Origin: a virus
Length of the DNA: 64,000 nucleotides
IMG/VR virus record: IMGVR_UViG_3300027319_000002
Location: 12,403-76,402 of that record
Direction: 5' to 3' (one strand)
Shown: in pieces, positions 1 to 64,000 of the stretch
Layout: each line of letters begins with the position of its first letter
How positions within the stretch are numbered: the stretch's first letter is position 1
Notes under the pieces: generated by a model
The model's input: the letters and a program-made list of their open reading frames with translations, nothing else
Told to the model about the DNA's origin: nothing
The model's database searches: none
Program-made: the position numbers and the translations under genes

Positions 1-1
1 C

Positions 2-199
2 GAGTCGATCGCGCGTAAGCTCGGCGACAGCTCCGACCGGTGGCGGATCATCGCTCACGTCGAGGCCGTTCCCCGGGACAAGAGTGTCGGGGAGGTGTTC
101 TACAACGCCTTCTACGGCGCCGTCGGTCCCGGCTTCCAGTGGACGACCATCGGCCACCATCCGAGCGACGTGTTCGCATCCGGCGGGGTTCGCCAGTAA
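2..199 (+). CDS. hypothetical protein, 3' fragment (cut by window start)
   Basis: Open frame from base 2 (ESIARKLGDSS...GGVRQ) to TAA 197-199, high-GC codon usage, followed by a terminator. Confidence 0.6.
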   Translation, partial: ESIARKLGDSSDRWRIIAHVEAVPRDKSVGEVFYNAFYGAVGPGFQWTTIGHHPSDVFASGGVRQ

Positions 200-210
200 G
201 ATCGACGCAA

Positions 211-274
211 GCCGGTCCCCCGAGGCCTCCCAGTTCTTGGTGGAACTTGGTTCCGGGGGACCGGCCCTTTTTTT
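211..274 (+). terminator. intrinsic terminator
   Basis: GCCGGTCCCCC (211-221) pairs with GGGGGACCGGC (255-265), followed by a T7 tract. Confidence 0.65.
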
Positions 275-342
275 CCCAACTTGACGCATCTCAACTTGAG
301 GGGTCTACCGTCAAACGCTGTACATAGCGGACGGAGACCATC

Positions 343-657
343 GTGTGCACCACCACCGACACACCGACTGAACCTGCCTACTGCCAGGTCTTCCTCGGTG
401 GGCCGCGGCACGGGCGGCCTCTTCCGGGCGACGTCATTGAAAGCTGGGCCGAGACCGTCTCCCTTCCGGCATGGGATCCTCAGCTGGGGGCGGCGTGTGA
501 GAACCCGGAGTGCCCGCGGTGGCGCATCGTGACCTACCGCCGGTGGGAAACCGAGATCCTCGGTGAGCGCATCACCTTCTGGGTGTGCGAGGACAAATGG
601 CGCGAGCGGCAGAAGCTCGCCCGGCAGGTTCTGCTTTTTCCCCTGGAGCGCAAGTGA
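343..657 (+). CDS. hypothetical protein
   Basis: GGAGA RBS-like motif, FLGGPRHG motif, stop overlaps next start (GTGA). Confidence 0.65.
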   Translation: MCTTTDTPTEPAYCQVFLGGPRHGRPLPGDVIESWAETVSLPAWDPQLGAACENPECPRWRIVTYRRWETEILGERITFWVCEDKWRERQKLARQVLLFPLERK

Positions 658-1091
658 CACAGGAATATCTCACCTACATCATCAACCCGATGCTGCTGAT
701 CCGCGAGTGGCATGAGGCGGTCAACCAGCCGCGGATCTTCGAGCTGAACAACCCTGCCGAGCGGCAGAACCTTATCCGGCTGCGGGCGACGCTGATCGAG
801 GAAGAGTTCGCCGAGGTCATCGCCGAGCTGAAGGCGCTGTACCAGGGGGAGGGCGACATCGCCCGGCTGGCCAAGGAGCTGGCCGACCTGGCATATGTGG
901 TCTACGGCACCGCCGACGTCTTCGGCATCCCGCTCGATGAGGTCTTCGAGGCGGTCGACGCCAACAATAAGACGAAGATCGACCCGGAGACCGGGCGGGT
1001 TAAGAAGCGCGCCGACGGCAAGGTCGAAAAGCCCGAGTGGTATAAGCCGATCTCGCTGGACGAAATCCGCGACATCATTAACTCGTACTAA
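654..1091 (+). CDS. MazG-like nucleotide pyrophosphohydrolase (all-alpha NTP-PPase)
   Basis: EEEFAE and KELADLAYV motifs plus C-terminal KTK...RADGKVEKP, typical of phage MazG-like/DR2231-type enzymes; GTG start overlaps upstream TGA. Confidence 0.85.
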   Translation: MTQEYLTYIINPMLLIREWHEAVNQPRIFELNNPAERQNLIRLRATLIEEEFAEVIAELKALYQGEGDIARLAKELADLAYVVYGTADVFGIPLDEVFEAVDANNKTKIDPETGRVKKRADGKVEKPEWYKPISLDEIRDIINSY

Positions 1092-1156
1092 CAGTATAAA
1101 ACGCTCAAACGGTACCATCGATTCAGGAAATTCCCCCGACTGGATCGGCGGTACCG

Positions 1157-1468
1157 TTGTCTTTTGAGCCTGCTGACCTCGCCTCCGAGTTGCCAGTGCT
1201 CGGTCCGCTGGCGGGGCTCGTCCTATATCTCTTTATTACAGAGCGCATCGTTCCGGGCCCGGCTTATCGCCGTGTGGTCAACGAGAATAAGCGGCTCGCT
1301 GCGGAGAATAGCCGCCTGACTAGGCGCATTGAAGAGGTCATCCCGCTCGCGAAAGGGGCGGTCGAGGCCGCCCGGATCAACGCGGTCGCATTCACTGATC
1401 TGGTCAAGACGCTTGAGAGTGTCCAGCAGTTGCTGACCGAGGCTAAGGCGGCGTCGGACGAGGAATGA
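1157..1468 (+). CDS. membrane protein with N-terminal TM helix and coiled coil
   Basis: Hydrophobic LPVLGPLAGLVLYLFI followed by a heptad-rich segment. Confidence 0.65.
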   Translation: MSFEPADLASELPVLGPLAGLVLYLFITERIVPGPAYRRVVNENKRLAAENSRLTRRIEEVIPLAKGAVEAARINAVAFTDLVKTLESVQQLLTEAKAASDEE

Positions 1469-1474
1469 GGCGAC

Positions 1475-1657
1475 ATGAGCTGGGACATCCAAGCGAACCG
1501 CGAACCACTAGACGAGGTTATGGAGATCATTTGTACCTCTCAGGAAGAGATCCGCGGTTACCTGGAGCAGATGCGGGCGGGCGCCCTTCAAATCCAACGC
1601 ATCCGGGAGCGCTTCGAACAGGTTGTAAAACTGAGCGGTGAGGACCATGCACGTTGA
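1475..1657 (+). CDS. small coiled-coil hypothetical protein
   Basis: GAGG RBS, operon packing. Confidence 0.6.
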   Translation: MSWDIQANREPLDEVMEIICTSQEEIRGYLEQMRAGALQIQRIRERFEQVVKLSGEDHAR

Positions 1658-1817
1658 GACCTGCTATTTCCACGAGGGCCAGCACTATGGCCCGCCCGGC
1701 TGCTATCACGAGCAATTCCCGGAGGAGTACCCTCCGGGGTGGACGGTACAACATTTGAGCCGGGGCGAATCATACTGGATTGTGAATAGAGGAAAGGAGG
1801 CGCCGGATGGCGCTTAG
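1647..1817 (+). CDS. small hypothetical protein (56 aa, not in ORF track)
   Basis: GAGGA RBS, ATG 1647, MHVETCYFHEG...APDGA, TAG 1815-1817; overlaps both neighbours. Confidence 0.55.
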   Translation: MHVETCYFHEGQHYGPPGCYHEQFPEEYPPGWTVQHLSRGESYWIVNRGKEAPDGA

Positions 1818-1983
1818 ATCTCCTGCGGACACTTCAACTCCGAATTACTGGGGCTGTGACTGGTATGAGCGGTACCGCGGGTGGACGTGTCAGAAGCCTA
1901 CTGCGTGTCCGCCGCCGGTGACTTCCGCTGAGATTTACGGCCATGGCATGACGCCGTACAAGGCCGAGTACCCGGGCAGCTGA
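1807..1983 (+). CDS. small Cys/Trp-rich hypothetical protein (58 aa, not in ORF track)
   Basis: Strong AAGGAGG RBS, MALRSPAD...WGCDWYERYRGWTCQKPTAC..., TGA 1981-1983. Confidence 0.55.
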   Translation: MALRSPADTSTPNYWGCDWYERYRGWTCQKPTACPPPVTSAEIYGHGMTPYKAEYPGS

Positions 1984-2048
1984 TGTGATTCCCCGGCCCC
2001 GCTGCCGAGAAATTTGGCGGCGGGGCCACTCGGTTCACCGGAGACGTC

Positions 2049-2723
2049 ATGCGTAAACGCCATAACCCACATCGAGCGCGAAAGTACGCCCAAAAGAGCG
2101 CCAAGACGACCGCCCGGCTGGTTGCTCAGCAACAACAGCAGCAGCAGGCGCAGCCACCCAAGCCGCCCACGCCGCGCGTCACCACACGCCGCATACCGAT
2201 CCGGCGCGGTCTGCCCGAGCGCAGCGCGCAGCGGATGGCGCAGCGTCTACAGGACGTCCTTGAGGGACAGACCCGGCCGACCAGGTCGGCGGACCGATGG
2301 GCTGACATTCTCGCGCCCACGGACGAGGAGCGGGCCGCACGAGACCGGATGCTGCAGTCCGGGCTCACCCGGAGCATCCGCCAGCGCTCCGACCGCCCGC
2401 AGGGGATCGAGATGGATCCCATGGCGTGGTGGGCGCTGGAAATGGCCAAGGAGGGCAACGACGTCTACCTGCTGCCCTACCAGCCGACCCCGTCGATTAA
2501 CCCGCCCCGGCCGCGGACGCTCGCCGCCGGTTACGATTTCTCCACCCGCACCCTTCGCATCCGCTTTAGGAACGGTAAGGTCTACGGGTATTACAACGTC
2601 CCGCCGCGGGTGTGGGAAGACTTCCAGCAGGCAGCCAGCCCGGGACGGTTTATAAACCGCGTTCTCAACCGCTACTCCTACGCGCACGAGCCCGAGCTGG
2701 ATATTCCGACGGGCATGCACTAA
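2049..2723 (+). CDS. KTSC-domain protein with basic/poly-Gln N-terminus
   Basis: C-terminal YDFSTRTLRIRFRNGKVYGYYNVPPRVWEDFQQAASPGRFINRVL matches the KTSC consensus. Confidence 0.8.
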   Translation: MRKRHNPHRARKYAQKSAKTTARLVAQQQQQQQAQPPKPPTPRVTTRRIPIRRGLPERSAQRMAQRLQDVLEGQTRPTRSADRWADILAPTDEERAARDRMLQSGLTRSIRQRSDRPQGIEMDPMAWWALEMAKEGNDVYLLPYQPTPSINPPRPRTLAAGYDFSTRTLRIRFRNGKVYGYYNVPPRVWEDFQQAASPGRFINRVLNRYSYAHEPELDIPTGMH

Positions 2724-2768
2724 CTAAGCGTTACCAGTCTTACCGCGCTGCTGCCTACGGTGCGGGGT

Positions 2769-3134
2769 ATGGCAAAGGTTCTGACGGTCGGGCCGTTCTA
2801 CTTCCAGATCCTGCGTCTTAAGCGGGGAACCGACCTGATCCACATCGCCGATACCCAGGAAGTCCTCTACCCCTACCGGATGGGGAAGGCGTTAGTGCTC
2901 CGCATCGGTGGAATCGGTTTCGTCGCTGGGATCTGGGTCGGCGCCGCCGAAGATGAGGACCTTGCTATGGCGCTCGCCATCAAGGCGAGGCCGGATCAGC
3001 TTTTCGACGACGAGGGGCGCCTGCTGGATCGGTTCGAGCGCCAGCAGATGCGAAAAGACGTCGCCCGATCCGTCACCAGCCTGGATGAGGAATGGAAGAT
3101 CGTGGACGCACTGGGCCTGCTGGAGGACGACTAG
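2769..3134 (+). CDS. hypothetical protein
   Basis: Coding-like ORF, stop overlaps next GTG. Confidence 0.65.
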   Translation: MAKVLTVGPFYFQILRLKRGTDLIHIADTQEVLYPYRMGKALVLRIGGIGFVAGIWVGAAEDEDLAMALAIKARPDQLFDDEGRLLDRFERQQMRKDVARSVTSLDEEWKIVDALGLLEDD

Positions 3135-3385
3135 TGGGATTCTTCCGGCGGCGTGATGATGGGCGGGAAAGTATCCGGCTCAAGGCGGCCAAGCGGCTTG
3201 ACCGGCTGCCCGCGGGCGAGGTGATGAACTTCGTCGACGCCTCCATGGCCGGGGCGTGGAAGGCCATGGAGGATTACGCTAAGAAGCCGGATTCGTTCCT
3301 TCTCGACGAGGCGGAACGCGGGCTGCAGCAGGCGCTCGGTGCCATCGACAGCCTGCGGAACCGGTTGACTTCCTCCCCCGTCTAA
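3134..3385 (+). CDS. hypothetical helical protein; last codons supplied by IS mini-element
   Basis: GTG at 3134 after GGAGGA RBS; C-terminal LTSSPV* lies inside the 3365-3412 element. Confidence 0.65.
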   Translation: MGFFRRRDDGRESIRLKAAKRLDRLPAGEVMNFVDASMAGAWKAMEDYAKKPDSFLLDEAERGLQQALGAIDSLRNRLTSSPV

Positions 3386-3412
3386 AGGCGGGGGTCTCCT
3401 CTGAGGGATCCG
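3365..3412 (-). mobile_element. IS200/IS605 single-hairpin mini-element (PATE-like)
   Basis: Begins TTGACTTCCTCCCC (same as right end of the 32678 element) and continues TAAAGGCGGGGGTCTCCTC (same as its left end); flanked by ATAA (TTAT on element strand). Confidence 0.75.
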
Positions 3413-3422
3413 ATAAAGGTGT

Positions 3423-3448
3423 CGCGTCCCCCGCAAGCGGGGGACGCG
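3423..3448. terminator. GC-rich hairpin between convergent genes
   Basis: CGCGTCCCCCGC-AA-GCGGGGGACGCG perfect 12-bp stem. Confidence 0.55.
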
Positions 3449-3457
3449 AAGTGTGAG

Positions 3458-3985
3458 TCAGGAGATCTTGACGGGCACCCAGGGCTGGCAGCCGCGAGTC
3501 TCGAACGCCTTATCCGTGCGGAGGATTTGGATCGTTGTGGGACCCTCGGCAATGCCGTTGTTGTTGATGGAGTTCAGCCCGCCACTCAGGTCTTTCAACC
3601 GTGCCCAGTAGCAGATTCCATCCTCATCAGGCCCCTTCGTCTTGTAGTAGCCGGGTTTGATCTCGACACCGACAACATAGGTGCCGGGGCCAATCTCGGT
3701 AACCTGTTCCGAATCAGCGGTCTTAGCCTCACTTTTCGGCTTCTCGCTCTGCGGAGCCTTCGGAGGGTCGGCGGTAAACGTTATCGTGGTGCGCTGCTGC
3801 TGCTCGGACGCTTCGTTAAGAGCATCACCAGCAGCGAAGAAAAGTCCGCCAGCCGTGCATGAGGCCACGTTGCTGATTATGAACGCTCCGATGATGGCGA
3901 GCTTCTTCCCAAGCCCCTTCTTGGGCTTCTCAGACCTGTGGCTTGGCGAAGGGTACCCCATTGGGGGCGACGCATGGTGCGCCAC
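3458..3985 (-). CDS. membrane-anchored/secreted actinobacterial-type surface protein
   Basis: AGGAGG RBS before GTG 3985; basic patch plus hydrophobic helix with Cys; C-terminal GTYVVGVEIKPGYY...CYWARL...FETRGCQPW domain seen in actinobacterial surface proteins. Confidence 0.7.
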   Translation of the reverse strand: MAHHASPPMGYPSPSHRSEKPKKGLGKKLAIIGAFIISNVASCTAGGLFFAAGDALNEASEQQQRTTITFTADPPKAPQSEKPKSEAKTADSEQVTEIGPGTYVVGVEIKPGYYKTKGPDEDGICYWARLKDLSGGLNSINNNGIAEGPTTIQILRTDKAFETRGCQPWVPVKIS

Positions 3986-4064
3986 ATCTGCCTCCTCTAC
4001 CCTTTGCTGGAACCAGCATAGCTCGTTCCAACAGTTGAAGAGAACTAGTTGTCCCAAACGTTAT

Positions 4065-4118
4065 TGACCGGTAGTTTGGCGGCGCAAGCCCCGGCCTTCA
4101 GGCCGGGGAGCACGTCAA
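4065..4118 (+). mobile_element. IS200/IS605 single-hairpin mini-element
   Basis: TTAT (4061-4064), then AAGCCCCGGCC-TTCA-GGCCGGGGAGCAC-GTCAA; same hairpin loop and GTCAA end as the TnpB element right end. Confidence 0.65.
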
Positions 4119-4144
4119 TAGACCCCGCGCGAGGAGCGGCCGGA

Positions 4145-4513
4145 ATGCCGCCTGATTCAACGGAGGAATACCCGTTGTACACCGCTCTCGTTTATCCCGC
4201 TCCTGATGAGATCGCATGGTCCGAGATGGTCGAGGTCTGGGATACCCGGGCCAACGTTTTGATCATCAACGACGGTGAGGTCCGGGATCATCCAGAGGTT
4301 CCACTGCCCGATGTCAGCTTGGATGAGGTGCTCGACCGCCTCGGCTATCGGCGTACAGGCCCCTGGCAGCGGGAGGATGACCGACCGGACGAGGACCTGC
4401 GGATCGCGAACATGATCCGCAGCGCGTCCGGCACGATCCTGCACGCTCTGCACAAGATGTGCATTGTGTACATCTTGCTCATGTTGTACACTCTGGTATG
4501 TGACAAGCGCTGA
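4145..4513 (+). CDS. hypothetical protein (C-terminus runs through the next promoter, possibly degenerate)
   Basis: GAGGAG RBS; first ~85 codons coding-like. Confidence 0.5.
   Translation: MPPDSTEEYPLYTALVYPAPDEIAWSEMVEVWDTRANVLIINDGEVRDHPEVPLPDVSLDEVLDRLGYRRTGPWQREDDRPDEDLRIANMIRSASGTILHALHKMCIVYILLMLYTLVCDKR
4453..4492 (+). promoter_or_regulatory. sigma70-type promoter with operator palindrome; leaderless start at 4500
   Basis: TTGTGT(4464)-N17-TACACT(4487); CAAGATGT-N9-ACATCTTG inverted repeat around the -35; GTG 7 nt after the -10. Confidence 0.6.
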
Positions 4514-5153
4514 GGGGTACGAGAAGGCGCTGGCCATCCGGCTTGAGCAGCTTGCACAGAAGCTGGAGAAGCTCGGCGTTACCGGCCACACGACCATTCC
4601 GGCCGGACGGTCCCCCGGCCCACTGGAGGATCAGCCAGAAAGGAATCGGGCCGTGAAGCTGGAAGACGTTCTGACGGAAATCGGTATCAAGTACAAGGAG
4701 GTCATCACGCGCAATCTGCGCGTGGAGAACCCGCTTCTCTGGATCATGTTCCGCGCCGCGGACGAGCTGTGGGTCCTTAAGGGCGTTGCCGCCGAGTACA
4801 CCACCGTCTGGCACGACCACGACGTTCTGAGCCCGGGAGACCCTACGTTCACCGTGACTGCCGAGTCATCGGACGGCCGCAAGGTGCAGACCTTCCAGCC
4901 GCACGAGCTCCCTGGCGACGTCAGGGCGCACATCAAGGACTGGCTGTGGGAGACCCGGCCTGTGAGGCTCGGGGACGCGCTGCGCGCGCCGATCAAGGAT
5001 AAGCTCGAGGCCGAGCGGGAAAAGGTTGCGCAGCTGGAGCGGGAGCGTGAGCGTCTCGTGACCACGATCGCGAGGCTGCGCGGCATGATCCACGCGCTTG
5101 AGGCGGAGAACGACAGCCTTAAGAGGCAGCTTCCCGCGGCCGAGGTTGCCTGA
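4500..5153 (+). CDS. hypothetical protein with C-terminal coiled coil
   Basis: Long coding-like ORF; start inferred from promoter position. Confidence 0.7.
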   Translation: MTSAEGYEKALAIRLEQLAQKLEKLGVTGHTTIPAGRSPGPLEDQPERNRAVKLEDVLTEIGIKYKEVITRNLRVENPLLWIMFRAADELWVLKGVAAEYTTVWHDHDVLSPGDPTFTVTAESSDGRKVQTFQPHELPGDVRAHIKDWLWETRPVRLGDALRAPIKDKLEAEREKVAQLERERERLVTTIARLRGMIHALEAENDSLKRQLPAAEVA

Positions 5154-5235
5154 CCTTCTTGTCCGGCTGGGCGGGCCCGGTCCGCCCGGCTCACTGGAAG
5201 GCCAGGTCAAAATGAGCATTCTGTATACTGTGCGC

Positions 5236-5424
5236 ATGAGTGATGATCAGCGGGAAGTCGGACTGACTGAGGCGCGGCACAAGATCGGTACCATGGTCGC
5301 CCAGGCCGAGCATGCCGGGCGAATCACCTTCCTCACACGCAACGGCAGGCATGTGGCGGCCGTGGTCCCCCTGTGGGTGGTGGAGCAGGCCTTGAACGCG
5401 AAACGGGCCCAGGAGGGCCGCTGA
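5236..5424 (+). CDS. Phd/YefM-family antitoxin-like protein
   Basis: VGLTEARHKIGTMVAQAEHAGRITFLTRNGRHVAAVVP matches the Phd/YefM fold consensus; TATACT at 5224 implies a leaderless ATG. Confidence 0.8.
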   Translation: MSDDQREVGLTEARHKIGTMVAQAEHAGRITFLTRNGRHVAAVVPLWVVEQALNAKRAQEGR

Positions 5425-5460
5425 GGAGCACCAGAAGAGCCCCAGAGAAAGGATCAGAGT

Positions 5461-5997
5461 ATGAGAGTCGTCATCCCCCAGACCCGGGTCTCGTTCCTTC
5501 TGGACGAGAATGAGCGGATCAGGTTCAAGGTCTCTCCTGAGGAGACGGGGCTGATCGTCGAGATCCTCGTCGACTATCACAACGAGGGCGACCACGGTCG
5601 GGTGAAGTACGCGTGGGAGGTGCGTGCCCTCGTTCACACCCCCAAGGGGGTCGACTACCGGCCGCTCCAGCCCGGTGACCTTCCTCGCCTGACTCGTGAC
5701 TTCATCAACGGCTTCGTCCACCGGGCCGCGCCTAACGACATCTACGACGGCGGCTTCGACGCCACGATCGATGAGTTCATCGACTGCCCCTGCTGCACGC
5801 GGTGCACGCAGTGCAACGGCCTCGGCGCGGTCGACGGCGAGAGCTGCAGCGCGTACGACGGCTATGGCCAGGTGCGGGGATGCCCCGAGGAGCCGCATGG
5901 GCAGAAGAAGCGCGGCTGCCCCACGTGTAACGGCACCGGCGATGACCCGGACCACGACGTGATCAGCTGTGCCCGACCTATGACGGCGACGGCCTGA
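5461..5997 (+). CDS. hypothetical protein with CxxCxGxG zinc-finger repeats
   Basis: CTQCNGLG and CPTCNGTG motifs; GAAAGGA RBS. Confidence 0.7.
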   Translation: MRVVIPQTRVSFLLDENERIRFKVSPEETGLIVEILVDYHNEGDHGRVKYAWEVRALVHTPKGVDYRPLQPGDLPRLTRDFINGFVHRAAPNDIYDGGFDATIDEFIDCPCCTRCTQCNGLGAVDGESCSAYDGYGQVRGCPEEPHGQKKRGCPTCNGTGDDPDHDVISCARPMTATA

Positions 5998-6027
5998 TCG
6001 TAAAGCCCGCCAGTAGCAGGGCATAGC

Positions 6028-6060
6028 AAAAGGGCCCCTTTCGAGGGGCCCTTCTTCTTT
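6028..6060. terminator. bidirectional intrinsic terminator
   Basis: AAAAGGGCCCCT-TTCG-AGGGGCCCTTCTTCTTT between convergent genes. Confidence 0.8.
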
Positions 6061-6065
6061 GCCGT

Positions 6066-7343
6066 CTAGACGGCTTCGTTGATGGTCACCTGGACGCCGA
6101 GGGCGGTCAGCTCTGCCAGCAGGTCCTGGATCCGGGATTCGCGGTCCTTGGTGGCCTGTGCCGACGTGCCGTAGGTGAGGTAGTCCTGGGCGACGGCGGC
6201 GGCGCGGGCCCAGGCGGGCGGGATGGACTTGATGTAGGTCTTGTAGGTGGTCTGCACCGACTTGTGGCCCAGCATCTTCGACACAGTGGCCACGTCCACC
6301 TTCTGGACCATGTAGGTGGCGAAGGCGTGCCGGAAATTGTGAGCGGTGATGGCCTTGTCTTCCAAACCGGCTCGGATAACCGCCTTCTTCAGCTCACGGT
6401 CGAAGCTGCTGTTGTTGACCGGCAGGTCCGGAATCACATCCGAGGGGAAGAGGACCCCATTTGGGGGAATGTTGTAGGTCTCGATGTGGCGCTCAAGCTC
6501 CTCTCGTAAGAGGTTGCTGAGCGGAACGTGACGTCCCTCTCCTTCCTCAAAGTACTTCAGCGGTCCCCAGGACCCACTGTGGGTCCACTGGCGGTAGATC
6601 CACAAGCTGTCTTCCAGGATGCAATCCCGGCTGAAGCCGAGCATCTCACCCTCGCGCAGCCCGGCCCCGGCCATCAGGTAGATGGCGACGCGGAAGAAGG
6701 GATTGATGCAGTCCGCGATCTTGTGAATCTCTTCCACGGAGGGGATGTAGCGATCCGCGGTCGGAACCTTGCGCGTCTTCTGGCGATCGGCCGGGTTGTC
6801 TGCCCGCCAGCCGTCTTCTACGGCCTGACGGAAGATCGGGCCCAGGACGAACTTGATGAGGGTCTTGACCGTACCCTCATAAACGCCCTTCTCGTACATC
6901 TCGGTCTTCAGCCGCTCGATGTCGATCTTGGTGATCTTGTTGATCGGCTTGTCACCGAATGCGGGGAAGGCGTACGTCCGGAGGGCCGACATGTACTGCC
7001 TCCGGCTGTTGGGCCGAAGCTCCTCCTTACCGTCTAGCCACTGATTGGCGTATTGCTCGAAGGTCGGCATGTCGCCCTCAGGTGACACCACAGGCATGCC
7101 CTGGCGCTTCAGGCGCTCCTGGTAGTTGGCAGCCAGGAACCTTTCCATGTCCTGCTTGGTCAGGAACACCTTGTGGCGCTGCTTGCCTGTGATGGCATCG
7201 TAGAAGCGGGCCTCGATCTTGCAGTCGCAGCGTCGCTGATCCTTGTGCGTGCAGCTGCTGACTCGGCGCCACGATCCGAGCCCGCGGCCGAGGTTGAACC
7301 ACTTTGAGGCCCCGTTCGACTTTGAGGACCTGCTCGCGCCCAT
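6066..7343 (-). CDS. int: tyrosine integrase
   Basis: Catalytic set GLREGE (R), HNFRH (HxxR), LGH and YKTY (Y); SAM-like N-domain. Confidence 0.92.
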   Translation of the reverse strand: MGASRSSKSNGASKWFNLGRGLGSWRRVSSCTHKDQRRCDCKIEARFYDAITGKQRHKVFLTKQDMERFLAANYQERLKRQGMPVVSPEGDMPTFEQYANQWLDGKEELRPNSRRQYMSALRTYAFPAFGDKPINKITKIDIERLKTEMYEKGVYEGTVKTLIKFVLGPIFRQAVEDGWRADNPADRQKTRKVPTADRYIPSVEEIHKIADCINPFFRVAIYLMAGAGLREGEMLGFSRDCILEDSLWIYRQWTHSGSWGPLKYFEEGEGRHVPLSNLLREELERHIETYNIPPNGVLFPSDVIPDLPVNNSSFDRELKKAVIRAGLEDKAITAHNFRHAFATYMVQKVDVATVSKMLGHKSVQTTYKTYIKSIPPAWARAAAVAQDYLTYGTSAQATKDRESRIQDLLAELTALGVQVTINEAV

Positions 7344-7395
7344 TGAAGCTCCTTTTAATACTTTTTTGAGGGGTGACTCCTCATCATTGCCCTTC

Positions 7396-7498
7396 TGACC
7401 TGGGCAAACGCGAGCTTAGCCTCACAACTGGAAGTTGTCAAGCGGTAGTTAGGGCTTGATCTTCAGACCATGATCAAATCCTAAGTTTGCCCAGGTCA
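7396..7498. other. candidate attP / integrase-binding palindrome
   Basis: 14-bp perfect inverted repeat TGACCTGGGCAAAC/GTTTGCCCAGGTCA enclosing TTAGG-gc-TTGATC...GATCAA-at-CCTAA, directly upstream of int. Confidence 0.45.
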
Positions 7499-7696
7499 TC
7501 CCAACTAAACACCTCACTCTCCGCGATCGTCAAGTTGGGCGGTGAACACCCCCCGTGTTCGCAGGTTTGAGGACCCTTTAAGGGGTAGCGAGGCCCCGAA
7601 TGAGGACCTACGGAACCGTAGGTTTCGCCGGAAGAGCTGGCCTTAGAGATCGCCGAGCCGGTAGGCTGAGCCCGTCCACCAAGAACAGGAGGCTCA

Positions 7697-8767
7697 GTGT
7701 TGCGTCCTCGCTTACCTACGCTCGTGGTGGCCACCGTGGGCGTGATCGCCCCGGCGACGCTCCTCATCTCGGTGTCGGTCAACATCCGGCACCTGTACCA
7801 CCTTGGCGAGGAGATCGGATACGAATGGCTGGCGTGGACCATGCCTGTTGCCGTCGTGACCTATGAGATGGTCTCCTCGCTTGTCTACTTCATGAGCCCG
7901 CCGGAGTTCCGCGACATCCGCCGCTCCGCGCTCATCGGTGCCGTCCTCGGTTGGGTGGCCACCAACGCGCTTGGCGCCCTGTCGCAGGCACTGGAGGATC
8001 GGGCGATCTTCATCACCCTGACGTACAAGATCCTCCTCGTGCCGGTGCCGTCCGCGATCGCCGCGCTCTTCCTCCACATGCTCGCGCTCGTGGTGCGCGC
8101 CGTCCGTGCTGCCAAGGAGTGGCAGCACGCTGCCGCAGCAGCGGTCTCGCTCGCGGCAGCGGAGGCTGACAGCATCCCGGCGGCAGCACCGGAAGCGGCG
8201 GACAGTGGCAGCACCCCGGAAACGCTGCCGAAAGCGGCAGCGGTCTCGCTGGCGGCAGCGGAGAAACCGGCAGCAGCAGGCAACGGCAGCATCCCGGCGG
8301 CGCCGCAGACGGCAGCGGACAGTGGCAGCATCATCTCGGCAGCAGACGGCGGCAGCGTTTCGGTGGTAGCGGACAGTGGCAGCAGCACCCCGGCAGTATC
8401 CTCGGCCGCGGACAGTGGCAGCGCCGAGGAGCGGCAGCAGGACGGTGCGGCCGTGTTGCCGTTCGTGCAGGATCCGGCAGCGCGCCGGAGGCATCGGCAG
8501 CAGAGATCGAGCCTGCCGCGCGTGGCCGAGGAGCACGTGCAGAAGGTGCTGCCGTACCTGAGGGAGGTACAGAAGGACAACGGCGACATCTACGCCGTGC
8601 GGGCCACGGATGTGGAGCACCTCTTCTCTGAGGCGAGCATCCGCACGGTCCGGGCGGCGCTGCAGGTTGCCCGGCAGCGTCTTGAGGATGAGCGGCAGCG
8701 GGCTGCCGCCGAGGACAGTGGCAGCGCCGAGGAGCGGCAGCAGGACGGTGCGGCAGCAGTCGTGTAG
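7697..8767 (+). CDS. DUF2637/Spd-like polytopic membrane protein with Ala/Ser-rich repeat linker
   Basis: Four N-terminal TM helices, repeated AADSGS motifs, AGGAGG RBS; family assignment from recollection of actinomycete element proteins. Confidence 0.65.
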   Translation: MLRPRLPTLVVATVGVIAPATLLISVSVNIRHLYHLGEEIGYEWLAWTMPVAVVTYEMVSSLVYFMSPPEFRDIRRSALIGAVLGWVATNALGALSQALEDRAIFITLTYKILLVPVPSAIAALFLHMLALVVRAVRAAKEWQHAAAAAVSLAAAEADSIPAAAPEAADSGSTPETLPKAAAVSLAAAEKPAAAGNGSIPAAPQTAADSGSIISAADGGSVSVVADSGSSTPAVSSAADSGSAEERQQDGAAVLPFVQDPAARRRHRQQRSSLPRVAEEHVQKVLPYLREVQKDNGDIYAVRATDVEHLFSEASIRTVRAALQVARQRLEDERQRAAAEDSGSAEERQQDGAAAVV

Positions 8768-9008
8768 TAGATAGCGGCAAAGCGGGGCGGTAGCAAAGCG
8801 TCGCTGCCGCCCCTTCTTCATTGCCCGGCAGTATCTAGCGGCAGCGGTGGCAACACGCTCACCTATCGGTGTCGACGGCAGCACGGGGGGCAGCGGAAGC
8901 GTCGGGACAGTGGCAGCAGTGCGGCAGCAACGTTGCTTGCTGCCACGGCAACAGGCTTGTGTTCGACTTGCAAGTCGTACGCATATTCAGTACCGTGTAG
9001 GTGGCAGC
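8119..9008 (+). repeat. oriented GGCAGC (often GYGGCAGC) motif array, including a 42-bp direct repeat
   Basis: Roughly 30 copies by eye, almost all on the + strand; exact repeat 8410-8451 = 8713-8754. Confidence 0.8.
8964..8996 (+). promoter_or_regulatory. promoter with palindromic operator over the -35
   Basis: CGACTTGCAAGTCG perfect palindrome; TTGCAA-N17-TACCGT. Confidence 0.55.
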
Positions 9009-9034
9009 AAGACACGTGGTAAGGAGAAGTCAAG

Positions 9035-9313
9035 ATGGCCTTGATCGAGCAGGTGCAGCGGAAGACGTACTTCGAGTGCCAGATCGTTGAGGGACGCAAC
9101 CCGAAGAGGCTTGTCGTCAACGAGATCGGGTACCGGGGCCACACGGCTCTCGAGATCCGCACCAAGGTGTGGGCAGTTGACGACGACGGCAACCCTGGCT
9201 GGCGCTATAGCCATGGGATGTTCATTCCCGCAGAGTTGGTACCTGAGATCAGGAAGGCATTGGAGGCGTTCGAGAAGGACCACGGCCTGACGAGTGGGGG
9301 GGTGGAGAACTGA
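9035..9313 (+). CDS. putative PC4-like ssDNA-binding protein
   Basis: LEIR...DDDG..W...GMFIPAELVPEIRKAL resembles the PC4/YdbC pattern; AGGAG RBS. Confidence 0.45.
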   Translation: MALIEQVQRKTYFECQIVEGRNPKRLVVNEIGYRGHTALEIRTKVWAVDDDGNPGWRYSHGMFIPAELVPEIRKALEAFEKDHGLTSGGVEN

Positions 9314-9633
9314 TGTCCAAGCCGCGTGTGCCGAAGAAGAAGCCCACGACGGTGTACCCGATCCACTGCTCGTCCTGTGGGACCTATCTCTTCGATGTCC
9401 ACGATGAACCGGGTCGCGTCCGCGCTTTCTGCCCGTCGTTGGACGACCCGTGGTGCGCGGTCACCGCGGAACGGTTCTATCCGAACGATCGCGATAACGA
9501 ATGGATCGTGTTCGCGCTCGAGGTTCTCAAGGTGAGTCTTACTGAGTTCGCCAACGACTTCGGTCTGACGCGCCATCAGGCAAACGCGGTCCGGCAGAAC
9601 TACAACCGGCGGGTGATCGCCGCCCTGCAGTGA
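9313..9633 (+). CDS. zinc-ribbon plus HTH-like DNA-binding protein (possible small terminase or late regulator)
   Basis: HCSSCGTYL motif; SLTEFANDFGLTRHQANAV HTH-like; immediately upstream of terL. Confidence 0.55.
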   Translation: MSKPRVPKKKPTTVYPIHCSSCGTYLFDVHDEPGRVRAFCPSLDDPWCAVTAERFYPNDRDNEWIVFALEVLKVSLTEFANDFGLTRHQANAVRQNYNRRVIAALQ

Positions 9634-9645
9634 GCGCCAGCAATA

Positions 9646-9679
9646 GAAGGCCCGCATTATAAAGTAGCGGGTCTTTTTT
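9646..9679 (+). terminator. intrinsic terminator
   Basis: GAAGGCCCGC...GCGGGTCTTTTTT. Confidence 0.65.
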
Positions 9680-9712
9680 CATACCCTCGAATTGGTGGAT
9701 TCGGGGGTACGG

Positions 9713-11293
9713 ATGACGGACGAGAACATCGATTACGACGAGAACACCCAACTGACAGCTGAGGCCATCGACGGAGATTCTGCTATCGACGAGCTGGAAA
9801 TCCGGCTCGACGAGGTCACCAAGAAGACGGTCGACATGATCGTCGACAAGCTATTAATCGTCGTCGACGAGCTTTCCGGCCACCCGCTTTATCCCTACCA
9901 GAGGCCATTTGCGCGCCGGATCATCGAGTCCCTGGTTCTTGGTGACGGCGCGACGCTGACGGCACTATTCAGCCGTCAGGCGGGTAAGTCCGAGACAGTG
10001 GCCAACACCGTGGCCGCCTGCATGATTATGCTGCCTGCCCTGGCCAAGGTCTTCCCCTACCTGCTCGGCAAGTACAAGGAAGGGCTCTGGGTCGGCGCCT
10101 TCGCCCCCGTGGATGATCAGGCCGATAACCTGTATGGCCGTATCGTCTCCAGATTGACCTCTGAGCGGGCTCTAGAGCTTATGCAGGATCCTGATATCCA
10201 GGATGGGGTAAGGGCCCGCGGAAGGACGCTCACGCTTCATTCTGGGTCCCTTGTACGGCGCCAGACCTGTCACCCCCGGGCGATCATCGAGGGCCGGACC
10301 TATCACCTGATACTCATCGACGAGTGCCAGGGCGCCGACGACCGGATGGTTACCAAGTCCATCATCCCGATGGGCGCGGCGACCAACGCCACCTACGTCT
10401 TCACCGGAACGCCGACCTACACCAAGAACATCTTCTACCGGCAGATCCAGAAGAACAAGCGCAATCAGGTCCGGCGCGGCAAGCGGCAGCTGCACTTTGA
10501 GGCCGACTACCGGGAGGCGTCCAAGGCCAACCCGCTCTACCGGCTGCACTGTGAGAAGCAGAAGGAGGTGCTCGGCGAGGACAGTGACGAGTTCAAGCTG
10601 AGCTACCGCCTGATGTGGCTGCTCGAGCAGGGAATGTTCACCACCAGCGAGCGTCTGAACGCGCTCGGCGACAAGAGCATGCAGACGGTGAAGGCCTGGT
10701 ACCGTTCGCCCGTCGTGGTCGGCATCGACCCGGCCCGCAAGCAGGATTCCACCGTGGTCACCGTGGTGTGGGTCGACTGGGACCACCCCGACGAATTCGG
10801 GCTCTACGAGCACCGCATCTTGAACTGGCTGGAGCTGGGCGGCGGCATGTCCTGGGAGACCCAGTACCACCGCATCGTCGAGTTCCTCAGCAACTACTAC
10901 ATCCACGCCATCGGCATCGACACCGGCGGCGTGGGGGACGCGGTCGCCGACCGGCTCAAGGTCCTGATGCCCAACACCGAGATCGTCGAGCTGGGCAGCC
11001 AGCGGCCGGACCAGTCCAAGCGGTGGAAGCACCTGTATCAGCTCATCGACCGCGGAAAGATCATCTGGCCAGCGCACGCCAAGACCCGCTCCACCAAGGT
11101 CTACGAACGGTTCATCCAGCAAATGAGCGACTTGGAGCTGGAATACGTCGGGCCCTACATGCTGGCCAAGGCGCCCAATGAGGCCCACGCTCACGACGAC
11201 TTCCCGGACAGCTTGTCGATGGCCTGTATCTTGACCTCCGAGGACTATCACATGAAGGAGGTCGAGCAGAGCATCTCTCCATTCTATTCCTGA
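9713..11293 (+). CDS. terL: terminase large subunit
   Basis: Walker A SRQAGKS, Walker B ILIDECQ, nuclease GIDPA...DST and HDDFPDS. Confidence 0.93.
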   Translation: MTDENIDYDENTQLTAEAIDGDSAIDELEIRLDEVTKKTVDMIVDKLLIVVDELSGHPLYPYQRPFARRIIESLVLGDGATLTALFSRQAGKSETVANTVAACMIMLPALAKVFPYLLGKYKEGLWVGAFAPVDDQADNLYGRIVSRLTSERALELMQDPDIQDGVRARGRTLTLHSGSLVRRQTCHPRAIIEGRTYHLILIDECQGADDRMVTKSIIPMGAATNATYVFTGTPTYTKNIFYRQIQKNKRNQVRRGKRQLHFEADYREASKANPLYRLHCEKQKEVLGEDSDEFKLSYRLMWLLEQGMFTTSERLNALGDKSMQTVKAWYRSPVVVGIDPARKQDSTVVTVVWVDWDHPDEFGLYEHRILNWLELGGGMSWETQYHRIVEFLSNYYIHAIGIDTGGVGDAVADRLKVLMPNTEIVELGSQRPDQSKRWKHLYQLIDRGKIIWPAHAKTRSTKVYERFIQQMSDLELEYVGPYMLAKAPNEAHAHDDFPDSLSMACILTSEDYHMKEVEQSISPFYS

Positions 11294-11342
11294 AGGCCGT
11301 TTGGCTTATCCTGGAATTGACCCCCGTTCAGGAGTGTGAAGG

Positions 11343-11768
11343 ATGGCCTACTCTCCCACGAATTCCTCCCCGCTCGCCCCGGCGCCGCAGTACCCGGAGC
11401 GCATTTCGCCGGTGTACGAGGCGAAAATCGCGCCGAACGCTCCTGGTGGTAGAGGCCCGCTGCGTTTCCAGGAGGGTCTGGGTACTGACAGCGATGTGCC
11501 GCGCGAGTTCACCACCGGCATCATGCAGGGCTACATGACCGCGCCCGGCCGCACCAACCGGAATGCCGCGGTGTGGATTAAGCGCCCAGAGGAGACTCTT
11601 CAAGAGCGTGCTCACCCCGGCTCTTCCTCCTGGGTCATGGCGCCGACTTTCCTTGGCGAGTTCGCCTATGGCGCCCAGAGCGGTAACCGCGGTATGCCGG
11701 TTTATGAGACTGTGGTCCGGTCCGGAGGGTACTACACCCGCATGAACCCGGCCTACATCGACGACTGA
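11343..11768 (+). CDS. probable virion protein between terminase and portal
   Basis: GAAGGA RBS, synteny, coding-like composition. Confidence 0.7.
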   Translation: MAYSPTNSSPLAPAPQYPERISPVYEAKIAPNAPGGRGPLRFQEGLGTDSDVPREFTTGIMQGYMTAPGRTNRNAAVWIKRPEETLQERAHPGSSSWVMAPTFLGEFAYGAQSGNRGMPVYETVVRSGGYYTRMNPAYIDD

Positions 11769-11770
11769 TG

Positions 11771-11840
11771 TGCTATACTGCAAAGCTCGGATGAGCTGAG
11801 TCGTTCAGAAGGCCCCGGCCAAGTGCCGGGGCCTTCTTTC
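11771..11840 (+). ncRNA. candidate ~55-nt small RNA (extended -10 promoter plus terminator)
   Basis: TGcTATACT at 11771-11779; 12-bp stem 11808-11836 plus TTTC; no ORF in between. Confidence 0.4.
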
Positions 11841-11958
11841 ATGGACAGCCCAACTCTGAGGGTCTGGCATTATCATTCCACAGCTCCACACATCTACCCT
11901 GAAATGTGTAATGCCGGATGCGTCCGCTGACGTTGGCATTGAGGGGAGGTGATAGAGG

Positions 11959-13720
11959 ATGAGCATCGCGTTCTATCCGCCCGCTCAGCGATACGCCGGG
12001 GCCGATCTCGCAGTTACGATCAGCCCGCTAGGCCTCGTTGAGCTGGCGGATGAATTACGCCTCATCACCTCCTGAAGAGTTTGAAGTCCACGGGCCACGG
12101 CTCAACCGGTATGCGGTCAACTGGGCCTTCTATTTAGGCCACCACTACGCCTATCGGCGAGAGCCGGGCGAGCCGCAGCTGACCTTCAATTACTGCCGTG
12201 CTCTGGTCGACTTCCTCATCAATTTCTGCTATGGGCGCGGTGTCACTTTCCAATCGGCTAAAGAATACTCCCATATCGTCCCGGCCCTTTTGAACCGGGT
12301 GTGGGAGATGGATAACAACAAGCAGCAGATCATCCGCGAAATCGCTCAGCAGGGCGGTGTGTCCGGCGACATGTTCGTGAAAGTCGCCTACGATCCCGCC
12401 TGGACCGATCCAGCTGGCAACTACCACCCCGGACGGGTGCGAATCCTGCCTCTGAACAGCGCATATGTCTTCCCGGAGTGGCATCCACACGACCGGGAGA
12501 GGATGATCCGCTGTAAGATCAAGTACAAATTCTGGTCGACCACCCTCGAGGGTACTCGCTCGGTATTTACCTATACCGAGATCCTCACCGATGACACCAT
12601 CGAGGAGTACCTCAACGACGACCTGATCGACCGGCGCCCCAACCCGTTGGGCACCATTCCCATCGCTCACGCGCCGAACATCTCCGTATCCGGTTCCCCG
12701 TGGGGCCTGGCCGACATTCACGACCTGATTCCGCTCAATAGGCAGTACAACGAGACTGCTACCGAGATCGCGGACATTATCAACTACCATGCCGCCCCGG
12801 TCACCATCATCACCGGCGCCAAGGCGTCCAACCTGGAAAAGGGCCCCCGGAAGGTCTGGGGAGGCTTGCCGAAGGACGCCCAGGTCTACAATCTCGAAAA
12901 CGGCGTCGATCTGACCGGGCCCCTGGCCTTCCTCCAGCTGCTCAAGCGGGCCATGCACGAGCTTGCCGGTGTGCCGGAAACGGCGCTGGGGCAGGTTCAG
13001 CCGATTTCCAACACCTCCGGCGTGGCCCTTTCCATCGAGTGGCTGCCTGCCACGAACAAGCGCGCGGCGAAGCTCATTAACATGTCCGCTCTGCTGCAGC
13101 GGGTGAATGAGCTTGCCCTGCGGACGCTGTTTCTCTATGAGCCCGAGGCTTTGCGGTACAACCCCGATACCGACGGGATCATCGAAGAGGGCCAGCCCCT
13201 GGAAATCGACCCCAGGGATCCTCTTGTGTACCGCACCGAGTGCGTCTGGCCGGATGCCCTTCCGACGGATGCGCTGGTCAAGCTTAACGAGATTCAGGCG
13301 AAGATGGCCCTCGGCCTCGAATCCAAGCGAGGCGCTCTCCGGGAACTCGGTGTTGAATTCCCGGACGAGAAGATGGAGGAGATCTTCCGCGAACTCGTTA
13401 AGGACGCAAAGGAGCAGGGTGCGCTTGACATTATCAATGCGTACATCTCTGCTGCCATAATGCAGTTGACAGGGATGAACCCGGACGGTTCACCCCCGGA
13501 TCAACCCAACGCAGCACGCCCGCAAGACAGTAGCACTAACTCGAATCCCGCGGGTCAAGAAGCGTCGAGCGACCGGAGCACTAAACCGCGTGCTAATCCC
13601 ATCAAGAACGAGCTGACGCAGATGCTCGGCGCGGAAGCAGACCAAATCGCAGCAGATTTGGTGACACAGGCGTTTGGCACGAAGTTGCCACAGCGCCGAA
13701 ATCCGGACGCCGACCTTTAA
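11959..13720 (+). CDS. portal protein, interrupted by a 22-nt coding gap (12055-12076)
   Basis: Perfect GGAGGTGAT SD and ATG 11959 (MSIAFYPP...LGLVELADE), stop at 12073; the portal-like frame resumes EFEVHGPRLNRY; position between terL and scaffold/capsid. Confidence 0.88.
12052..12079 (+). other. candidate translational bypass site (take-off GAA, A-site UUA, landing GAA, resume GAG)
   Basis: GAA(12052)-TTA(12055)...TGA(12073)/GAA(12074); a hop of 22 nt rejoins the frames. Confidence 0.65.
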
Positions 13721-13736
13721 CAGGAGATGTGACCCT

Positions 13737-14609
13737 GTGAAGACCCGTGATTTCAAGCCTGGTGACGTAATCGGTTACCTGCGCAGCGGCCGTCCGATCC
13801 GGCTGATCGGCGGTGGATCGGCGGACGCGCTTCCCGAGGGCTGGCAGAACCAGGTGACTGCCCCGGCCGCCCAGATCCCGGTGCAGGCTCCGGCTGACAT
13901 GCCACCCATGGCGTCTCCGGCTCCCCAGCCCACCACTGGACGCCTCTTCACCGAGGAGGACGTCGAGCGCTTCCGCCGTCAGGAGCGCGACAAGTATTAC
14001 CGGGAGCTGGAACGGTACAAGTCAGAAGTCAGTGAGCTGAGCAAGAAGCTTGCCGCGTGGGAGGAAGAGAGGGAGAAGGCGAGGCGCGAGGCTGAGGAGG
14101 CTGCTCGGCGCGCTGCCGAGAAGGAGATGAGTGCCAAAGAGCTGATCGAGGCTCGGCAGCGTGAGTGGGAGGAGCGTTTCCGCAAGCTGGAGCAGGAGCG
14201 TGAGGCCGAGCGGGCTGCTTTGGAGAAGGAGCGGCGGTTTGCCGCTCTCCAGGCTTACATCCAGCGGCGGGCCCGTGAGGAGCAGCTGAACGAGACCGTC
14301 GCGCCTGAGCTGATTCCCCTCATCACTGGTAATTCCGAGGACGAGGTCGAGGAGTGCATTCAGCGGCTCCGGCAGGCGACCGAGTCCATCACCCAGAACG
14401 TGCAGGCGGCTATGGCCAATCAGACCCCGCCTGCGCCCCCGCGCGGTGTAAGCCCGGCCGGTTACACCGCAACCGGGCCCATGGATGACTCGGCGCAGCA
14501 GCAGCTCACGCCGGAAGCAATCAAGAACATGTCCATGGCTGAGTACGCAAAGATTCGGCCTCTTCTCGGACTCGACGCTCAGCCCAGAAATCGCGGTCTC
14601 TTTGGCTGA
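13737..14609 (+). CDS. capsid scaffolding protein
   Basis: IGYLRSGRPIRLIGGG motif, long coiled coil, directly upstream of the capsid gene. Confidence 0.85.
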   Translation: MKTRDFKPGDVIGYLRSGRPIRLIGGGSADALPEGWQNQVTAPAAQIPVQAPADMPPMASPAPQPTTGRLFTEEDVERFRRQERDKYYRELERYKSEVSELSKKLAAWEEEREKARREAEEAARRAAEKEMSAKELIEARQREWEERFRKLEQEREAERAALEKERRFAALQAYIQRRAREEQLNETVAPELIPLITGNSEDEVEECIQRLRQATESITQNVQAAMANQTPPAPPRGVSPAGYTATGPMDDSAQQQLTPEAIKNMSMAEYAKIRPLLGLDAQPRNRGLFG

Positions 14610-14618
14610 GGTTGAGCA

Positions 14619-15641
14619 ATGGCTATTGGCCTTCCGCAGACCAGTGCAATCACTGGTACCCCCAATCTGACTACTGATGTTCCTGGCTCGCTGTACGCCT
14701 ACGGCAGCTCCCTTTCTCCTGCGATCCAGACCATCTGGAGCAAGGAGATCCTCTTCCAGGCGATGCCGATTCTCCGGTACGAGCAATTCGCCGTGAAGAA
14801 GACGGAGCTGGGCGTCCAGCCGGGTCTCACTATCAATTTCATGCGATACAACAACCTTCCGGACGCTTCTCAGCTGACGGAAGGTGTCCGAATGACGACC
14901 TACGCCCTGTCGGCCTCGCAGTTCTCGATTACTGTGGCCGAGCACGGAATGGCGGTTGCCGTTTCGGAGCTTCTCCTCAACGCGAGCTTTGATGACGTTC
15001 TCGCGTCGGCGTCCCGGCTGCTGGGCCGGAACATGGCGCTCTACCTGGATAAGTCGGCGAGAAACACCCTCCTGCAGGCCTCGAGCGTCCTTTACGGGTA
15101 CAACAAGTATTCGCTCACCGACCGTACGGCACTTTCGCCGTATGACCGTGGTCAGCCTGCTCAGACGCGCGCTCAGCTGACGGGTGAATACCACTTCACC
15201 ACCGCCCTCGTAAAGGATGCTGTTGAGACGCTCGCGTCCAAGAACGTGCCGCGGCTGGGTGAGACCTACGTCTGCTTCGTCCACCCGCATCAGTCTAGGC
15301 GGCTGCGGGATGACCCCGCCTGGATTGAAATGACCAAGTACGCCTCTCCGGGGAACTTCGCTCTCGGGGAAATCGGCAGGATCGACGACGTTGTCTTCAT
15401 CGAGACCACCCAGGTAAACGTCACTGTAAACGATCCGAATTTGCCGCCCGAGCAGCAGGCCCCGGTCTATCAGGCAAACATCATCGGCGACAACGCTTTC
15501 GGCCACGCGATTTCTCTTCCGGTCGAGCTTCGCGATGGCGGAGTGCTCGACCACGGAAGAGAACATTCGATCGCCTGGTACGCCATTTGGGGTCTCGGGA
15601 TTATCACTGACGCCTCGATTTGCACCCTTGAGACGAACTGA
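14619..15641 (+). CDS. major capsid protein
   Basis: HK97-type features (N4-gp56-like), YVCFVHPHQ and GEIGRIDDVVFIET motifs, synteny. Confidence 0.9.
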   Translation: MAIGLPQTSAITGTPNLTTDVPGSLYAYGSSLSPAIQTIWSKEILFQAMPILRYEQFAVKKTELGVQPGLTINFMRYNNLPDASQLTEGVRMTTYALSASQFSITVAEHGMAVAVSELLLNASFDDVLASASRLLGRNMALYLDKSARNTLLQASSVLYGYNKYSLTDRTALSPYDRGQPAQTRAQLTGEYHFTTALVKDAVETLASKNVPRLGETYVCFVHPHQSRRLRDDPAWIEMTKYASPGNFALGEIGRIDDVVFIETTQVNVTVNDPNLPPEQQAPVYQANIIGDNAFGHAISLPVELRDGGVLDHGREHSIAWYAIWGLGIITDASICTLETN

Positions 15642-15757
15642 TTTCCGAACCCCATAGACCGTACCACAGAAAGGGCCGGAGCGACGTGATGAATTGCATC
15701 AGGATTGCGTCGCTCCGGCCTGCTGGAAACAAACTCGACGGAGCTTTGGAGATTTAA

Positions 15758-16087
15758 GTGGCACGCAAGAGCCCCGCTGACTACACCGGGCGGCAGGCTG
15801 AGAAGCTTGCCGAAGATCGCAAGGACGAGCTGGACGCCCGAAAGGGCAAGATCACCACGGTCGCTCCGACTCCGGTCGCCCCGGATAATGCCTCCGAGGA
15901 CGACGACATCGTCTTTTCTTACAAGGTAGAGGCCAATGAGCCGATGGTCCGGATCCGTGTCAACACGGATCTGGAGCAGGTGACTATCGGCTATGGCAAC
16001 ACCTACAACTTCTACCGGGATCGCTGGTACAAAGTCCCGAAGCACGTTGCCGACCACCTCGAGCGACTCGGCTACGTCTACCACTAA
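15758..16087 (+). CDS. head-associated hypothetical protein
   Basis: Follows capsid gene; ends VPKHVADHLERLG. Confidence 0.7.
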   Translation: MARKSPADYTGRQAEKLAEDRKDELDARKGKITTVAPTPVAPDNASEDDDIVFSYKVEANEPMVRIRVNTDLEQVTIGYGNTYNFYRDRWYKVPKHVADHLERLGYVYH

Positions 16088-16105
16088 TCGTGCGAGGTGG
16101 TCACT

Positions 16106-16342
16106 ATGGACATTTCCGCTGGCAAGAAGTTTCAGCTGATCGACGATTTCGGTGTCGGCCCCGGAATGGTCCCTGCGGGCGCCGAGGTGACCGTGACAGG
16201 CGTCTACCCGCCCGGCACTCCTGGAATCGGCGCGATCGACGAGGAGATCGTGCTGGCCACCTACCGCAACAACCACAACGCGGACCAGGTCATCGCCCTC
16301 GGCGTCACCCAGTTCAAATCACTCGTTCGTGAGGTGTCGTAA
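16106..16342 (+). CDS. hypothetical virion protein
   Basis: GAGG RBS, TAATG overlap with next gene. Confidence 0.65.
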   Translation: MDISAGKKFQLIDDFGVGPGMVPAGAEVTVTGVYPPGTPGIGAIDEEIVLATYRNNHNADQVIALGVTQFKSLVREVS

Positions 16343-16761
16343 TGGCCGGTTACCCCACGGCTTCTTGCGCCCAGGATGTGCTGGACTACGCCACTGGCCG
16401 CGCGGTCCGGCACACTGCGCCGTTCCAGACGTACGTGGCGCTCCTCACCTCCCCGCCGCCGAGCAACGCCACCATCGCCCAGCTGTCAGAGGTAACTACC
16501 CCGGGGTATGCCCGCCAGCCCGCCACCTGGTCCCCGGCGACGGCGACCACGCCGAGCAGCACCTCCAACACCACCGTGATCACCTTCGGCCCAATGACCA
16601 GTGACATGGAGGCCGAGGCGACCTATGCGGCGCTGGTAACGGCCGCGGTCGGCACGGATGGAGAGGTCAGGCTTGTCTGGCAGCTTGACAGCGGGCAGCA
16701 GGCACTGGCCGGTCAGGCCCTGCAGTTCGGCATTGGCAAGCTGACCTTCACCACCCAGTAG
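16342..16761 (+). CDS. virion structural protein (fibre/decoration-like)
   Basis: YVALLT...EV..GYARQ...SNTTVITF pattern common in phage structural proteins. Confidence 0.7.
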   Translation: MAGYPTASCAQDVLDYATGRAVRHTAPFQTYVALLTSPPPSNATIAQLSEVTTPGYARQPATWSPATATTPSSTSNTTVITFGPMTSDMEAEATYAALVTAAVGTDGEVRLVWQLDSGQQALAGQALQFGIGKLTFTTQ

Positions 16762-16798
16762 GCCCACCGGCTCGCTACCGCCGGATGGTTGTAGGTAT

Positions 16799-16847
16799 AA
16801 AAAACGGAGCCCTGGACTGTGCGGCGTCGACCCGGTCCAGGGCTCCG
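16799..16847 (-). terminator. intrinsic terminator for the reverse-strand gene
   Basis: 13-bp stem CGGAGCCCTGGAC/GTCCAGGGCTCCG with an A tract on its left. Confidence 0.65.
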
Positions 16848-16863
16848 TCCATGCTGGAGCTGA

Positions 16864-17148
16864 TCAGGAGAAGCGAGGGCTCAAGGCAGCCCACAGGAAT
16901 ACCCCCACGATGTAGAGCCCAACCGCCCACAGGAAGACGTTCCACGCGATCGGGAGGATCCGCGACATCCTGCTCGGCGGCTTGGCCGGACGGAGCACAG
17001 GCCCCGGGATGATCCCATCATTCATCGCCCTGTCAATGATGGCGTTCAGGGCCGTAAGCTCCAGGTCCCGCATGTAGAGGTCCGTGTAGGCGCCGTAAAG
17101 CTGGTCGCCGTGGCAGTGGCAGTGGCAGTGGTTGGTGCAAGTGTCCAT
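16864..17148 (-). CDS. small membrane protein (moron-like, opposite strand)
   Basis: C-terminal TM helix, HCHCHCH N-terminus, GGAGG RBS. Confidence 0.6.
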   Translation of the reverse strand: MDTCTNHCHCHCHGDQLYGAYTDLYMRDLELTALNAIIDRAMNDGIIPGPVLRPAKPPSRMSRILPIAWNVFLWAVGLYIVGVFLWAALSPRFS

Positions 17149-17222
17149 GGTGTAGCGGCCTCCAGTTCCTGGTGGGAGGAGTATCCTACCACTTTTTACC
17201 CACTGGCACCGACAATTTAACT

Positions 17223-18032
17223 ATGGCCGATCTGCAGACGATCCTTAAGCGTGTTCGGTCGGCGATCGGCGACCTCGGCGAGAAGATCCGGCTCACCCTT
17301 CCCGGGGGCAAGGACTACTACGAAACCGGTTACCCGCGGATCACCGACGTCGTCGTGTCCAAGGTCGAGGACTCCACGATCACCGACCTGGTGGAGGGGG
17401 TCGACTACACCCTGGACGCGATGAAGGGGACAGTGACGCTGACTGAGCCCCTGCCGCCGACGGCGACGCTGCTGGTGACTGCAACGGCGTACGCGCTTTT
17501 CGACGATGAGGAGCTGACCTGGTACATCGAGGACGCCGTCCGCCGTCACACCCACGATCGGGAGACCTCCCAGCGAGTCCGGACCGAAAACGGCTTCATC
17601 AAAGTCGTCCGGGAACCGATCACCCTGGAGAACCTCCCAGAGATCGAAATAGAGCCACTCGTCGTGCTGTCCACCATCGAAGTGTTGTACGCGATGCTCA
17701 CCGATGCGGCCAGCGACGTCGACGTGGTCACCGCCGAGGGAACCCACCTTTTCCGCAGCCAGCGGTACAACCAGCTGCTGAACCTGATCACGGTCCTCAA
17801 GCAACGCTATGACGAGTTCTGCCAGGCGCTCAACATTGGCCTGAACCGGATCCAGGTCACCACCTTGCGTCGGGTGTCGCTTACCACCGGCCGTCTCGTG
17901 CCGGTCTTCGCCCCGCGGGAGTACGACGAGTACTCGCCGACCGGGCCGCGGCGCCTGCTGCCGCCCGTTGACGCGCCGGATGAGGACCCGAGCGGTCTGC
18001 CGAGCCCGATTTGGGGCGGGTGGGGCCCGTGA
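17223..18032 (+). CDS. head-to-tail adaptor
   Basis: FDDEEL..YI and SQRYNQL motifs, synteny. Confidence 0.7.
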   Translation: MADLQTILKRVRSAIGDLGEKIRLTLPGGKDYYETGYPRITDVVVSKVEDSTITDLVEGVDYTLDAMKGTVTLTEPLPPTATLLVTATAYALFDDEELTWYIEDAVRRHTHDRETSQRVRTENGFIKVVREPITLENLPEIEIEPLVVLSTIEVLYAMLTDAASDVDVVTAEGTHLFRSQRYNQLLNLITVLKQRYDEFCQALNIGLNRIQVTTLRRVSLTTGRLVPVFAPREYDEYSPTGPRRLLPPVDAPDEDPSGLPSPIWGGWGP

Positions 18033-19042
18033 GCCGCCTGGATCGCAAGCAGGGCCGTTTCAGTCCTGTTTTCGAGTCGTATGAGATCGACGCCGCGCTG
18101 GGTGACCACCAAAGCGTCTATGGGCAGGAGATCAACTATTTCCGCTTCAGCCACGAGCTGACGCAGTCTCATGACATCTACGACGAGGGCGCCGGTGCGG
18201 GCCGGGTCTACTTCGCGCCGGTCAAAATCCCGGTGCTGCAGGTCATCCGCGAGGAGGGCCCGGCCACCCAGGAGCAGGGCGGGCTGTATTGGACCGACAC
18301 CATCCGGGTGATCGCCGCCTTCCGGCAGCTGATCAACGCCGGGCTGACCGAGCTGGACATCCAGCACGGCCGGTATCTGAAGGACCGGTTCGTCTACGAC
18401 CAGCGGCTCTTCCGCGTCACCGCGATCCGGATCATGGGGCAGGTCCGGTACAGGGACGTGATCGTCTCCATTGAGGGTGTCCAGCTGAAGAGAGAGGACA
18501 TCCTCAACGACCCGCAGTTTTCCGCCTGGTGGAGCGATGATGCCGCCTACCAGCCCACCCAGGGGGAGCCGTATGTCCCTGCCCCGAATTACGGGGGCGG
18601 GTCGGTTCCTCACTCGCATCCTGAATACGCGGCCGTCACCCATCAGCATGATTCGCTGTACGCCCCGGTGGATCATGTTCATCAGGCATCCGATGTGGGC
18701 GCCTACACCAAATCGGAAACCGATGCCGCGATCGCTAACACTCTGGCGGAGGCCAAGGCGTACACAAATACTGCCGCCGCCCCGAAGGGGCACACGCACA
18801 GTGAATATCTGACTTCTGACACCGTTGCGGCGGCCGTGAATGAGGCGCTACGGGAAGTGGTGATCACGTTCGCCATCCCATCCACGGTGTGGGAGGCGAG
18901 CTATAACATGCCACGCCTGCCCAAGATCACAACGACGACGTTGGACGGTGAGCGGATCGTCGGCGAGGAGTCCTATGTCCCGCCGAATGTGGTTCGCGTG
19001 TCATGGGCGGTCCCCGTTGCGGGTGTAATGTATCTGCATTAG
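18029..19042 (+). CDS. head closure / neck protein with C-terminal extension
   Basis: GTGA overlap; beta-barrel-like N-half (DRFVYDQRLFRV), His-rich repeats. Confidence 0.6.
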   Translation: MSRLDRKQGRFSPVFESYEIDAALGDHQSVYGQEINYFRFSHELTQSHDIYDEGAGAGRVYFAPVKIPVLQVIREEGPATQEQGGLYWTDTIRVIAAFRQLINAGLTELDIQHGRYLKDRFVYDQRLFRVTAIRIMGQVRYRDVIVSIEGVQLKREDILNDPQFSAWWSDDAAYQPTQGEPYVPAPNYGGGSVPHSHPEYAAVTHQHDSLYAPVDHVHQASDVGAYTKSETDAAIANTLAEAKAYTNTAAAPKGHTHSEYLTSDTVAAAVNEALREVVITFAIPSTVWEASYNMPRLPKITTTTLDGERIVGEESYVPPNVVRVSWAVPVAGVMYLH

Positions 19043-19051
19043 GAGGCTTAT

Positions 19052-20245
19052 GTGATCAACTATTACTCGCAAGTTAATCTCAACAAGATCCCGATCAAGG
19101 GGTTTGTTGCGGAAGGCGGTGCCGCGCCGCCGTCGAACCCGGCTGTCGGGCAGCAGTGGACGGACACCTCAACGAGCCCGCCCGTTGTCAAGTACTGGAA
19201 CGGAATCGCGTGGGTCCGGATGGACGGCGGTGACCTGCCGGACGGATCGGTCACCAACTCCAAGATCGTCAATGGGACGATCGCGTTGAACAAGCTCGCC
19301 ATCGACCCAACCGACCGGGCCAACCACCACGGCACCCAGCCACCATCCACGATTACCGGGCTGGACGCGTATATCCGAGCCTTCAGGTTAGACCAGTTCG
19401 CTTCCCCGGCGAATCCGCTTGACCTTGGTAATCAGCGGGCGACCAATGCGGCCCATCCGCAAGCTGACACCGACCTGGCGACGAAAAAGTACGTCGATGA
19501 CGCCCGTGCAGGGATCTCGGTCAAGGACCCGGTTCGAGTGGTGGTGACAGGCAACATCAACTTGTCGGCGCCGGGCGGGATGCTCGACGGCGTCACCATG
19601 AACATCGGGGACCGGTTCCTTGCTGCCGGGCAAACCACGGGCACGGAAAACGGCCTCTATGTGTTCCAGGGTCCCTCCACGCCCGCAACGCGGGCGCCGG
19701 ACGCTGATGCCGCCGGTGAAGTGATTGACGGCACCCTGGTTGCGGTCGCGGATGGTACGCATGCGGGGGAGCAGTGGATTCAAACCGCAACCCCCACGGG
19801 AGCACCGGGAACATGGGTGCAAACGTGGACCCGATTTTCCATGGGTGGCCAGACGTACAGTGCCGGTAATGGGCTGAATCTCGCCGGGACGGTTTTCTCC
19901 GTAAAACCGGGCAACTCGACGATCGTTGTTGACGAATCCGGCGTCAAGGTTGGCCTCGTTGGCATCGCTCAGGGTGGCACGGGGGCGACTACGGCGAGCG
20001 GAGCGCGAGCCAACCTCGGTGCTACCGGCCTATACACCGCGCCGCTCCCGGCGCTTAGCCCGGGGGTATGGACCAATATCGTCCACAATCTAGGCAATCC
20101 TAACCCGCTGGAGCCGTCGTTTAGGGATATCACCACGGGCGAATTCGTTTCAATGGACTCAAGGGTCATCGACGCTAACACGGTGGCGGTTCGGGCCGAC
20201 GTCGCGGTTCAGGCGGGCGCGATTCAGATTACGGTGGTCGGCTGA
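19052..20245 (+). CDS. virion fibre-like protein
   Basis: Gly/Thr-rich, DLATKKYVD and YSAGNGLNL fibre motifs; AGGAGG RBS. Confidence 0.7.
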   Translation: MINYYSQVNLNKIPIKGFVAEGGAAPPSNPAVGQQWTDTSTSPPVVKYWNGIAWVRMDGGDLPDGSVTNSKIVNGTIALNKLAIDPTDRANHHGTQPPSTITGLDAYIRAFRLDQFASPANPLDLGNQRATNAAHPQADTDLATKKYVDDARAGISVKDPVRVVVTGNINLSAPGGMLDGVTMNIGDRFLAAGQTTGTENGLYVFQGPSTPATRAPDADAAGEVIDGTLVAVADGTHAGEQWIQTATPTGAPGTWVQTWTRFSMGGQTYSAGNGLNLAGTVFSVKPGNSTIVVDESGVKVGLVGIAQGGTGATTASGARANLGATGLYTAPLPALSPGVWTNIVHNLGNPNPLEPSFRDITTGEFVSMDSRVIDANTVAVRADVAVQAGAIQITVVG

Positions 20246-20640
20246 TGCGCTCGTATAGCCGCACGCTGAAACCAGACGGGTCAATTAAGGTACGCGACGT
20301 TTACCCGTTTTTTGTCGCGGGGAGCGTTACCGCGCAGCCGGGCGCACACCGCCTATATAACGTGTATGGCGAGACGCTGAAAATTCTGGCGGTTCACGCG
20401 AGCGTTGGCACGGCCCCACAGGGCTCGCCAATAATCATTGATGTCAATATCAATGGCGCGACGATTTTCACCAACCAGGGGAACCGGCCGACGATCCCCG
20501 CTGGTGGTACCAGCAGCGGGAGGGTTGCGAGCATGAATGTGACTGATTGGCCGGACGGTGCGTATATCACCGTGGACGTCGACCAGGTGGGTTCGTCCGT
20601 GCCCGGCTCGGCGCTGACTGTCCTGGTGGTGGTGGGCTGA
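20245..20640 (+). CDS. virion beta-sandwich protein
   Basis: TGATG overlap; ITVDVDQVGS..PGS.LTV motif. Confidence 0.65.
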   Translation: MRSYSRTLKPDGSIKVRDVYPFFVAGSVTAQPGAHRLYNVYGETLKILAVHASVGTAPQGSPIIIDVNINGATIFTNQGNRPTIPAGGTSSGRVASMNVTDWPDGAYITVDVDQVGSSVPGSALTVLVVVG

Positions 20641-20641
20641 C

Positions 20642-21157
20642 GTGACACTACCGGGGAATCTCCTAACGGAGAACCAAGAGGGGCTCGAGGCCGACACAAC
20701 CGGCTGGGAAACAGGGTCGGGAGAATTCGCGCGCGATACAACGCGTGCTCGCTCTGGTATCGCGTCCCTGCGCATCACGAGCGTTAGCAGTGGCGATACC
20801 TGGTGCTACAGCACCGGGTATGCTGCCCCGATATCTCCGGGTGCGGTGTACACCGTTTACACCTGGGTGTATACGACGCACAGCGGTATCACTGCTCGGC
20901 TCGGATTCGACTGGCTGGATTCCGGCACCGCGTATATCTCAAGCGCTCAATCACCCGGTGTGGTGCTCACACCTAACCGGTGGGAGCAGGTCATCGCAAC
21001 GTTTACGGCGCCCGCTGGCGCCGCTATGGCGGCCCTTTACCTGCCCTGGTTCATTGCCACAGCAGCCGGGCAAACATGCTGGTTCGATGACATGTATTTC
21101 GGGATTCCCCCCGTTGCCGCTCCGCTTATTGGGTGGGGAATCCCCGTCTACTCGTAG
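20642..21157 (+). CDS. carbohydrate-binding-module (galactose-binding fold) protein
   Basis: NLLTEN.EGLE..TTGW...ARSG..SL, WFDD motif. Confidence 0.65.
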   Translation: MTLPGNLLTENQEGLEADTTGWETGSGEFARDTTRARSGIASLRITSVSSGDTWCYSTGYAAPISPGAVYTVYTWVYTTHSGITARLGFDWLDSGTAYISSAQSPGVVLTPNRWEQVIATFTAPAGAAMAALYLPWFIATAAGQTCWFDDMYFGIPPVAAPLIGWGIPVYS

Positions 21158-21173
21158 ATGCTAAGGGAGGATT

Positions 21174-21425
21174 ATGGTTCACGCTGGGGATTCTGGTGCT
21201 GTCTCGGACGCCCTCAGGAGGGCGTGGGCGACTCTCGGTCAGGGCGCTTTCGTGGCCGCCCTCGTGGCCGTTGGTGGCGTGCTGTCCACGCTTGGGGATG
21301 GCCCTATTGATTGGGGTGACGTGGTGCAGGCTTGTGCTCAGGCCGCGGGTACTGCTGTGGTGACGTACGTCTACCGCAAGGTTCGCCCGGCTGAGCAGGT
21401 TTCCTACAACGACGAAGCCCTGTAA
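21174..21425 (+). CDS. holin-like membrane protein
   Basis: RRAWATLGQ followed by two TM segments, similar to r1t-type holins; GGGAGG RBS. Confidence 0.6.
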   Translation: MVHAGDSGAVSDALRRAWATLGQGAFVAALVAVGGVLSTLGDGPIDWGDVVQACAQAAGTAVVTYVYRKVRPAEQVSYNDEAL

Positions 21426-21443
21426 GCCTCGCTGAGGCTCTAA

Positions 21444-21484
21444 GACGAACCCCCCGACGTATCCAGCGTCGGGGGGTTTTCGTC
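21444..21484. terminator. intrinsic terminator between convergent genes
   Basis: GACGAACCCCCCGACG-N7-CGTCGGGGGGTTTTCGTC. Confidence 0.75.
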
Positions 21485-21498
21485 GTTTCTGGGGGTTA

Positions 21499-21660
21499 TC
21501 AGGGGTGCCCTAGGTGGTCGAACAGGCCGCGCTTGACCCCCTTGACGAATGTTGCCCAATTCTCGGGGGTTGTCTCGATGCGCCTAGACGGCTGATCCCA
21601 ATCGATGATGATCTTGCCGTTGTCTGTCGTCTTCGGCTTGTATACGCCCGCCTTGATCAT
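21499..21660 (-). CDS. DUF397-like small protein
   Basis: ETTPENWATFVKGVKRG matches the DUF397 C-terminal W..F..GVK.G pattern. Confidence 0.55.
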   Translation of the reverse strand: MIKAGVYKPKTTDNGKIIIDWDQPSRRIETTPENWATFVKGVKRGLFDHLGHP

Positions 21661-21669
21661 CTCTAGGTA

Positions 21670-21723
21670 GGCGCGCCACTGGCGGTGGTGAAGCGGTACG
21701 TCGAGCAGCAGAAGGGACGCTGA
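21670..21723 (+). pseudogene. tnpA: C-terminal remnant of Y1 transposase
   Basis: GAPLAVVKRYVEQQKGR* is the IS200 TnpA C-terminal helix carrying the catalytic Tyr; an in-frame TAG lies just upstream. Confidence 0.8.
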
Positions 21724-22917
21724 ATGCTGACCGGACGCCGCTACCTGCTGGCCTTCACCCCCGAGCAGGAGGAGTTCGCCGAGAAGATCGGTGACGCCTG
21801 CCGGGTTGTGTGGAACACCGCGCTGGAGCAGCGCCGACAGTATCGGCGGCGCGGCGCGTTCATCGGTTACGTAGAGCAGGCGCGGCAGATGGCCGAGGCC
21901 AAGAAGGACTTCCCGTGGCTGGCCGAGGCCCCGTCGCACACGCTTCAGCAAACGCTCCGCGACCTTGAGCGGGCATGCAAGACGCACGGCACGTTCAAGG
22001 TCCGCTGGCGCTCCAAGCGGAAAAACGCGCCGACGTTCCGCTTCCCCGATCCCAAGCAGATCACCGTGGAGCGAATCTCCCGTCGCTGGGGCCGGGTCAA
22101 GCTGCCCAAGCTGGGCTGGACCCGCTTCCGGTGGACACGCCCGCTCGGCGGGCAACTTCGCAATGCCACCGTGCTCAAGGATGGTGGGCGCTGGTACATC
22201 TCCTTCTGCGTCGAAGACGGGCTGATGGAGTCCGCACCGAATGGCAAACCCCCGGTGGGGGTGGATCGTGGTGTCACTGTCGCAGTCGCCACCTCGTCCG
22301 GGTGGATGCGTGACCGCGAGTTCGTCACCCCAGGGGAGGCGGTACGGCTCAAGCGTCTTCAGCAGCAGCTCGCCCGGCAACGGAAGGGCTCCAACCGGCG
22401 CGCGGCTACCCGGGCGAAGCTGACCAAGCTGAACGCCCGCATCCGCGCCCGGCGTACCGACTTCCTGGCGTGGACCGCCAACCGCCTCACCCGTGACCAC
22501 GGACTGGTTGTTGTGGAGGACCTCAACATCCGAAACATGACCGCCTCTGCCAAAGGCACGCTTGCCGAGCCGGGGAGGAACGTCGCCGCCAAGGCTGGGC
22601 TGAACCGGGCGATCCTGGCCAAAGGATGGGGCGGACTACTGACCGCCTTGGAGCACAAGGCTCGTTACAACGGTTCCCGTATTCTGCGGGTGCCACCTGC
22701 GTTTACATCGCAGACCTGCCATGCCTGCGGGCACTGCGCGCCGGACAACCGTGAGAGCCAAGCGGAGTTCCGGTGCCGCGCCTGCGGCCACCAGGACAAT
22801 GCCGACGTGAACGCCGCGAAGAACATCCTCGCCGCCGGGCTGGCGGTGACAGGGCGTGGAGACCTCGCCGTTGGGCGGTCTGTGAAGCGCCAACCACCCA
22901 AGGTAGAGGCAGCGTGA
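21724..22917 (+). CDS. tnpB: RNA-guided nuclease TnpB
   Basis: N-terminal HTH (FTPEQEE...CRVVWN), RuvC GVDRG / VVEDL / NADVNAA all intact, CxxC-CxxC zinc finger. Confidence 0.95.
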   Translation: MLTGRRYLLAFTPEQEEFAEKIGDACRVVWNTALEQRRQYRRRGAFIGYVEQARQMAEAKKDFPWLAEAPSHTLQQTLRDLERACKTHGTFKVRWRSKRKNAPTFRFPDPKQITVERISRRWGRVKLPKLGWTRFRWTRPLGGQLRNATVLKDGGRWYISFCVEDGLMESAPNGKPPVGVDRGVTVAVATSSGWMRDREFVTPGEAVRLKRLQQQLARQRKGSNRRAATRAKLTKLNARIRARRTDFLAWTANRLTRDHGLVVVEDLNIRNMTASAKGTLAEPGRNVAAKAGLNRAILAKGWGGLLTALEHKARYNGSRILRVPPAFTSQTCHACGHCAPDNRESQAEFRCRACGHQDNADVNAAKNILAAGLAVTGRGDLAVGRSVKRQPPKVEAA

Positions 22918-22985
22918 ACGCGCCTCAGCCACGGGAATCCCCCGCCTTCAGGCGTGGGGAGGAAGTCAACAAGGTAAATACCGCA
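22825..22985 (+). ncRNA. TnpB omegaRNA/reRNA (approximate), guide starting about 22970
   Basis: Established architecture: scaffold overlaps the tnpB 3' end and right end, and the guide comes from flanking DNA. Confidence 0.6.
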
Positions 22986-23053
22986 CTTTACCAGTTTTCC
23001 GGCACGTTTCTCTACCCTGAATGGTGGATGGTCGTCATTCAGGGAGAGAGGAC

Positions 23054-23683
23054 GTGCCGGTTATCTTCGATGAGGACGGCGCCATCAAGCAAAAGCTGTC
23101 CGGCATCACGATTGATGTCGGTGGTGGCACCGTTGAAGTACCGGTTCGTTTTCACAACCCTGACCCTGAGATCGGGGATATGACCTACCCGATCATCATT
23201 ATCGATCGGGTGGACATCTCCCCAGCTTATGACCGGGCGCAAAGCGGGTGGGGGCACTACCCGTACCAGGTGGAGGGAAAGCCTGCACCGGAGGAGGGCG
23301 CCACCTGGGATTACTACGCGGAGTTCCCCCTTCCGTACAACGTGGACTACCAGGTCTCAACCCTGTGCCGGACCCGTAGCCAGCAATCGCAGCTGCACGG
23401 AATTCTGTCGCGGTGGAACCGGATCCCACCGCGGTATGGGTTCATCAAGATTCCGAGACTTAATGGGATCACCGCCCTGGAACTCATCGGCGGGCCGGAT
23501 CACGACACGATGCTCGACACGAACGGCAAACGGCTTTTCGCGATGCACTACCTGGTGCGCGTGCAGACCTTCTTCACGCCGTTCGAGATTCAGCGTTACG
23601 AGCACGTTCGGAGCATTCACGGCACGGTGGTCGACTTCAAGACGGGAAAGCAGCGCCTCACCGAATTTGACGATCGCTCGTAA
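23054..23683 (+). CDS. tail completion/terminator protein
   Basis: YPIIIID, PYNVDYQVST motifs; precedes sheath; GAGAGGA RBS. Confidence 0.7.
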   Translation: MPVIFDEDGAIKQKLSGITIDVGGGTVEVPVRFHNPDPEIGDMTYPIIIIDRVDISPAYDRAQSGWGHYPYQVEGKPAPEEGATWDYYAEFPLPYNVDYQVSTLCRTRSQQSQLHGILSRWNRIPPRYGFIKIPRLNGITALELIGGPDHDTMLDTNGKRLFAMHYLVRVQTFFTPFEIQRYEHVRSIHGTVVDFKTGKQRLTEFDDRS

Positions 23684-23698
23684 GACCTAGGAGATTCT

Positions 23699-25249
23699 GT
23701 GGCGACTTACCTGACCCCCGGCGTCTACGTTGAAGAGAATCTGTCGGCGGGGGCGGCCGGTGATGGCAGTGCATCCCGCGCGGTAGGCGCTTTCGTCGGC
23801 ATCGCGCCAACCGGACCGAGCGTGCCCACCCTGGTCCGGACGTGGTCCCAGTACGTCACCCTCTTCGGGGGCTTCGACGGCCCGCGAAATTATCTGCCGT
23901 ACGCTGTTTACCAATTCTTTGCAAACGGTGGTTCGCAGTGCTACATCGTCCGCGCCACCCGGGCGGACGCGACCTACGCCACCGCTGCACTGACGGACTC
24001 CACCCCGGCCGGTGACGGCGGCCCCAAGACCGCCCTTCAGGTCACCGCGCTTGCGGCCGGTTCCTACTCCAACAACCTGAGCGTGGACATCCGGCCGACC
24101 GGCGCCGAGGGCGGCCGGTTCGACTTGCTCGTCCTCTTCAAGGGTCAGATCGTAGAGCGGTTTGCGGACCTCTCCAGCAACCCGGACGACTCCCGCTACG
24201 TGGTCAGCGTCGTCAACTCCCCGGCCGATGGCTCGCTGTACATCAAGCTGACCAACCCCAAGATCGCCGATGGGTACGTCTACGACCTCGAGGACGACGT
24301 CATCCCAGCTCAGACGGTCAACCTGACCGGCGGCAGCGATGGTGTGCAGCCGTACGACTATGTCTCGGCGGCCAAGAAGCTGGATGACATCCCCAACACC
24401 AATTTCGACCTCAACCTGCCTGCAGTCAACGACACGGCCGTCCTCAACCCGATCATCGACTGGGCCGAAAAGCGGGGCAATGTCTTCGTCATCGTCGACG
24501 GTCCCCGGGCCGCCGAGGGTGCCACCTCCGACCAGGTCATGGCCGGGTACATCAGCATGGTCGGCTCCCAGAGCGGTGCCCTGCTGGCCTCCAGCCACGC
24601 CGCCATCTACGGCCCGTGGCTGATGGTGGTGGACCCCGCCAGCAACCGGTGGGGCGCCCGGCGCCTGCTGCCGCCCGGCGGCGCGGTCATGGGGCAGATG
24701 GCCAAGACGGACATGGTCCGTAATGTGGCCAAGGCCCCCGCGGGTGTCGAGAACGCCATCGTCAACGTGCTGTCCACGGAGGCTAAGTTCACCGAAGAGC
24801 AGCTGGATGAGCTGGCCTACAACCACATCAACGTCATCCGGCTGATCCCCGGGTACGGTCACTGCATTTGGGGCGCCCGCACGCTCAAGCGGTCTCTGCC
24901 CGACCTTTACGTCCCGGTCCGGCGGACGCTGATCATGCTCCGCAAGACCCTTGCGGATCAGACCCGGTGGGCGGTCTTCGAGCCGAACGCGTCGGACCTT
25001 TGGCAGAAGGTGCGGCTCGTCTTGTCCACCTACCTGTCCAAGCTCCGCCAGGCCGGAATTCTCGCCGGTCAGACCGATAAGGAAGCCTTCTTCGTCAATT
25101 GCGGCCCTGATCAGAACCCGCAGTCGGAAATCAACGCTGGCCGACTCAATATCGAGGTCGGCGTCCGGCTGCTCTATCCCGCTGAATTCGTGATCATCCG
25201 CCTTTCCCACTACGACGGAGGCGTCGAGACCGGCGAAGTGGCCCTGTAA
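23699..25249 (+). CDS. tail sheath protein
   Basis: YLTPGVYVEE, KAPAG, WGARTL, YVPVRR, FEPN and PAEFVIIR sheath motifs. Confidence 0.95.
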   Translation: MATYLTPGVYVEENLSAGAAGDGSASRAVGAFVGIAPTGPSVPTLVRTWSQYVTLFGGFDGPRNYLPYAVYQFFANGGSQCYIVRATRADATYATAALTDSTPAGDGGPKTALQVTALAAGSYSNNLSVDIRPTGAEGGRFDLLVLFKGQIVERFADLSSNPDDSRYVVSVVNSPADGSLYIKLTNPKIADGYVYDLEDDVIPAQTVNLTGGSDGVQPYDYVSAAKKLDDIPNTNFDLNLPAVNDTAVLNPIIDWAEKRGNVFVIVDGPRAAEGATSDQVMAGYISMVGSQSGALLASSHAAIYGPWLMVVDPASNRWGARRLLPPGGAVMGQMAKTDMVRNVAKAPAGVENAIVNVLSTEAKFTEEQLDELAYNHINVIRLIPGYGHCIWGARTLKRSLPDLYVPVRRTLIMLRKTLADQTRWAVFEPNASDLWQKVRLVLSTYLSKLRQAGILAGQTDKEAFFVNCGPDQNPQSEINAGRLNIEVGVRLLYPAEFVIIRLSHYDGGVETGEVAL

Positions 25250-25271
25250 TTTCCCCGGAGGATTTACCCCC

Positions 25272-25823
25272 ATGGCTACTACCGTTGAGGACCGCGCGAA
25301 GCAGGACCCGCTTCGCTCATTTAGATTCAAGGTCGTCTTTGGCGACACCAAATATGGATTTGGCACCGGAAAGGGCGCCATCGGCTTTATGTCCGTCACC
25401 GGGCTGAGCATGACCACCGAAGTCATCCCCTACCGGGAAGGCGGTATGAACACCACCACCCGGAAGATGCCCGGCCAGTCGGACTTCTCCCCGGTCTCCT
25501 TCAGCCGCGGTCTTACCGTCGGTAACCGGGCGATGTACAACTGGATGCTGGAGCTTTTCGACGTTCTGCAGGGCAACACCAGCGCCACCGGGACCGATTT
25601 CCGGATGAACGTCGACATCTATCTCCTGGCACACCCGTGGCCGGGCCCGGAGCCAGTGCAGCTCGCCGGATGGCGTCTGTTTAACGCCTGGCCGACCTCG
25701 CTGGCGTTTTCGGACCTGGACGCCGGTGCGAACTCGATCGCGATTTCGCAGATGACGCTGGCTCATGAAGGCTGGCAGTTCATTCTGGCGGACGACGTCA
25801 GCGGGAACGGCATCAACTTCTAA
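25272..25823 (+). CDS. tail tube protein (T4 gp19-like)
   Basis: DPLRSFRFKV, YREGG, KMPG...SFSRG, NAWPTSL, LAHEG. Confidence 0.92.
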   Translation: MATTVEDRAKQDPLRSFRFKVVFGDTKYGFGTGKGAIGFMSVTGLSMTTEVIPYREGGMNTTTRKMPGQSDFSPVSFSRGLTVGNRAMYNWMLELFDVLQGNTSATGTDFRMNVDIYLLAHPWPGPEPVQLAGWRLFNAWPTSLAFSDLDAGANSIAISQMTLAHEGWQFILADDVSGNGINF

Positions 25824-25881
25824 TCACGGAAAGCGCGGCCCGCTCGGGCCGGTTGTATTGATTGACGAATAGGAGAATGCG

Positions 25882-26748
25882 ATGGATCTGAATACCCCGA
25901 TGACCATTCCGACTGGTCCCACCGGTGAATTCCGCGACCCCACCACCGACCCGAGCGTGCTCGCGCTCTCCCAGAAGGTGCTGGAGCAGTCGATCCCGCA
26001 TACGGAGATGAAGCCGCCGGAGCCCGACCTTGTGGAGCTTCCCGGCGGGCTGGAAATCAACGGCAAGTGGGTCACCACCGCCCGGGTGCGCGAGCTGAAC
26101 GGCGCAGACGAGGAGGAGATCGGCCGCGCAGAGGCCTCCGGCATCCCCGAGCGGATCATCGATTCCATCATCCATGCCGGGGTGACACACCTGGGCGATG
26201 AGGTGGCCACCCCCGCCATGCTGGATCGGCTGCTCATCGGCGACCGGGACGCGCTCCTCCTGGCCATCCGGCGTGTCACCTACGGACCCACGGTGGACTT
26301 CGAGCGCCTGCTGTGCACCGGGTGCGGTACCGAACTTGTCGTCTCCTATGACTTGACTGATGTGCCTAACTCCCGGCTGGAACAGCAGTCGCACGAGTTC
26401 CAGGTCACCCTCAAGGGTGGAGAGACCGCCACCGTGCGCATGGTCACCGTCGGCGACCAGAAGGCCGTGCTGGCCGCCACCCGGGCCCGGGAGCTGACCC
26501 AGCCAGAGCAGGACACGATCATGCTGGCCCGGACGGTGCAGACCATCACCGGCCGGAACGGCACCAGGAAGATCGACGGCAGCCAGCACGCGGTGCGGAT
26601 GATGTCGATGGCCGACCGGCGCAAGATCGTCCGCGAGCTGGACCGGCGGAGAATCGGCCCCCGCTTCGAGGAAGCCAAGGTCAGCTGCACCAACTGCGGC
26701 CAGGATGTTGGGGTCCCGCTCCTCATCCAGACCTTGTTTCGCGGTTAA
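25882..26748 (+). CDS. tail assembly chaperone / baseplate hub assembly protein
   Basis: VRELNGADEE, LLIGDRDALLLAIRRVTYG, two CxxC motifs. Confidence 0.8.
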   Translation: MDLNTPMTIPTGPTGEFRDPTTDPSVLALSQKVLEQSIPHTEMKPPEPDLVELPGGLEINGKWVTTARVRELNGADEEEIGRAEASGIPERIIDSIIHAGVTHLGDEVATPAMLDRLLIGDRDALLLAIRRVTYGPTVDFERLLCTGCGTELVVSYDLTDVPNSRLEQQSHEFQVTLKGGETATVRMVTVGDQKAVLAATRARELTQPEQDTIMLARTVQTITGRNGTRKIDGSQHAVRMMSMADRRKIVRELDRRRIGPRFEEAKVSCTNCGQDVGVPLLIQTLFRG

Positions 26749-26899
26749 CCACGCTGACCTGTACGACGTCTATGAGGCGTTGATCTTGGCCTACCCCGGT
26801 TGGACGTTGCAGGACGTGCGCGCCATGACCCCACGGGAGCGGCACTTTTTTGCCAGCCGGGCGGCCGAGCGCGCTGAGCGAAAGGCCTTGCGGCAGTGA
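26738..26899 (+). CDS. second tail chaperone frame (probably reached by frameshift)
   Basis: GWTLQDVRAMTPRER motif, no start codon with an RBS, stop overlaps the tape measure GTG. Confidence 0.6.
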   Translation, partial: FAVNHADLYDVYEALILAYPGWTLQDVRAMTPRERHFFASRAAERAERKALRQ

Positions 26900-29800
26900 A
26901 CAACACGCCACCCAACCCGCCGCCTGCCCAAACGCCGAACCCCACTCCGGCAACCCCGGCAGGTGTTCAGGCGTCCCCGCCGGGTGGTCAGGCACCTCCG
27001 GCCGGGCCGATGGCCAGGCTGCTCAACACCCACACCTTTACCCAGGCTGTGGGCCAGTTCGCGGCCACGGTCAACCGAATGTCAGGCGTCTACACGACGC
27101 TTAACCAGCGGCTGAACCAGCTGGTGGCCGCGCTCAACCGGCTGACCCAGGCGGGGGTGGGGGGCGCTGGTGCCCGGGTTGGCGCCGGGACCCCGGCGAC
27201 CCCAGGCGGTACCAACGGCGCTGCACCCGGGCACCAGATCACCATCAACGGGCAACCGATCGGACAGGCGGCCGGACAGGCCGCCGGTGGTGCAGCCCGC
27301 GGCGGCGGTGCGGGTGGTGGGCACGCTGGCGCCGGGGGCGGTGGCCCAACCCCAGCGAAATGGTCGTTTGAGAACGACATCTCCCCGATCGCGCCGGGCA
27401 AGTTCCAAAGGGCATGGGCCGCATGGACGGGCACCACCCCGCCCGCGTGGGGAACCAAATACACCAACTGGGATACCGGGTGGGCGGCAGCTCGGCAGTT
27501 CGCCAACGCCTTGGAGCGGATTGCCGAGCGGCAGGAACCTCTGCAGCACCAGGTCGGGCTCTTTAAGAGCTACATGTCCGTCTACCGGCCTCCGGGCATG
27601 TCGGAGACCGATTTCCGGGATCTGCTGCAGCAGACCACCATCGGATCGTCATCCGAATCACGGAGCCTGACCCAAGGCTGGCAGATCCTTCAGCGCAGCC
27701 AGGCCCGCGGGTATGGGCTGTCGGCGCTGGACAACATGCAGGCCACTATGGCCAAGGCCACGCTGGCCGGTGGCCCGTTCAACCCAACCGCTCAGTCCAT
27801 CGAGACCTTCGCCGCGGCGCTCGGCAACAACGCCCCTGGGGTGGGCGCGGCCAAGGTCATGGGCATGGTCGGGTCGATGATGTCCCCGACTGCCCGGTTG
27901 CGGTCGATGATGATGTACGCCGGGGACCCGGTCGGCCGCGATGGGAAGATCGTGGACCCGGCCGAATGGGCCAAGCGCATCCTCAAGGCCGTCTACCCCA
28001 AGCGGGGGCACGCATCCTCGGCGGAGGTTTTCGAGATAGACTTCGCCGAGTACGGTCCCGGTCGCCTGTACCTTAAGCAGGTCCTCGGCCGTGATGATGT
28101 GGAGCCGTTCGTCCGGATCCTTCGGCAGGTCCACAACGCCCTGTTGCAGGGCAAATCGACCGAGGATTTCGGCAAGCTCAACCTTGAGGCGTCCAAGGTC
28201 GGCACCGACTACGACAAGGCGCGGCAGCAGCTCAAGGAGAAGTACGGCAACGACCTGCTGATGGACACCTCGCTGATCAAGCAGAGGTCTGAGCTTGCCC
28301 GCGAGGCACAGCAGGTCACCAGCAACGAGGCGTGGCTGGATGCGGCCGAGACGATGACCAAGGCCACTGACCAGTTCAGCGCCGCGGTCTCCAGCTTCGT
28401 CAGCGCCCCGATCATCAAGGACGTTGTCGCCTGGGCCAAGAACCTGCTCCTGACGCTCAAACCGGCCCTGGACAACTCCGGCACGATCCTCGGTATCAAT
28501 GGTGCCGGACTGCTGAGTAGCCAGGGCCCTGAAGGGGGGTCGACCGCCTCCGCCGCGCCGCGGCTTCCCGCCACCGGTGCGGCCGGGCTGGCCGCCGCGG
28601 ATGCCGCCGCAGAACGCTCGTCTGCGCAGAAGAACAAGAAGGAGGACGAAAAGAGCCTCGGCGAGCAGATCGCTGAAGAGGCCCGGCGGTGGACCCGGAT
28701 GAGGGTCCGCTACACCATGTCCCCTAAGCGGATGTCGCCGGGCTATGCCGACTGCTCGAGTTTTGTCACCCGGGTTTACGCCAAGTTCGGATACGTCGTC
28801 GGGCCAACGACGGTCGAGCTTAACCGGCAGGGTGTTGAAGTTCCCCTCAGCGACTTGCAACCGGGTGACGTCCTGCTGTCGGGGTCACGCACCCAAGCGG
28901 GCGCCGCCGGGCACACCGGCATCTACGTCGGCAACGGCCGGTATGTGGATGCCAACTCCCGCCGTGGCGACCATGCGGTCCAAGAGCGCCCGATGAGCGG
29001 CCGTAGGTGGGACCGGGCCCGGAGAATCATCGGCGCTAAGAACGTCCGCCGTTCCAAGAAGGCCGCCCGGCTTGAGGAAAAGTACGGCGATTTCGCACCA
29101 GGTGTCGATTTCGCAAGCAACAACTGGGGTGGTGCCGATTTCGGTGGCGGCCAGTCCACCACCAGTGGGGGTAGCACCAGCAGCCCGGTCGTCATCGGCG
29201 GTGGCCTCGGTCTTGGCGCTCCTGGCACCAACTTCAGCGTCAGCGAGCTAGAGGCGCTTACCGCGCTTTTTTCTGGCGGCGGGGTTTCCGCCAGTGGGGG
29301 GATCTTTGGCCGCGGTACGGAGAGCGGTACCGACGGGGGTCAGGCCGACAACCCTGACCAGGAGAACCCCGGAGATGCGGCCACCGCCAAGACCCGCTCC
29401 ATCAATGGCACCACCGAGGATGAGGCGGTCTTCGGTCAAGATGACGGCAAAGAGAACCGAAATCCTCCCTATGGGCGGCGGAAGGGCGAGAAGTCGGACC
29501 CGGACAGCGTCAAGATCCCCAAGACCGGGTACTCCGGTCCGCGCGGAGAGCGCAACAAGCAAATCGCCAAGAGGTTGGCCGCCTCCTACGGGTGGGACAA
29601 AGGCCGGGACTGGCAGGCGCTGCTGGCGCTGTGGCAGAAGGAGTCCAGCTGGAACCACCTGGCCGTCAACCGCTCCTCCGGCGCCTACGGCATCCCTCAG
29701 GCCCTGCCCGCCAGCAAGATGGCCTCCGAGGGCAAGGACTGGCGCACCAACCCAGCGACCCAGATCAAGTGGGGCCTGAAGTACATCAAGCAGCGCTACT

Positions 29801-30183
29801 ACGACCCGGAGGCAGCCTGGGCGCACAGCGTGGACTTCGGCTGGTACGACAAGGGTGCCTGGGAGATTCCGCGGGATCACCTGGCCGTAGTCCACAAGGG
29901 CGAGATGATCATTCCCGCCCGGCAGGCGCAGACCATCCGCGAAGCCCTGGTCAGCGAAACCTTAAAGGAGGGCGGTAATCTCACCGGCGCCGCCGCGGTC
30001 GGCAAGACCGGCGGGTGCACCGTCAACCTGACCATCGAGTCCGGCGCGATCGTTGTTAACGCCAGTGGCGGCCGGATCGGCGAACAGACGGGACGCGAGA
30101 TCGTCGACGGCATTGTCCGTGAACTTAAGCGTCGGGACCTGTATGAGGCGATCGCGAAGGGAGGATACGATGCCCTATCCTGA
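26896..30183 (+). CDS. tape measure protein with NlpC/P60 and lytic transglycosylase domains
   Basis: DCSSFV...PGDVLL...GHTGIYVG (NlpC/P60); KESSWN...SSGAYGIPQALP (SLT). Confidence 0.88.
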   Translation: MNNTPPNPPPAQTPNPTPATPAGVQASPPGGQAPPAGPMARLLNTHTFTQAVGQFAATVNRMSGVYTTLNQRLNQLVAALNRLTQAGVGGAGARVGAGTPATPGGTNGAAPGHQITINGQPIGQAAGQAAGGAARGGGAGGGHAGAGGGGPTPAKWSFENDISPIAPGKFQRAWAAWTGTTPPAWGTKYTNWDTGWAAARQFANALERIAERQEPLQHQVGLFKSYMSVYRPPGMSETDFRDLLQQTTIGSSSESRSLTQGWQILQRSQARGYGLSALDNMQATMAKATLAGGPFNPTAQSIETFAAALGNNAPGVGAAKVMGMVGSMMSPTARLRSMMMYAGDPVGRDGKIVDPAEWAKRILKAVYPKRGHASSAEVFEIDFAEYGPGRLYLKQVLGRDDVEPFVRILRQVHNALLQGKSTEDFGKLNLEASKVGTDYDKARQQLKEKYGNDLLMDTSLIKQRSELAREAQQVTSNEAWLDAAETMTKATDQFSAAVSSFVSAPIIKDVVAWAKNLLLTLKPALDNSGTILGINGAGLLSSQGPEGGSTASAAPRLPATGAAGLAAADAAAERSSAQKNKKEDEKSLGEQIAEEARRWTRMRVRYTMSPKRMSPGYADCSSFVTRVYAKFGYVVGPTTVELNRQGVEVPLSDLQPGDVLLSGSRTQAGAAGHTGIYVGNGRYVDANSRRGDHAVQERPMSGRRWDRARRIIGAKNVRRSKKAARLEEKYGDFAPGVDFASNNWGGADFGGGQSTTSGGSTSSPVVIGGGLGLGAPGTNFSVSELEALTALFSGGGVSASGGIFGRGTESGTDGGQADNPDQENPGDAATAKTRSINGTTEDEAVFGQDDGKENRNPPYGRRKGEKSDPDSVKIPKTGYSGPRGERNKQIAKRLAASYGWDKGRDWQALLALWQKESSWNHLAVNRSSGAYGIPQALPASKMASEGKDWRTNPATQIKWGLKYIKQRYYDPEAAWAHSVDFGWYDKGAWEIPRDHLAVVHKGEMIIPARQAQTIREALVSETLKEGGNLTGAAAVGKTGGCTVNLTIESGAIVVNASGGRIGEQTGREIVDGIVRELKRRDLYEAIAKGGYDALS

Positions 30184-31267
30184 CCGGCGCGGCACAGAGC
30201 AGGAGCCTGCACCGGTCACCCTGCCTGGGCAGATCGAGCCGGTTTCCCCGGTCACCACCCCCTACGACCCGAACGTCTTCCAGCCTTTAGGTGATCTTGC
30301 CCCAGTCACGGACACCAACTCTAACCTGCCGTTCCACCCGTGGATTCGCGGCTATGACCTGAACGGTAATCCGGTGGAGTGGAGCCCGGGCGTCTATTCG
30401 ACGGTGCAGCGGGGGCACATCCGCTCCGACCCCGACTTCTACCGTGGGGAGTCGGATCCGACCGAGGTGCGAAAGCTGTACTTTTTGTACAACCCCAGCA
30501 CCTTCACCACCTCCTTCGGTGCAGAGTTCGACAACGAGGTCGCCATCGCCACCTACTACACCCGCAGAGACGGCGGCGAGGCGAGCCCGCCGACCGGCCC
30601 GCTGCAGCAGAGCCTGTCTTTCCAGCTGCTCTTCGACCGCACCTATGAGGTCAGCTACGCGCTGGCCGGGCAGTGGATGCATGAAGACCTGGCCATGGAA
30701 GGTGCATGGCGGGACGTGCGGGCCATGCTGGCGCTCGTTGACGCCCTGGACGACACCGTCGCCGACCCCTACCAGATGACCGCTAGCCAATTTTGGACCA
30801 AGGCGTTCGTCCCCCCGCCCTGCTTCATCCAGTTCGGCACCACCGACCGCGCACTGACCGTCTTCGGGATCATCACCGGGGTCGGAATCTCCTGGACGCA
30901 CTTTTCCCGGGAGATGATCCCCATCCGGGTCGGCATGCAGGTGGACGTGCAGATCATGCCGCGCAATCTTGAGGGTGGGACCCCGCCGCCCATTGATGCT
31001 GACAGCGGTAGCTCCTCTAGCTCCTCTGGTTCTTCTGGTTCTTCTGGTTCTGGCGGTGCGGGTCTTCGGCTTTCTGGCACGGCGGCACAGGCTAGAAGTA
31101 AGCAGATGGAGGAGTGGCTGCGGCAGAACGCTGCCATCAGGTCCGCCACCCGCACCCAGAACTCCTCGATGTCACTTTTCCAGCGGCAGAACTACAACCT
31201 TTATGCCCAGGTGGTCGGCGCACCGCAGTTGCCGCTCGTCGGACCGATCAACCCAAATGCCAGGTGA
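30170..31267 (+). CDS. baseplate hub / tube initiator protein
   Basis: FLYNPS, LSFQLLFDRT, ISWTHFS..MIP motifs; Ser-rich linker encoded by 9-bp tandem repeats near 31010-31060. Confidence 0.7.
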   Translation: MPYPDRRGTEQEPAPVTLPGQIEPVSPVTTPYDPNVFQPLGDLAPVTDTNSNLPFHPWIRGYDLNGNPVEWSPGVYSTVQRGHIRSDPDFYRGESDPTEVRKLYFLYNPSTFTTSFGAEFDNEVAIATYYTRRDGGEASPPTGPLQQSLSFQLLFDRTYEVSYALAGQWMHEDLAMEGAWRDVRAMLALVDALDDTVADPYQMTASQFWTKAFVPPPCFIQFGTTDRALTVFGIITGVGISWTHFSREMIPIRVGMQVDVQIMPRNLEGGTPPPIDADSGSSSSSSGSSGSSGSGGAGLRLSGTAAQARSKQMEEWLRQNAAIRSATRTQNSSMSLFQRQNYNLYAQVVGAPQLPLVGPINPNAR

Positions 31268-31273
31268 TGGACC

Positions 31274-31537
31274 ATGACCAGCAGATATGAGGGATTCGAC
31301 ACCGAAACCCGGGTCTGGCGCGGGCGCATGATCCGCGGGCTGCAGCTCCGCCCACCGCGGACGTGGGCGTTCGCATACGCCGACGTGACCGTCACCGACG
31401 ATGACCGGTGGGACCTGCTTGCCGACAAATACCTCGGCGACCCCTACCGGTGGTGGGAGATGGCCGATGCCAACCCCGAAATCTTCTGGTGGGGAGATCT
31501 AGAGCCAGGAACCCGGATCCGGATGCCCTATGTCTAA
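31274..31537 (+). CDS. LysM-like baseplate protein (P2 gpX-like)
   Basis: DRWDLLADKYLGDP..WW..ADANP...LEPGTRIRMP. Confidence 0.85.
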   Translation: MTSRYEGFDTETRVWRGRMIRGLQLRPPRTWAFAYADVTVTDDDRWDLLADKYLGDPYRWWEMADANPEIFWWGDLEPGTRIRMPYV

Positions 31538-32681
31538 GACGAGGCTTGTCTACGAGCTGTACATCAACGAAACGAAGGTCAACCCCCAGCCGTTCGATGT
31601 GGTGATCGAGCCGGGGATCGGCAAGATCAGTGTGGTCACGGCCAAGCTGTTCTTCTCCGGGCCTGACCAGATCCGCCGCCGGATGGAGTACCCGAAGCAC
31701 GGCACCCCGGTCCGCCTGGTGTGGGGGCGCCGCCCGAAGATCCGCACCTGGTACGGGTACATCCACCACACCCAGCCCACCACCGGTGAGCCGCAGGCCC
31801 TGTATGGGGGCCTGGTCGCCACCTACGTCATGGTCGGCACCGGGCAAGGGCTGATTATGGAGCGGACGAGGGATTGGCGGCAGATCACCGATTCTGGTAT
31901 CGCCAAGCAGATCGCCCAGGAGTATGGGCTTTCCTTCGTCGGCCACCGCACCAGGAAGGTGCACGATTACCTCTACCAGCCGGGCATCTCCGACTTCTCC
32001 TGGCTGAAGCAGCGGGCTGAGAAGTCCTCCCGCGTGCTCCACATCGAAAACGGAACCTTATACTTCGTCGATCCCGCCTCGCTGGCGATGGCCACCCGGT
32101 CCAATCCACTGACCGTCCGGATGGACCGGGTCAAGGAGCACGATGACTGGGTGCTGGACGTGCGCCCGCTGCACGGGTCGCTGGTGCCGATTTCCGGCAA
32201 GCAGGCAAACCGGCAGCTCACTGGCATTGACTACGCCAGTAACCAGCTGCTGAAAGCCAAATCCCCGGCGAGCGAGCCCGCCCCGGAGTGGGTCGCCAGA
32301 AACCGTGAGATCGCCTCGGTCACCGACCTGTACATTGACGCCGAGGCGCTGGCGATTGCCAACGAGCAGTGGCTGAAGGCCGATGTGGACATGATCGGCG
32401 AGCCGGATGCGATCCCCGGGAACCTGCTCGACCTTCAAGGGGAAGCGGTCAAACCGGAGCTGACCGGAGTGTGGATGGTCACCGAAGCCCGGCACCACCT
32501 GCACTTGAAGGATCCCAGCGCAGTCGGTGCCGCGGCCACCTACTACGCCACCGCGACCGTCTCCCGTAACAGCTCCGACGCGCTGATCTTGCGGGACAGG
32601 AGCCTGCCGCGGGTGGATGATGCCTGCACCCTGATGGGCGGCCGGTGGGTGGCCGCCAATCGGAGGGACGTGCTGCTTTGA
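31530..32681 (+). CDS. baseplate hub protein (gpD/VgrG-like); stop codon lies in the inserted element
   Basis: DSGIAKQIAQEYGL, Q.GISDFSWL..RA, GVWMVTEARH. Confidence 0.8.
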   Translation: MSKTRLVYELYINETKVNPQPFDVVIEPGIGKISVVTAKLFFSGPDQIRRRMEYPKHGTPVRLVWGRRPKIRTWYGYIHHTQPTTGEPQALYGGLVATYVMVGTGQGLIMERTRDWRQITDSGIAKQIAQEYGLSFVGHRTRKVHDYLYQPGISDFSWLKQRAEKSSRVLHIENGTLYFVDPASLAMATRSNPLTVRMDRVKEHDDWVLDVRPLHGSLVPISGKQANRQLTGIDYASNQLLKAKSPASEPAPEWVARNREIASVTDLYIDAEALAIANEQWLKADVDMIGEPDAIPGNLLDLQGEAVKPELTGVWMVTEARHHLHLKDPSAVGAAATYYATATVSRNSSDALILRDRSLPRVDDACTLMGGRWVAANRRDVLL

Positions 32682-32857
32682 CTTCCTCCCCTCCCTGAAG
32701 GGAGGGGATTCCAACCCTCACGGGTTGGGTTTCCTGCTTCACAGGCGACTGCCGTCGCACACCCGAAGGTGTGCGACCGGCCTTACGTGGCCTCCACAGG
32801 CATCACATCCCGCCAGCCCGGCGGTAGGCCCGCCAGGCGATAACAAGCCTGGCGGGC
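32660..32857 (-). ncRNA. orphan omegaRNA-like guide RNA (approximate)
   Basis: Extended -10 TGcTATCTT at 32872-32864; several perfect hairpins; shares CCGCCGGGCTGGCGG and CTGTGAAGC with the tnpB 3' end. Confidence 0.6.
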
Positions 32858-32933
32858 GATATAAAGATAGCACAGCTTCGAAGGGATCCGATTCCTCCCC
32901 CGCCTAAAGGCGGGGGTCTCCTCGGAGGTACCG
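32678..32933 (-). mobile_element. 256-bp non-autonomous IS200/IS605 element (left end, promoter, omegaRNA-like scaffold, right end)
   Basis: Ends GAAGTCAA like the tnpB element; retains tnpB 3' sequence; removal restores CTG CTA TGA with an ATGA stop/start overlap. Confidence 0.88.
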
Positions 32934-33605
32934 ATGAGAGAACACAACGGGCTCTACCGCGGGATCGTCGTTTCCAACGCCGACCCTGAAGGCAAGATGA
33001 GGATCACCGCCCAGGTGCCGGACGTGCTGGGGGAGACGGTCTCCAATTGGGCGCTCCCGGCCACCATCATCGACGGCCCGCCCGAGCCGGGGGAGGCGGT
33101 GTGGATCCAATACCCGAATGGGGATTTCCGCTACCCGGTCTACCACCGCTTCCACGACCCGAAAAAGGGCCGCATCATCCCCGGGAATTCCCAGCTGGCC
33201 GTCGACGGACCCGGCGCTGCGGGGATCGTGTTGGATTCCAACGTCCACGCCCGCAAATCCAGCGGCGGGTATGTGGAGGTGCACGCCGCCGATTTCATCA
33301 AGGTCTCCTCCCAGCGGCTGAAGACCGACATCCGCAACCTGGATTTCGACCCGGTGCAGGCCGTCCAGAACGCCCCCGCTTACCGGTGGCGGCGCCTGGT
33401 CGACGGCCGGGAAGGCATCGGGCCATTGCGTGAAGACCTACCCGCGGTCACCCACGTCGGCGCATCGCACGTCTCCGAGGGAAGCCTGGTCGGAATTCTC
33501 TGGGAAGCGGTAAGACAGCTTTCCAAAAGGGTTGCGGATCTGGAGCATGAACTCTCCATTCTAAAGAATGACGCGGCTCCAAATACACTGGAAAACGACG
33601 TGTGA
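32934..33605 (+). CDS. baseplate spike (gp5 OB-fold) with peptidase-S74-like chaperone tail
   Basis: GLYRGIVVSNADPEGKMRI..QVP..G....WA; SSQRLKTDIR. Confidence 0.85.
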   Translation: MREHNGLYRGIVVSNADPEGKMRITAQVPDVLGETVSNWALPATIIDGPPEPGEAVWIQYPNGDFRYPVYHRFHDPKKGRIIPGNSQLAVDGPGAAGIVLDSNVHARKSSGGYVEVHAADFIKVSSQRLKTDIRNLDFDPVQAVQNAPAYRWRRLVDGREGIGPLREDLPAVTHVGASHVSEGSLVGILWEAVRQLSKRVADLEHELSILKNDAAPNTLENDV

Positions 33606-33633
33606 ATTTTTGCCGAGATGACAGGAGGTGCTT

Positions 33634-34065
33634 TTGGAAGCCGCGTCTCCTGTAGCGCCCGATCTGCCGTTCCGGATTGACCCAACCACCGGTCAGGTCG
33701 TTGTCACGACCGACGTCAACCGGCAGATCCGGCAGCGGCTGATCGGCATCATCGGCACCAATCCCGGCGAACGCGTCATGCGACCCAGGATCGGCGTTGG
33801 CGTGGCGAGGATGGTCTTCGAGCCTGACCCCGCCCAGGTCACCGCCGAGCTATCGGTGAAGGTTTCCGACCAGGCCGCGCAGTACGAGCCGAGTGTGCAC
33901 GTCCGGCGCATCATCCCGTACCCCAACGCACGCAAGGGGGAAGCCCTGCTGGATGTGGAGTACGTCCGCCGGGACACCCCCAGCGCTGGCACGGCCGGGT
34001 CCCGCTACATCCACCGGGCGGCCATCGGTGCCGGTGGCGTGATCGCGGAGGTACGTGGTGGCTGA
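33634..34065 (+). CDS. baseplate wedge gp25-like protein
   Basis: TNPGERVMRP..G, FEP, YEP.V motifs. Confidence 0.85.
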   Translation: MEAASPVAPDLPFRIDPTTGQVVVTTDVNRQIRQRLIGIIGTNPGERVMRPRIGVGVARMVFEPDPAQVTAELSVKVSDQAAQYEPSVHVRRIIPYPNARKGEALLDVEYVRRDTPSAGTAGSRYIHRAAIGAGGVIAEVRGG

Positions 34066-35536
34066 GATCTCACTCGACTACACCGCTCGGGATTTCGATG
34101 CGGTCATCCAGGAACTAGTCCGCCAAGCCCAGCAGGTCATTCCCAACTGGGAGCCACGGGGCGAGGGCGACTTCGTCCTCATGCTGCTGCAGACCATGGC
34201 GGCGGCCGTAGACCTGAGCAACTACTACGTGGACCGCGTGCTAGGGGAGTCGACCCTGGCCACCGCCACCACCCGCTCATCAGTGCTCGCGCTGGCCGAG
34301 CAGCTCGGCTACATCGCCCACGGCGCCATCGCCGCCAAGGCTGAGGTGACACTGGTCGTCGAGTCCGCCAACGGAAACGACATCACCGTACCGCGCGGCA
34401 CCAAGTTCCTCACCAACTACCAGGAAGCCGTCGATGGGCCGGTCGCTTTCGAGCTGGACGAAGACGTGGTCGTGCCCGGCAACGGTGACCCCGTCACCGT
34501 CACCGTCACCGAGGGGCAGACCATCGCCCCCTACCAGGCCGCCGTCGGCACCGGGGAGGCGCACCAGGTGCTCACACTCCCCAACTATGGCATCATCGAG
34601 GGCTCGGTCCGGGTGTGGGTGGAGGCCCCGCACGCCAATATTGAGTGGATCAGGATCCCGCGCCTGATCGATGCTGGACCCGATGACCGGGTGTTCATCA
34701 CCCGCCTGCTGCCCAACGGGTCCACGGCGATCATGTTCGGAGATGGGATCACCGGGCGCATCCCCGAGCTGGGTGCCAAGATCTATGTCTCCTACCGGGT
34801 CGGAGTCGGCCGCGCGGGCAACGTCGGCCCTGGAACGATCCAATACATCGCCTCCGACACCGTGACCGGAGTGCGGATTGCCCGGGATGCGGCCGGTCGG
34901 GCGATGTCCACCGCGGCCACCGGCGGATCGGACCCGGAGGACTCCGATGAGATCCGCCGCAACGCCCCGCAGGCCTTCGCCGCCCAATACCGGTGTGTCA
35001 GCACGGAGGACTTCGCCCGGCTCGCGCTCGAGGTGCCCGGCGTCAGCGCCGCCAAGGCCGTTTCCGCCCGCAGCGGCTCGGTCACCGTCTTCATCGCCGG
35101 GCCGGACCGCTCCACCCCCAACGCAGACCTGATCGCCACCACCCAAGAGCACCTACAAGCCCACGCCCTGGCCGGGACCAAGGTCAGCGTCTCCGGGCCG
35201 ACCTTCGTCAAGGTCAATTTCGGCACCGAGCAGAACCCGCTCCGGGTGCACGTGGCGCCGGGGTGGCGTGACATCCTCGTCAAGGCCACCGTTGAGGCCG
35301 AGCTGGCCAAGATCTTCCGCGCTGATGAGGTGACCTTCGGCACCCGGGTCACCCTCGCCCAGATCTACACCCGGCTGTCGGCCCTACCCGGGGTGATCAA
35401 CGTGAACATCCCGCTGATGGCCCGGGAGGACGCCCCCCAGGTCGGCGCCGACGACGCGGTGATGGAGCCGTATGAGATGCCGGTGCTGGGGGATGTGCAC
35501 ATCGCCACGGTGGGCGGCGTCATCACCCCCGTGTAA
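34058..35536 (+). CDS. baseplate J-like wedge protein
   Basis: DYTARDFDA, ATTRSSVL.LA.QLGY, GGSDPE..DEIR.NAP, R.VS.EDF. Confidence 0.9.
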   Translation: MAEISLDYTARDFDAVIQELVRQAQQVIPNWEPRGEGDFVLMLLQTMAAAVDLSNYYVDRVLGESTLATATTRSSVLALAEQLGYIAHGAIAAKAEVTLVVESANGNDITVPRGTKFLTNYQEAVDGPVAFELDEDVVVPGNGDPVTVTVTEGQTIAPYQAAVGTGEAHQVLTLPNYGIIEGSVRVWVEAPHANIEWIRIPRLIDAGPDDRVFITRLLPNGSTAIMFGDGITGRIPELGAKIYVSYRVGVGRAGNVGPGTIQYIASDTVTGVRIARDAAGRAMSTAATGGSDPEDSDEIRRNAPQAFAAQYRCVSTEDFARLALEVPGVSAAKAVSARSGSVTVFIAGPDRSTPNADLIATTQEHLQAHALAGTKVSVSGPTFVKVNFGTEQNPLRVHVAPGWRDILVKATVEAELAKIFRADEVTFGTRVTLAQIYTRLSALPGVINVNIPLMAREDAPQVGADDAVMEPYEMPVLGDVHIATVGGVITPV

Positions 35537-35545
35537 GGAGGCCTG

Positions 35546-36256
35546 GTGACCGCGTCCTACCCCTCAAGCATCCGCACCTGGCCGACCCGGCTGGATTGGA
35601 AGAACATCCTGTGGGCCGCCCACGTCAACGACCTGCAAGAAGAAGTCGACGCCACCCAGCGCACCCTTGGCCTTACCCCACACATCAGCCGGGCTGACCC
35701 CGGCGGGCTAACCCGCGACTACGGCACCGTGGAGGCGCGGATGACCGCACACGCCCGCGGGGAGGCCCTGCCGTTCTTCCGCGCCCAGGCGATCGAGCTG
35801 GTCACCTACCCCGGCGAGTGGACACCGGTGCCGATCACCGCAGCCGAGGCGATACTGGCCGACCCCTTCCGCATGGCCGACGGCTCGGGCGTGCGCCTGA
35901 ATGCCCATGGGCTTTGGGTGATACACGCCCGCACCGAGTGGCAGGCAACCGGCTACACGCTGCTGAACCAAGCCCGGCGCATGCTGCGAGTGCTCATCAA
36001 CGGCTCCGATGTGGGGCTTTCGGACTACACCGGGGAAGACGCCCGCAACTCCTTCACCCTGCACAACCAGGTCTCCTGGCAGGAGGTCCTTCCCCGCGGC
36101 ACCACCATCACCGTGCAGGTAAGAACGGACCTCGACGATGCCCCCTCCCACGAGCTGAAGGTCAACGTCGACCTCAGGCTGTACCTGGTGCGGTGCGTAG
36201 ACGAGGTGCCCGCCCAAGGCAAGATCGTCAACCCTGCGGACCTGGTAGGTGTTTGA
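35546..36256 (+). CDS. virion protein, paralog 1 of a three-member family
   Basis: YP...HVNDLQEE...Q.TLG..P..DPG..RDYGTV..R module. Confidence 0.75.
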   Translation: MTASYPSSIRTWPTRLDWKNILWAAHVNDLQEEVDATQRTLGLTPHISRADPGGLTRDYGTVEARMTAHARGEALPFFRAQAIELVTYPGEWTPVPITAAEAILADPFRMADGSGVRLNAHGLWVIHARTEWQATGYTLLNQARRMLRVLINGSDVGLSDYTGEDARNSFTLHNQVSWQEVLPRGTTITVQVRTDLDDAPSHELKVNVDLRLYLVRCVDEVPAQGKIVNPADLVGV

Positions 36257-36594
36257 TGGCCATATACCCCAACGACTACCCGGAATGGACGACCAAGTAC
36301 GACTACACCACGGTCGTCTACGCCGAGCACATCAACACCCTGCAAGCAGAACTCGTCGACGGCATCCAGCGCACCTTAGGCCTCACCCCCCAGGTGGCGC
36401 GGAACGACCCCGGCAGCATCCCTTATGAGCTGCAGGGCGTGGTCTCCTGGCTCGGCGAGGCTCCCACAGTCGATGACGTTGAGACCATCGCCGACATCAT
36501 CACCGACAGCGGGTCTGCCCGGCACCGGTACAACTACGACGCCGTCCTGGCCGAGCTACGCAAGCGGTGGCCGGACTGGAGCGTGAGAGCATGA
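36256..36594 (+). CDS. virion protein, N-terminal part of paralog 2
   Basis: MAIYPNDY...AEHINTLQAEL...QRTLGLTP..RNDPG; TGATG overlap. Confidence 0.7.
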   Translation: MAIYPNDYPEWTTKYDYTTVVYAEHINTLQAELVDGIQRTLGLTPQVARNDPGSIPYELQGVVSWLGEAPTVDDVETIADIITDSGSARHRYNYDAVLAELRKRWPDWSVRA

Positions 36595-37589
36595 CCCGCC
36601 CCAACCTCGGCGGCGGGTTCCTCTCCGGTGACCCCGCCCAGGTCGCCCGCTGGATCTGCACCGCCGACCGCAACACCCTGCGCCGGGTAGCAGACCGGTT
36701 GCGGGACAAGGCGCGAGACGGCCGCACCCCTACGCGGGATGACGCCTCCAAATGGCTGAATACCGACCCAGGGCGGGATGTGGTGCCCCAGGATCGGCCG
36801 CCCTTGGTCGGTGCCCGCGACCATGAGACCGTCGCCTCCAGGCTGCAGTTCCAGGGGCGGATGCTGCATGTGCCGTATTTCCGCGGCACCGCCTACAACG
36901 TGGAGGTTCCCGCGGCCACCTGGCACCGGGTGAGCTTCACCGCGTATGAAGACCCGTTCAAGATGGCCTCGAGTGCCGGTTTCCGGGTCAACCAGGATGG
37001 ACTATGGACATTCCTGGTGCGAACCGACTGGTCTTATGACCCCGACAACGACACCAGCGGCGCCGCCCGCGCCACCCGGCTCGAGGTCGACGGTGCCGAC
37101 GTCGCCATCCGCGACTACCTCGACGACGACGCCGACACGGTCAAGGACCACTTCAACACCTTCGTGTGGACGGACCAAGTCCGCGCCGGATCACTGATCA
37201 CTGTCTCCATCCGGTGCGAGGGCGTGGCCGCCCACTACACGATGCTGGCCAATGTCTATATCCGCGCCTACCTGGTCCGGTGCGCTGAAGGCGCCTGGGA
37301 CCACTACGCGTTCCCGCCGCCGCCTCCACCGCCGAGCATGGATGACAAAAAGCCGACCCAGCAGCCGATCCGCGGGACCACCATCCACACCCCGGACAAG
37401 CGGAAACCGGTCACCTACAGCAGCTACGACCCCGGGCTGAAGATCAACGCTTGGTGGCCGAACGGAACACCCATGATTGTCCACGGTGATGGGGTGGTCT
37501 ACTACAGCACGGACGGCCAGACGGTCCACTCGGTTCCCTCCGGGGTATGGGCGGGCTTTGAGATCCCCGAGGTTATGACCTTCCTGTAG
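36591..37589 (+). CDS. virion protein, C-terminal part of paralog 2
   Basis: RDHETVASRL...PYFRG...GLW...R.DW...RLEVDG...YLVRC aligns with paralogs 1 and 3; ATGA overlap. Confidence 0.75.
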   Translation: MTRPNLGGGFLSGDPAQVARWICTADRNTLRRVADRLRDKARDGRTPTRDDASKWLNTDPGRDVVPQDRPPLVGARDHETVASRLQFQGRMLHVPYFRGTAYNVEVPAATWHRVSFTAYEDPFKMASSAGFRVNQDGLWTFLVRTDWSYDPDNDTSGAARATRLEVDGADVAIRDYLDDDADTVKDHFNTFVWTDQVRAGSLITVSIRCEGVAAHYTMLANVYIRAYLVRCAEGAWDHYAFPPPPPPPSMDDKKPTQQPIRGTTIHTPDKRKPVTYSSYDPGLKINAWWPNGTPMIVHGDGVVYYSTDGQTVHSVPSGVWAGFEIPEVMTFL

Positions 37590-37597
37590 GTGATGCC

Positions 37598-38851
37598 ATG
37601 GCCTACTACCCAAAGGAGTATCGCCGCTTTACCACCAAGCGGAACTTCACCCAGGTAATCTACGCCAGCCACGTCAACGACCTGCAGGAGGAGCTGTATG
37701 CGACCCAGGTAATCCTCGGCGTCAACCCCCACATCGCCCCCCGCGATCCCGGCTTTCGCGTCCCGGGCTGGGAGCCGCGCAACTACGGCACCGTCGGCGA
37801 CCGCCTCCAGGCCTACCTCCGCGGGGAGCAGCTGCCCTACTACGAGGGAGCGATCGTCAACTACCCGTTGACCCCCGGCAACACCGCGGTCCCGCCGCCG
37901 AACAACCCTGAACCGCCGCAAAACGGCGGAGGAGGGTGCGCTCGCAACGACCGCGGCCTGCAGTGGCTGGTACCGGTGCACTCCCGCTCGCACATGCACA
38001 CCCCAGTGCGGGACTACCTGCGCCGCGTGGGCGGAATCCTCACCCCCATCCCCGGGCTGGATGACGACCACACCGCCCGGTACCGGCGCATCACCACTGG
38101 GCGGTGGAGTCTCACCGAAGACCCGGTACGCGGCCCGCGGTGGGAATGGTGGGCGGGGGAGGAGTGGATCGACGAAGACCACTTCCTCGGCCTACCCCTG
38201 GTGCATGATGAGCAGACCACCGATGACGGGCGGTGGTGGCGGCTGCCAATCCACCCCACCTCCGACCCGTTCATGATGAAGAGCGGGGACGGGCTCGTGC
38301 TATGCGAGACCGGGCTATGGATGGTCTCCCTGCGCGTGGACGGGGTGCCCACCAGTGAGACCCGGGCCGCCCGGGCCCGGCGGCGGGCCCGGCTGGAGAT
38401 CAACGGACAGGACGTGGGCCTGCGCCACCTGGTGCGGGAAAACCAGCACAACGGTGACTTTTTGCACAACTACATCCACTGGGTGGAGGTTCTCCCGGCA
38501 GGGACGACCATCAGTGCTAGCGCCCGCGTCGATGGTGAGGGTCTGACCGCCCCAGTGCCAGTCACCGCCTACCTGAGAGCGCACCTGATCAGGTGCGTGG
38601 ACCACCTCAGTCCCGGCGGTGAACTGGTCGATGCGCCAGCGCCCAGGTACAACCCGCCACCGCCGAGCCCACAGGACCGTCAACCACCGCCGCGCCGTGA
38701 CCCGGACTACGACGATTGCTCGTTTGTCTGGCGCGGGGACATGACGATCACGATTTTCGTTTCCGAGGGTGGAATCGTCACCGGGATTTACCCGTATTGG
38801 GCGGCCCCGCGTGATCCAGGGGTCATGATGCACGTGATTCCGGTTGGGTGA
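37598..38851 (+). CDS. virion protein, paralog 3
   Basis: Same N- and C-terminal modules with a central insertion. Confidence 0.75.
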   Translation: MAYYPKEYRRFTTKRNFTQVIYASHVNDLQEELYATQVILGVNPHIAPRDPGFRVPGWEPRNYGTVGDRLQAYLRGEQLPYYEGAIVNYPLTPGNTAVPPPNNPEPPQNGGGGCARNDRGLQWLVPVHSRSHMHTPVRDYLRRVGGILTPIPGLDDDHTARYRRITTGRWSLTEDPVRGPRWEWWAGEEWIDEDHFLGLPLVHDEQTTDDGRWWRLPIHPTSDPFMMKSGDGLVLCETGLWMVSLRVDGVPTSETRAARARRRARLEINGQDVGLRHLVRENQHNGDFLHNYIHWVEVLPAGTTISASARVDGEGLTAPVPVTAYLRAHLIRCVDHLSPGGELVDAPAPRYNPPPPSPQDRQPPPRRDPDYDDCSFVWRGDMTITIFVSEGGIVTGIYPYWAAPRDPGVMMHVIPVG

Positions 38852-38856
38852 CGTAA

Positions 38857-40845
38857 ATGGCTATTTATCGCGTAGACCAGTACGCCCGAACTTTCTATGG
38901 GCCCAATCCAGATCCCCGGCCGGGCTTTAAGGAGAGCACCTTCACCGCGCACTCGCTCGGCTATGACAAGGTGTTCGTCACGTGGGACCCGCCGCTTGGG
39001 GAGTACACCGGGTTTCGCCTGGTCAAGTCCACCTACGGGTATCCGATTGACGCCGAGGATGGTCAGATCCTCGTTGATACTGCCACCTCACCTGGCAGCT
39101 ATACCGACACCGATGTCATCCCCGGCCAGTTTGTCTATTACGCAATTTTCCTGCTCCTGGACGGGGTGTGGGTGCGGGCCGGAACCGCCTCCACGCTGCA
39201 CATCAAGAACTTCAAAGGATTTGACTTCCTCTACCGGCTGATCCCGCATTTCTACCGGCGCCTGTACGGCAACTACCTGACGATCGACGCCGACACGAAC
39301 CGGGACATGATCCGGCTGATCCGCGCCCTCGGATACGGCGTGGACCGGATGCGCACGTCGCTGAATGCGTCCCTGCTCGCATCCGACATGTACACCACCC
39401 ACATAACCCAGCTGGCCCACATTGCAGCCAGCATCGGCGCGTGGGTGCCCGAGGGGGTACGCCCCTCACAGGCGCGAGCGCTGACGATCGACTCGGCCTA
39501 CCTATCGGCCAACCGCGGCATGCTCCAGGCCATGCGCTCCGCCGCCCGCACCGCCAGCGGGTGGGATGTGCAGCTGCGCGAATCGCACAACCTGATGCCG
39601 TCGCCGGACATGGCGGAGTTCATCCACCCCACCTACCCGGAGTGGGACGCCAGCATCCACTACCGGGTCGGGCAGATCGTCACCACCGACGACTGGCTGT
39701 ACATATGTGTGCAACCTGCCTATGGAATTGACCAGGCGCCGCCCGGTAACGGGTCCAACAACACCTGGTGGAAGGTTTACACCGCCGTTGAAGACCGGAC
39801 CGTTGCCTGGGATGCGGAGCTGCTCACCCAGCACGGGTGGTCCGGCGTCTCCCATACCGGCGCGGTGCCCAGCACCCAGGTCACTCCGAAGATCGCTATT
39901 GGCCTGCCGCACCCCACCGTCGACAGCATCCGTAATATCAACGCTCTGACGATCCACAATAACGGCACACAGACCGCGGACATCTCCGCTTGGTCGCTTC
40001 CGGCCAACCCCACCGGCGACCCGCTGATCCCGATCCAATACGGCATCCCCCTCCCGCTGATTCGCCCCTATGACCGCACCCGCGTCTACCACGCGGGAGA
40101 CATCGTGTCGTGGAGGGGCATGCTGTGGAGGGCCACGCGCACCGTGACCGGCCGGGCGCCGATCTCCGGCAGCACTTACTGGACGCCGATCAGCACCGAT
40201 GAGCGGCTCCCGATCACGGTGTCTGCCTACGTCCACCAGCCGCACTCAGACCCCACCAAGCAGCCGGTCCCGGTGCACCTTTATGTGACCTGGTTCGATG
40301 ACAAGGGCCACGTGATCGGCACCAGCGACACGCGTAACAGCGCCGACCTTGCCAGGGTGGTGGACACCTTCAACGCCTACACCGGCGACCCGCTGGCCCC
40401 ACTGGAAGGGCGCTCCACTGACACCGGGGGCAAGGTTTGGGTCAGCCCGGTGCCCGGATTTCACCGGGACTCCCACCGCGGGGGTGTGGTCCGTCTGGCC
40501 GATGGCGCCGAGCGCGCAATCAGCGTCATCGACTACGGGCAGGCAAATGCCACCGTGGCCGCCACGCTTGTCAGCGGCGCTGACGGCAAGGAGCAGTGCC
40601 TGATCCTGCGGTATTCGGACAACCTCAACTACCTGCGGGCCACCAGGAGCGCGCTGCAGCGCGTCGAAGGCGGGCTGGTGACAACCCTGGTCACCTACGC
40701 CAAGCCCGTTACCGACGGTGACCGGCTCACGGTGCGGGTGGTCGGCACCAACTACCAGGTGATGATCAACGGGCAGCTGGTCGCCACCGCCAGCGACGGC
40801 TTCAACAGCTCGGCGACGCGATTTGGCATCGGTGTGGAGGCGTAA
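38857..40845 (+). CDS. baseplate/tail protein with two CBM5/12-like (chitin-binding type) repeats
   Basis: FN3-like N-terminus; PEWDASIHYRVGQIV...WLY.C and YDRTRVYHAGDIVSWRG..W.A repeats. Confidence 0.75.
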   Translation: MAIYRVDQYARTFYGPNPDPRPGFKESTFTAHSLGYDKVFVTWDPPLGEYTGFRLVKSTYGYPIDAEDGQILVDTATSPGSYTDTDVIPGQFVYYAIFLLLDGVWVRAGTASTLHIKNFKGFDFLYRLIPHFYRRLYGNYLTIDADTNRDMIRLIRALGYGVDRMRTSLNASLLASDMYTTHITQLAHIAASIGAWVPEGVRPSQARALTIDSAYLSANRGMLQAMRSAARTASGWDVQLRESHNLMPSPDMAEFIHPTYPEWDASIHYRVGQIVTTDDWLYICVQPAYGIDQAPPGNGSNNTWWKVYTAVEDRTVAWDAELLTQHGWSGVSHTGAVPSTQVTPKIAIGLPHPTVDSIRNINALTIHNNGTQTADISAWSLPANPTGDPLIPIQYGIPLPLIRPYDRTRVYHAGDIVSWRGMLWRATRTVTGRAPISGSTYWTPISTDERLPITVSAYVHQPHSDPTKQPVPVHLYVTWFDDKGHVIGTSDTRNSADLARVVDTFNAYTGDPLAPLEGRSTDTGGKVWVSPVPGFHRDSHRGGVVRLADGAERAISVIDYGQANATVAATLVSGADGKEQCLILRYSDNLNYLRATRSALQRVEGGLVTTLVTYAKPVTDGDRLTVRVVGTNYQVMINGQLVATASDGFNSSATRFGIGVEA

Positions 40846-43469
40846 TGGCAGTCGATATCACCAACTACATCGCCAACCCAGAACTTCAGGGGGACAACTG
40901 GCGGACCGCCGGTGGGCAGACCTTCAGCGGCGGAACCCTGGACACCGCCGGTGGCACCAGGTACTGGTACTTCTCCGTGGTCGGCGAAAACATCCCTAAC
41001 ACCACCCTGGTGAAGCTGTCGGGGATCAAGCTGCCGCCGACCTCCTCCAGCCGAACCTGGACGTTCAGCTTCGCCGGGCCCAGCCCGAGCGGGCCTGAGA
41101 TTCCACCGCATTGGATATGGGTCAACCACAACGGATCCACCTCCAACCCCACCATCATTGATAGGGTCAACTACGACTCCTCCACCAACCGGTGGTATTT
41201 CACCTTCACCCAGTCGGCGGGCACGACCAGCGTCGACCTGGAATTTGAGCTCTATCACCCTGGTGGCTATGGAATACTCAACTGCCGTATGGGCAAGTTC
41301 CGGCTCGCACCCGGAACGACCAAGACCTACGTCAACGGCACCACCGCAGGCCACACCTGGGCGGGCACCCCGCACGCATCGCTGACCATCCAAGCCAGCC
41401 TTGACCAGCCCTCCCCAATCAACGTCTGGAACTTCTGGCGCTCCCCGCACCCCAGTGGCACCGGCTGGTACGCCTCAAGCCCCAACGCCACCGTCACCAA
41501 CAACACCCAATCGGTGACCGGTGGCCTGTACTGCGGCACCGCGAACACCATCCGATCGATCCTAAGCCCGATCCTGGACGTCACCGGGCTGCAAACCAAC
41601 ACCACCGCGCTACTGTCGCTGGATATCACGGGCATCACCTACTCGGCCGGGACGGCCGCCGACTACCACACCTTCGAGCTGGGCATTGAGCAGTACAACG
41701 CCTCCGGCCAATGGCTGCTGTCCAACAGCTTCAGCATCAACCGATCGATCACCCGGCAGGCCTTCGCCTTCCCCGTCACACCCACCACCGCCCGGATCGA
41801 GCTGGTCTTGCGCGCCGCCGGTAGAGGCAGCGCCAGGTGGCTGAACTTCACCGTCGACAACATCCGCCTTGACGTCCGATCCGATCCCACCTACATCGGC
41901 GGGGACACGCCCGGGTACATGTGGTCCGGCCAGCCGAACGCCTCCACCACCGTCCTCGGCGTGCGGAACCTGCAGGGCTCCGGCGGGATCACCTTCGGCG
42001 GCACCGGCCAGACCCTGATCGCCAACACCCTGCAAGCCGCGGGCGCGATCAGCTTCTCCGGGTCCGCCCAGCCGGACATCTACGGTGTCCTCAAAAGCTC
42101 CGGGCATCTGACCTTCGCAGGCTCGGCGCGGGCCGTGCGCAACGGCAACGCCCACGCCGACGGCGCCATCACCTTCGGCGGGCAGGCGTTGCTGGCCGCA
42201 ATCATCGACGTGGAGGCAAGCGGCAGCATCACCCTCGGTGGACCAACCTCCACCGCCGAGCTGGTCATCGCCTACCCGGCCACTGCCACCGGCTCCATCA
42301 GCTTCGATGGGACCGCCGAGCTGCATCATGTCCCCATCATCGAGGCCAGCGCATCAGGTCAGATGATCTTCGATGGTACGGCCAGCCTCGGCATCGGATT
42401 GCAGCTGTCGGCCAGCGGGCAGATCACCTTCGGTGGCGTGGCCGATCTTCAGGACGCCATCCCCCGCGGCGCGTTCGCCGATTTCGCCATCTACGGGGTG
42501 AGCACATCCGACACCGACCCGCTGATGCTCGGCCGCGGGCCCACCAACGCTGGGATCACCACCGGGGCAGCTGGGCAGCCCTGGGCGCGGGTGTGGGGCG
42601 AGTTTTACGCGCCTGCCGAGCTGGCCAACGCCGCCGGTGAGGTTATCTTTCCTCGCGCCGCCTACGCCGCCATCGGCATCCGCTTCAACGGAGTCGCTCC
42701 CGGTTCATGGCAGGAGATCGCCCAGGTACAGGTGGAGATCACCCCCGACCCGGACAACCCGGGCCCGAGCGACTACATCCGCCCGCAGTTGGTCCGGCCG
42801 ATCGTTATCCCCGACAAGATCAACTACGTTGGTCCGGTCAAGTGGTGGATGGGCGTATGGTTTCCGGACGGCAACATCACCCAAGCCGACGACGAGGCAC
42901 CCTCACCGGTGGCCGAGGACACTTGGCCGGTTCAGACCTTCACCGCCACCGCGCCCAGCACCTCAATGATCGCCGGGTGGGTGGACATGCCACCGCCGGA
43001 AGGCCCCGCGGTCTTCAGCGTCTACATCCGGCTCGGCGACAGCCTACGGGATGCCATGGTCCAGGTGTGCGACCCGGACTGGAACACCCTCGCCTATCGG
43101 ATGGTCACCGAGTTCATACCGGATTCTGCCGGGTGGCGCCGGGTGGCTGTCAGCTATACCCAACCGGACACCCGGGTATTCGTAGTGATCACCCCGGTTC
43201 CTGTGGAACCTCGCACTTTCCCGGAAGAGATCTCGCTGGCCGCGGCACAGCTGGAACAGGGCACCGAGCCAACCCCGTACATGCAGCTTCGGCCGGGGTC
43301 ACGTGAGGACTTCTACTGGCATATGGAAACCAACCCCACCAAGGGCCAGTTCCGGTACCTGCGTATCGATGAGCGTATTCCGCTGCTTGTGCAGGCGCTT
43401 GAAGAATTCGCGCCTAATGACGTCACCGTAGGGGAGCCGGAATTCGGTATCCACCCGCACTTGGAGTAA
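40845..43469 (+). CDS. tail fibre / receptor-binding protein
   Basis: CBM-like domains, repeated A.G.ITFGG units, AAQLEQG..PTPY. Confidence 0.75.
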   Translation: MAVDITNYIANPELQGDNWRTAGGQTFSGGTLDTAGGTRYWYFSVVGENIPNTTLVKLSGIKLPPTSSSRTWTFSFAGPSPSGPEIPPHWIWVNHNGSTSNPTIIDRVNYDSSTNRWYFTFTQSAGTTSVDLEFELYHPGGYGILNCRMGKFRLAPGTTKTYVNGTTAGHTWAGTPHASLTIQASLDQPSPINVWNFWRSPHPSGTGWYASSPNATVTNNTQSVTGGLYCGTANTIRSILSPILDVTGLQTNTTALLSLDITGITYSAGTAADYHTFELGIEQYNASGQWLLSNSFSINRSITRQAFAFPVTPTTARIELVLRAAGRGSARWLNFTVDNIRLDVRSDPTYIGGDTPGYMWSGQPNASTTVLGVRNLQGSGGITFGGTGQTLIANTLQAAGAISFSGSAQPDIYGVLKSSGHLTFAGSARAVRNGNAHADGAITFGGQALLAAIIDVEASGSITLGGPTSTAELVIAYPATATGSISFDGTAELHHVPIIEASASGQMIFDGTASLGIGLQLSASGQITFGGVADLQDAIPRGAFADFAIYGVSTSDTDPLMLGRGPTNAGITTGAAGQPWARVWGEFYAPAELANAAGEVIFPRAAYAAIGIRFNGVAPGSWQEIAQVQVEITPDPDNPGPSDYIRPQLVRPIVIPDKINYVGPVKWWMGVWFPDGNITQADDEAPSPVAEDTWPVQTFTATAPSTSMIAGWVDMPPPEGPAVFSVYIRLGDSLRDAMVQVCDPDWNTLAYRMVTEFIPDSAGWRRVAVSYTQPDTRVFVVITPVPVEPRTFPEEISLAAAQLEQGTEPTPYMQLRPGSREDFYWHMETNPTKGQFRYLRIDERIPLLVQALEEFAPNDVTVGEPEFGIHPHLE

Positions 43470-43560
43470 CTGCTGATTATAAACCCGTGGGGGGATTCAC
43501 GTACCTTCGCCTTAGTGGTCCTGTGACATCGAGGACGTGTATTCCCTCGCGAGGAGACCA

Positions 43561-43878
43561 ATGCTCGAATTCAGCAACCTTCAGCTTGTCGAGCTGGCCA
43601 TCAACGCCCTGCTTCCGCTTATCGTCGGCTTTGTGACCAAGAAGTCGACCCACGGCGGCATCAAGGCGGTGCTGCTTTTGGCCCTGTCCGGGGTCACCAG
43701 CTACCTGACCCTCTACCATGAGGCGCTCACCACCGGGACGGCCTTCGACGCCCAGGCCGTGCTGAAGGAGACCGTTGAGACCTTCATCATCGCCGTGGCC
43801 ACCCACTTTGGTATCTACAAGCCCGCCGGGATGACCGACTGGACCCAGGGCAAGCTCGTCAAGGACCGCACCGAGTGA
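43561..43878 (+). CDS. holin-like membrane protein
   Basis: 2-3 TM segments (LLPLIVGFVTK, KAVLLLALS); GAGGAG RBS. Confidence 0.7.
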   Translation: MLEFSNLQLVELAINALLPLIVGFVTKKSTHGGIKAVLLLALSGVTSYLTLYHEALTTGTAFDAQAVLKETVETFIIAVATHFGIYKPAGMTDWTQGKLVKDRTE

Positions 43879-44165
43879 TGATCCAGCTCGTGCTGGTCGG
43901 AGTGGCGGCGTGGATGGCCTACGAGGCCGTCCGCGCCGCCCTCCCCATCCCCTCACAGATCCAACCGCTCCTTGTGATCGCCGCCTGCTATGGACTGACC
44001 CTCGTCCCGCAGGAGGTGATCATGGCATTGGATTCCGCCGCGGTGGCGGCGCTCGCCCGGCTCATCGTCACCCGGCTGCAATCCCCAAACGTCGACGTCC
44101 TTCCCCGGGGATGGCAGCGTAAAGGCGGCCGTATCCAATCGCCACGGATTCCTGATCTTCCCTGA
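43878..44165 (+). CDS. membrane protein
   Basis: Three hydrophobic segments, TGATG overlap. Confidence 0.65.
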   Translation: MIQLVLVGVAAWMAYEAVRAALPIPSQIQPLLVIAACYGLTLVPQEVIMALDSAAVAALARLIVTRLQSPNVDVLPRGWQRKGGRIQSPRIPDLP

Positions 44166-44273
44166 AATTCCTACTTGGTATTTCTTCCCGCAGTAGGGAT
44201 CCGAACTTGCGCCCACAGTTGGAACGTGGTGGATAATTTGTAGTGCAGATTGCCGCAACCAGAAAGAGGACTG

Positions 44274-45335
44274 GTGTCCACGGAAAATAACTCGATGATT
44301 ATCTTCGCTGTCGCCGGTGGCGGCGAGGTTTCCGAGGACGCGATTGACGATCTCCTGTCCGATTGGCTGGGGATCGACACCGACGAGGAACGTGAATTCC
44401 GCGCCTACCTCCCGGCCGACCGCAAGGCCACCTCAATCACGGTGCAGCGCGTGGCTGAGTGGCTTGTCGACCTCGGCTACGCCTACACCTCGATCGACTC
44501 CGGCCAGCCCGGCCGGGCCGGTCGGATGGTGAACCACAACGCCGAGGACACCATCGAGTGCGACGGCGACATCGTCGCAAAGATCACCGAGGTGCTCCTC
44601 GATGCGCAGAACTGGGGGGATGAGCCCTACCTTCTCCTGGCCTGGGGCGAAGACGCCGAGCAGGCCCCCGATGAGATCACCGCTCAGCTGCTGGACGCCG
44701 CCCTGAAGGCGGGCATCCCCGTCCTGGACCTGTCCATGGGCCTGGAAGACCTCAGCTACGCCGACGACGAGGGCGAGGAAGAGGTCGAGGAAGGCGCCGC
44801 CGAACAGGAGGAGCAGGCCGCAGCCGCCGAGGAGCCGACAATCACCGGTGAGCTGACCGAGGAAGAGGTCGAGCTGACCGAGGATGAGCCCGTGGATGAT
44901 GCCCAGGCCACCCCCGCCCCCGAACCGCAGGAGCAGGTCCCCGACCTTGTGACCACCCTCGGTGAGGTCTACCAGGCGCTGACCGCCCTGGACCGGTTCA
45001 CCTCGGCCATGCGCGGCGAGCCCTACACCCAGAGCCCGCTCACCCTGAACGTCCGTCACCATCTGCGGGCGCTGATGAACGCCTCGGGCCAGCTGGAGCA
45101 GGCCAAGCAGACGGTCATGGAGAGCCTGGCCGAGGCCGAGCGGAAGGCGGAAGAGACCAAGACCCGGGGCAAGCCGCGCGACATCGCCTCCGATGAGGTG
45201 ACCGTGCTCCACGACCCCGAAAAGCGCACCATCCGCCTGCAGGAGGGTCCCGGCCGTCCCCGCCGCGGTGAGGTGCGCCAGAAGATGACCCGCGACGAGT
45301 ACGAGAAGCTCCGGGCCGAGTACGAGGCTGCCTGA
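44274..45335 (+). CDS. highly acidic protein with C-terminal GRPR motif
   Basis: AGAGGA RBS before GTG; Glu/Asp-rich middle; PGRPRRG. Confidence 0.75.
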   Translation: MSTENNSMIIFAVAGGGEVSEDAIDDLLSDWLGIDTDEEREFRAYLPADRKATSITVQRVAEWLVDLGYAYTSIDSGQPGRAGRMVNHNAEDTIECDGDIVAKITEVLLDAQNWGDEPYLLLAWGEDAEQAPDEITAQLLDAALKAGIPVLDLSMGLEDLSYADDEGEEEVEEGAAEQEEQAAAAEEPTITGELTEEEVELTEDEPVDDAQATPAPEPQEQVPDLVTTLGEVYQALTALDRFTSAMRGEPYTQSPLTLNVRHHLRALMNASGQLEQAKQTVMESLAEAERKAEETKTRGKPRDIASDEVTVLHDPEKRTIRLQEGPGRPRRGEVRQKMTRDEYEKLRAEYEAA

Positions 45336-45344
45336 TCAGCAGTA

Positions 45345-45371
45345 GGCCCGGCCGGGGATTCCGGCCGGGCC
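45345..45371 (+). terminator. GC hairpin after the acidic-protein gene
   Basis: GGCCCGGCCGG...CCGGCCGGGCC. Confidence 0.5.
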
Positions 45372-45485
45372 AGACACCACACCACGACTCACATGCAGGG
45401 CTGGGAGCACCTATCGAACGCATTCAACGGTAGCTCACCAGTTATAACCTACAGCAACTCATCAGTTACTAGGAGGATCGGTCAG

Positions 45486-45770
45486 TTGGCCGTCAGCGTG
45501 CTGGTAGACGTGACGAAGCATGCTCCCGGAGACCTGGACGCGCTCGAGCTTGTCGTCTTGACCACCCTGGCCAACTCCGCCGGGGACAACCGCATCACCT
45601 GGGCCAACCCCTACGACCTGCCCATCAACGCCGACCAGGAGAAGGTCGACCGGGCACTGCGCAACCTCTACCAGCGCGGAATCCTCGAAGACCTCCCCGC
45701 CGATAAGGTCCCCCCGCCGCTCCGTAACCGGCCGATACGCCGGATCACCACCGTCGACCGCTGGCAGTGA
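45486..45770 (+). CDS. stand-alone winged-HTH protein, paralog of the initiator N-domain
   Basis: AGGAGG RBS before TTG; aligns with the N-terminus of 45797-46846 (HAP, VL..LA, RGIL, RRITTVD). Confidence 0.7.
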   Translation: MAVSVLVDVTKHAPGDLDALELVVLTTLANSAGDNRITWANPYDLPINADQEKVDRALRNLYQRGILEDLPADKVPPPLRNRPIRRITTVDRWQ

Positions 45771-45796
45771 TCACGGAGCGATAGGGAAGAAGCGTC

Positions 45797-46846
45797 TTGG
45801 CAATCGAGATCGTCCACGAAGTTTTCCACCACGCCCCCGAGCAGGTCCGCTGCGGTGAGCGGCTGGTGCTGCTGGCGCTGGCCGACGCCGCCGACCAGAA
45901 CACCCGGATGGTCTGGCTCGGCATCAACGAGCTGATGCGCAAGACCGCCCTCGGCAAGAGCGCCGTCTATGAGGCGGTGGCAAAGCTGCTGGACCGGGGG
46001 ATTCTGCAGGAAGTGGCCCGCGAGGCCTGGCCGGAGGAGGCCAAGCGGTGCCGGTCGGTGGTCCGGCGGATCACCACCGTCGACTACTGGGAGGAGGGGT
46101 GCCCGGCCCCGCTCTACACCGGCGCCGACGACCCCTCTTCTTTTGGTCCGGAAGCCGGAACAAACCCGAATATTACTTCTCTCGTAGAGAGAAGTCCTTC
46201 GGACTCCTCTCTACCCTCTGCAGCCGAGCTGCAGAGGAAGCTCGAAGAGATCGACAGGGCCCGGCAGGCCAGGAAGGCCCAGAAGGCCGCCCGGCGTTCC
46301 CGCCACGCGGCCACCGGCCCCTGGGACGAGATCAAGTCCGCCGCCCAGCTCCTGGATGACGAGGAGACCACCGCCCCGGCGGATGCCGACCTGGTCGATA
46401 CCGGGGATGACCTCCTCGTCGGCGACCGCCGCCCCCGGCGCCAGCGCTCAGGCGGCTCCCGCCGCACCTACAACCCCGACTCCGGCATGGGCCTGGCCGA
46501 GTACTTCGCCGATCGGGTCAGGGCCTCCCGCCGGAAGACGGGCATGGACGTGGCCAACCGGACCAAGCTGGCCAGCCACTTCAACCGGTGGATGGCCGAG
46601 TACCACACCCCGCCCCAGGTCATCCGGGTGATGATCGACTTGTACGCCGACAACCCCGCCTACCACGACCCCACCGTCCTGCCCTGGCTCGACTTCCTGC
46701 GCAAGCGTGAGCGGCTCGCCCGCGACGCCGAGCGCCGGGCGCTCATGCTCACCCATGACCAGGCGCAGGCCCAGCCCGCCCAGCAGGCCCCGCAGGACCC
46801 GGAGGACTTCGACCTGGACGCCTGGCGGAAGGCGGTGCGCCTGTGA
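45797..46846 (+). CDS. replication initiator protein (N-terminal wHTH)
   Basis: ERLVLLALADAAD...ELMRKTALGKSAVYEAV; coupled to a DnaC-like ATPase. Confidence 0.75.
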   Translation: MAIEIVHEVFHHAPEQVRCGERLVLLALADAADQNTRMVWLGINELMRKTALGKSAVYEAVAKLLDRGILQEVAREAWPEEAKRCRSVVRRITTVDYWEEGCPAPLYTGADDPSSFGPEAGTNPNITSLVERSPSDSSLPSAAELQRKLEEIDRARQARKAQKAARRSRHAATGPWDEIKSAAQLLDDEETTAPADADLVDTGDDLLVGDRRPRRQRSGGSRRTYNPDSGMGLAEYFADRVRASRRKTGMDVANRTKLASHFNRWMAEYHTPPQVIRVMIDLYADNPAYHDPTVLPWLDFLRKRERLARDAERRALMLTHDQAQAQPAQQAPQDPEDFDLDAWRKAVRL

Positions 46847-47544
46847 CCGAGATCCGCCCCATCCCGCCGGAGGTCACCGCCCGACTGCTGGTCTCCGCCG
46901 GGTTCCCCCGCCAGCTCGTCGGCAGTCGGCTGGCCGACTGGAAGCCCTACAACGCCATCACCCGGGCCGCCCTGGAGGTGGCGACCCAGTTCGTCGAGGA
47001 CTTCCCCAACCGGCACCCGGGCAAGGAGGGCCCGCAGGACGTCTCCCGGCTCGGCCTCGGGTTCGCGCTCATCGGCCCCTTCGGGGTGGGGAAGACCACC
47101 CTCGCCGCCCTGACCGCGCTCGAGGTGCACCACCGGTACCGCGTCCCGGTCTTCTACACCACCACGACGGCCTACCTGCGCAACCTGCGCAAGCAGATCT
47201 CCATCTCCAGGCAGGCGGACGCCGGGGTACCGGAGGCTGTTGAGCAGTACTGGCAGATCGAGAAGTTCTGCCGCCAGATCTCCCGTGCCCCGCTGTTGGT
47301 GCTGGACGAGATCGGCCGCGAGCACCAGGGCGGTACCACCTTTGCCCAGACCGAGGTGGAGGACCTGCTGCGGTCCCGCTATCAGAGCGGTCTGCCGACG
47401 ATCGCCGCCTCCAACTACGACCTGGAGAGCTGGGGAAAGCTCTACACCCCTCCGATGAGCTCATTCGCCTTTGAGGCGTTCCAGGAGGTCCCCATGGGCG
47501 GCGCCGACCTTCGCCGCACGACGAGGAGGAGTAATGGGAGTTGA
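46843..47544 (+). CDS. DnaC/IstB-like helicase loader ATPase
   Basis: GPFGVGKT, LLVLDEIGRE, PTIAASN. Confidence 0.88.
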   Translation: MTEIRPIPPEVTARLLVSAGFPRQLVGSRLADWKPYNAITRAALEVATQFVEDFPNRHPGKEGPQDVSRLGLGFALIGPFGVGKTTLAALTALEVHHRYRVPVFYTTTTAYLRNLRKQISISRQADAGVPEAVEQYWQIEKFCRQISRAPLLVLDEIGREHQGGTTFAQTEVEDLLRSRYQSGLPTIAASNYDLESWGKLYTPPMSSFAFEAFQEVPMGGADLRRTTRRSNGS

Positions 47545-47594
47545 GACCGACGCTTCGGTCAAGGCGTTACCGGATTAATCGTTAATCTGATCGA

Positions 47595-47933
47595 ATGAAG
47601 CGTAACGACCCTGATCACCTTGGACGAGCCCTTTACCGGCTGCAGTTTCGCACCACCATCGATGAGAACACTGGGTGCTGGCTGTACGGGGGAACCCCAT
47701 CGGATCCCTACGGGCATTTGACGGTCCACGGCGACAGCGACACCGTCCACCGGTGGTCCTGGCGGATCTACTACGGGCCCATCCCGCCCGGCCGTCTGGT
47801 TCGCCGGACTTGCGGATCATCCCGGTGCTGGAATCCCGACCACCTGAAGCTCAGCTCTGGTCGCCGCACCAAGAAGCACACCACCACCACCGAGCACGAA
47901 GGAAGCAGCGTCGATGGCAATACCGGTGACTGA
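47595..47933 (+). CDS. HNH endonuclease-like protein (catalytic His apparently replaced)
   Basis: CW...HR.SW..YGPIP...VRRTC...CWNPDHL. Confidence 0.75.
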   Translation: MKRNDPDHLGRALYRLQFRTTIDENTGCWLYGGTPSDPYGHLTVHGDSDTVHRWSWRIYYGPIPPGRLVRRTCGSSRCWNPDHLKLSSGRRTKKHTTTTEHEGSSVDGNTGD

Positions 47934-48399
47934 AATGTCCCAGCAGACCCTGGAAAAGGCCCGCCACCGTCTGCTGAACGAGTACGTCCTCAATCCTGAG
48001 ACTGGGTGCTGGCTGGCACAGCGTAGCCGCCTGGCCAGTGGCTACGCGACGATGATGGTGGACTACATCTACATGTGCGTCCACCGGTGGGCCTGGTGGG
48101 TCTTCCGCGGCCCTATCCCTGAGGGCTGCATCGTGCGGCACACCTGCGGTGTGCGTCACTGCTATAACCCCGACCACCTGCAGCTGGCTGAGCCCAACCC
48201 CAGGATGCGGAAGATGTACGAGCGGGTGCGCACCAACCCGCCGCGCCGCGCGGCCAAGCTCACCTGGGACCAGGTACGCGCTATCCGCTCCCGTCAGGAC
48301 GCCACCCCCAAGGACCTGGCCGAAGAATACGGGGTCTCGCCCAGCATCATCCGAATGATCCTCGCTAACCGCGTCTGGGTGGAGCGGGAGGCCGCCTGA
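47914..48399 (+). CDS. HNH endonuclease with C-terminal HTH
   Basis: HRWAW...GPIPEG..VRHTC...CYNPDHL; KLT.DQVRAIR...LAEEYGVS. Confidence 0.85.
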   Translation: MAIPVTEMSQQTLEKARHRLLNEYVLNPETGCWLAQRSRLASGYATMMVDYIYMCVHRWAWWVFRGPIPEGCIVRHTCGVRHCYNPDHLQLAEPNPRMRKMYERVRTNPPRRAAKLTWDQVRAIRSRQDATPKDLAEEYGVSPSIIRMILANRVWVEREAA

Positions 48400-48845
48400 T
48401 GCAGGGCGGGGACATCTCAAATGAGATCTTTCCCCGGATCTTGATCGAATTCGAGGACCTCATCGCCCACAAGCCAGAAGAGGAGCCGCGCAAGTGGCGC
48501 CTTGGCACCAGGGCCCGGCGGCTGCGCGATGAGGTCTACGCCTGGGAGATCAACGACCTGGTTGTCAAGGTCATGTGGCGCATGGTCTTCCACTTCCGGC
48601 ACGAAATTGACGTGATCACCCTGCAGGGGGAGGAGTTCGCCGAGTTGCTGGCCGAGCGGCTGGATGAGGAGCAGGTCCCCGCCAACCGGGTCTGGGCCAC
48701 TGAGCCGCGCAAGCTCGCCCGGCGGCTGGCGGCGATGCCGTACGTGGCCGCGATCTACACCGGCAGTCCCGAGCGCGCCGCCATTTACGGACAGCGAGGG
48801 CGCCTGGTTACCGCAGACAACGTCACCCTGATGGGGCAGTTTTGA
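48399..48845 (+). CDS. hypothetical protein (HAD-like fold possible)
   Basis: ILIEFEDLI N-terminus, operon packing. Confidence 0.65.
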   Translation: MQGGDISNEIFPRILIEFEDLIAHKPEEEPRKWRLGTRARRLRDEVYAWEINDLVVKVMWRMVFHFRHEIDVITLQGEEFAELLAERLDEEQVPANRVWATEPRKLARRLAAMPYVAAIYTGSPERAAIYGQRGRLVTADNVTLMGQF

Positions 48846-50090
48846 GTGGACATCGAACGTCTTCTGATCAGCAAGGTCATTGAAACTGGCGACCTGGGCA
48901 GGGCTGCCCGGGTGGTCACCGCCGACTGGTTTACCGACCCCGCCGCGGCTCAGGTGTGGCGGCTGATCGTCGACCACAAGGCTAAGTACGGCCGGGTGCC
49001 GTCCATCAGTGTGGTCAAGGCCGACTACCCCACCTACAAGCTGCTGTCCACCCCGGAGAGCCTGGACTTCCTGGTGGACCGCATGGTGCGGCATCGGCAC
49101 CTTTACCTGTTGGAGCATGCGCTGACGGACGCCGCCGCCCTGCACGTCCGCGGCGAGGTGGAAAAGGTCACCGCCCGCCTGCACACCGTCCTGTCGGAGC
49201 TGGCGCGTACCACACCCGGCGACAACGACGTCAACCTGCGCGAGACCGGGGCTCAGCGGCTGGAGCGCTACCGGCAGCTGACCAGCCTCAACGGCCGCTT
49301 GCGCGGCATCCCCACCGGATTCCCGGCCATCGACGCCGCCCTCGGCGGGATCGAACCGGGGCAGCTGATCACCTTCGTCGGCCCGCCCAAGACGGGCAAG
49401 TCCTGGTCGATGCTGCTGATGGCCAAGGCCGCCCACGAGTGGGGCAAGGTCCCGCTCCTGGTCGGCTTTGAGATGACCAATGCCGAGCAGGAGGAGCGAC
49501 TGGACGCGCTGCGCGCCGGGATCTCCCACACCCGGTTGCGCAATGGCAAGCTCCGCCCGGATGAGTGGCGGCGTCTGGAACGTGCCATCAAGGCGGCTGA
49601 GAACCTGCCTGACTTCCACCTGACGACCGACACCCACAGCGTCATGACGCTGACCGGGCTGCAGGCCAAGATCGAGGCCGTCCAGCCGGACATCGTCTTC
49701 ATCGATGGTGTCTACATGATGCAGGACGAGCTGGGGGAGCCGTCCGGGTCACCGCAGGCGATCACCAACATCACCCGCGGGCTTAAGCGGCTGGCGATGA
49801 ACCTGCGCCTGCCGGTGGTGATCTCCACCCAGGCCCTGGAGTCGAAAATGGCCGGGCGGAAGGTCACCACCTACTCCATCGGCTACTCCTCCAGTTTCGT
49901 GCAGGACTCCGATGCCGTCTTCGGCGTGGAGAGGACCGAGGAGCCCGACATCAACGTCATCAAGCTCCTGCTCGCCCGGCACGCCGCCCCCGTGGAGGCC
50001 TACTACCGGTGGACCTGGGACCCCGTGGGCTTCGTCGAGCTGGAGGGCAATCCGTTTGCCACCTGGGAGGAGGACTATGCCGCCGCGTGA
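48846..50090 (+). CDS. dnaB: DnaB-like replicative helicase
   Basis: PTGF..ID..GG..PGQL...GPPKTGKS, FEM, FIDGVYM, QDSD. Confidence 0.92.
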   Translation: MDIERLLISKVIETGDLGRAARVVTADWFTDPAAAQVWRLIVDHKAKYGRVPSISVVKADYPTYKLLSTPESLDFLVDRMVRHRHLYLLEHALTDAAALHVRGEVEKVTARLHTVLSELARTTPGDNDVNLRETGAQRLERYRQLTSLNGRLRGIPTGFPAIDAALGGIEPGQLITFVGPPKTGKSWSMLLMAKAAHEWGKVPLLVGFEMTNAEQEERLDALRAGISHTRLRNGKLRPDEWRRLERAIKAAENLPDFHLTTDTHSVMTLTGLQAKIEAVQPDIVFIDGVYMMQDELGEPSGSPQAITNITRGLKRLAMNLRLPVVISTQALESKMAGRKVTTYSIGYSSSFVQDSDAVFGVERTEEPDINVIKLLLARHAAPVEAYYRWTWDPVGFVELEGNPFATWEEDYAAA

Positions 50091-51078
50091 CCGGCGCCGC
50101 GGGCCGCGGCCGGTCGTCCGCTCCGGGTACGAGGCGTTACACCTCGTCATCCCCGGTGACGTGGTCGCCGCCCTGGAAAAGCTCGGCATCGAGGTCGTCC
50201 GCGTCACCGACAAGGGCGAGGCCGTCGCACGCTGCCCGGCCCACGAGGAAAAGCTCGGCCGTGCCGACCGCAACCCCTCCTGGTCGGTCAACATCTCCAC
50301 CGGGAAGCACTCGTGCTGGTCGTGCGGGTTCCGCGGCAGCTTCCGCACCCTGGTCCGCTACATGCGCCGCTGCAGCCCGCAGGAGGCGGATGCCTGGATC
50401 CGCTCCCAGGGCACCATCCGCCGCGTCGAGCAGATCCTGGCCAAGGAGGACGCCGACGAGGAGCCGGAGGTGAGCGAGGCCGCGCTGGCTGTCTTCAGCC
50501 CCTTCCCGCCTCCGGAGCGGCTGATCGAGCGCGGACTCACCGGCAAGGTGTGCCGCCAGTACGGCGTGCTGTGGGATCCCAGGGAAGAGGCCTGGATCCT
50601 TCCTATCCGGGACGCCGAGGGCAAGCTGCTGGGCTGGCAGTCCAAATCGGACACCAAGACCCGCAACCACCCGCCGCGCGTCAAGAAGTCCCGGAACTTG
50701 TTCGGGCTGTCGGCCCTGCCCGGCCACGTGGACCGGCTGATCCTGGTCGAGTCGCCCCTGGATGCGCTGCTGATCTCCTCCTGCGGGCTCGGATGGGCCG
50801 TGGCCAGCTACGGCGCCAGCGTGTCGGACGCCCAGATGCAGCTCATCCTCGAGCGGGTCAACCGGCTGATCCACTTCCCCGACAACGACCCTCCCGGACG
50901 CCAGGCCGCCTATGAGACCGCGGAGCGCTGGCGCGGCCGACTGCGCTACCAGATCGTCGACTACCGCGTGCTCGGCCGCCCCGACCTGTGGGACGGCACC
51001 GACCCCGGTGACCTGTCCCCACGCACCCTGCACCGCCTCGTCGACTTCGCTGTCCCCGCACCCCTCTACCGCCCCTGA
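50077..51078 (+). CDS. DNA primase (CHC2 zinc finger plus TOPRIM)
   Basis: CPAH...SW.VN...CWSCG; LVESPLDA; FPDNDPPG. Confidence 0.9.
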   Translation: MPPRDRRRGPRPVVRSGYEALHLVIPGDVVAALEKLGIEVVRVTDKGEAVARCPAHEEKLGRADRNPSWSVNISTGKHSCWSCGFRGSFRTLVRYMRRCSPQEADAWIRSQGTIRRVEQILAKEDADEEPEVSEAALAVFSPFPPPERLIERGLTGKVCRQYGVLWDPREEAWILPIRDAEGKLLGWQSKSDTKTRNHPPRVKKSRNLFGLSALPGHVDRLILVESPLDALLISSCGLGWAVASYGASVSDAQMQLILERVNRLIHFPDNDPPGRQAAYETAERWRGRLRYQIVDYRVLGRPDLWDGTDPGDLSPRTLHRLVDFAVPAPLYRP

Positions 51079-51081
51079 ACC

Positions 51082-52674
51082 ATGTTCACCACCACCCTGT
51101 ACCCCTACCAGGATGGCGACCTGGAGCGTTTCCTCCGGCGCGGTAACCTGCTGCTCGCCTACGACATGGGCCTTGGCAAGACGGTGGTCTCCATCGCCGC
51201 CGCCGAGGAGCTGATCGGCAGGGGAGAAGCCGGGGGAGACGCCGGGCCCGTCCTCATCATCTGCCCCTCCGGGCTGCGCCTGCAGTGGGCCTCGGAGATC
51301 GCGTTGCACACCGACGTCGCCACCCGGGAGATCACCCACAAGGGCATGACGTTCCTCGTGCCCGAGGAGCGCTACGCCGTCGTCATCGACGGCGGGCCCC
51401 AGAGAAGGAAGCAGCTCTACCAGCAGATCGCTGAGACCCGCCCCGATTACGTGATCGCCGGGTACCAGATCGTCACCGCGGAACTTCGCTGGTTCCGCCG
51501 CATGTGGCCGACGTTCATCGTGCTGGATGAGGGTACGGCGATCAAGAACCCTGCGGCTGATGTCACCAAGGCCATCCGCCGCCTGACCGCAAAATGGCGC
51601 CTCATGCTCACCGGCACCCCCGTCGAGCGCAAGCTCGAGGAGCTGTTCCACCTGCTCGGCTGGGTGGATCCTGCCGTCCTTGGCGACCCCTCCGACCGGA
51701 AGGCCGCGATCAAATTTGACCGGTCCTTCCTCGTCCGCAACTACTGGGGCCGCGTCGTCGGGTACAAGAACACCGACGTTCTGCATCGCAAGGTCTCTGG
51801 TGTGCTGATCCGGCGGCGCGTCACCGATCCTGAGGTCGCCCCCTACATGCCCAAGCTCAAGCGGCGCCGCCTTAACGTCACCATGGACGCCGCTACTGCT
51901 ATGGCCTACCGCAAGGTCGTCGCCGATCTGGCTGCCGAGCTGGCCAGCCTGCCTGCCCGCGCCCAGATCGACATTGGCGACTACTACCAGGGGATCGATG
52001 AGAACACCCCGGCCGGGCGGGTGATGGCCGTCTACACTGCCGCCCAGCAGCTCATCGACGACCCTGGTCTGCTGGCCGAATCACCGTCCGCCTACGCCCA
52101 GCACCTGGCTGCTTCCGGCGTCCTTGACGGCCTTCCGGAATCCCCGAAGATCCGGGCTCTGGCCAGGCTTGTTGCCGACCTGCTGAAGGACCCGGAGGCG
52201 AAGGTCATCATCGTCAGCCGCTTCCGGCGCCTGGTGGAACGCCTCGCTCAGCGGTGGCCGTCCATCAGCGTCATCTACCACGGGCAGATGTCCGTGGTGG
52301 AAAAGCAGGCCGCGGTGCACAAGTTCCGCACCGACCCCGATGCCCGGCTGTTCATCATGAGCCACGCAGGCGCCTATGGGGTCAACCTGCCTGTGGCCAC
52401 ACACCTGATCAACGTGGATCCGGCTCGGTCAGCCGGGCAGCGTGCTCAGATCGACCACCGGCATGTGCGCGCCTCCAGCACGCACGGCGAGGTCGAGGTG
52501 ATTGACATGGTCACCGTCGGCACCATCGAGGAGCGCGCCTACGACCGTCTCGACCTTCAGGGCCGGGTTAGCCGGGCGGTCATCGACGGAGTCGGCGCCG
52601 ACGAGCACGGCCGGATCGACGACGACGTCATTACTTTGACCGCGCACTGTGAGGCCGTGCTGTCGGCCGCCTAA
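51082..52674 (+). CDS. SNF2-family helicase
   Basis: YDMGLGKT, VLDEG..IKN, LTGTP, G.NL..A. Confidence 0.9.
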   Translation: MFTTTLYPYQDGDLERFLRRGNLLLAYDMGLGKTVVSIAAAEELIGRGEAGGDAGPVLIICPSGLRLQWASEIALHTDVATREITHKGMTFLVPEERYAVVIDGGPQRRKQLYQQIAETRPDYVIAGYQIVTAELRWFRRMWPTFIVLDEGTAIKNPAADVTKAIRRLTAKWRLMLTGTPVERKLEELFHLLGWVDPAVLGDPSDRKAAIKFDRSFLVRNYWGRVVGYKNTDVLHRKVSGVLIRRRVTDPEVAPYMPKLKRRRLNVTMDAATAMAYRKVVADLAAELASLPARAQIDIGDYYQGIDENTPAGRVMAVYTAAQQLIDDPGLLAESPSAYAQHLAASGVLDGLPESPKIRALARLVADLLKDPEAKVIIVSRFRRLVERLAQRWPSISVIYHGQMSVVEKQAAVHKFRTDPDARLFIMSHAGAYGVNLPVATHLINVDPARSAGQRAQIDHRHVRASSTHGEVEVIDMVTVGTIEERAYDRLDLQGRVSRAVIDGVGADEHGRIDDDVITLTAHCEAVLSAA

Positions 52675-53210
52675 TCAGCACCGTCGCCTCCCTCGTCATG
52701 GGGGAGGGTGATGTTGCGGCGGGAAAGCTCAGCCATGACTTCAAAAAACAGGTGGGCGCGCCCCCGCCACCCGGCCACCGGTCCCGCATCCCCGGCGACG
52801 GCCAGGCCATGGAGGACCTGCACATCCAAAGCGCCCGCGGGCGACCCGTCAATGATCAACTCGGCGGCGATGCGCTGGAGCACCTCGATCAGCCGCTCGG
52901 GATGTCCGGCGGCGCGGGCGTAGCGGATGTACCGCTCCCGCCGCTGCTGCCCCTCGGCGCCGCCGATCCAATGCGCGATCATGGCTGCGAGCGGGCGCAG
53001 CGTTTGCGTGACCTGCATGACCTGATCCTCTCCGGGGGTCTCCAGCTCCATTCGCCGCGCCGCGCCCTCTGTGATGAGGTCACGCAGCACAGCGGCGCGG
53101 GGCTGGCCGCACTGCGCGGCGATCCGGTCTACTGCCTCCAGCACGGCCGGGGGCACGGTGGTGGTGACTTGCACACCTACGCGGGGGCGGCCCGCGGGGC
53201 GCGCCGTCAT
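52671..53210 (-). CDS. ribbon-helix-helix (CopG-like) DNA-binding protein
   Basis: GRP..G.QVTTTVP...LEAVDRIAAQCGQPRAAVLRDLI; ATGA overlap. Confidence 0.65.
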   Translation of the reverse strand: MTARPAGRPRVGVQVTTTVPPAVLEAVDRIAAQCGQPRAAVLRDLITEGAARRMELETPGEDQVMQVTQTLRPLAAMIAHWIGGAEGQQRRERYIRYARAAGHPERLIEVLQRIAAELIIDGSPAGALDVQVLHGLAVAGDAGPVAGWRGRAHLFFEVMAELSRRNITLPHDEGGDGAD

Positions 53211-53707
53211 CGGAGCCACCTCCCGGTGATGGGGTCCCTCAGCTCCGCCTCGAGGGCGTCGATCAGCTTGCTGGCCGCCCCCTGGGTTAGGTCGGCCAGC
53301 TCGACGTCCTCGTTGGCGCGCTCGGCGAGGACGCGCAGGTAGGCGAGCTGCCGGGCGGTGGCGGGGCGCTGGTAGCGGTCCCGCTGCGCGGCTAGCGGGG
53401 AGCGCTGGGACAGCTCCTCCTGGCGGCGTTCCCAGCCGCGCTCCAGCCCGTCCAGCCCGAGAGGGACGTGGTAGCGGTCGTCAGCTCCGCGGTAGCGCTC
53501 CCACTCTGGTGGGAGGGTGGGCTTGCCGTGCATGCGGAGCCGGATACCGGTGACTGTTCCGTCACGGCCGCACAGGGCCTCCACGGTGCCCTCCACGGTG
53601 ACGTACCGGCCGCTCTTGGTGACGTACCCGCACGTGATGTAGGTGCCGGTCCGGGTGGCGCCGATGCGGCGCAGGATGGGCGGGATAAGCACGCCTCGAT
53701 TTTCCAT
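53207..53707 (-). CDS. hypothetical protein with DUF3072-like C-terminus
   Basis: PATARQLAYLRVLAE...LTQGAASKLIDAL; leaderless promoter. Confidence 0.7.
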   Translation of the reverse strand: MENRGVLIPPILRRIGATRTGTYITCGYVTKSGRYVTVEGTVEALCGRDGTVTGIRLRMHGKPTLPPEWERYRGADDRYHVPLGLDGLERGWERRQEELSQRSPLAAQRDRYQRPATARQLAYLRVLAERANEDVELADLTQGAASKLIDALEAELRDPITGRWLR

Positions 53708-53742
53708 GTGAAAATAGTATCTCGATCACATGGAAAAATCAA
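53700..53742 (-). promoter_or_regulatory. leaderless promoter with a 12-bp inverted-repeat operator
   Basis: TTGATT-N17-TACTAT-N6-ATG; TTTTCCATGTGA/TCACATGGAAAA. Confidence 0.7.
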
Positions 53743-53874
53743 CGGGCTTGCGGGCGTAGTTCTGCTGGCGGCGGCAGGCGTTGGTCGGCTGATAGCCCTC
53801 CGCCTCCGGCCAGGTGAGGTGTCATCGAGCCCTACGGGCCATCGGCAGCACCGCCCGCCTTCTGATACTCCATC

Positions 53875-53930
53875 CCCAAAGTGTGTTTTGCTCAGGGGTG
53901 TCTGTATCATCCCGTGTCACAAACTTTGGG
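53875..53930 (+). promoter_or_regulatory. rightward promoter bracketed by an inverted repeat
   Basis: -10 TATCAT at 53905; CCCAAAGT...ACTTTGGG arms. Confidence 0.45.
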
Positions 53931-53942
53931 AGATATGAGTGA

Positions 53943-54404
53943 ATGATCTACGATCCGGGGTTTGAGCAGGCGCAACGGTTCCTCACATTGCTCGAGTACC
54001 CGCGGGGGGCCGCTGACGACCTTGAAGTCTTGCGGCGCGCGGTGAAGATTGTGGAGGCACTCCAGGAGGACCTGTCGCTGGCCTTAGAGATCCGGGGACT
54101 GTGGGTGGCCCGGATGGTTGAGCGACGGTATCTGGGGTCCACCATTGCTCGCGTCCTGGAGACCGCCAGTGGGCCCACCGCGGTCACTCGTCTGAAGGGT
54201 CAATACACCAACCTGTTGCAGCTGGCCCGCGAGGGCAGGCAGTGCGTCGGCACCCTGCAGCTGATCGACGACATCATCAGTTGGGCCAACTTGGCGATCA
54301 AAGACCGATCGCTGCCGGAGGAGTTCCGCAAGCGGGTGTGGCACAAGAAGAAGATCGTCGAGGACTTCCGCGACCGCCTGCTCGGCCGTGATGGCTACAC
54401 CTAA
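53943..54404 (+). CDS. hypothetical helical protein
   Basis: Coding-like ORF after the promoter. Confidence 0.65.
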   Translation: MIYDPGFEQAQRFLTLLEYPRGAADDLEVLRRAVKIVEALQEDLSLALEIRGLWVARMVERRYLGSTIARVLETASGPTAVTRLKGQYTNLLQLAREGRQCVGTLQLIDDIISWANLAIKDRSLPEEFRKRVWHKKKIVEDFRDRLLGRDGYT

Positions 54405-54576
54405 TTACGATCTTGTAATTTTTCCTGGTTGCCGGGCCTTTCAACAAAACGTCTGTGTCTGTTAGATCTTCTAACCGATGATCTAGCTTCAGGTGGCAGA
54501 TCTGGAGCTGAAGGCTCCAGACCTTCTTCATGCCACCTGGGTGTCGTATAGCTCACCAGGGTCTGAAGGGGGATTC

Positions 54577-55497
54577 GTGCACCGCTATCGGGTCATCGAC
54601 ATAATCGTCAGGCTCGGCGAGGCTATCCCTGCGCTGAGTGAGGGACACCTGCAGAGCCTGTCGACGGACGACCTGTACCGGATCGTTCAGGCACTGGCCC
54701 ACGAGCGTCACCTGCTCGAGGAGGAAGACCACATCTGCGAGCAGGCGATTGCGATCGTGGTCGCCGAGCTGAAAAGGCGGGGGGAGAAGCATCTGGCCAT
54801 CCAGCGGCGGATGCGCCGTCCTGATGAGAACCTGAACGCCTCGGAGGTCACCCGGCTGTTGAGAAAGTGGGAACCGATTCTCGCCGACCAGGAACGCTTC
54901 CGCCAGAGCGCCTTCGTCCGCCTGCTGGAGAGCGCACGCAGGGAAGAAGAGCGCCGGGCAAGTGACCCAAGAGCCCCAATGGACGTGCGATGCCGCGCAC
55001 GCCAGCGAGCAGAGACCCTGCGCCGGTGGGTGGAGCTTCAAGGGTTCCGGTTCGGTGCGGCAGGGATCGCCGCCCTGCTTGGGATCTCGGCCGCAGGCTC
55101 CTATATCGTCGGCGTGGTCGAGCCGGTCGATTTGGTGCGTGATCCGTTCCGCTCACCTGCCATATTCGAGCCCTCCTCCCAGCCGTCGTCTCCGGCTGCC
55201 CTGCTCCCCTCGGCTGAGCCCGTGGGGAACTACACGCGGGCACAGGAGGAAAAGTCCCCTGAGGAAAAGTCCCCCACCCCAGCCCCGCTGGCGCATCATA
55301 GGCGGGTGAGGACCTCACCCGCCCCCGCCCCACGGCGGCGTCCTTCACCAAAGCCGCTCGTCGTGGACCGCTTGAACACCCAAGACAGGACCAGCAAGCA
55401 GCCGGGCGTCACCTACACTATCCCTGACTGGTCGCCACATGGTCATGGGGACGCCTCATCATCGGGAGCGCTGGCAGACTCGACGCTGTCTCCCTGA
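54577..55497 (+). CDS. bitopic membrane protein (helical/HTH-like N-domain, TM, Pro-rich tail)
   Basis: TM GAAGIAALLGISAAGSYIVGV; anti-sigma-like topology. Confidence 0.6.
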   Translation: MHRYRVIDIIVRLGEAIPALSEGHLQSLSTDDLYRIVQALAHERHLLEEEDHICEQAIAIVVAELKRRGEKHLAIQRRMRRPDENLNASEVTRLLRKWEPILADQERFRQSAFVRLLESARREEERRASDPRAPMDVRCRARQRAETLRRWVELQGFRFGAAGIAALLGISAAGSYIVGVVEPVDLVRDPFRSPAIFEPSSQPSSPAALLPSAEPVGNYTRAQEEKSPEEKSPTPAPLAHHRRVRTSPAPAPRRRPSPKPLVVDRLNTQDRTSKQPGVTYTIPDWSPHGHGDASSSGALADSTLSP

Positions 55498-55569
55498 GTC
55501 TTTGCAACCTGCAAAAACTCACCCCCATCCATTTTTTGCAAGCTGAAAACATCCCCAAGTGCCTCGGTC

Positions 55570-55665
55570 TTGAATTCGTGCTGATCAGGGCGCTATACTG
55601 GTAGCGCGATAGCCGAGGACGAGAAAGCCCCGCGTGGCGGACCGTCCACGCGGGGCTTTCCTGTT
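55570..55665 (+). ncRNA. candidate ~55-60-nt small RNA with a strong promoter and terminator
   Basis: TTGAAT-N18-TATACT (55570-55599); 15-bp perfect stem 55623-55660. Confidence 0.45.
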
Positions 55666-55929
55666 ATTAGACGGTCTATCGAATATTGGCCTAGATCATC
55701 GGATCATGCGTACTTTCAGCTACAGCTTCATCGTTATAAAGGATCCAATATTCATCCTTACTAATCGGATACTAAGCGATCATGGTTACAGAGAGTCAGC
55801 AGGTCAGAGCACATATAAACTGGTCAGTGACATCCATACTTTTTCAAAACATCCTAAGTTGCGGAAGACCGTAAATCAGGGGTAAAGTACATACCCCCGA
55901 GGGGGACATCTCAACTCACGGAGAGAGTC

Positions 55930-56394
55930 TTGAGACGAGTCAAATTCAACGTCCCCCAGTCTGAGCAGGACAATGACCTGGAACGCAGACGCATTCATGG
56001 CTTGTATCGACAGTGGGTAGTTCTCCGCCAGCGGGAAGAGAGCATTAAGCAGCGGATCAATGAACTCCGCAACAAGCTGCTGGCCTATGCCGAGGCCTAC
56101 GGCGTCGAGGACGCCAAGGGCCACAGGGTGGTAGAGATCGACCCGATCACCATCGGCGGCAGGGTCTACGGAGGCTGGGTCCGCCGAAAGCGCGTCAGTC
56201 AGCGGATCAACGAAGAGCGCACGCGGGCGCTGGCGGAAGAGAAGGGCCTCGTCGACGAGATCTTCAAGCCGAAGGTCATCGAGGAACTCGATCAGGACGC
56301 TCTTTATCGCCTGAACCAGGAAGGACAACTCACCGATGAAGAGCTGGACTCCCTGGTTGACACCACGGTTACGTATGCGCTGGAGGGCATCTAG
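55930..56394 (+). CDS. Gam-like / host-nuclease-inhibitor-like coiled-coil protein
   Basis: N-terminal coiled coil, C-terminal EELDQDAL; resemblance only. Confidence 0.55.
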   Translation: MRRVKFNVPQSEQDNDLERRRIHGLYRQWVVLRQREESIKQRINELRNKLLAYAEAYGVEDAKGHRVVEIDPITIGGRVYGGWVRRKRVSQRINEERTRALAEEKGLVDEIFKPKVIEELDQDALYRLNQEGQLTDEELDSLVDTTVTYALEGI

Positions 56395-56398
56395 TCAC

Positions 56399-56863
56399 GT
56401 GAGCACTCAGCCCTATGAACCCGAAGAGGTGCTGCCCTGGAGGCCGGTCCGCATCCCCAAGTCCATGCCCGCGGACCCGCTGGAAGGGGCCAAGCCCAAG
56501 GTGTACAAGGTCGCGGGTCACCCGCGTTCCTTCTATGGGATCGGTGTTTTGGCCCAGGCCTTGAATCGCAAGCCTGGCACCATCCGTAAGTGGGAGGTCT
56601 TCGGCTGGATTCCGAAGCCTACCGCCGTGTTCCCCGGTCGTGATCCGCGGGATTCGGCATCCGCTCGCCACGGGCGGCGCCGCCTGTACACCGCCGCCCA
56701 GATCCGCGGCCTGGTCAAGATCGCCTATGAGGAAGGCGTTCTCGAGCCGCATGCCCGCCCGATCCAGGAGACCAATTTCCCGCAGCGGGCTCATAGGCTC
56801 TTCTCCGACCTGGCCGTCAAGGAGCGCGAGGAGATCATGCGTCTGAGGAGTCAGGCGGCGTGA
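56399..56863 (+). CDS. MerR-like HTH DNA-binding protein
   Basis: YGIGVLAQALNRKPGTIRKWE..GWIP...RRLYT..QI. Confidence 0.8.
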   Translation: MSTQPYEPEEVLPWRPVRIPKSMPADPLEGAKPKVYKVAGHPRSFYGIGVLAQALNRKPGTIRKWEVFGWIPKPTAVFPGRDPRDSASARHGRRRLYTAAQIRGLVKIAYEEGVLEPHARPIQETNFPQRAHRLFSDLAVKEREEIMRLRSQAA

Positions 56864-57123
56864 TCGTCCGCGAGACCATTACGCACCACGTCAACCTGGG
56901 GGACTACGAGTTCATTGAGGTGTCGGACACGGTGGAGCTGACGGCAGATGACCTCCCGCCAGGCACCACCGTGCCCCAGGCGCTCGAGACCGCCCGCCAG
57001 CAGATCATCGAGCACCAGAAGGTTGTCCTGGAACGCATCCTCAACATTACTGCAAACCCTGACACCTACGTCAAGGACTACCTTAAGTCCCTCCGGAGTG
57101 AACGCAGACGCAGGCATGCCTAG
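56860..57123 (+). CDS. hypothetical protein
   Basis: GTGA overlap; HVNLGDYE motif. Confidence 0.7.
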   Translation: MIVRETITHHVNLGDYEFIEVSDTVELTADDLPPGTTVPQALETARQQIIEHQKVVLERILNITANPDTYVKDYLKSLRSERRRRHA

Positions 57124-57172
57124 ATAACCACCACACACCACACCACCACACACCGGATAACCACCACACACC
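57123..57172 (+). repeat. three ACCACCACACACC repeats in the SSB leader
   Basis: GATAACCACCACACACC at 57123 and 57156, core copy at 57142. Confidence 0.85.
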
Positions 57173-57187
57173 GACGAAGGAGACACA

Positions 57188-58003
57188 TTGCCTCGTGCGA
57201 TTCGTGCTCGCAGCCGTGCCCGGGACGTCGAGCCCGAGGAGGAGTGGGATGAGGAGGAGATCGACGAGTACGAGGACGACGAGGAGGAGATGCCTCGCCG
57301 CCGTCGCCCCCCTGTCCGGGACGGCTACGGCGATGAGGACGACGAGGATGAGTCGCCTCGTCTGCGCCGCCGTGCCCGCTCTGCGGGCCCGGCCCGCCGC
57401 GTGGAACGTTCCAAGAAGCGGCGCGTCGTCGCCAGTGCCCCCCGCCCCGGGTGGGACGCCTTCCGCTCCCTGAAGCGCAGCTCCGGTATCGAGACCTTCA
57501 AGATCGAGGAGGAAGACGAAGAGATCATCGTCAAGTTCCTCGACGAGGAGCCGTTCGCGGTCTTCGCCCAGCACTGGGTCTCCCAGGCCAAGGGCCGGAA
57601 GAACTTCGTCTGCCTGGGTGAGGACTGCCCGCTGTGCGACGTGGGCGACGACCCGCGCACCATGGTCGCCTTCAACATCGTCTCGTTCGATGACCCCGAC
57701 AACCCGACGCTGAAGGTCTGGTACACCGGCGTCCGCCTGGCTCAGAAGCTCGAGGGCCTTAACAGCAACCGGCGCACCAGCCCCATCAACCGGGACGACC
57801 TGTATTGGGCGGTCACCAAGAGCGGCACCGGCACCAACACCCAGTACAACCTGCTCCCGGTCACCGCCGACAACCTGGGCGACATCACCCCGTTGGACGA
57901 GGGCGAGCTGGAGGAGTTCATGGACTCCCGCTACGACATCTCGGTGATCAAGCTCCCCAGCCGTGAGGAGCTGGAGGAGCTTGTCGAGGAGATCTTCGAG
58001 TAA
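57188..58003 (+). CDS. T4 gp32-like single-stranded DNA-binding protein
   Basis: VKFL...F..HW...C.GEDCPLC, TKSGTGTNTQY, acidic tail; GAAGGAG RBS. Confidence 0.75.
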   Translation: MPRAIRARSRARDVEPEEEWDEEEIDEYEDDEEEMPRRRRPPVRDGYGDEDDEDESPRLRRRARSAGPARRVERSKKRRVVASAPRPGWDAFRSLKRSSGIETFKIEEEDEEIIVKFLDEEPFAVFAQHWVSQAKGRKNFVCLGEDCPLCDVGDDPRTMVAFNIVSFDDPDNPTLKVWYTGVRLAQKLEGLNSNRRTSPINRDDLYWAVTKSGTGTNTQYNLLPVTADNLGDITPLDEGELEEFMDSRYDISVIKLPSREELEELVEEIFE

Positions 58004-58068
58004 TCCCCTTGCTCGGTCCCGCGGCCCGCTTCGCCACCTGAGGCGGGCCGCATCGTCCAGGAGATGTC

Positions 58069-60015
58069 GTGCTGAGCCGCACCATCGTCACCACCACCGA
58101 CCACCTCGCCCACGTCGTCGCCCACTTCAAGCGCTACGGCGAATTCTGCTGGGACGTGGAGACCACCCGTCCCTACCGTGGGATCCCGGCCCACAACACC
58201 ATCACCTGGCTTTCCCTGGCCACCTACGGCATGGCTGTGACCATCCCTATGGGCCACACCAAGGGGGACCGGATCATCGGGTATCGGACCGAGCCGCGCA
58301 AGACCAAGACCGGCAAGATCCAGAACCGCAAGGTTCCCATCTGGTCGGCTGCCCCGCCCCAGCTTCGCCCCTCGCAGGTCTTCGAGGCGCTGGAGCCACT
58401 GTTCTTCAGCGATCGGGTCAAGGTCGCCCACAACCTCGCCTTCGACGCTGGATCGATCGCCAAGTACTACGGCGGCCGGGTCATCCCGCGCCCGTGGCAC
58501 GACACCTACGTTTCCTCGGTCTTACTCGACGAGAACCGCTCTAACGGCCTTAAGTCCCTGGTCAAGTCGATCTACGGCATCGACTACGACAAGAGCGACG
58601 TCGGCAAGCGGGTCGAGGAGCACCGCTTCCGGGACGTTGCCCGCTACTCCTACATGGACGCCAAGATGACCTGGTTGCTCTACCGGCGCAACCAGGCGGC
58701 CATCAGAAAGGCGGGCCTGCAGAAGCTTTTTGATCTTGAATGCGAGCTGCTGGAAGTGGTCATCTCCATGACCGCTTACGGCGCCCCGGTTGATCAGGCC
58801 ACCTTGGAGGCCTTCGGCAAGGAGCTGCGTAGCCGCATCGTCGACCACCAGGCCCGCATCTTCAAGGCTCTTGGCCGGACCATCAACCTCGACAGCCCCC
58901 AGCAGAAGGCAGAGGCCCTCTTCCTGCCCAAGTCCAAGGGTGGGCTCGGGCTCAAGCCCATCACACTCACCAAGGGCGGCCAGGACAAAGAACGCCGCGG
59001 TGAGGAGATCACCGTCCACGACTACTCAACTTCCGCCGAGGTCCTGGAGAAGTACAAGGACAACCCGGTGGTGGCCGCCTTGCTGGACTACCAGCGGGAC
59101 GTGAAGCTGCTGGGAACCTACGTGGAGGGCATCCTCAACGACGAGGAAGACGGCAGTCTCATCATCAACGGCCGCATCCACGCCAGCTTCAACCCCGTGG
59201 GTGCCCGCACCGGCAGGTGGTCCTCCAGCAACCCCAACCTGCAGAACATCCCGACCCGCACCGCCGAGGGCAAGAAGATCCGCTCCGCCTTCCGCGCCGA
59301 ACCCGGACACATGTACCTGGTGGCCGACTACGGGCAGATCGAGCTGGTCATGCTCGCTCACTTCATCGGCCGCGGCGCCCTGTATGACGGTTTCTTCGCC
59401 GGTATCAACCCGCATGTGATGACCGCCGCCAAGATCTTCGGAATCCCGCCGGAGGATGTGAAGACCAAGCACGCTGATCTCTACAGTGTCGCCAAGGGCC
59501 TGAATTTCGCCATCGTGTACTCCGCCGGTCCCGCCACAGTCGCCGAGCAGGCGGGGGTGACGGTGAAGAAAGCCAAGGAGTACATGCGCAAGCACCGGAA
59601 AGAGTTCCCTGAGATCTACGCCTACAGGGAGCACGTCATCAAGCAGGCCAGAAAGAAGCGGCCCCCACACACCACTACCCTGCTCGGCCGTATCCGCCGC
59701 ATGCCGGAACTGCTCAGCAAAAATGAGGCCAAGCGCGCCGAGGCCGAGCGGAAGATCTTCAACTCCAAGATTCAGGGCTCGGCGGCCGACCTTATCAAGC
59801 TGGCCATGGTCCGCTGGTGGCGCAATCACCCCGAAGGCGCCCACATGATCATGACCGTGCACGATGAGCTGGTCATTCACACCCCCATCGAGCTGGTCGA
59901 CCAGGCCAAGGAAGCATTGCGCGACGCTATGGTCGGGCCTGGGATTCAGAAACTCGTCCGCGTTCCGCTCACCATTGATATGAACGTTGTGGATCGGTGG
60001 AGTGAGGCAAAGTAG
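58069..60015 (+). CDS. polA: family A DNA polymerase with 3'-5' exonuclease
   Basis: DVET, HN..FD, YSYMD; RTGR.SS..PNLQNIP; DYGQIE; AK..NF; VHDE. Confidence 0.95.
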   Translation: MLSRTIVTTTDHLAHVVAHFKRYGEFCWDVETTRPYRGIPAHNTITWLSLATYGMAVTIPMGHTKGDRIIGYRTEPRKTKTGKIQNRKVPIWSAAPPQLRPSQVFEALEPLFFSDRVKVAHNLAFDAGSIAKYYGGRVIPRPWHDTYVSSVLLDENRSNGLKSLVKSIYGIDYDKSDVGKRVEEHRFRDVARYSYMDAKMTWLLYRRNQAAIRKAGLQKLFDLECELLEVVISMTAYGAPVDQATLEAFGKELRSRIVDHQARIFKALGRTINLDSPQQKAEALFLPKSKGGLGLKPITLTKGGQDKERRGEEITVHDYSTSAEVLEKYKDNPVVAALLDYQRDVKLLGTYVEGILNDEEDGSLIINGRIHASFNPVGARTGRWSSSNPNLQNIPTRTAEGKKIRSAFRAEPGHMYLVADYGQIELVMLAHFIGRGALYDGFFAGINPHVMTAAKIFGIPPEDVKTKHADLYSVAKGLNFAIVYSAGPATVAEQAGVTVKKAKEYMRKHRKEFPEIYAYREHVIKQARKKRPPHTTTLLGRIRRMPELLSKNEAKRAEAERKIFNSKIQGSAADLIKLAMVRWWRNHPEGAHMIMTVHDELVIHTPIELVDQAKEALRDAMVGPGIQKLVRVPLTIDMNVVDRWSEAK

Positions 60016-60029
60016 GAAAGAGGACAGCC

Positions 60030-60416
60030 GTGGCGCGTGACCTGATTAAGGATTTCGAGGTCCTCTACCAGGAAATCGTCTGGGACGCCTTCCCGCACCA
60101 TATGGTCTGTGAGATCCTGCGGCGTCTGGGAAAGGTTCCTCCGAGCGAAGAGGGAATCAGCCAGGCATGTGCTGAAAGCCACTCCCGGCTTCTCCCGGTC
60201 ATCACCAATCTTGGTCCTGAAGTCAATTTGATAACTTCCATCATTGCCGAGGCAATGGTTCGCTCTATCGTAGATGAGAGCACGGCCGAGAAACTTGGCC
60301 AGGACATCGAAGATGTCGTCATGACCTACCGGAACCTGCTGCGGTCCAGCGCATTTGTCGTGCTTGCCGCTTTGTGCAATGCCGACCTCATCACCTACAA
60401 GGAGGGCGCCAAGTGA
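60030..60416 (+). CDS. hypothetical protein
   Basis: GAGGA RBS, operon packing. Confidence 0.65.
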   Translation: MARDLIKDFEVLYQEIVWDAFPHHMVCEILRRLGKVPPSEEGISQACAESHSRLLPVITNLGPEVNLITSIIAEAMVRSIVDESTAEKLGQDIEDVVMTYRNLLRSSAFVVLAALCNADLITYKEGAK

Positions 60417-60850
60417 GCGGATTTTGGTCCCGCAAACTTGGTGCTGACCGTGCCCAGAGCAAGCCGTATACGGCACCGCAGACCTCGGCCGCCCGTCCCT
60501 GGTGGGACCCCGCCTTGCCGCCTGCGCAGCCCGCACCGCAACCTGTCCCGGCCGAGCCCGCAGCCCCGGCCGCGCCGGAGGTGCCGCGGGACGTCATCGC
60601 CCGGCATCTGAGTAAGGCCCAGTCCTCCCGGGAGACGGAAACCTGCCCCGGTTGCGGTTCCGGCAACTACATGGCGCCACCGAACATGAACGTCCGCAAG
60701 CAGTGTTTCGACTGCGGCTATCCGGTGATCCAGTCGGGATCAGGCCCCGGTGCGCTGCCATCGCATCTGGTCGGCCCCGTCACCCCGGCCAAGCAGATTC
60801 ACGACGGCCGCTCATACTACGACCCCAAGAGGATCATTTTCCGCCTGTAG
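60413..60850 (+). CDS. zinc-ribbon protein
   Basis: CPGCGSGNY...CFDCGYP. Confidence 0.7.
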   Translation: MSGFWSRKLGADRAQSKPYTAPQTSAARPWWDPALPPAQPAPQPVPAEPAAPAAPEVPRDVIARHLSKAQSSRETETCPGCGSGNYMAPPNMNVRKQCFDCGYPVIQSGSGPGALPSHLVGPVTPAKQIHDGRSYYDPKRIIFRL

Positions 60851-60884
60851 GCGTCTTCGCTCGCTCGTCTAGAAGGAAGTCCCC

Positions 60885-62843
60885 GTGCGTGTGCTGAACC
60901 CTGACGGTACCCTCGCCAACCCCTACAGCCAGTACATTGCCCTGAGCCGGTATGCCCGCTACCTGGATACGGAGCACAGGCGTGAAACCTGGGCTGAGAC
61001 GGTCGACCGCTACATGGGCTTCATGGTCGAGCATCTGGCCATCAAGCACTGCTACCGGCCGGACCCGGCACTGGTAGAGGAGATCCGTGCCGCGATCAAG
61101 AATCTGGACGTCGTCCCCTCCATGCGGGCCATCATGACCGCCGGGCCCGCTCTTGAGCGGTCGCACATCGCCGCCTACAACTGCTCTTACCTTCCCATTA
61201 CCGACCTGTACTCCTTTGTGGAGGCCTTCTACATCCTGTTGAACGGCACCGGCGTCGGCTATAGCGTCGAGCGGCTCTACGTTGATCAGCTGCCGACTGT
61301 CCACCCCGATATCGCCGACGACCCCCACACCGTGCTGTATGTCGGCGACAGCAAGGAGGGTTGGGCGCACGCTTTCCATCGCTTCCTGGAGTCGGTCTGG
61401 CTGAATGGCAAGGTTCCCTCCGTGGATGTCAGCGCCGTCCGTCCTCGCGGTGCCCGGCTGAAGACTTTCGGCGGCCGGGCTTCTGGCCCCGGCCCCATTC
61501 TCGAGCTTTTCAGCTTCGCCGCGGACCTGCTGCGCGGCGCCGCCGGGCGCAAGCTGCGTCCCATCGAGGTGCACGACTTGATGTGCAAGATCGCCTCGGT
61601 CGTTGTGGTCGGCGGTGTGCGCCGCTCGGCGATGATCGCCCTGTCGGACCTGGATGACAAGGAGATGGCCGAGGCCAAGAAGGGCCGCTTCTGGGAGACC
61701 CACCCCCACCGCTCCTTGGCCAACATCTCCGCGGTCTTCAAGGAGGACCTCGAGGTCACCCGCGAGGAGTTTGATGCCTTCTTCGACGACCTGATCGCCA
61801 GCGGCTCGGGTGAGCGCGGCATCTTTAACCGTACCGCCGCCCAGATTCAGGCCTTCCGCAACGGGCGCAAGCCGTGGACCTTCGTCGAGTACGGCACCAA
61901 CCCCTGCGGTGAGATCATCCTCCGGCCGTACTCCTTCTGCAACCTCACCGAGGCCATCGTCCGGCCGGACGACACGCTCCAGACGCTCAAGCGCAAGGTG
62001 GAGCTGGCGACCATCCTCGGTACCTGGCAGGCGACCCTGACCGACTTCCCGCTGCTGCGGCCGGAGTGGAAGCGCAACGCCGAGGAGGAGCGGCTGCTCG
62101 GCGTTTCCCTGACGGGGATCTTCGGCAACCGGCTCACCTACGACCTGGAGCAGGTCCCCACCACGCTGACGGCGCTGCAGTTGGCGGCCCGGGAGGCCAA
62201 CAAGGAGGAGGCCTACCGGATCGGCATCACTCCGGCGCATGCCATCTGCACCGTCAAGCCGTCCGGCACGGTCTCCCAGCTCGCCGGGGTCTCCTCCGGC
62301 ATCCACCCCTGGCACTCCCGCTACTACATCCGCACTGTCCGGGCCGACAAGAAGGACCCGCTCGCCCAGCTGATGGCCGACGCCGGGGTTCCGTACGAGG
62401 ACGACGTCACCGCGCCGGAGACCACCTGGGTCTTTTCCTTCCCGATCGCCGCGCCGCCGGACGCCGTCACCCGCGATGACCTGTCCGCGGTCGATCACCT
62501 GAAGCTGTGGATGGCGTACCACTCTTTTTGGTGCCACCACAACGCCTCCGTCACGGTCAACGTTCGCGCCGACGAGTGGGACAAGGTCCGCCAGTGGGCC
62601 TGGGACCACCTTGACAGCCTCGTCGGCGTGACTTTCCTGCCCTACGACGAGCACGTCTACGCCCAGGCGCCGTATCAGGAGATCGACGAGGTGACCTATC
62701 AGCGGATGGTGGCCAACTTCCCTAAGGTGCGCTGGGCCGACCTTGTCTTTTATGAGACGTCCGACCAGACCGCCGGGACGCAGGTGCTGGCCTGCACCGC
62801 CGGTGGGTGCGAGGACGTCGACCTGGTGGGAGAGGCCGCGTGA
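60885..62843 (+). CDS. nrdJ: class II (B12-dependent, monomeric RTPR-type) ribonucleotide reductase
   Basis: YNC, VVVGGVRRSA, TNPCGEI, TVKPSGTVSQLAG, C-terminal CTAGGC. Confidence 0.93.
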   Translation: MRVLNPDGTLANPYSQYIALSRYARYLDTEHRRETWAETVDRYMGFMVEHLAIKHCYRPDPALVEEIRAAIKNLDVVPSMRAIMTAGPALERSHIAAYNCSYLPITDLYSFVEAFYILLNGTGVGYSVERLYVDQLPTVHPDIADDPHTVLYVGDSKEGWAHAFHRFLESVWLNGKVPSVDVSAVRPRGARLKTFGGRASGPGPILELFSFAADLLRGAAGRKLRPIEVHDLMCKIASVVVVGGVRRSAMIALSDLDDKEMAEAKKGRFWETHPHRSLANISAVFKEDLEVTREEFDAFFDDLIASGSGERGIFNRTAAQIQAFRNGRKPWTFVEYGTNPCGEIILRPYSFCNLTEAIVRPDDTLQTLKRKVELATILGTWQATLTDFPLLRPEWKRNAEEERLLGVSLTGIFGNRLTYDLEQVPTTLTALQLAAREANKEEAYRIGITPAHAICTVKPSGTVSQLAGVSSGIHPWHSRYYIRTVRADKKDPLAQLMADAGVPYEDDVTAPETTWVFSFPIAAPPDAVTRDDLSAVDHLKLWMAYHSFWCHHNASVTVNVRADEWDKVRQWAWDHLDSLVGVTFLPYDEHVYAQAPYQEIDEVTYQRMVANFPKVRWADLVFYETSDQTAGTQVLACTAGGCEDVDLVGEAA

Positions 62844-63202
62844 GCGCCGACTGGTGGAGCTTTCCCTGCGTTGAGCTGGTCCGCGTCGTCGACGGCGACA
62901 CCGTGTGGGTTGAGGTGGTGCTCGACTGCGGTTTCCGCGTCCGCATCACTCATCAGGTGAAGATCCGCCTGGATGGCATCAACGCCCCCGAGATGAACAC
63001 GTCCGAGGACAAGGCGGCGAAGGCGTTCATCGAAGATTGGTTTGCCCGTCACCAGGTCGACGGAATCGTCTTGTATACGCGCAAGCACCCGGAAAAGTAC
63101 GGGCGCTGGCTTGGCCGGTTCGAGTCTGCGGGCCGCGTGCTCAATGACGAGCTGGTGGCGGCCGGGCTTGCCAATCCCTACACCGGAAAGCGCGCCGCGT
63201 AA
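62840..63202 (+). CDS. thermonuclease (SNase-like)
   Basis: VRVVDGDT, IRLDGINAPE, KYGR.LG. Confidence 0.88.
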   Translation: MSADWWSFPCVELVRVVDGDTVWVEVVLDCGFRVRITHQVKIRLDGINAPEMNTSEDKAAKAFIEDWFARHQVDGIVLYTRKHPEKYGRWLGRFESAGRVLNDELVAAGLANPYTGKRAA

Positions 63203-63235
63203 ATTTTCCCAAAAATTCAAGTTTCGCCCCAACTT

Positions 63236-63283
63236 GTGACCGTGTGAGAGGAGCTATAACGTTTCTCTCACACGGTCACTTTT
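63236..63283 (+). terminator. 15-bp inverted repeat, terminator or operator
   Basis: GTGACCGTGTGAGAG-N14-CTCTCACACGGTCAC-TTTT. Confidence 0.55.
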
Positions 63284-63306
63284 GTCTGAGTTGGGATATT
63301 CGGGTA

Positions 63307-64000
63307 GTGGGAATCAGACCTGAAGCTGCCGCACTGGTTGCGCAGATTAACAAAAGGCACGGAGAAGGCGCCATCGTCCTCGGCTCGGATATCTCCCTCG
63401 GCGGGCGCTATCCATCCGGATCCATCGGCCTGGATGTGATTCTGGGAGGCGGCTGGCCGGTATCCCAGTGGGTGGAGGTCATCGGAAAGGAATCGTCTGG
63501 GAAGACCTCCATTGTCTATAAGACCGTGGCCGCCAACCAGGCGCGCGACCCGGATTTCACCGTGTTGTGGATCGCGGCGGAAACCTACAACACCAAGCAC
63601 GCCGCGGCCTGCGGAGTCGATAACAACCGGGTCATCGTCTACCCCACCCAGGAAATGGAAACCGCTTATGAGGTCCTGCTGGAGTTTGCCCGCCAGAAGG
63701 CGGTCGATATGGCCGTGCTCGACTCCTACCCCGCGCTGGTGCCTGATGAGGAGGCCGCCAAGGGATTTGATGAGAGTGTCGTGGCACTGGGAGCACGGCT
63801 GACCGCGCGCTTCTTCCGCAAGGCTGGGGCGGCCACCCGCCGCGCATTGGATGGATCTGAGCGTCCGTTCCTCGGTGTCGTGATCAACCAGTTCCGCGAT
63901 GCCGTCGGCCAGTTCTCCCCGCACGGAATCCCGCAGACCACCCCCGGCGGAAAGGCGAAAAACTACTTCTACTACGCCCGGGTCGAGGTGAAGCGGGATT
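63307..64000 (+). CDS. recA: RecA/UvsX-like recombinase, 5' part (cut by window end)
   Basis: SGSIGLDVILGGGWP...EVIGKESSGKT, VLDSYPAL, VINQFR, TPGGKAKNY. Confidence 0.93.
   Translation, partial: MGIRPEAAALVAQINKRHGEGAIVLGSDISLGGRYPSGSIGLDVILGGGWPVSQWVEVIGKESSGKTSIVYKTVAANQARDPDFTVLWIAAETYNTKHAAACGVDNNRVIVYPTQEMETAYEVLLEFARQKAVDMAVLDSYPALVPDEEAAKGFDESVVALGARLTARFFRKAGAATRRALDGSERPFLGVVINQFRDAVGQFSPHGIPQTTPGGKAKNYFYYARVEVKRD

Follow-up and report, generated by a model that had tools for sequence, protein, structure and literature searches.

The portal gene of the phage represented by the window (64,000 nucleotides of a virus record of 92,984 bp that is approximately 95% complete and has 63.9% G+C) is interrupted within a highly conserved motif by 22 nucleotides, which are best explained, from comparison with related genes, as a UUA-led translational bypass gap in an essential gene. 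Within the gap is a complement of the gene's own Shine-Dalgarno sequence (SD), and pairing of the two is predicted to leave the SD of the free mRNA almost fully hidden. Judging from the other gapped lineages, this pairing is an addition peculiar to the lineage and does not belong to the hop over the gap. The best reading, held tentatively and at somewhat less than even confidence, is a lineage-specific throttle on initiation superimposed on a bypass cassette; a by-product without function is almost equally probable.

The proposed coding gap in the portal gene

The frame that begins at ATG 11959 runs for 38 codons to UGA 12073-12075, and the frame of the portal body (+1) is open from 12038 to 13720 (Table 1). 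In more than 100 homologues (58-80% identity) the two pieces form a single protein, M-S-I-A-F...SPLGLVELADEEFEVHGPRLNRYA, whose spacing is invariant, and ...LVELADEEFEVHGPRL... is read in one frame. The ungapped relatives L025-L028 have the sequence GAT GAA GAG TTT GAA GTC CAC GG, to which the window adds 22 nucleotides; since these relatives carry exactly the flanks of the window joined together, the extra bases are 12055-12076. A hop from GAA to GAA over UUA restores the conserved LVELADEEFEVHG exactly. There is no GA dinucleotide inside the gap before the landing GAA, and no cognate triplet between the take-off and landing codons. TTA is used approximately 1.3 times per 1000 codons, and a tRNA search for a phage tRNA-Leu(UAA) found none, nor any tRNA gene in the window or the 93-kb genome. 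The site thus has the features expected of bypassing: a non-coding insert in a contiguous conserved orf, matched codons, a slow A-site codon and, as predicted by folding (hairpin 11974-12052), a 5′ stem-loop that abuts the take-off codon.

Table 1. Features of the portal gene start and the proposed bypass site (coordinates of the window).
Feature	Coordinates	Strand	Evidence or remark
Perfect 13-bp hairpin after the upstream 141-aa gene	11807..11837	+	Inverted repeat
Extended SD GGAGGTGAT (11945-11953) and spacer, 5′ arm of the predicted outer helix	11944..11958	+	Directly before ATG 11959
N-terminal 32 portal codons, frame 1, from ATG to the putative take-off codon	11959..12054	+	Matches the N-termini of >100 homologues
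Long imperfect hairpin in the N-terminal orf, core arms 11975-11991 / 12035-12051	11974..12052	+	Fold and inverted repeat
Putative take-off codon GAA (Glu32)	12052..12054	+	Ungapped GAT GAA GAG TTT seen directly in L025-L028
Putative coding gap, 22 nt, starting with rare UUA (12055-12057) and ending with the landing GAA	12055..12076	+	
Anti-SD arm CCTCATCACCTCC	12060..12072	+	Inverted repeat, pair probabilities, duplex energy
0-frame UGA stop, overlapping the landing codon; ends a 38-aa product if UUA is decoded normally	12073..12075	+	
Putative landing codon GAA; decoding would resume at GAG 12077	12074..12076	+	
Portal body, frame 2, SPP1 Gp6-like portal	12077..13720	+	Pfam PF05133 7.6e-25; phrog_64 4.6e-32

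Sequencing error as the source of the gap was considered and rejected, the identical 22 nucleotides being present in independent assemblies from nine studies. Phages of the window type were found with the gap unchanged in 20 runs of these studies (compost, sludge, manure, bioreactor and fertilizer); no RNA run was listed among them. The contigs of four runs over this region have no indel or joint at the gap and three SNPs in 801 nucleotides, none of them in the helix arms described below. Copies of the window lineage (type A) are 99.4-99.9% identical, and both arms are identical in all of them.

Junction variants at the same site

Gap-bearing relatives were sought with a variable-gap DNA pattern spanning the conserved codons, applied to phage contigs and to Streptomyces and Kitasatospora genomes, with a metagenome scan added. 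The exact pattern GAATTA had no match in the genome contigs; the relaxed variable-gap pattern did give matches, and the metagenome scan for long gaps returned mostly unrelated matches plus one new 10-nt variant (L073). False positives of the pattern scan (L039, L049, L058, L064, L066, L068-L072) were excluded by eye. Seventeen further junction variants were identified at the same spot in related phages and in Streptomyces or Kitasatospora prophages, making 18 distinct junctions with that of the window: inserts of 7, 8, 9, 10, 14, 16 and 22 nucleotides, at three neighbouring codons. Nearly all consist of a codon X followed by TTA, TAG, ATA or AGA, a few bases, and X again, for example GAA[TTAT]GAA, GAA[TAGT]GAA, GAG[TTACC]GAG and TTC[TAGCGA]TTC, such that a skip from X to X restores the ancestral peptide. 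The matched-codon logic, with no cognate triplet in between, holds in 12-13 of the 17 sibling variants. The gap of the window is the longest of the family and is accompanied by the most stable 5′ structure.

The junctions also bear on whether the ribosome hops at all. It is very improbable that it instead makes a +1 frameshift at GAA-UUA-C, which would add seven residues (YASSPPE), or that the gene has been disrupted and translation of the portal begins at ATG 12050. Gene callers do begin the protein (P0003) at this ATG, but it has no SD and lies inside a hairpin, and the upstream orf retains its ATG, a strong SD and purifying selection in gapped lineages (pN/pS approximately 0.3) in a phage that circulates widely. 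Stops do not exclude a +1 shift in the window lineage, where frame 2 is open from 12038, and GAATTAC is common to the window and L001, which are identical at 35 of 37 nucleotides near the gap; this patch might have been transferred, but high-GC codon bias could account for the likeness. However, the spacing of LVELADEEFEVHG is invariant in the >100 homologues, and none of the junctions has a 3n insert without a stop, which would be translated; the motif therefore seems to tolerate no extra residues. Moreover, +1 frameshifting cannot rescue the siblings with 8-, 14- and 16-nt inserts (+2 shifts), the in-frame 9-nt insert that holds a stop, or one variant with a target-frame stop immediately before the resume codon.

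Complementarity between the gap and the Shine-Dalgarno sequence

The original prediction that the gap is antisense to the portal SD and spacer over 13 bp with one bulge was confirmed by the inverted repeat and by folding. The portal SD reads GGAGGTGAT-A-GAGG (11945-11958), and its complement at 12060-12072 is made up of a perfect inverted repeat of nine nucleotides (11945-11953 with 12064-12072), a bulged A (11954), four more base pairs (11955-11958 with 12060-12063) and a terminal G-U pair (11944 with 12073). The gap was also said to carry the anti-SD sequence of 16S rRNA, and 12064-12073 is indeed identical to ten nucleotides of the 16S rRNA 3′ tail (AUCACCUCCU). In the 64 kb of the window, GGAGGTGAT occurs only three times, counting both strands: as the portal SD, antisense in the gap, and at 44012.

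A complement of at least nine nucleotides to the 25-nt SD region has a probability of 5e-4 in random inserts with the composition of the genome, 8e-4 in real 15-mers taken from the window, and 1.6e-2 when the gap's own bases are shuffled with composition kept. The energy of the gap:SD duplex is -24.6 kcal/mol, whereas shuffles average -12.7 (P = 0.003). Approximately 4% of the candidate SDs in the genome are predicted to be as buried as that of the portal gene; what sets this case apart is the length of the perfect match rather than burial on its own.

Predicted folding of the free mRNA

Folding of 11930-12090 placed the SD:gap helix in both the minimum-energy fold and the centroid. This fold has an energy of -71 kcal/mol (z = -3.64), and none of 200 shuffles was as stable. 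The pair probability of the SD:gap helix is 0.98-1.0 in contexts of 161 and 251 nucleotides, 0.64-0.78 in 461 and 0.76-0.93 in 761, so that it ranges from 0.64 to 1.0 over the four. The suggestion that the free mRNA folds to hide the ribosome-binding site (RBS) is borne out by a predicted mean unpaired probability of the SD of only 0.004-0.006, compared with 0.25-0.27 when the flanks were shuffled (0 of 40 shuffles as low). In silico, the complement covers the SD and dominates the structural ensemble, as is characteristic of SD-sequestering elements.

The cost of opening the SD and spacer is predicted to be 16.2 kcal/mol. Deletion of the gap lowers it to 7.0 and reversal of the anti-SD to 9.6; the gap contributes approximately 9 kcal/mol. 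Even without the gap the SD is largely paired (unpaired probability 0.18), and 9% of shuffled gaps still bury it. The outer SD:gap helix closes a rod of 130 nucleotides, of which the inner 79 form the 5′ stem-loop; the rod is continuous, with the inner hairpin extending to 12052, followed by a 7-nt internal loop and then the SD:gap helix.

Absence of the pairing from other gapped lineages

For every distinct junction, the best duplex between the junction and the SD region of the same gene was computed and set against shuffles. The complementarity is absent from the 17 other variants, in which the longest Watson-Crick match is 3-6 nucleotides (P from 0.1 to 0.95). The P value of the junction:SD duplex is 0.003 for the window, approximately 0.1 for L001 and L073, and 0.38-0.95 for the remainder. 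L001 is the only other variant with a CCTC motif, and its gap (ACCUCGA) pairs with the adjoining downstream UCGAGGU, so that the landing codon is in the loop, and its SD pairs locally with codons 3-5. Another property of SD-sequestering elements, conservation or covariation of the pairing in relatives, was therefore found in none of the 17: the expectation that gapped relatives keep the complementarity failed, and the invariant arms of type A offer no covariation. Pairing is not a general requirement of bypass at this site, given 17 gap variants without it, and a part for it in the bypass mechanism is not supported. Because the pairing belongs to a single lineage without sequence variation, selection on it cannot be demonstrated.

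These comparisons bear on the alternative that is nearly as likely as a throttle, namely that the complementarity has no function and is a tolerated accident of composition or scar of templated insertion (by fold-back or template switching in a quasi-palindrome). By inference, the 17 other junction variants work without pairing. The gap would be pyrimidine-rich in any case because it must avoid GA-containing triplets, at which tRNA-Glu would land early. A C/U-rich gap facing a purine-rich SD is partly predisposed to pair with it, since shuffles of the same composition reach nine nucleotides in 1.6% of trials and hide the SD in 9%; against this, the match has a probability of approximately 5e-4 in random inserts. 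With respect to a scar, an alignment between the 3′ flank and the reverse-complemented 5′ flank does not give a better score (P = 0.0155), and the L001 gap is an inverted copy of the seven nucleotides just downstream of it. The reverse complement of the window gap matches the family-typical leader AGGAGGTGATG over 11 nucleotides, longer than its match to the leader of this phage, as would fit an inverted copy of an ancestral leader; on the other hand, no copy of the gap sequence that could have been a template exists elsewhere in the window or the whole 93-kb genome. The four base pairs beyond the bulge also argue against a lack of function, as they involve a spacer that is unusual to this phage (AGAGG, against GCC in relatives) and look like an adjustment made after insertion.

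The predicted 5′ stem-loop and the N-terminal cassette

The hairpin at 11974-12052, its 3′ arm abutting the take-off codon, is a candidate for the 5′ stem-loop that drives bypass. The folding energy of the N-terminal orf is -46.2 kcal/mol (z approximately -3.4 to -4.1), compared with -21.9 (z +1.1) for the nearest ungapped relative among the matches listed. The mean z of this orf is -2.05 in gapped genes and -0.53 in ungapped genes among the matches listed (Mann-Whitney P = 2e-6, uncorrected for phylogeny), and in eight of ten nearest-neighbour pairs drawn with these matches the gapped orf is the more structured, the largest contrast being that of the window.

A strong SD also accompanies the gap. 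Perfect copies of GGAGGTGAT are present in 21 of 26 gapped 5′ regions and 8/9 matches in four more (25 of 26 with at least 8/9), compared with five perfect copies and five 8/9 matches (10 in total) in the 118 ungapped regions among the matches listed. In a phylogeny of the portal body, at least nine changes are needed to explain the gap (seven on well-supported branches), and in seven independent tree pairs, with ungapped members from the matches listed, the strong SD goes with the gap six to seven times and never the opposite (median sign-test P approximately 0.03). Occlusion of the SD is found in 11 of 25 gapped genes (unpaired probability at most 0.06), with differing partners (codons 3-5 or upstream CCUC elements).

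Over 3.2 kb, the gapped phage L037 and the ungapped phage L181 share 99.7% identity outside the stretch from +1 to +118; in that stretch, which begins at the start codon and extends slightly beyond the gap, they differ by approximately 30 substitutions, all synonymous, and a 7-nt insert. Because the difference is confined there, the recoded N-terminal orf and the gap appear to be inherited as one cassette.

In L038, an HNH endonuclease gene is located directly upstream of the gapped portal gene. The 141-aa gene upstream of the window's portal gene, which has no match in Pfam or PHROGs, was considered as a gap-linked endonuclease and rejected, as it is conserved in gapped and ungapped relatives alike. 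The hairpin that follows it may be a terminator poor in U-tract, in which case the leader ahead of the portal gene would be 120 nucleotides long; a simple promoter and terminator scan of 11300-12300 found nothing and did not score this hairpin. An Rfam scan of 11000-13000 gave no match above the gathering score, only sub-threshold chance hits.

Proposed mechanism

In the proposed mechanism, peptidyl-tRNA-Glu would leave GAA 12052-12054 with the rare UUA still undecoded in the A site, re-pair with GAA 12074-12076 and restart decoding at GAG 12077, giving a product that contains the junction peptide ...LVELADEEFEVHGPR. When the take-off GAA occupies the P site, the ribosome would enclose 12035-12051, the 3′ arm of the inner hairpin; during the 22-nt slide this arm would emerge and could pair with 11975-11991, which is the driver proposed for gene 60 of phage T4.

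The outer helix might itself belong to this machinery, by extending the 5′ stem-loop, blocking backward scanning and aiding the first translocations after landing. The continuity of the rod from the inner hairpin through the SD:gap helix and the coincidence of the longest gap with the most stable 5′ structure of the family are in keeping with such a role, as is the proposal for gene 60 that pairing of the exiting mRNA drives the ribosome forward and that its cessation permits backward scanning (bioRxiv 10.1101/2024.12.09.627546). The anti-SD arm is nevertheless unlikely to power the hop, because it would emerge only three to four codons after landing, when the frame should already be held by codon-anticodon pairing, and the 14- and 16-nt gaps have no such extension. 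Overall, a role in the hop has little probability.

Instead, the outer helix most likely would throttle initiation on finished mRNA. In the window lineage only, the pyrimidine-rich core of the gap would mimic the 16S rRNA 3′ tail and pair with the gene's own extended SD. The SD would be free only before the gap is transcribed or while a ribosome occupies roughly 12045-12085, and would otherwise be locked in a helix of 13-14 bp in competition with an SD:16S duplex of 9-10 bp. Ribosomes would then load sparsely or in bursts, which would let the 5′ hairpin refold behind each hopping ribosome. On this reading the helix would form in vivo, limit initiation and have been selected. Lower ribosome density may in turn favour bypass, a link taken from work on gene 60 in which polysomes reportedly bypass less well than monosomes because the 5′ stem-loop is attenuated (O'Loughlin 2020, cited in PMC10732093). 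One point against a throttle is possible competition for the SD from the 9-10 bp duplex with 16S rRNA.

A ribosome stalled at GAA-UUA might also license the next initiation, the helix shutting the RBS and the stall coupling UUA-tRNA, bypass and loading in one switch. From the geometry of the mRNA channel, a ribosome with GAA 12052-12054 in the P site would cover 12060 to approximately 12067, inside the anti-SD arm, and melt the helix, and the cost of opening indicates a helix strong enough to matter; a stall-dependent sensor has been proposed for the Streptomyces phage phiHau3 (PMC10732093). However, any ribosome between approximately codons 25 and 45 would open the helix, so that a stalled one is not specifically needed, and a second ribosome behind the stalled one would melt the 5′ hairpin, an effect that the gene 60 study is reported to link to lower bypass. 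As the pairing is also conserved in no other gapped lineage, a switch of this kind is decidedly unlikely. The throttle might also be extended such that a mimic of the 16S rRNA tail gates its own RBS, spaces ribosomes, sets the rates of starting and of bypass, and ties portal output to the supply of UUA-tRNA; this complete scheme is unlikely, though conceivable.

The portal site provides a natural series of variants, with 18 junction types and shifts of 7 to 22 nucleotides. It also offers sibling phages that are nearly identical although one has the gap and the other does not, and a recoded N-terminal cassette that accompanies the gap. The window variant is the longest and the only one of the 18 whose gap pairs with the initiation site. 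Should the pairing prove functional, this would be the first bypass gap to act in the control of initiation as well, and would offer a direct way to probe whether the spacing of ribosomes limits the efficiency of bypass. If it is not functional, it illustrates how a spacer rich in C and U can resemble a regulatory helix when it faces a consensus SD.

Comparison with known systems

To our knowledge, natural translational bypassing has been described for only a handful of systems, namely gene 60 of T4, yeast mitochondria and, as a proposal, the phiHau3 terminase. Bypass in gene 60 is said to go back to Huang in 1988. A literature search found no report of bypassing in a portal gene and none that combines an anti-SD, bypassing and a coding gap, in agreement with the original prediction that no described bypass gap doubles as an anti-SD. 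The gap is thus a further case of the UUA kind of bypass, and its pairing with its own SD would be new if functional.

The closest counterpart is the UUA bypass in the large terminase gene of two prophages and of the Streptomyces phage phiHau3, which Smith et al. (2013) proposed and Antonov et al. (2023; PMC10732093) supported; a 5′ stem-loop and SD signals were proposed as its stimulators (PMC10732093). Both phages are high-GC actinophages with a short UUA-led non-coding insert in a hyper-conserved motif of an essential gene for virion assembly or packaging, and in both the frame is restored only by skipping. Unlike phiHau3, the window has its gap in the portal gene and not the terminase gene, with a length of 22 nucleotides rather than 7-10, and is known from its sequence and predicted folds. 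The 13-nt complement of the gene's own initiation SD is also unreported for phiHau3.

T4 gene 60, with its 50-nt bypass and mobA cassette (Manning and Atkins 2022, bioRxiv 10.1101/2022.08.31.505936), resembles the window in its matched take-off and landing codons, its poorly decoded A-site codon and a 5′ stem-loop whose 3′ arm is in the ribosome at take-off. Inheritance as a cassette is likewise found in the portal family (the L037/L181 pair, and the HNH gene beside the L038 portal gene), but in the window no take-off hairpin is evident and no endonuclease gene adjoins the portal gene. The two gaps are opposites in one respect: that of T4 has an SD-like GAG that pairs with 16S rRNA and guides landing, whereas that of the window mimics the 16S tail and cannot pair with the ribosome.

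Sequestration of an RBS by long-range pairing with downstream coding RNA is familiar from the Min Jou interaction of MS2, fold-back inhibition in IS10 and the early transcripts of T4 gene e. As in the predicted fold of the window, a downstream complement hides the SD in these systems, and the SD is released when translation passes through or over this complement; in the window, by contrast, the complement is located in a stretch that would not be decoded, within the same gene and approximately 110 nucleotides downstream.

Insertions in related portal genes

Small inserts cluster in related portal genes (18 distinct inserts of 7-22 nt), with a hot spot inside the LVELADEEFEVHG codons, where they are found in loci L001, L036-L038, L040-L045, L047, L048, L050, L052-L054, L056, L059-L063, L065 and L073. 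Nearly all of the 18 consist of a take-off codon, then TTA, TAG, ATA or AGA, then a matched landing codon; in four variants the take-off and landing codons mismatch at one base. GAT is the last triplet of all three 10-nt inserts, suggesting GAU as their landing codon.

In the window, UUC (11971-11973) can pair with the take-off GAA, and CGU (11969-11971) with ACG (12057-12059), the two possible pairings spanning 11969-11973 and 12052-12059; therefore, the base of the long imperfect hairpin inside the N-terminal ORF would include the take-off site itself.

Leader sequences of gapped portal genes

Across 144 unique portal loci (L001-L195), presence of a gap correlates strongly with an extended Shine-Dalgarno sequence, GGAGGTGAT, in the 5′ UTR, where GCC and then the ATG usually follow it. 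This sequence could make up for a low yield of bypass or could have a mechanistic role. Comparison of L045 with L178 and of L041 with L101 revealed approximately 70-100 additional leader bases upstream of the portal start in the gapped members, including a GAGGTT...AACCTC hairpin, the 3′ arm of which could pair alternatively with the Shine-Dalgarno sequence. Upstream of the portal start in L053 and L059 is the arrangement GAGGG...CCTCC...GGAGG.

Exchange and mosaicism within the portal gene

The phages of L037 and L181 are 99.7% identical across 3.2 kb; they differ by approximately 30 synonymous substitutions and a 7-nt gap, located only within the N-terminal ORF, between positions +1 and +118 relative to the start of the portal gene. 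This difference is a swap of a bypass cassette, the RNA being changed and the protein kept the same.

Homology of the window to L002, L006, L007 and L022 (99.4%) stops sharply at 13049, within the portal gene, and the 635-aa portal protein of these four loci (P0042) has a C-terminal part unlike that of the window; because of both, 13049 is a mosaic junction inside the gene.

Neighbouring genes

The gene between terminase and portal is kept in all relatives examined and has no Pfam or PHROG match. In L038, an HNH endonuclease gene ends 5 nt upstream of the start of the gapped portal gene.

Genes adjacent to portal genes
Gene	Location	Strand	Remarks
HNH endonuclease	L038:6469-7014	minus	phrog_3377, 1e-50
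141-aa gene	window 11343-11768		between terminase and portal; motifs RGPLRF-EG, ERAH-GS

The adjoining of an HNH endonuclease gene and a gapped portal gene in L038 is reminiscent of phage T4, with its cassette of mobA and gene 60.

What the first reader, a model, noticed from the sequence alone, without database searches (positions are those of the whole stretch)
11959..12100. Portal gene appears to need a 22-nt ribosomal bypass triggered at a rare UUA codon
Seen: a perfect SD and ATG 11959 encode MSIAFYPP...SPLGLVELADE, then GAA-TTA-CGC-CTC-ATC-ACC-TCC-TGA. The portal frame continues from a second GAA (12074) 22 nt downstream, overlapping the stop. Take-off and landing on matched GAA codons give ...LVELADE-EFEVHGPRLNRY, which by my recollection is the uninterrupted N-terminus of related actinophage portals. 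Established: matched-codon bypassing in T4 gene 60, and UUA (bldA tRNA)-linked bypassing proposed for Streptomyces phage genes such as the phiHau3 terminase. Inference: head assembly is gated by host tRNA-Leu(UAA) supply, i.e. host developmental state, here in a portal gene and with a Glu take-off codon. Alternative: initiation at ATG 12050, giving a portal lacking 31 residues.
Basis: partly seen in the sequence, partly recalled or inferred. Interest (0 to 1): 0.9.

Follow-up and report, generated by a model that had tools for sequence, protein, structure and literature searches.

The report
Ribosome hop inside phage portal gene
A temperate high-GC actinomycete phage has 22 extra bases, starting with the very rare codon TTA, inside its essential portal gene; relatives indicate that ribosomes must jump over them, and about twenty differently built versions of the same trick occur in related prophages.

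Summary
ATG 11959, behind a strong ribosome-binding site, opens a 38-codon frame ending at TGA 12073. The portal body runs in the +1 frame to 13720.

About 100 homologous portals read ...SPLGLVELADEEFEVHGPRLNRY... without a break. DNA alignment shows a clean 22-nt insertion here, identical in every copy of this phage. Contigs from four further studies hold it without an indel.

The design fits a translational hop:
- take-off GAA (12052) and rare TTA in the A site;
- a 19-nt gap with no Glu-like triplet;
- landing on the first cognate GAA (12074) and resumption at GAG.

Homologous portals of Streptomyces, Kitasatospora, Actinomadura, Nonomuraea and metagenomic loci hold 21 further distinct inserts at nine sites. 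Most follow the same grammar: a rare codon (TTA, AGA, ATA) or a stop, then a cognate landing codon. Interrupted genes sharing inserts keep dN/dS near 0.05.

I read it as a new member of the phiHau3-type UUA-triggered bypass, here in a portal gene with a longer gap (confidence about 0.7). No protein or RNA evidence exists.

Gating by host development is untested. It is weakened by an in-frame TTA 20 codons downstream of the resume codon that must be decoded. This scan has noted portal TTA hops before on other DNA.

The parts
11943..11953 (+). Ribosome-binding site GGGGAGGTGAT of the portal gene
   Evidence: Sequence. The same GGAGGTGAT motif precedes the start in relatives L008 and L009.
11959..12054 (+). 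Portal codons 1-32, MSIAFYPP...LVELADE, the first coding segment
   Evidence: Collinear with residues 1-32 of uninterrupted homologues (25 of 32 identical to P0005). pN is 0.17-0.25 against pS 0.52-0.74, similar to the next 130 codons.
12052..12054 (+). Take-off codon GAA (Glu32)
   Evidence: Last codon collinear with homologues before the insert.
12055..12057 (+). TTA, a rare Leu codon in the A site at take-off
   Evidence: TTA makes up 24 of 27,029 codons and 24 of 2,239 Leu codons in this phage's ORFs. Of the 22 family inserts, 17 start with TTA.
12055..12073 (+). Coding gap of 19 nt (TTACGCCTCATCACCTCCT), not represented in homologous proteins
   Evidence: Alignment A1. The sequence is unique in the 93-kb genome. 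It has one G and no GA dinucleotide, so no Glu-like triplet precedes the landing site.
12060..12073 (+). Anti-Shine-Dalgarno-like stretch CCTCATCACCTCCT, complementary to the gene's own ribosome-binding site (11944-11958)
   Evidence: The minimum-energy fold pairs 11944-11958 with 12060-12073. The duplex is -24.6 kcal/mol, reached by 1.1% of shuffled gaps. Function is unknown.
12073..12075 (+). Zero-frame stop TGA; ends the 38-residue product of ribosomes that decode TTA
12074..12076 (+). Landing codon GAA, matched to the take-off codon, 22 nt downstream
   Evidence: First cognate triplet in any frame after take-off. It overlaps the TGA stop.
12077..13720 (+). Portal body from the resume codon GAG (EFEVHGPRLNRY...) to the stop
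   Evidence: Open frame. PF05133 SPP1_portal. 60-80% identity to more than 100 portals over 98% of its length.
12050..12052 (+). ATG in the portal frame; the rival start that gene callers use (product MNYASSPP...)
   Evidence: P0003 and P0042 are called from it. No usable Shine-Dalgarno sequence lies upstream.
12134..12136 (+). In-frame TTA encoding the invariant Leu of FYLGHH, which must be decoded normally
   Evidence: The Leu column is invariant in alignment A2 (L52). Relatives use CTT, CTC or CTG there.
9692..11293 (+). Large terminase subunit gene (context; uninterrupted, with one in-frame TTA)
   Evidence: PF17289 Terminase_6C. TTA at about codon 55.
6066..7343 (-). Tyrosine integrase (context; the phage is temperate)
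   Evidence: PF00589, PF22022 and PF14659.

Best explanation
The portal gene carries a programmed translational bypass, or hop. The steps below are inferred from the sequence design and from comparison; none is shown by protein or RNA data.

1. Ribosomes start at AUG 11959 and translate 32 codons.
2. They pause with peptidyl-tRNA-Glu on GAA (12052-12054) and the rare Leu codon UUA (12055-12057) in the A site.
3. In a fraction of ribosomes the peptidyl-tRNA lets go of GAA.
4. The mRNA slides 22 nt. The 19-nt gap is G-poor and has no Glu-like triplet.
5. The tRNA re-pairs with the first cognate triplet, GAA 12074-12076, which overlaps the zero-frame stop UGA.
6. Decoding resumes at GAG 12077. 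This gives a portal of about 579 residues, collinear with its relatives (...LVELADE-EFEVHGPR...).

Ribosomes that decode UUA make a 38-residue peptide and stop. The hop therefore sets how much portal is made. In principle this makes portal yield depend inversely on how fast UUA is decoded. Portal is needed at only 12 copies per head; that figure is from general knowledge of tailed phages.

Three things are shown here: the insertion, its design, and the comparative pattern together with purifying selection.
For: 1. Homologues are contiguous across the junction and the motif is nearly invariant, so 7 extra or 31 missing residues are unlikely to be tolerated.

2. The insert has every design feature of a hop: zero-frame TTA directly after the last collinear codon, matched GAA/GAA, landing on the first cognate triplet, and a nearby zero-frame stop.

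3. There are 22 distinct inserts at nine sites of this portal family.
- Seventeen start with TTA, two with AGA, one with ATA and two with TAG.
- Sixteen end with a codon read by the same tRNA as the take-off codon. In 15 of these it is the first such triplet.
- Four more end with a 2-of-3 match.
- Hop lengths run from 4 to 25 nt and include an in-frame 6-nt case.

4. Interruptions cluster early. Twenty of the 22 lie within about the first 55 codons, and the remaining ~520 codons stay open. L020 has three inserts and then 527 open codons.

5. Interrupted genes that share inserts are under purifying selection.
- L020 and L031: dS 0.74, dN/dS 0.05.
- L018 and L019: dN/dS 0.04.

6. In a sample of 401 genomes of the genus of G001 (the genome holding L018, Streptomyces mangrovi), 6 of 8 portal copies of this family are interrupted. 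Two lie in complete chromosomes.

7. The 22 nt are fixed in this phage across at least five studies.

8. The phage otherwise looks intact: integrase, terminase, and long open structural ORFs.

9. There is precedent. UUA-led 7- and 10-nt gaps in the phiHau3, StrepC.1 and S. catenulae terminase genes have a junction peptide found by mass spectrometry in E. coli and full-length product in Streptomyces (PMC10732093).
Against: - There is no protein, ribosome-profiling or RNA evidence for this phage. All support is comparative.
- The host is unknown, so the rarity of its tRNA-Leu(UAA) is inferred only from the phage's own codon use.
- The hop distance of 22 nt is more than twice that of the terminase gaps.
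- The gap lacks the Shine-Dalgarno-like element that helps landing in T4 gene 60. It holds the opposite, an anti-Shine-Dalgarno-like sequence.
- Only a weak 4-bp local hairpin surrounds the take-off site.
- An ATG (12050) and a TTG (12038) exist in the portal frame, so a truncated portal cannot be excluded for this phage.
- The in-frame TTA at 12134 and about 24 TTA codons elsewhere show that UUA is read normally in this phage. This limits how long ribosomes pause.
- All copies with the 22-nt insert are at least 99.4% identical, so this particular insert has no evolutionary depth of its own.
- Two family inserts, TTAGC in L029 and L031 and TAGC in L066, do not fit the matched-landing rule.
Confidence: 0.7

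Rival explanations
1. Split expression. Ribosomes finish the 38-codon ORF at UGA 12073. The portal is made separately from AUG 12050 or UUG 12038, by weak direct initiation or by termination-reinitiation with backward scanning. The product lacks the 31 conserved N-terminal residues, possibly with the small peptide acting in trans.
For: Start codons exist in the portal frame 23 and 35 nt upstream of the stop. Gene callers use them. The window's Asp codon is GAT where relatives have GAC, and this creates the ATG. The monomer model gives low confidence to residues 1-39, so they may not be part of the core fold.
Against: - No usable Shine-Dalgarno sequence precedes 12050.
- The missing segment is nearly invariant in about 100 homologues, and in this phage it has evolved as slowly as the rest of the protein.
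- The same grammar occurs at codons ~55 and ~175 of relatives, and as an in-frame 6-nt insert. Reinitiation cannot rescue the protein there.
- This rival does not explain why the insert starts with TTA and ends with a copy of the take-off codon.
Confidence: 0.12
2. The gene is broken. The insertion is a frameshift mutation in a defective or helper-dependent prophage, seen in many samples only because its bacterial host is widespread.
For: All copies are nearly identical. The phage has an integrase. A rearranged variant truncating the portal at 13049 circulates in several assemblies. There are no expression data.
Against: - A random 22-nt insert would rarely begin with in-frame TTA and end with the take-off codon; I estimate about 1 in 10,000.
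- There is no second lesion in the 547 downstream codons or in the other long ORFs.
- Across the family the inserts obey one grammar and the genes stay under purifying selection.
Confidence: 0.08
3. A +1 ribosomal frameshift somewhere in the 12038-12075 overlap, for example at UCC-UGA as in prfB. The portal would carry seven extra residues (LRLITS plus E) inside the conserved motif.
For: The downstream frame is +1. A zero-frame stop (UGA A) sits exactly where the frames must join.
Against: - No slippery site is present. tRNA-Ser on UCC cannot re-pair with CCU, nor tRNA-Glu on GAA with AAU (sequence).
- There is no Shine-Dalgarno-like stimulator upstream of the stop; the sequence there is the opposite.
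- Seven extra residues would fall inside a nearly invariant motif.
- Family inserts of 6, 8, 14 and 25 nt cannot all be +1 shifts.
Confidence: 0.05
4. The gap is mainly a cis-regulatory RNA element. Its anti-Shine-Dalgarno-like core pairs with the portal ribosome-binding site about 100 nt upstream and throttles initiation. Any bypass is then only the means of tolerating the element.
For: A helix of 14 pairs between 11944-11958 and 12060-12073 appears in both the minimum-energy and centroid folds. The region's z-score is -3.1. The duplex is -24.6 kcal/mol, p about 0.011 against shuffled gaps.
Against: - Any C/U-rich gap pairs fairly well with a purine-rich ribosome-binding site; the shuffle mean is -17 kcal/mol.
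- Most of the family's gaps are only 1-7 nt, too short to carry such an element.
- This idea does not remove the need for a recoding event.
Confidence: 0.05

Closest known systems
UUA-mediated translational bypassing in the large terminase gene of Streptomyces phage phiHau3, prophage StrepC.1 and an S. catenulae prophage (Smith et al. 2013, cited in PMC10732093; Antonov et al. 2023, PMC10732093)
   Same: A short frame-disrupting insert in an essential virion-morphogenesis gene of a temperate actinophage. UUA sits at the 5' end of the insert, directly after the last collinear codon. The flanks are adjacent in homologues, the junction is highly conserved, and a zero-frame stop follows soon after. 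Only the hop yields functional product.
   Different: The gene is the portal, not the terminase. The hop distance is 22 nt (19-nt gap) against 7-10 nt. The phage lineage differs: BRock-like portal, 93-kb genome from compost, sludge and manure, host unknown, and not R4-like. This phage uses UUA in frame elsewhere, whereas Streptomyces phages are said usually to lack it. No internal Shine-Dalgarno-like signal is present. In the portal family the same grammar also uses AGA, ATA and UAG.
Phage T4 gene 60 50-nt bypass and its MobA-associated homologues (bioRxiv 10.1101/2022.08.31.505936; 10.1101/2024.12.09.627546)
   Same: Matched take-off and landing codons, a poorly decoded A-site codon at take-off, retention of peptidyl-tRNA, and landing at the first accessible cognate codon. 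One product is made from two out-of-frame ORFs.
   Different: The gap is 19 nt rather than 47. There is no take-off stem-loop of comparable strength, no Shine-Dalgarno-like element 6 nt before landing, no homing-endonuclease or mobile-element context in this window, and no sequence homology. A nascent-peptide signal is unknown.
Low-level bypassing at 'hungry' codons in E. coli (Gallant and Lindsley; refs 47-52 of PMC10732093; from my own knowledge beyond that citation)
   Same: A starved A-site codon lets peptidyl-tRNA slide to a matching codon some tens of nucleotides downstream without elaborate signals. The family's simple rule (take-off codon, rare codon, short gap, codon read by the same tRNA) fits this minimal mechanism.
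   Different: Those events are experimental, rare and not used for gene expression. Here the hop is needed to make an essential protein and is maintained by selection.
Mitochondrial 'byp' elements of Magnusiomyces capitatus (mentioned in PMC10732093)
   Same: Many short bypassed inserts scattered through protein-coding genes, with matching take-off and landing codons.
   Different: Those are eukaryotic mitochondrial, mobile GC-rich elements (about 27-55 nt, from my own knowledge). The portal inserts are mostly 4-10 nt, start with a rare codon, and show no sign of mobility.
prfB-type programmed +1 frameshifting
   Same: A zero-frame stop lies at the frame junction, and the downstream frame is +1.
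   Different: There is no slippery P-site codon and no upstream Shine-Dalgarno-like stimulator. It would add seven residues inside an invariant motif.

Membership tests
UUA-triggered translational bypass of actinophage morphogenesis genes (phiHau3 type) | Short insert that disrupts the frame, with flanks adjacent in homologues | tested here: met
   A clean 22-nt insertion against L003, L006 and L007. About 100 homologues are contiguous.
UUA-triggered translational bypass of actinophage morphogenesis genes (phiHau3 type) | UUA in the zero frame at the 5' end of the insert | tested here: met
   GAA(12052) TTA(12055). TTA is 0.09% of the phage's codons.
UUA-triggered translational bypass of actinophage morphogenesis genes (phiHau3 type) | Junction residues so conserved that added residues (frameshifting) are unlikely | tested here: met
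   P23, G25, L26, E28, L29, D31, E33, G38, P39 and R40 are invariant in A2. The motif is near-identical in about 100 proteins.
UUA-triggered translational bypass of actinophage morphogenesis genes (phiHau3 type) | Landing codon that can re-pair with the take-off peptidyl-tRNA | tested here: met
   GAA 12074 equals the take-off GAA and is the first cognate triplet in any frame.
UUA-triggered translational bypass of actinophage morphogenesis genes (phiHau3 type) | Host in which tRNA-Leu(UAA) is limiting or developmentally controlled (bldA) | not testable with these tools
   The host is unknown. The nearest named prophage portals are in Microbispora and Nonomuraea. The phage has no tRNA genes. 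In-frame TTA codons argue that UUA is decodable.
UUA-triggered translational bypass of actinophage morphogenesis genes (phiHau3 type) | Full-length product or junction peptide observed | not testable with these tools
   No RNA holder is listed and there are no proteomic data.
UUA-triggered translational bypass of actinophage morphogenesis genes (phiHau3 type) | Proposed stimulators: internal Shine-Dalgarno-like sequence and local mRNA structure bringing the landing site close | tested here: inconclusive
   There is no Shine-Dalgarno-like sequence in the gap; it is anti-Shine-Dalgarno-like. A 4-bp hairpin (12046-12049 with 12058-12061, -6.4 kcal/mol) encloses GAA-UUA. A long-range helix joins the gap to the ribosome-binding site.
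T4 gene 60-type bypass cassette | Matched take-off and landing codons with a stop or hungry codon after take-off | tested here: met
   GAA/GAA with UUA.
T4 gene 60-type bypass cassette | Gap of about 50 nt with a take-off stem-loop and a Shine-Dalgarno-like element 6 nt 5' of landing | tested here: not met
   The gap is 19 nt, has no GAG or GGAGG element, and only a weak hairpin is present.
T4 gene 60-type bypass cassette | Part of a mobile element with a homing endonuclease (MobA) | tested here: not met
   No endonuclease gene lies next to the portal start. The neighbouring ORF 11343..11768 has no Pfam hit. The insert is unique in the genome.
Programmed +1 frameshift (prfB-like) | Slippery P-site codon able to re-pair in the +1 frame, plus an upstream Shine-Dalgarno-like stimulator | tested here: not met
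   For UCC-UGA-A, UCC shifted +1 gives CCU, which does not re-pair. The upstream sequence is CACCUCC, the complement of a Shine-Dalgarno sequence.
SPP1-type portal protein (PF05133) | Match to the family profile above the gathering score | tested here: met
   88.2 bits against a cut-off of 25.5, covering profile positions 11-414 of 416.

The most novel reading that the evidence does not exclude
The N-terminal region of this widespread actinophage portal family may be a natural hot spot of independently evolved ribosome-hop cassettes.
- At least 22 distinct inserts lie at nine sites, with hops of 4-25 nt.
- They are triggered by several slow codons (UUA, AGA, AUA) or by UAG.
- They are present in most copies found in the sampled genomes of the Streptomyces mangrovi genus.
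- They are kept under purifying selection.

If so, hopping would be a selected and common way for temperate actinophages to tie portal supply, and with it the start of head assembly, to the host's tRNA state. It would not be limited to three terminase genes.

In the window's phage the unusually long gap may serve a second purpose as an anti-ribosome-binding-site element.
Probability: 0.5. Interest if true: 0.85.

Novelty: new member of a known kind. Interest (0 to 1): 0.7.

Why it matters
Translational bypassing is one of the rarest ways of reading a gene. The well-studied cases are T4 gene 60 and its relatives. The UUA-triggered form rested on three terminase genes out of 100 surveyed (PMC10732093).

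A portal-gene case with a 22-nt hop extends both the gene range and the distance. The homologous portals found here give about twenty natural variants of one design. They differ in trigger codon, gap length, exact or wobble or near-cognate landing, an in-frame case, and double and triple hops. From these, rules for take-off and landing can be read off and tested with reporters.

There is a practical point for annotation. These portals are routinely called as truncated proteins, for example MNYASS..., MEFEVHG... and MNRY....

Biologically, the hop puts the first step of head assembly under the control of decoding speed at a rare codon. Whether this senses host development remains to be shown.

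Tried and rejected
- Megablast of 11800-13800 against GenBank phages gave no match. A protein search found only uninterrupted portals of about 60% identity in BRock, Alone3, LuckySocke, GiJojo and pSt2308.
- The 22-nt insert and its 11-nt core occur nowhere else in the 93-kb genome, so it is not a repeated or mobile element here.
- My GC3-based scan of the whole genome for other frame switches at rare codons was far too noisy and needed 40 open upstream codons. It gave no usable result. Other genes of this phage were therefore not properly tested for hops.
- dN/dS of the 32 upstream codons: synonymous sites are saturated (pS 0.52-0.74). It shows only that the segment is as constrained as the rest of the protein over the whole lineage, not since the insertion.
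- AlphaFold2 monomer model of the uninterrupted homologue P0005: mean pLDDT 64, residues 1-39 below 50. It says nothing about the structural role of the N-terminus. No fold search was run.
- Two dN/dS rows involving L117 are invalid because the locus was on the wrong strand. They are disregarded.
- No RNA holder is listed among public runs. Only assembled contigs could be laid, so no read-level or expression information was obtained.
- Smith et al. 2013 is not in the held library. Its content is cited through PMC10732093.
- Searches for closer relatives carrying a diverged copy of the same insert found only near-identical copies of this phage.
- I considered and rejected a small intron or DNA-level excision. 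An element of 4-25 nt is far too short for self-splicing, and no contig lacks the insert.
Full report
**What is in the sequence**

- A strong ribosome-binding site, GGGGAGGTGAT (11943-11953), precedes ATG 11959.
- The frame reads MSIAFYPPAQRYAGADLAVTISPLGLVELADE. It continues GAA(12052) TTA CGC CTC ATC ACC TCC and stops at TGA 12073-12075.
- A second GAA at 12074-12076 overlaps that stop. It lies in the +1 frame, which stays open to 13720.
- That frame encodes an SPP1-type portal (PF05133, E 7.6e-25).

The window lies in a virus record of 92,984 bp with 64% G+C. The record has a tyrosine integrase (6066-7343, minus strand), a large terminase (9692-11293) and long open structural ORFs. It is therefore a temperate tailed phage. 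Its portal is about 60% identical to those of Streptomyces phages BRock, Alone3, LuckySocke, GiJojo and pSt2308. It is 74-80% identical to prophage portals of Microbispora and Nonomuraea.

**Is it an insertion, and is it real?**

More than 100 homologues of about 570 residues begin MSIAF..SPLGLVELADEEFEVHGPRLNRY without a break, and this motif is nearly invariant.

A DNA alignment with three uninterrupted relatives shows one clean 22-nt insertion and nothing else.

The insert is letter-identical in seven other assemblies of the same phage, all at least 99.4% identical. Contigs from four further studies cover it with no indel; they are compost, sludge, manure, and one of 2025 whose source is not on record. 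So it is not an assembly error. This particular insert, however, has no evolutionary depth of its own.

**The design**

The last codon collinear with homologues is GAA. The next zero-frame codon is TTA, which accounts for 24 of 27,029 codons in the phage's ORFs.

The 19-nt gap, TTACGCCTCATCACCTCCT, contains one G and no GA dinucleotide. The first triplet in any frame that tRNA-Glu could re-pair with is therefore GAA 12074. Resuming at GAG 12077 gives ...LVELADE-EFEVHGPR..., exactly the family sequence.

I estimate that a random insert would begin with in-frame TTA and end with a copy of the preceding codon about 1 time in 10,000.

**The comparative result that carries most weight**

I looked at homologues whose called proteins start late. 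I also examined 27 genome loci and 80 IMG/VR loci, a genus-wide genome search, and three further look-ups. Together these gave 22 distinct inserts at nine sites of this portal family (table).

At the same ADE|E site, written as take-off[gap]landing:
- GAA[TTACCTC]GAT in L008
- GAG[TTAC]GTG in L009
- GAG[TTACC]GAG in L018 and L019
- GAG[TTACC]GGG in L028
- GAG[TTAT]GAG in L029
- GAG[TTAA]GAG in L117

One codon later:
- GAG[TAGCTCCGCTT]GAG in L023, Streptomyces rimosus
- GAG[AGACCCGCCGGTC]GAG in L022

At other sites:
- CTT[TTAC]CTC and CTT[TTAA]CTC
- GAA[TTACC]GAA and GAA[TTACC]GAC
- CGA[AGACC]CGC, CGA[TTAT]CGA, and the in-frame CGA[TTA]CGT
- TAC[T]TAT
- TTT[ATAGG]TTC
- CAC[TTAC]CAC
- at codon ~175, CGA[22 nt]CGC

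The counts across the 22 inserts are as follows.
- Seventeen start with TTA, two with AGA, one with ATA and two with TAG.
- Sixteen end with a codon read by the same tRNA as the take-off codon. In 15 of these it is the first such triplet downstream.
- Four end with a two-of-three match.
- Two do not fit: TTAGC in L029 and L031, and TAGC in L066.

Some genes carry two or three inserts and then 400-530 open codons.

In 401 genomes of the genus of G001 (the genome that holds L018, Streptomyces mangrovi), eight copies of this portal were found and six are interrupted. Two of these lie in complete chromosomes.

Interrupted genes that share inserts by descent are under strong purifying selection.
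- L020 and L031: dS 0.74, dN/dS 0.05.
- L018 and L019: dN/dS 0.04.
- L020 and L123: dN/dS 0.08.

This pattern cannot come from gene decay. Reinitiation cannot explain it either, because some sites lie at codons 55 and 175 and one insert is in frame.

**Mechanism proposed**

Ribosomes initiate at 11959 and pause with peptidyl-tRNA-Glu on GAA and UUA in the A site. A fraction uncouple, slide 22 nt, re-pair at GAA 12074 and continue. The rest decode UUA and end at UGA, having made a 38-residue peptide.

Three things are shown: the insertion, the grammar, and the selection on relatives. The hop itself and its efficiency are inferred.

It works like the UUA-led gaps of the phiHau3, StrepC.1 and S. 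catenulae terminase genes. For those, a junction peptide was found in E. coli and full-length product in Streptomyces (PMC10732093). It also resembles low-level bypassing at hungry codons. It shares the matched-codon logic of T4 gene 60 but not that cassette's parts.

**An odd feature**

The core of the gap, CCTCATCACCTCC, is close to an inverted copy of the gene's own ribosome-binding site. By my own knowledge it resembles the 3' end of 16S rRNA; that was not tested here.

The fold of 11930-12110 pairs 11944-11958 with 12060-12073. The duplex energy is -24.6 kcal/mol, reached by 1.1% of shuffled gaps.

It could throttle initiation, or it could act after the gap has left the ribosome. I could not test either idea. 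Most of the family's other gaps are too short to carry such an element.

**What is not supported**

The idea that head assembly is gated by host developmental state is only an analogy with the phiHau3 model.
- The host is unknown.
- The phage has no tRNA genes.
- The same gene has an in-frame TTA at 12134-12136 for the invariant Leu of FYLGHH.
- The terminase and about 20 other ORFs also contain TTA.
UUA must therefore be decoded during late expression.

A simpler role is also possible. The hop may merely keep portal output low relative to capsid protein.

**Rivals**
- Reinitiation at 12050 or 12038 giving a truncated portal: 0.12.
- A defective gene: 0.08.
- A +1 frameshift adding seven residues: 0.05.
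- A mainly regulatory RNA element: 0.05.

**Earlier notes of this scan**

Three AI notes on other genomes describe TTA-led hops in portal and terminase genes of other actinophages. They agree with what I found independently. I do not count them as evidence.

I found no paper describing portal-gene hops in the held library.

**Verdict**

The bypass reading is well supported by comparison (confidence about 0.7). The developmental gating is untested and weakened.

This is a new member of a known but very rare kind. The portal family behind it is a rich natural series of variants.

Noticed in passing
window 13049 (portal codon ~352); L002:1854-2423, L144, L147, L161: In at least four assemblies the portal homology stops at window 13049. 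It then joins about 440 nt of unrelated sequence, followed by genome 10994-11119 and 12263 onward (upstream DNA). This yields a chimeric 635-residue ORF (P0042). It looks like a circulating rearranged or mini-circular derivative of the phage rather than a one-off chimera.
   Followed up: partly
L121:5165-6667 (-), i.e. genome 5165-6667, left of the window: A 500-residue TnpB / IS605 OrfB protein (Cas12f1-like TNB, OrfB_IS605 and HTH domains) sits in the same virus record. A PASTA-domain protein lies at L121:7891-8610 (-). The left end of the record may be host DNA or a second mobile element.
   Followed up: no
L020:1575-1700 and L031:1501-1700: An in-frame 6-nt insert, CGA[TTA]CGT, lies within HGPR|LTRY. 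Normal decoding adds Leu-Arg, and a hop gives the family sequence. The same gene could therefore make two protein forms depending on UUA decoding.
   Followed up: partly
L029:2005-2060, L031 (same site, portal codon ~175), L066:1600-1640: The inserts CGA[TTAGC]CTG, shared by two divergent prophages, and CGA[TAGC]TTG have no cognate landing triplet at the position that would restore the family sequence. Either landing occurs at a later CGC with loss of three residues, or another mechanism acts.
   Followed up: partly
L013:1575-1680 (Actinomadura atramentaria), L022:1450-1510, L027:1630-1690: Hop-like inserts begin not with TTA but with the other rare codons AGA and ATA. Each has a landing codon read by the same tRNA: CGA..CGC, GAG..GAG, TTT..TTC. 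The trigger seems to be any slow codon.
   Followed up: partly
L006:2382-2744: The Microbispora prophage with the closest named portal (80% identity, uninterrupted at the junction) has an Endonuclease_7 (homing-endonuclease-like) gene inserted just upstream of the portal gene. Its portal is annotated from an internal GTG.
   Followed up: no
window 17172-18032, 7697-8767, 4049-4513, 5098-5424: Several ORFs have TTA within their first 4-15 codons as called from the longest start. These may only be over-extended starts. They were not checked for hop-like inserts.
   Followed up: no
L028:2010-2075: The 25-nt hop at portal codon ~175 of a Kitasatospora prophage has a gap that contains its own hairpin (CCCC-TC-GGGG). 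It also has a Shine-Dalgarno-like GGGGTGAT 5 nt before the landing CGC. This is the gene-60-like signal that the window's gap lacks.
   Followed up: no

Follow-up and report, generated by a model that had tools for sequence, protein, structure and literature searches.

When a transposon leaves its donor site, TnpB cuts the vacated site and so preserves the transposon. Phages with TnpB elements are already known, as are tnpB-only elements and phage sites that exist both as a filled and as an empty allele. The ends of IS608 from Helicobacter pylori are reportedly (work of Barabas and colleagues from 2008) imperfect subterminal hairpins with an extra-helical T, and its target motif is said to be TTAC. 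Its right terminus, TCAA, reportedly lies 10 nt past the hairpin, and GAAT lies 5' of the hairpin. For ISDra2 of Deinococcus radiodurans, a scaffold of 116 nt and a guide of 16 nt have been described, and the ISDra2 TnpB tolerates no double mismatches in positions 1-12 (PMC10097598). IS605 was found to spread among plasmids in a TnpA-independent, TnpB-dependent manner. This copying into homologous never-occupied sites without TnpA was shown for plasmids and has been proposed for phages, as 'non-restorative homing' into co-infecting phages (PMC13565253). Nuclease genes are also present at exchange boundaries between phages (PMC10448857). TldR proteins are phage-encoded, nuclease-dead derivatives of TnpB that act as RNA-guided repressors (PMC10705468).

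Here, we describe a tnpB locus in a phage sequence. The window, that is the whole stretch of DNA that was analysed, comprises 64,000 nt and corresponds to bases 12403-76402 of the 92,984-bp IMG/VR record IMGVR_UViG_3300027319_000002, the completeness of which is ~95%. Like ISDra2, the element family has a Y1 tnpA followed by tnpB in its full relatives, (T)TGAT as target motif (TAM), and an omegaRNA that combines 3' tnpB sequence with the right end and takes its guide from the flank. Unlike ISDra2, the window copy has no left end and only 17 tnpA codons. The family shares with IS608 the imperfect hairpins with an extra-helical T, the TCAA 10 nt past the hairpin and the GAAT 5' of the hairpin; it differs in its target motif, which is TGAT instead of TTAC, and again the window copy is without a left end. 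In tnpB-only elements (IS1341 group) and in internally deleted non-autonomous IS200/IS605 elements a functional transposase is likewise missing while TnpB and omegaRNA are kept. However, both ends are present in these elements, which can be moved in trans, whereas the window copy has no left-end hairpin and is not mobilisable. Three points make this locus of interest: the element is fully immobilised, its left end being absent, it coincides exactly with a module boundary, and the empty allele has a SNP at a seed position.

A 5'-truncated IS200/IS605 element among virion genes

Relatives of the element were gathered from viral contigs and from a set with one genome per species. Homology to all other copies spans positions 21670-22969 and ends at both limits. 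According to this comparison, the 1,300-bp stretch is a 5'-truncated IS200/IS605 element of the IS605 group, and it is ISDra2-like. Full-length relatives (e.g. L005 and L004) possess an upstream Y1 transposase gene, a hairpin-bearing left end and the target motif directly before this left end. In L005, which shares 97.6% DNA identity with the element, tnpA is located at 3602..4000 (Pfam Y1_Tnp, E=4.9e-45). The window copy has kept a remnant of this gene at 21670..21723 (+ strand), consisting of the last 17 codons of a Y1 (IS200-like) transposase gene and its TGA stop. The remnant encodes GAPLAVVKRYVEQQKGR followed by the stop, corresponding to the C-terminal residues of the 132-aa Y1 transposase in the full copies; tblastn gave 94% identity to amino acids 116-132 of the L005 TnpA. 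An earlier note on this DNA had counted 18 remaining tnpA codons, which is the same number once the stop is included, and it had placed the start of the remnant 9 nt after a TCAT, the very position (21670) where homology to the other copies begins.

The right end, which had been described as intact, is indeed complete. A subterminal imperfect hairpin at 22939..22959 (+ strand; CCCCCGCC-TTCA-GGCG(T)GGGG) is followed by 10 nt finishing in TCAA. These last four element bases (22966..22969, + strand) form the right-end cleavage site. Hairpin and TCAA terminus are conserved in ~40 copies, all of which match the terminus ...GGAAGTCAA; homology with all copies stops at the TCAA, and the sequence beyond varies from copy to copy, as guides would. 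The missing left-end hairpin reported earlier was likewise confirmed. A motif search that detects the left-end hairpin in 29 relatives yielded no match near the element, upstream of tnpB. In full relatives the left-end cleavage site is found 19-20 nt before this hairpin, as in IS608. Furthermore, no Y1_Tnp domain was detected in the entire 93-kb phage record. Since both the left-end hairpin and the transposase are absent, the element is, as judged from its parts, immobile by TnpA peel-and-paste. With the left hairpin and all but 17 tnpA codons lost, and no Y1 transposase elsewhere in the phage, the earlier statement that the element can no longer transpose holds.

The locus belongs to a contractile-tailed phage of a high-G+C actinomycete (phage G+C ~63%). 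The virion genes in its surroundings code for a head-decoration/fibre-like protein (19052-20245), the tail sheath (23699-25249), the tail tube (25272-25823) and a tape-measure-like protein (26896-30183), which agrees with the previous placement of TnpB in a virion operon. A megablast search of region 20200-24500 against GenBank phages returned only an 80-bp match within tnpB, to mycobacteriophage Llij. In 301 genomes of the family to which the closest chromosomal relative belongs, only the transposon part found matches and the phage flanks never did. Just outside the transposon, a 53-aa ORF (P0002, 21499..21660, - strand) is convergent with tnpB. The GC content at its codon positions 1/2/3 is 0.50/0.41/0.80 and, going by the GC3 of 0.80, this ORF is probably a real gene. 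A search for homologues of P0002 gave none, and no contig encoding it is on record. The description of this ORF as 'DUF397-like' was not confirmed: PF04149 scored 12 bits (E=0.19) against a cut-off of 24 and is thus sub-threshold.

The target motif TGAT and the left junction

TGAT is found directly before the left end in 24 of the 29 copies that bear one, often as TTGAT. The remaining five left ends are preceded by GGAT, CGAT (twice), CGAC and TGAG. Judging by these copies, the target motif of the transposon family is TGAT. TCAT, previously proposed as the TAM, precedes none of the 29 left ends. The anatomy drawn up on that basis has the element start at 21661 after TCAT, and the empty allele would read ...CCTTGATCAT|CAAGG.... 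The tnpA remnant does start 9 nt after TCAT, and the joined flanks are palindromic with 7-bp arms, both of which would fit. However, with TCAT before 0 of 29 left ends and TGAT before 24, with TGAT at the junction of the actual empty allele (see below) and with 9 nt after TCAT that are common to no other copy, we regard this anatomy as hardly credible. The palindrome formed by the joined flanks (CCTTGAT-C-ATCAAGG) does exist, but its use in support of these boundaries does not stand. Joining the flanks after TTGAT (21657) is equally good and gives a perfect 12-bp palindrome, CCTTGATCAAGG; because the joins after TTGAT and after TCAT are both palindromic, the palindrome cannot choose the boundary. 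A pattern search of viral contigs for an empty site with the left flank of the window itself (...GCCTTGAT|CAAGG...) had no matches.

The candidate insertion TAM in the left flank is TTGAT, the family motif, at 21653..21657 (+ strand), 12 nt before transposon DNA. The left junction reads ...GCCCGCCTTGAT CATCTCTAGGTA | GGCGCGCC..., with transposon DNA from 21670 onwards. The intervening 12-nt stretch CATCTCTAGGTA (21658..21669, + strand) includes the start codon of the 53-aa ORF on the minus strand (ATG, read here as CAT), and it is unlike the left-end consensus CGAAATKCKTRG and all other copies. We also considered a simple internal deletion, in which the 12 nt after TTGAT would be the start of the left end. 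This was rejected because none of the 29 left ends resembles the 12 nt, despite the 97.6% identity between tnpB and its counterpart in a full element. A comparison of TTGATCA-----AGGTA with TGAT plus target, as a possible relic of the target, gave a weak similarity (p=0.06, with several comparisons tried). Likewise, the similarity of 20 nt at the junction to the sequence just upstream of the TAM in a sister phage was weak (p=0.005 by shuffling, with several comparisons tried). On this evidence, the left joint looks illegitimate.

A 12-nt junction that resembles an illegitimate joint would be expected if the locus were an inert recent remnant. In that case an IS605-type element or a host-derived piece would have been truncated by illegitimate recombination, would be unexpressed and too young to have decayed, and the same event would have made the module boundary. 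We consider this a serious possibility, albeit short of probable. It also draws on the relatives: tnpA is partial or absent in ~10 of 40 chromosomal relatives, some of which retain the left end. Truncation that keeps tnpB is, by this count, a common decay state and not peculiar to phages. A second truncated copy points in the same direction. In contig L003, 3.1 kb of phage DNA are 99% identical to window positions 273-3394, after which the two sequences part within an IS200/IS605-type hairpin. Some 830 bp past this point the contig contains a second 5'-truncated copy, which keeps tnpA amino acids 79-132 and is the closest relative of the window copy outside a recombinant patch. Thus, a differently truncated copy also abuts foreign hairpin DNA.

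An intact tnpB with signs of purifying selection

The tnpB gene (21724..22917, + strand) is intact and encodes 397 amino acids with the Pfam domains HTH_OrfB_IS605, OrfB_IS605 and Cas12f1-like_TNB. Comparison with the solved ISDra2 TnpB structures (8bf8/8exa) by phmmer gave E=4.9e-33. The aligned part makes up most of the protein, and its identity is low. It puts D181, E265 and D361 on the catalytic residues D191, E278 and D361 of ISDra2, and C332/C335/C351/C354 on the cysteines of the ISDra2 TnpB zinc finger, so that the D-E-D RuvC triad and the CxxC...CxxC motif align residue for residue. The earlier note had named the three RuvC acidic residues and the zinc finger as present, and the alignment agrees. 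In contrast to ISDra2 TnpB, the protein has a 15-aa insertion after RuvC-II, which is common to PDB 9j09. It resembles TldR in being a phage-borne TnpB homologue with no accompanying transposase. Identity as a TldR was ruled out: the RuvC domain of TldR is inactivated, while D181, E265 and D361 are all present here.

The element TnpB is 98% identical to that of the full L005 element. In an alignment with 31 relatives, 300 columns are >=90% conserved, and it departs from the consensus at two of these, T133 and E348. The second of these changes, V348E, is located between the two CxxC pairs of the zinc ribbon, at a position where 30 of the 31 relatives have V, and it is common to the L003 copy. 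Pairwise dN/dS values to the nearest copies were 0.09-0.13. Changes in tnpB were polarised against L003 and L005 with L015 as outgroup, and the window branch carries nine synonymous and no derived non-synonymous changes; all nine are third-position changes from G/C to A/T. This pattern indicates purifying selection on the window tnpB branch, which is undatable relative to the truncation, so that the signal may predate it. For an inert remnant, nine synonymous changes against no derived non-synonymous one are hard to accommodate, being unlikely under neutrality (about 0.3^9), and the retention of all catalytic and RNA features likewise speaks against it. On the other hand, the element is only 1-2.4% diverged from its relatives, as a young remnant would be, and because of this low divergence an open tnpB frame is expected even without selection.

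A conserved omegaRNA scaffold and the predicted guide

The omegaRNA scaffold was placed at 22831..22969 (+ strand). Its conserved helices 22831-22847 and 22853-22891 lie within the 3'-terminal part of tnpB, and the right-end hairpin comes after them. An alignment of the terminal 240 nt of the element from 38 copies covered three helices in 3' tnpB plus the right-end hairpin. Over 26 base pairs, 95.6% of the cells were paired and compensatory changes were present at 13 of the 26. None of 500 shuffles reached the observed level of covariation, and slid controls were paired to 36-56%. In the window copy, the sequence from 22800 to 22969 is identical to that of the full L005 element. A search of Rfam gave no family above threshold; the HgcC hit over the right end scored 16 bits against a cut-off of 50.

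The predicted 16-nt guide, together with its cognate target, is CAAGGTAAATACCGCA and corresponds to the flank bases that immediately follow the right end (22970..22985, + strand). Its length was set at 16 nt by analogy with ISDra2 (PMC10097598). Nuclease and guide RNA are thus intact by every sequence test run.

A sister phage carries a TAM-flanked empty allele

A sister phage was identified in contigs L095, L096 and L102, which are two viral records and one metagenome contig. It is ~99% identical to the window from 8287 to ~18579, 55-80% identical over 18580-20064 and unrelated over 20065-22969. From 22970 to at least 37936 the identity is 99.7%. Window and sister therefore differ by a 4.4-kb module (18580..22969), the right edge of which is the right end of the element: homology resumes at 22970, the first base after it, and the module boundary coincides with the right end to the base. 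In the window the module contains the transposon, the 53-aa ORF and genes for proteins of 131 aa, 171 aa (CBM_4_9) and 83 aa, in place of which the sister phage has a gene for a 603-aa GDSL-hydrolase-like protein. The 171-aa neighbour protein, used as query, retrieved nothing from metagenome contigs and one distant match from viral contigs.

The sister junction reads ...ACGTTCTGAT|CAAAGTAAATACCGCAC, with ...TTCTGAT|CAAAGTAAATACCGCAC in contigs L095, L096 and L102. TGAT is located exactly at this junction, whereas the TTGAT of the window lies 12 nt away from transposon DNA. In the sister empty site, TGAT is followed by CAAAGTAAATACCGCA, which matches the guide at 15 of 16 bases. Hence, a filled and an empty allele exist at one site in near-identical phages, and the empty one has TGAT and 15/16 guide bases. 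A TAM with a guide match in the empty allele of related phages had been predicted from the window alone. The allele and the near-complete guide match were found; the TAM had to be corrected from TCAT to TGAT. The single mismatch is at guide position 4 (22973; G in the window, A in the sister), inside the 12 nt over which ISDra2 TnpB accepts no double mismatch. No other SNP occurs in the first 1,088 bp right of the element. The right flank shows 13 differences in 4,711 bp (0.28%), and ~0.04 SNPs would be expected in 16 nt. When metagenome contigs were searched for the pattern of TGAT plus target, only the sister phage and six chance matches were recovered. The phage's own genome contains no TAM-flanked copy of the target, and its own site is preceded by TCAA.

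This configuration is reminiscent of T4 and ICP1 phages, whose free-standing homing endonuclease genes are known from intronless homing and HEG islands (PMC10448857, PMC13565253). In both cases near-identical phages differ by a swapped module with a nuclease gene at its edge, and the cut site is not the same in self and non-self alleles. In contrast, recognition by the T4 and ICP1 enzymes is protein-based, while here it is predicted to be RNA-guided (TAM plus 16 nt). Taken to its full extent, the parallel would make the locus an RNA-guided 'HEG island', in which TnpB-omegaRNA would cut empty sister sites and be copied in together with the 4.4-kb virion cassette, and the G/A difference at position 4 would be an escape or immunity mutation. 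We consider this extended version unlikely.

A possible role in homing between co-infecting phages

Based on the features described above, we tentatively lean towards a TnpB-omegaRNA module that is still active and capable of homing, and hold this to be nearly an even call. A full element would have inserted after TGAT and before CAARGTAAATACC... in this phage lineage, and its left part would later have been lost by illegitimate recombination or deletion, while the TnpB-omegaRNA pair would have stayed functional. If transcribed, TnpB-omegaRNA would cleave the TGAT-flanked target CAAGGTAAATACCGCA in co-infecting sister phages. The own site would be spared, since TCAA stands there in the place of TGAT. 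With the genome that carries the element as template for repair, the recipient would then acquire the element and possibly also the neighbouring module. The outcome would be TnpA-independent 'non-restorative' homing or marker exclusion. Such homing or exclusion by TnpB-omegaRNA is plausible from the sequences compared.

Transcription is where the inert remnant gains ground. A terminator-like hairpin (21450-21489, + strand), with a 10-bp G+C stem followed by TTTT, is located 3' of the 83-aa gene; it was read by eye, directly in the sequence, and is missing from the output of the pattern scan. Between this hairpin and tnpB, a pattern scan revealed no sigma-70-like promoter, and the left-end promoter region is gone from the element. 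An upstream region with a terminator-like hairpin in place of a promoter-like site is what an unexpressed remnant would show. Overall, the homing reading is weakened by the lack of an evident promoter, by the terminator-like hairpin and the convergent gene upstream, by the mismatch at seed position 4, by the young age of the copy, by the frequency of truncated copies among chromosomal relatives and by V348E. In addition, the searches recovered no phage that combines an empty site with the left flank of the window.

A cut in the sister phage might also have another consequence. The locus could be a pure interference weapon that kills or excludes co-infecting competitors with the TGAT target but does not copy itself, or its TnpB could be reused with another guide, such as that of a mini-element at 32658-32933. 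The TAM-flanked empty allele in the sister phage would suit this idea, as would a guide-RNA-only mini-element in the same phage with a terminal 36 nt 89% identical to the right end, and a second TnpB-like gene beside a CRISPR-like array. Moreover, intron endonucleases mediate interference between co-infecting phages (cited in PMC13565253). However, since the flanks are 99.7% identical, recombinational repair, that is homing, would be expected after a cut rather than loss of the genome. We therefore rate pure interference or re-guiding as improbable.

With a non-transposing element on one side and a 99.7% identical sister with a TAM-flanked target and one seed mismatch on the other, the locus constitutes a natural test pair. 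An active nuclease would mean that phage mosaicism is shaped by RNA-guided homing or marker exclusion, whereas with an inactive one the locus would simply be a young transposon remnant.

Other TnpB-type loci in the same phage

The phage carries a second TnpB-like gene, which adjoins a CRISPR-like array. The spacers of this array had no match in the sequences compared. In addition, a protein-less omegaRNA mini-element is present at 32658-32933, the last 36 nt of which are 89% identical to the right end of the element.

Gene exchange and IS200/IS605-type ends in the phage group

Comparison of the window phage with its near-identical sister phage (contig L096) revealed an exchanged gene cassette, located at window 18580-22969 and at approximately 450-3949 of L096. 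In the window phage the cassette comprises the diverged C-terminal part of a 343-aa protein, a fibre/decoration-like protein of 397 aa that is 61% identical to the sister-phage version, and genes for proteins of 131, 171 (CBM_4_9 carbohydrate-binding) and 83 aa. In place of the last three genes the sister phage carries a 603-aa GDSL-hydrolase-like protein. The swapped cassette looks like a host-surface-interaction module.

A related phage contig, L003, is 99% identical to the window phage over 3.1 kb. Homology stops within a hairpin mini-element, which in the window is a collapsed element of 48 bp (3365-3412). The boundary region, L003 3087-3946, was compared with window position 3394. Past the breakpoint, L003 carries a fuller mini-element and unrelated small ORFs, as well as another truncated copy of tnpA-tnpB. 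Since homology ends in the hairpin mini-element, this phage group has another mosaic boundary that coincides with an IS200/IS605-type end. The window also contains an IS200/IS605 mini-element (32658-32933, minus strand) that encodes no protein and whose 3' part is omegaRNA-like. Over its final 36 nt it shares 89% identity with the right end of the truncated ISDra2-like element.

A match of this right end to the Rfam family HgcC (window 22859-22982) stayed below threshold (16 bits, E=0.78) and stems from the hairpin of the right end together with the GGAGGAAGUCA tail. This suggests that the archaeal 'HgcC' family shares the IS200/IS605 right-end/omegaRNA 3' motif.

Within tnpB (21724-22917), all nine window-specific substitutions are G/C-to-A/T changes and all nine fall at third codon positions. 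Such a pattern is consistent with drift to the lower G+C content of the phage with constraint kept at the protein level. A 578-bp contig of an Algoriphagus aestuarii assembly (L051) is 99.3% identical to tnpB at window 22004-22581. Its presence in a Bacteroidota assembly most likely reflects contamination or a stray fragment.

A second TnpB-like gene adjoining a repeat array

Outside the window, the full phage record encodes a second TnpB-like protein of 500 aa with Pfam TnpB domains (G000:C1 ~4844-6667, corresponding to 1077-2874 of locus L002; minus strand). The gene is intact, with GVDIGV, IEDLD and DRDINAARNI motifs and two CxxC pairs, and the top PDB match of its product was 9j09 (E=4.5e-85). 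Immediately after it, five copies of a ~28-nt repeat, GTCCGCCCCACGCGTGCGGGGAAGGGTC, are separated by unique spacers of ~33 nt. These spacers had no match among the sequences collected for the present analysis. The repeats and spacers form a CRISPR-like mini-array adjoining a TnpB/Cas12-like gene in a phage.

Follow-up and report, generated by a model that had tools for sequence, protein, structure and literature searches.

A silently inserted, protein-less IS200/IS605-type element among the baseplate genes of an actinomycete phage and its predicted guide RNA

Introduction

Palindrome-associated transposable elements (PATEs) were first named in haloarchaea (PMC3119063) and often encode omegaRNAs, to be used in trans by the TnpB of other elements, as described for Geobacillus stearothermophilus (Meers et al. 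2023, PMC10055086). Bacterial TnpB is established to act by cleavage followed by recombinational copying, and the same has been proposed where phages co-infect a cell (Meers et al. 2023, PMC10055086; PMC13565253). A review covers the movement by homing of endonuclease genes, free-standing or borne on introns, from one co-infecting phage to another, together with 'transposon non-restorative homing' (PMC13565253, Table 1). No demonstration that the RNAs of protein-less IS200/IS605 elements are used was found in the literature.

The DNA analysed here is a stretch of 64,000 nucleotides (the window), corresponding to bases 12403-76402 of a 92,984-bp IMG/VR virus record (IMGVR_UViG_3300027319_000002) with an estimated completeness of ~95%. 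The source is a high-G+C tailed phage of an actinomycete. The window contains a 256-bp element without a protein gene, referred to as the mini element, and a separate tnpB element. Like PATEs, the mini element has ends homologous to those of tnpB-bearing elements, encodes no protein, keeps an omegaRNA scaffold for a foreign TnpB and is inserted, without duplication, on the 3' side of a motif specific to its clade. Unlike the described PATEs, it resides in a virion-gene operon of a phage, exactly at a stop/start overlap, its promoter-like box is shared with immobilised cassettes of other replicons, and its likely partner nuclease is encoded outside its own genome.

The tnpB element of the phage is closer to ISDra2 of Deinococcus radiodurans (PDB 8exa, 8bf8, 8h1j): its TnpB matches over the full length, its family (termed W) inserts after TTGAT or CTGAT, and its omegaRNA overlaps the 3' end of tnpB and finishes at the right end, although the phage copy lacks tnpA and the left end. 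The target motif of ISDra2 is reportedly TTGAT. The mini element differs from ISDra2 in that it belongs to another family, uses a TCAT motif and carries no tnpB. Its ends recall IS608 of Helicobacter pylori, which is said to share with it a TCAA end 10 nt past the foot of the hairpin, a GAAT just 5' of the hairpin and a left-end cleavage site that precedes the hairpin by 17-22 nt; the target of IS608, however, is reportedly TTAC instead of TCAT, and the hairpins of the mini element differ in being G+C-rich. As in phage endonuclease homing, the proposed outcome would be the cutting of a sister genome that lacks the element and its repair from an element-bearing one, but here the phage would carry the guide only, with the nuclease encoded elsewhere, and no empty alleles were seen. 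PATEs bearing omegaRNAs are thus already described, and what is notable in the present case is the phage site, the silent stop/start insertion, the mismatch with the resident nucleases and the kinship with immobilised guide-only cassettes.

The insertion site and the boundaries of the mini element

The mini element separates a 383-aa baseplate gene from a gpV-like spike gene (Table 1). In three relatives, a Nonomuraea prophage and two metagenomic sequences with 58-60% amino acid identity to the phage in gpV, the genes for the 381/383-aa protein and for gpV share 4 nt (GTGA, ATGA or TTGA). In-silico removal of positions 32678-32933 from the window joins the flanks as ...CTGCT|ATGAGAGAACAC..., which yields the same 4-nt overlap without any target duplication, and because of this colinearity with the relatives the 256-bp boundaries are exact. 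The right end closes in GTCAA at 32678, and its last four bases, TCAA, give the 383-aa gene its TGA stop codon back at the same place (32679-32681, plus strand), while a Leu codon of this gene changes from CTA to CTT. On the other side, the left-end leader supplies a GGAGG (32924-32928, plus strand) located 5 nt before the ATG of the gpV-like gene. The insertion is translationally silent.

The inside of the element contains no transposase or nuclease gene, the overlapping open reading frames being chance ones of at most 60 aa. Within the window, the Cas12f1-like TNB domain has a single match, at 21724; the tblastn searches with TnpB queries covered the comparator loci rather than the window. 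The guide-equivalent flank has no second match with fewer than three mismatches in the 93-kb genome.

Table 1 Features of the mini element, its flanks and the related elements in the window
Feature	Position	Strand	Remarks
383-aa baseplate gene	31530-32681		Open reading frame; flanks the mini element
gpV-like spike gene	32934-33605		Open reading frame; other flank of the mini element; Phage_base_V (Pfam)
Mini element	32678-32933	-	256-bp insertion between the 383-aa gene and the gpV-like gene
Target-adjacent motif TCAT	32934-32937	-	Reverse complement of ATGA, the gpV-like start codon plus one base
Left-end leader, 17 nt	32917-32933	-	Cleavage site to hairpin; kept as ..CCTCCGAGGAGA in host copies
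Left-end subterminal hairpin	32897-32916	-	Perfect 8-bp stem; presumed TnpA recognition hairpin
AT-rich box, conserved	32851-32873	-	Contains extended -10-like TG-n-TATCTT (32872-32864)
Predicted transcription start	near 32857	-	From sequence
Predicted omegaRNA scaffold, ~180 nt	32678-32857	-	Core 32828-32678 fits the full length of the family covariance model
Right-end terminus AGGAAGTCAA	32678-32687	-	10 nt past the right-end hairpin
Guide-equivalent flank AGCAGCACGTCCCTCCGATT	32658-32677	-	Antisense to the final codons of the 383-aa gene
5'-truncated IS605-type element, family W	21670-22969	+	18-codon tnpA remnant, tnpB, omegaRNA, right end
tnpB	21724-22917	+	HTH_OrfB, OrfB_IS605, Cas12f1-like TNB (Pfam)
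omegaRNA and right end of the tnpB element	22830-22969	+	
TTGAT	21653-21657	+	Motif after which the tnpB element probably first inserted; overlaps TCAT
48-bp collapsed family-M derivative	3365-3412	-	Left-end leader, one hairpin, right-end terminus

Membership of a tnpB-only family of actinomycete elements

Judged by its ends, the mini element is a PATE/MITE (non-autonomous IS200/IS605) of a tnpB-only family of ~1.38 kb, here called family M. By blastn, more than 12 full-length IS copies match these ends (E 1e-16 to 1e-29), which is far from what chance would give. The left end is 87-93% identical over 55-64 nt to five full-length elements, and host copies share 89-95% identity with the right end; both the homologous left-end hairpin and the right-end hairpin with its conserved terminal motif are present. 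Full-length family-M elements were found in Thermomonospora, Microbispora, Sphaerimonospora and Thermoactinospora, and 20 viral and 15 bacterial contigs (35 loci) carry a 35-nt pattern of the right end. The family is abundant in Streptosporangiales actinomycetes.

On their left side, 12 of 14 family-M copies have TCAT/TTCAT and the other two TCAC, so that TCA is invariant (14/14). The mini element, too, lies 3' of the family motif without a duplication and has no internal protein gene. About half of the family-M insertions lie precisely at an ATG or GTG that begins a long, high-GC3 open reading frame on the opposite strand, and such a preference for start codons is expected since the motif is the reverse complement of ATGA.

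The exact right-end terminus is found three times in the phage: the tnpB element and the mini element both have it, as does a 48-bp remnant, and a related contig carries a 766-bp cargo element at the site that matches this remnant. In another contig, a mini element with a variant right-end hairpin adjoins unrelated DNA. The mini element most probably derives from a host chromosome. A search of the phage genome for Y1 TnpA found none.

Several routes to the host were followed. No match to the 383-aa protein was obtained in five candidate host genomes, no arrays with the phage-borne CRISPR repeat were present among representative genomes, and neither GenBank phages nor the compared loci contained a meaningful match to the spacers of the phage CRISPR array.

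The predicted omegaRNA and its occurrence in guide-only cassettes

A covariance model (R1) was built from 12 tnpB-linked family-M right ends, with the mini element left out. The mini element scores 108.5 bits on this model (E 4e-24), spanning model positions 1-149 and ending at 32678, which lies below every tnpB-linked family member, as the training copies score 128-173 bits. All seven R1 helices and every conserved single-stranded motif are kept, with three non-canonical pairs, all in one helix. In an alignment fitted to the model, with pairs counted over 21 tnpB-linked and protein-less sequences, 22 of 41 pairs display compensatory changes and 94.3% of the cells are paired, compared to at most 50% in slid controls; none of 500 shuffles reaches the observed value. 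The hairpin-rich stretch 32857-32678 has a minimum free energy of -113 kcal/mol (z = -7.7 relative to shuffles). Furthermore, the scaffold ends at the right-end boundary, with the guide being provided by the flanking DNA, as is characteristic of an omegaRNA. From its primary and modelled secondary structure, the mini element is thus judged to retain a complete omegaRNA scaffold. At the Rfam gathering thresholds nothing was detected in the window; below threshold, matches were found to sot0042 and HgcC, which we take to be RNAs of tnpB 3' ends.

The preliminary description had proposed a protein-less omegaRNA cassette on the minus strand, consisting of a left-end hairpin, an extended -10 and ~180 nt of hairpin-rich sequence, and all these parts were found there (Table 1); by construction, a TnpB would have to act in trans. 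The motifs described as common to the mini element and the 3' end of the phage tnpB (CCGCCGGGCTGGCGG, CTGTGAAGC, GGAATCCCC...GGGGAGGAAGTCAA) were recovered by alignment. Likewise, the proposed guide AGCAGCACGTCCCTCCGATT does correspond to the uninterrupted baseplate junction, with TCAT directly before it, and TCAT is a genuine target-adjacent motif of family M (12/14). The extended -10 held up in part: the sequence is present and conserved, but a generic sigma-70 scan of 32400-33200 returned no promoter and the AT-rich box has no -35. A terminator scan of the same region on both strands yielded no terminator-like site. In the parent family-M elements a -10-like TAGAAT or TAAAAT lies 7 nt upstream of the tnpB ATG, and in the mini element TG-n-TATCTT lies 7 nt upstream of the first hairpin.

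A 23-nt word from the AT-rich box retrieves eight further metagenome contigs, in which ~215 nt spanning the box, the first hairpin and the scaffold (window 32874-32676) show 75-83% identity to the mini element. Their context is unrelated to the phage and comprises an HTH_36 Rep-like gene and iteron-like repeats, and no TnpB was found within the 1-11 kb of sequence examined. In these contigs the left-end hairpin is deleted, and two different guides occur among them. Since box and scaffold are kept where the transposition hairpin has been lost, selection appears to act on the RNA rather than on mobility, and the comparison suggests that the conserved unit is the promoter-like box together with the RNA.

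The resident TnpB belongs to a different family

The TnpB encoded at 21724 aligns over its full length with ISDra2 TnpB (PDB 8exa, E 5e-33), and alignment to solved TnpB structures places both the RuvC D/E/D and the zinc-finger motifs. Its best match, 92% identical at the amino acid level, is a copy in Thermocrispum municipale. By sequence, family W is an ISDra2-like family of the tnpA+tnpB type. In nine comparators homology is lost at exactly 21670, with a full tnpA upstream, and the phage element retains only the last 18 codons of tnpA and no left end. Intact family-W copies are flanked by nTGAT (mostly TTGAT or CTGAT, also GTGAT) in 12 of 14 cases, with GGAT and CGAT in the other two, and GAT is invariant (14/14). 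A search for an empty site of the tnpB element gave no matches.

It had been proposed that the TCAT of the mini element also precedes the tnpB element. A TCAT is indeed present at 21657-21660, 9 nt before the tnpA remnant, with the joined flanks reading CCTTGAT|CAAGG, but family W uses nTGAT, the TTGAT at this site overlaps the TCAT and the left end has been lost. From the sequence comparison, the TCAT is a coincidence produced by the 5' truncation.

The claim that the phage TnpB is the nuclease of the mini RNA fared no better. Phage and family-M TnpB share ~35% identity, and the target motifs differ, being nTGAT for family W and TCAT/TCAC for family M, with CTCAT at the empty site of the mini element. 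On a model of the family-W scaffolds (R2, 31 sequences) the own RNA of the phage TnpB scores 166.3 bits and the mini element 38.8 bits, whereas on R1 the mini element scores 108.5 bits and the RNA of the phage TnpB 56.1 bits. In the covariance comparison that had been suggested for the two scaffolds, each model detects the other RNA (56 and 39 bits), but each RNA scores far higher on its own family. The core motifs are common to the two RNAs, as is the 3' terminus GGGGAGGAAGTCAA, which is identical; their peripheral hairpins differ in number and length, and the decisive difference is in the target motif. Tested as a cognate pair, the phage TnpB and the mini RNA agree neither in target motif nor in scaffold family. 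No reliable rule of left-end guide/target base pairing that separates TCAT from TGAT could be derived. A second phage TnpB (500 aa, IS607-type, outside the window) was considered as a partner but discarded, being only 33% identical to family-M TnpB.

Discussion

The best explanation, to which we assign a probability of roughly 0.55, is that a family-M PATE/MITE has been silently inserted at an ATGA overlap and specifies a guide RNA usable only with a TnpB provided in trans, namely a family-M TnpB of the host. The element inserted 3' of TCAT at the stop/start overlap of the 383-aa baseplate and gpV-like genes, and the AT-rich box would drive a minus-strand RNA of ~200 nt, of which the 3' 16-20 nt match the uninterrupted junction. 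The fitting partner would be a host-encoded family-M TnpB that recognises TCAT, and not the phage TnpB. RNA and cognate nuclease would then cut the element-free junction TCAT-AGCAGCACG..., to be followed by recombinational copying; the predicted target is TCAT-AGCAGCACGTCC, that is, the sequence AGCAGCACGTCCCTCC preceded by TCAT. The molecules cut could be excision products or the genomes of co-infecting sister phages, so that the element would be kept or copied, and its mobilisation would need a Y1 TnpA of the host.

On the family assignments, a host family-M TnpB is a likelier partner than the phage TnpB. The Nonomuraea genome that harbours the closest named prophage relative (60% identity in gpV) contains at least seven scaffolds scoring 91-156 bits on R1, which makes a host partner plausible. 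The cognate nuclease may nevertheless be absent in the real host, because the genome of Thermocrispum municipale, the source of the best match to the phage TnpB, showed no family-M ends. Considerations against the favoured explanation are also that the RNA would run antisense to the late operon, that the promoter scan was negative, and that the scaffold has three non-canonical pairs and a score below all tnpB-linked members.

Homing against sister phages, as put forward in the preliminary description, is a reasonable idea by analogy, although its nuclease would most likely come from the host. The search for empty-allele phages that it called for found none among close relatives, in IMG/VR or in JGI metagenomes: a degenerate 25-nt pattern of the empty junction had no matches in the latter two collections, and a junction megablast gave no match among GenBank phages. 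Every contig that encodes an identical gpV either carries the mini element or breaks inside it. As no empty allele was found, ongoing homing or excision is without support. The mini element is 100% conserved among contigs that are themselves 99.3-99.6% identical, a comparison that is uninformative.

The alternative that deserves most attention, although we consider it unlikely, is that the mini element is a neutral relic, a decaying passenger kept through its silent insertion, from which no functional RNA is made or used. The perfectly tolerated insertion, with its restored stop codon and supplied ribosome-binding site, would be sufficient for such persistence, and the lack of empty alleles or signs of activity, the lowest R1 score within the family with three broken pairs in one helix, the collapsed 48-bp sibling, which documents decay of the family in this phage, and the absence from the phage of TnpA and of a cognate TnpB all agree with it. 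Against decay stand the retention of all seven model helices and the conserved single-stranded motifs and the conservation of box and scaffold in other protein-less cassettes that lack the transposition hairpin. The same cassettes lend themselves to a bolder generalisation of the favoured explanation, in which nuclease-less modules of promoter and omegaRNA would be portable guide-only genes that conscript a host TnpB against element-free competitors, in effect a nuclease-borrowing gene drive; this we regard as distinctly improbable. Such a reading takes in this phage as well as unrelated plasmid-like replicons without the transposition hairpin.

Still more doubtful is the original proposal of a split system, in which the phage TnpB would load both its own and the mini omegaRNA and thereby protect or spread both insertions. 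It draws on the shared core motifs and 3' terminus, on the cross-detection by the two models and on the intact RuvC D/E/D and zinc-finger motifs of the phage TnpB, which is moreover the one nuclease of this general type whose presence during infection is certain. However, the motifs differ at an invariant position (GAT in family W, TCA in family M), the target motifs of TnpB are clade specific (Meers et al. 2023, PMC10055086), the proteins are distant, the peripheral hairpins are dissimilar and the TCAT before tnpB is a truncation artefact; because families, motifs and scaffolds differ, one nuclease with two guides is disfavoured. Least probable of all is a role of the RNA independent of TnpB, either as a stabiliser or decoupler of the sense-strand mRNA or as a minus-strand antisense RNA that regulates the 383-aa gene at its 3' end. 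Both strands form a very stable structure, and the coupled ATGA overlap has been replaced by a 252-nt spacer with a new GGAGG, yet neither strand has a terminator-like site, the features that have been conserved belong to an omegaRNA, and the relatives function without the mini element.

With a single guide, a defined essential junction and a defined motif, the mini element represents a clean testable case, in which the two phage nucleases should fail with the mini RNA and the host family should work. If it is true that the phage borrows a host nuclease by means of a cassette holding only the guide, competition between phages would come within the reach of RNA-guided homing. If not, the mini element would show how such elements persist in tightly packed virion operons, by means of a restored stop codon and a supplied ribosome-binding site.

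Family-M insertions and their derivatives

About half of the insertions of family M, the tnpB-only IS family to which the 256-bp mini element belongs, fall precisely on the ATG or GTG that opens a long opposite-strand ORF with a GC3 of 0.78-0.97. At these start-codon insertions, a GGAGG-type ribosome-binding site is provided by the left-end leader. A single site carries both a collapsed relative, the 48-bp element of the window, and, in a related contig, a 766-bp element in which a small Pro/Gln-rich membrane-protein ORF takes the place of tnpB and whose neighbours are a fragment of tnpA and a tnpB of 98% identity. The fourth right-end-like terminus in the window matches R1, the covariance model of the family-M scaffold, weakly (20 bits) and is located in the divergent region that precedes ORF 3458-4057 on the minus strand.

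Features discussed in this section
Feature	Location	Strand	Description
Fourth right-end-like terminus	window 4089-4118	+	hairpin, then AGCACGTCAA
48-bp element	window 3365-3412	minus	left-end leader, single hairpin and right-end terminus
766-bp element with family-M ends	L023:9005-9770		related contig, at the site of the window's 48-bp element
Start-codon family-M insertions	L019, L031, L035, L039, L041, L086, L089, L104, L117, window 32934		
Small ORF (MIKAGVYKPK...)	window 21499-21660	minus	near tnpA remnant
7-bp G+C hairpin	window 32637-32657	minus	GGCGGCC-N7-GGCCGCC
CRISPR-like array	G000:C1 about 4,900-5,150 (L005:1023-1296)	minus	outside the window

Surroundings of the phage tnpB and the mini element

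The small ORF near the tnpA remnant has no Pfam match. Its start ATG lies within the 12 nt separating TTGAT from the remnant (region 21653-21669), and would be TTG in the reconstructed empty site. The G+C hairpin begins exactly 21 nt past the right end of the mini element, directly beyond a 20-nt guide, and is not formed by the homologous codons in the relatives L152-L154, which lack the mini element at the baseplate junction.

In another contig (L149; ENA ERZ27254875 k141_36186), phage homology begins at position 2244, exactly at the right-end boundary of a mini-element copy with a variant right-end hairpin within its last 60 nt; the upstream DNA is unrelated and contains minus-strand genes including one TraA-like gene. 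This junction is either a mosaic made at the mini element or the product of the assembly jumping from one of two copies to the other.

A second TnpB and protein-less cassettes

A second TnpB, of the IS607 type (500 aa; NCBIfam, 319 bits), is encoded beside the CRISPR-like array, which begins 18 nt past its stop codon and consists of five repeats of 25-29 nt each, with the type I-E-like palindrome CCCCACGCGTGCGGGG, and four spacers of 32-34 nt each. None of the spacers matches GenBank phages, the phage's own genome or the fetched loci, and the repeat occurs as an array in no representative genome.

Protein-less cassettes consisting of a promoter box and a predicted omegaRNA, with the left-end hairpin deleted, are found in JGI and ENA metagenome contigs (L155-L163), where an HTH_36 Rep-like gene and direct repeats resembling iterons lie next to them. 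Carrying two distinct guides among them, these cassettes may be guide-only genes that have become immobilised on plasmid-like replicons.
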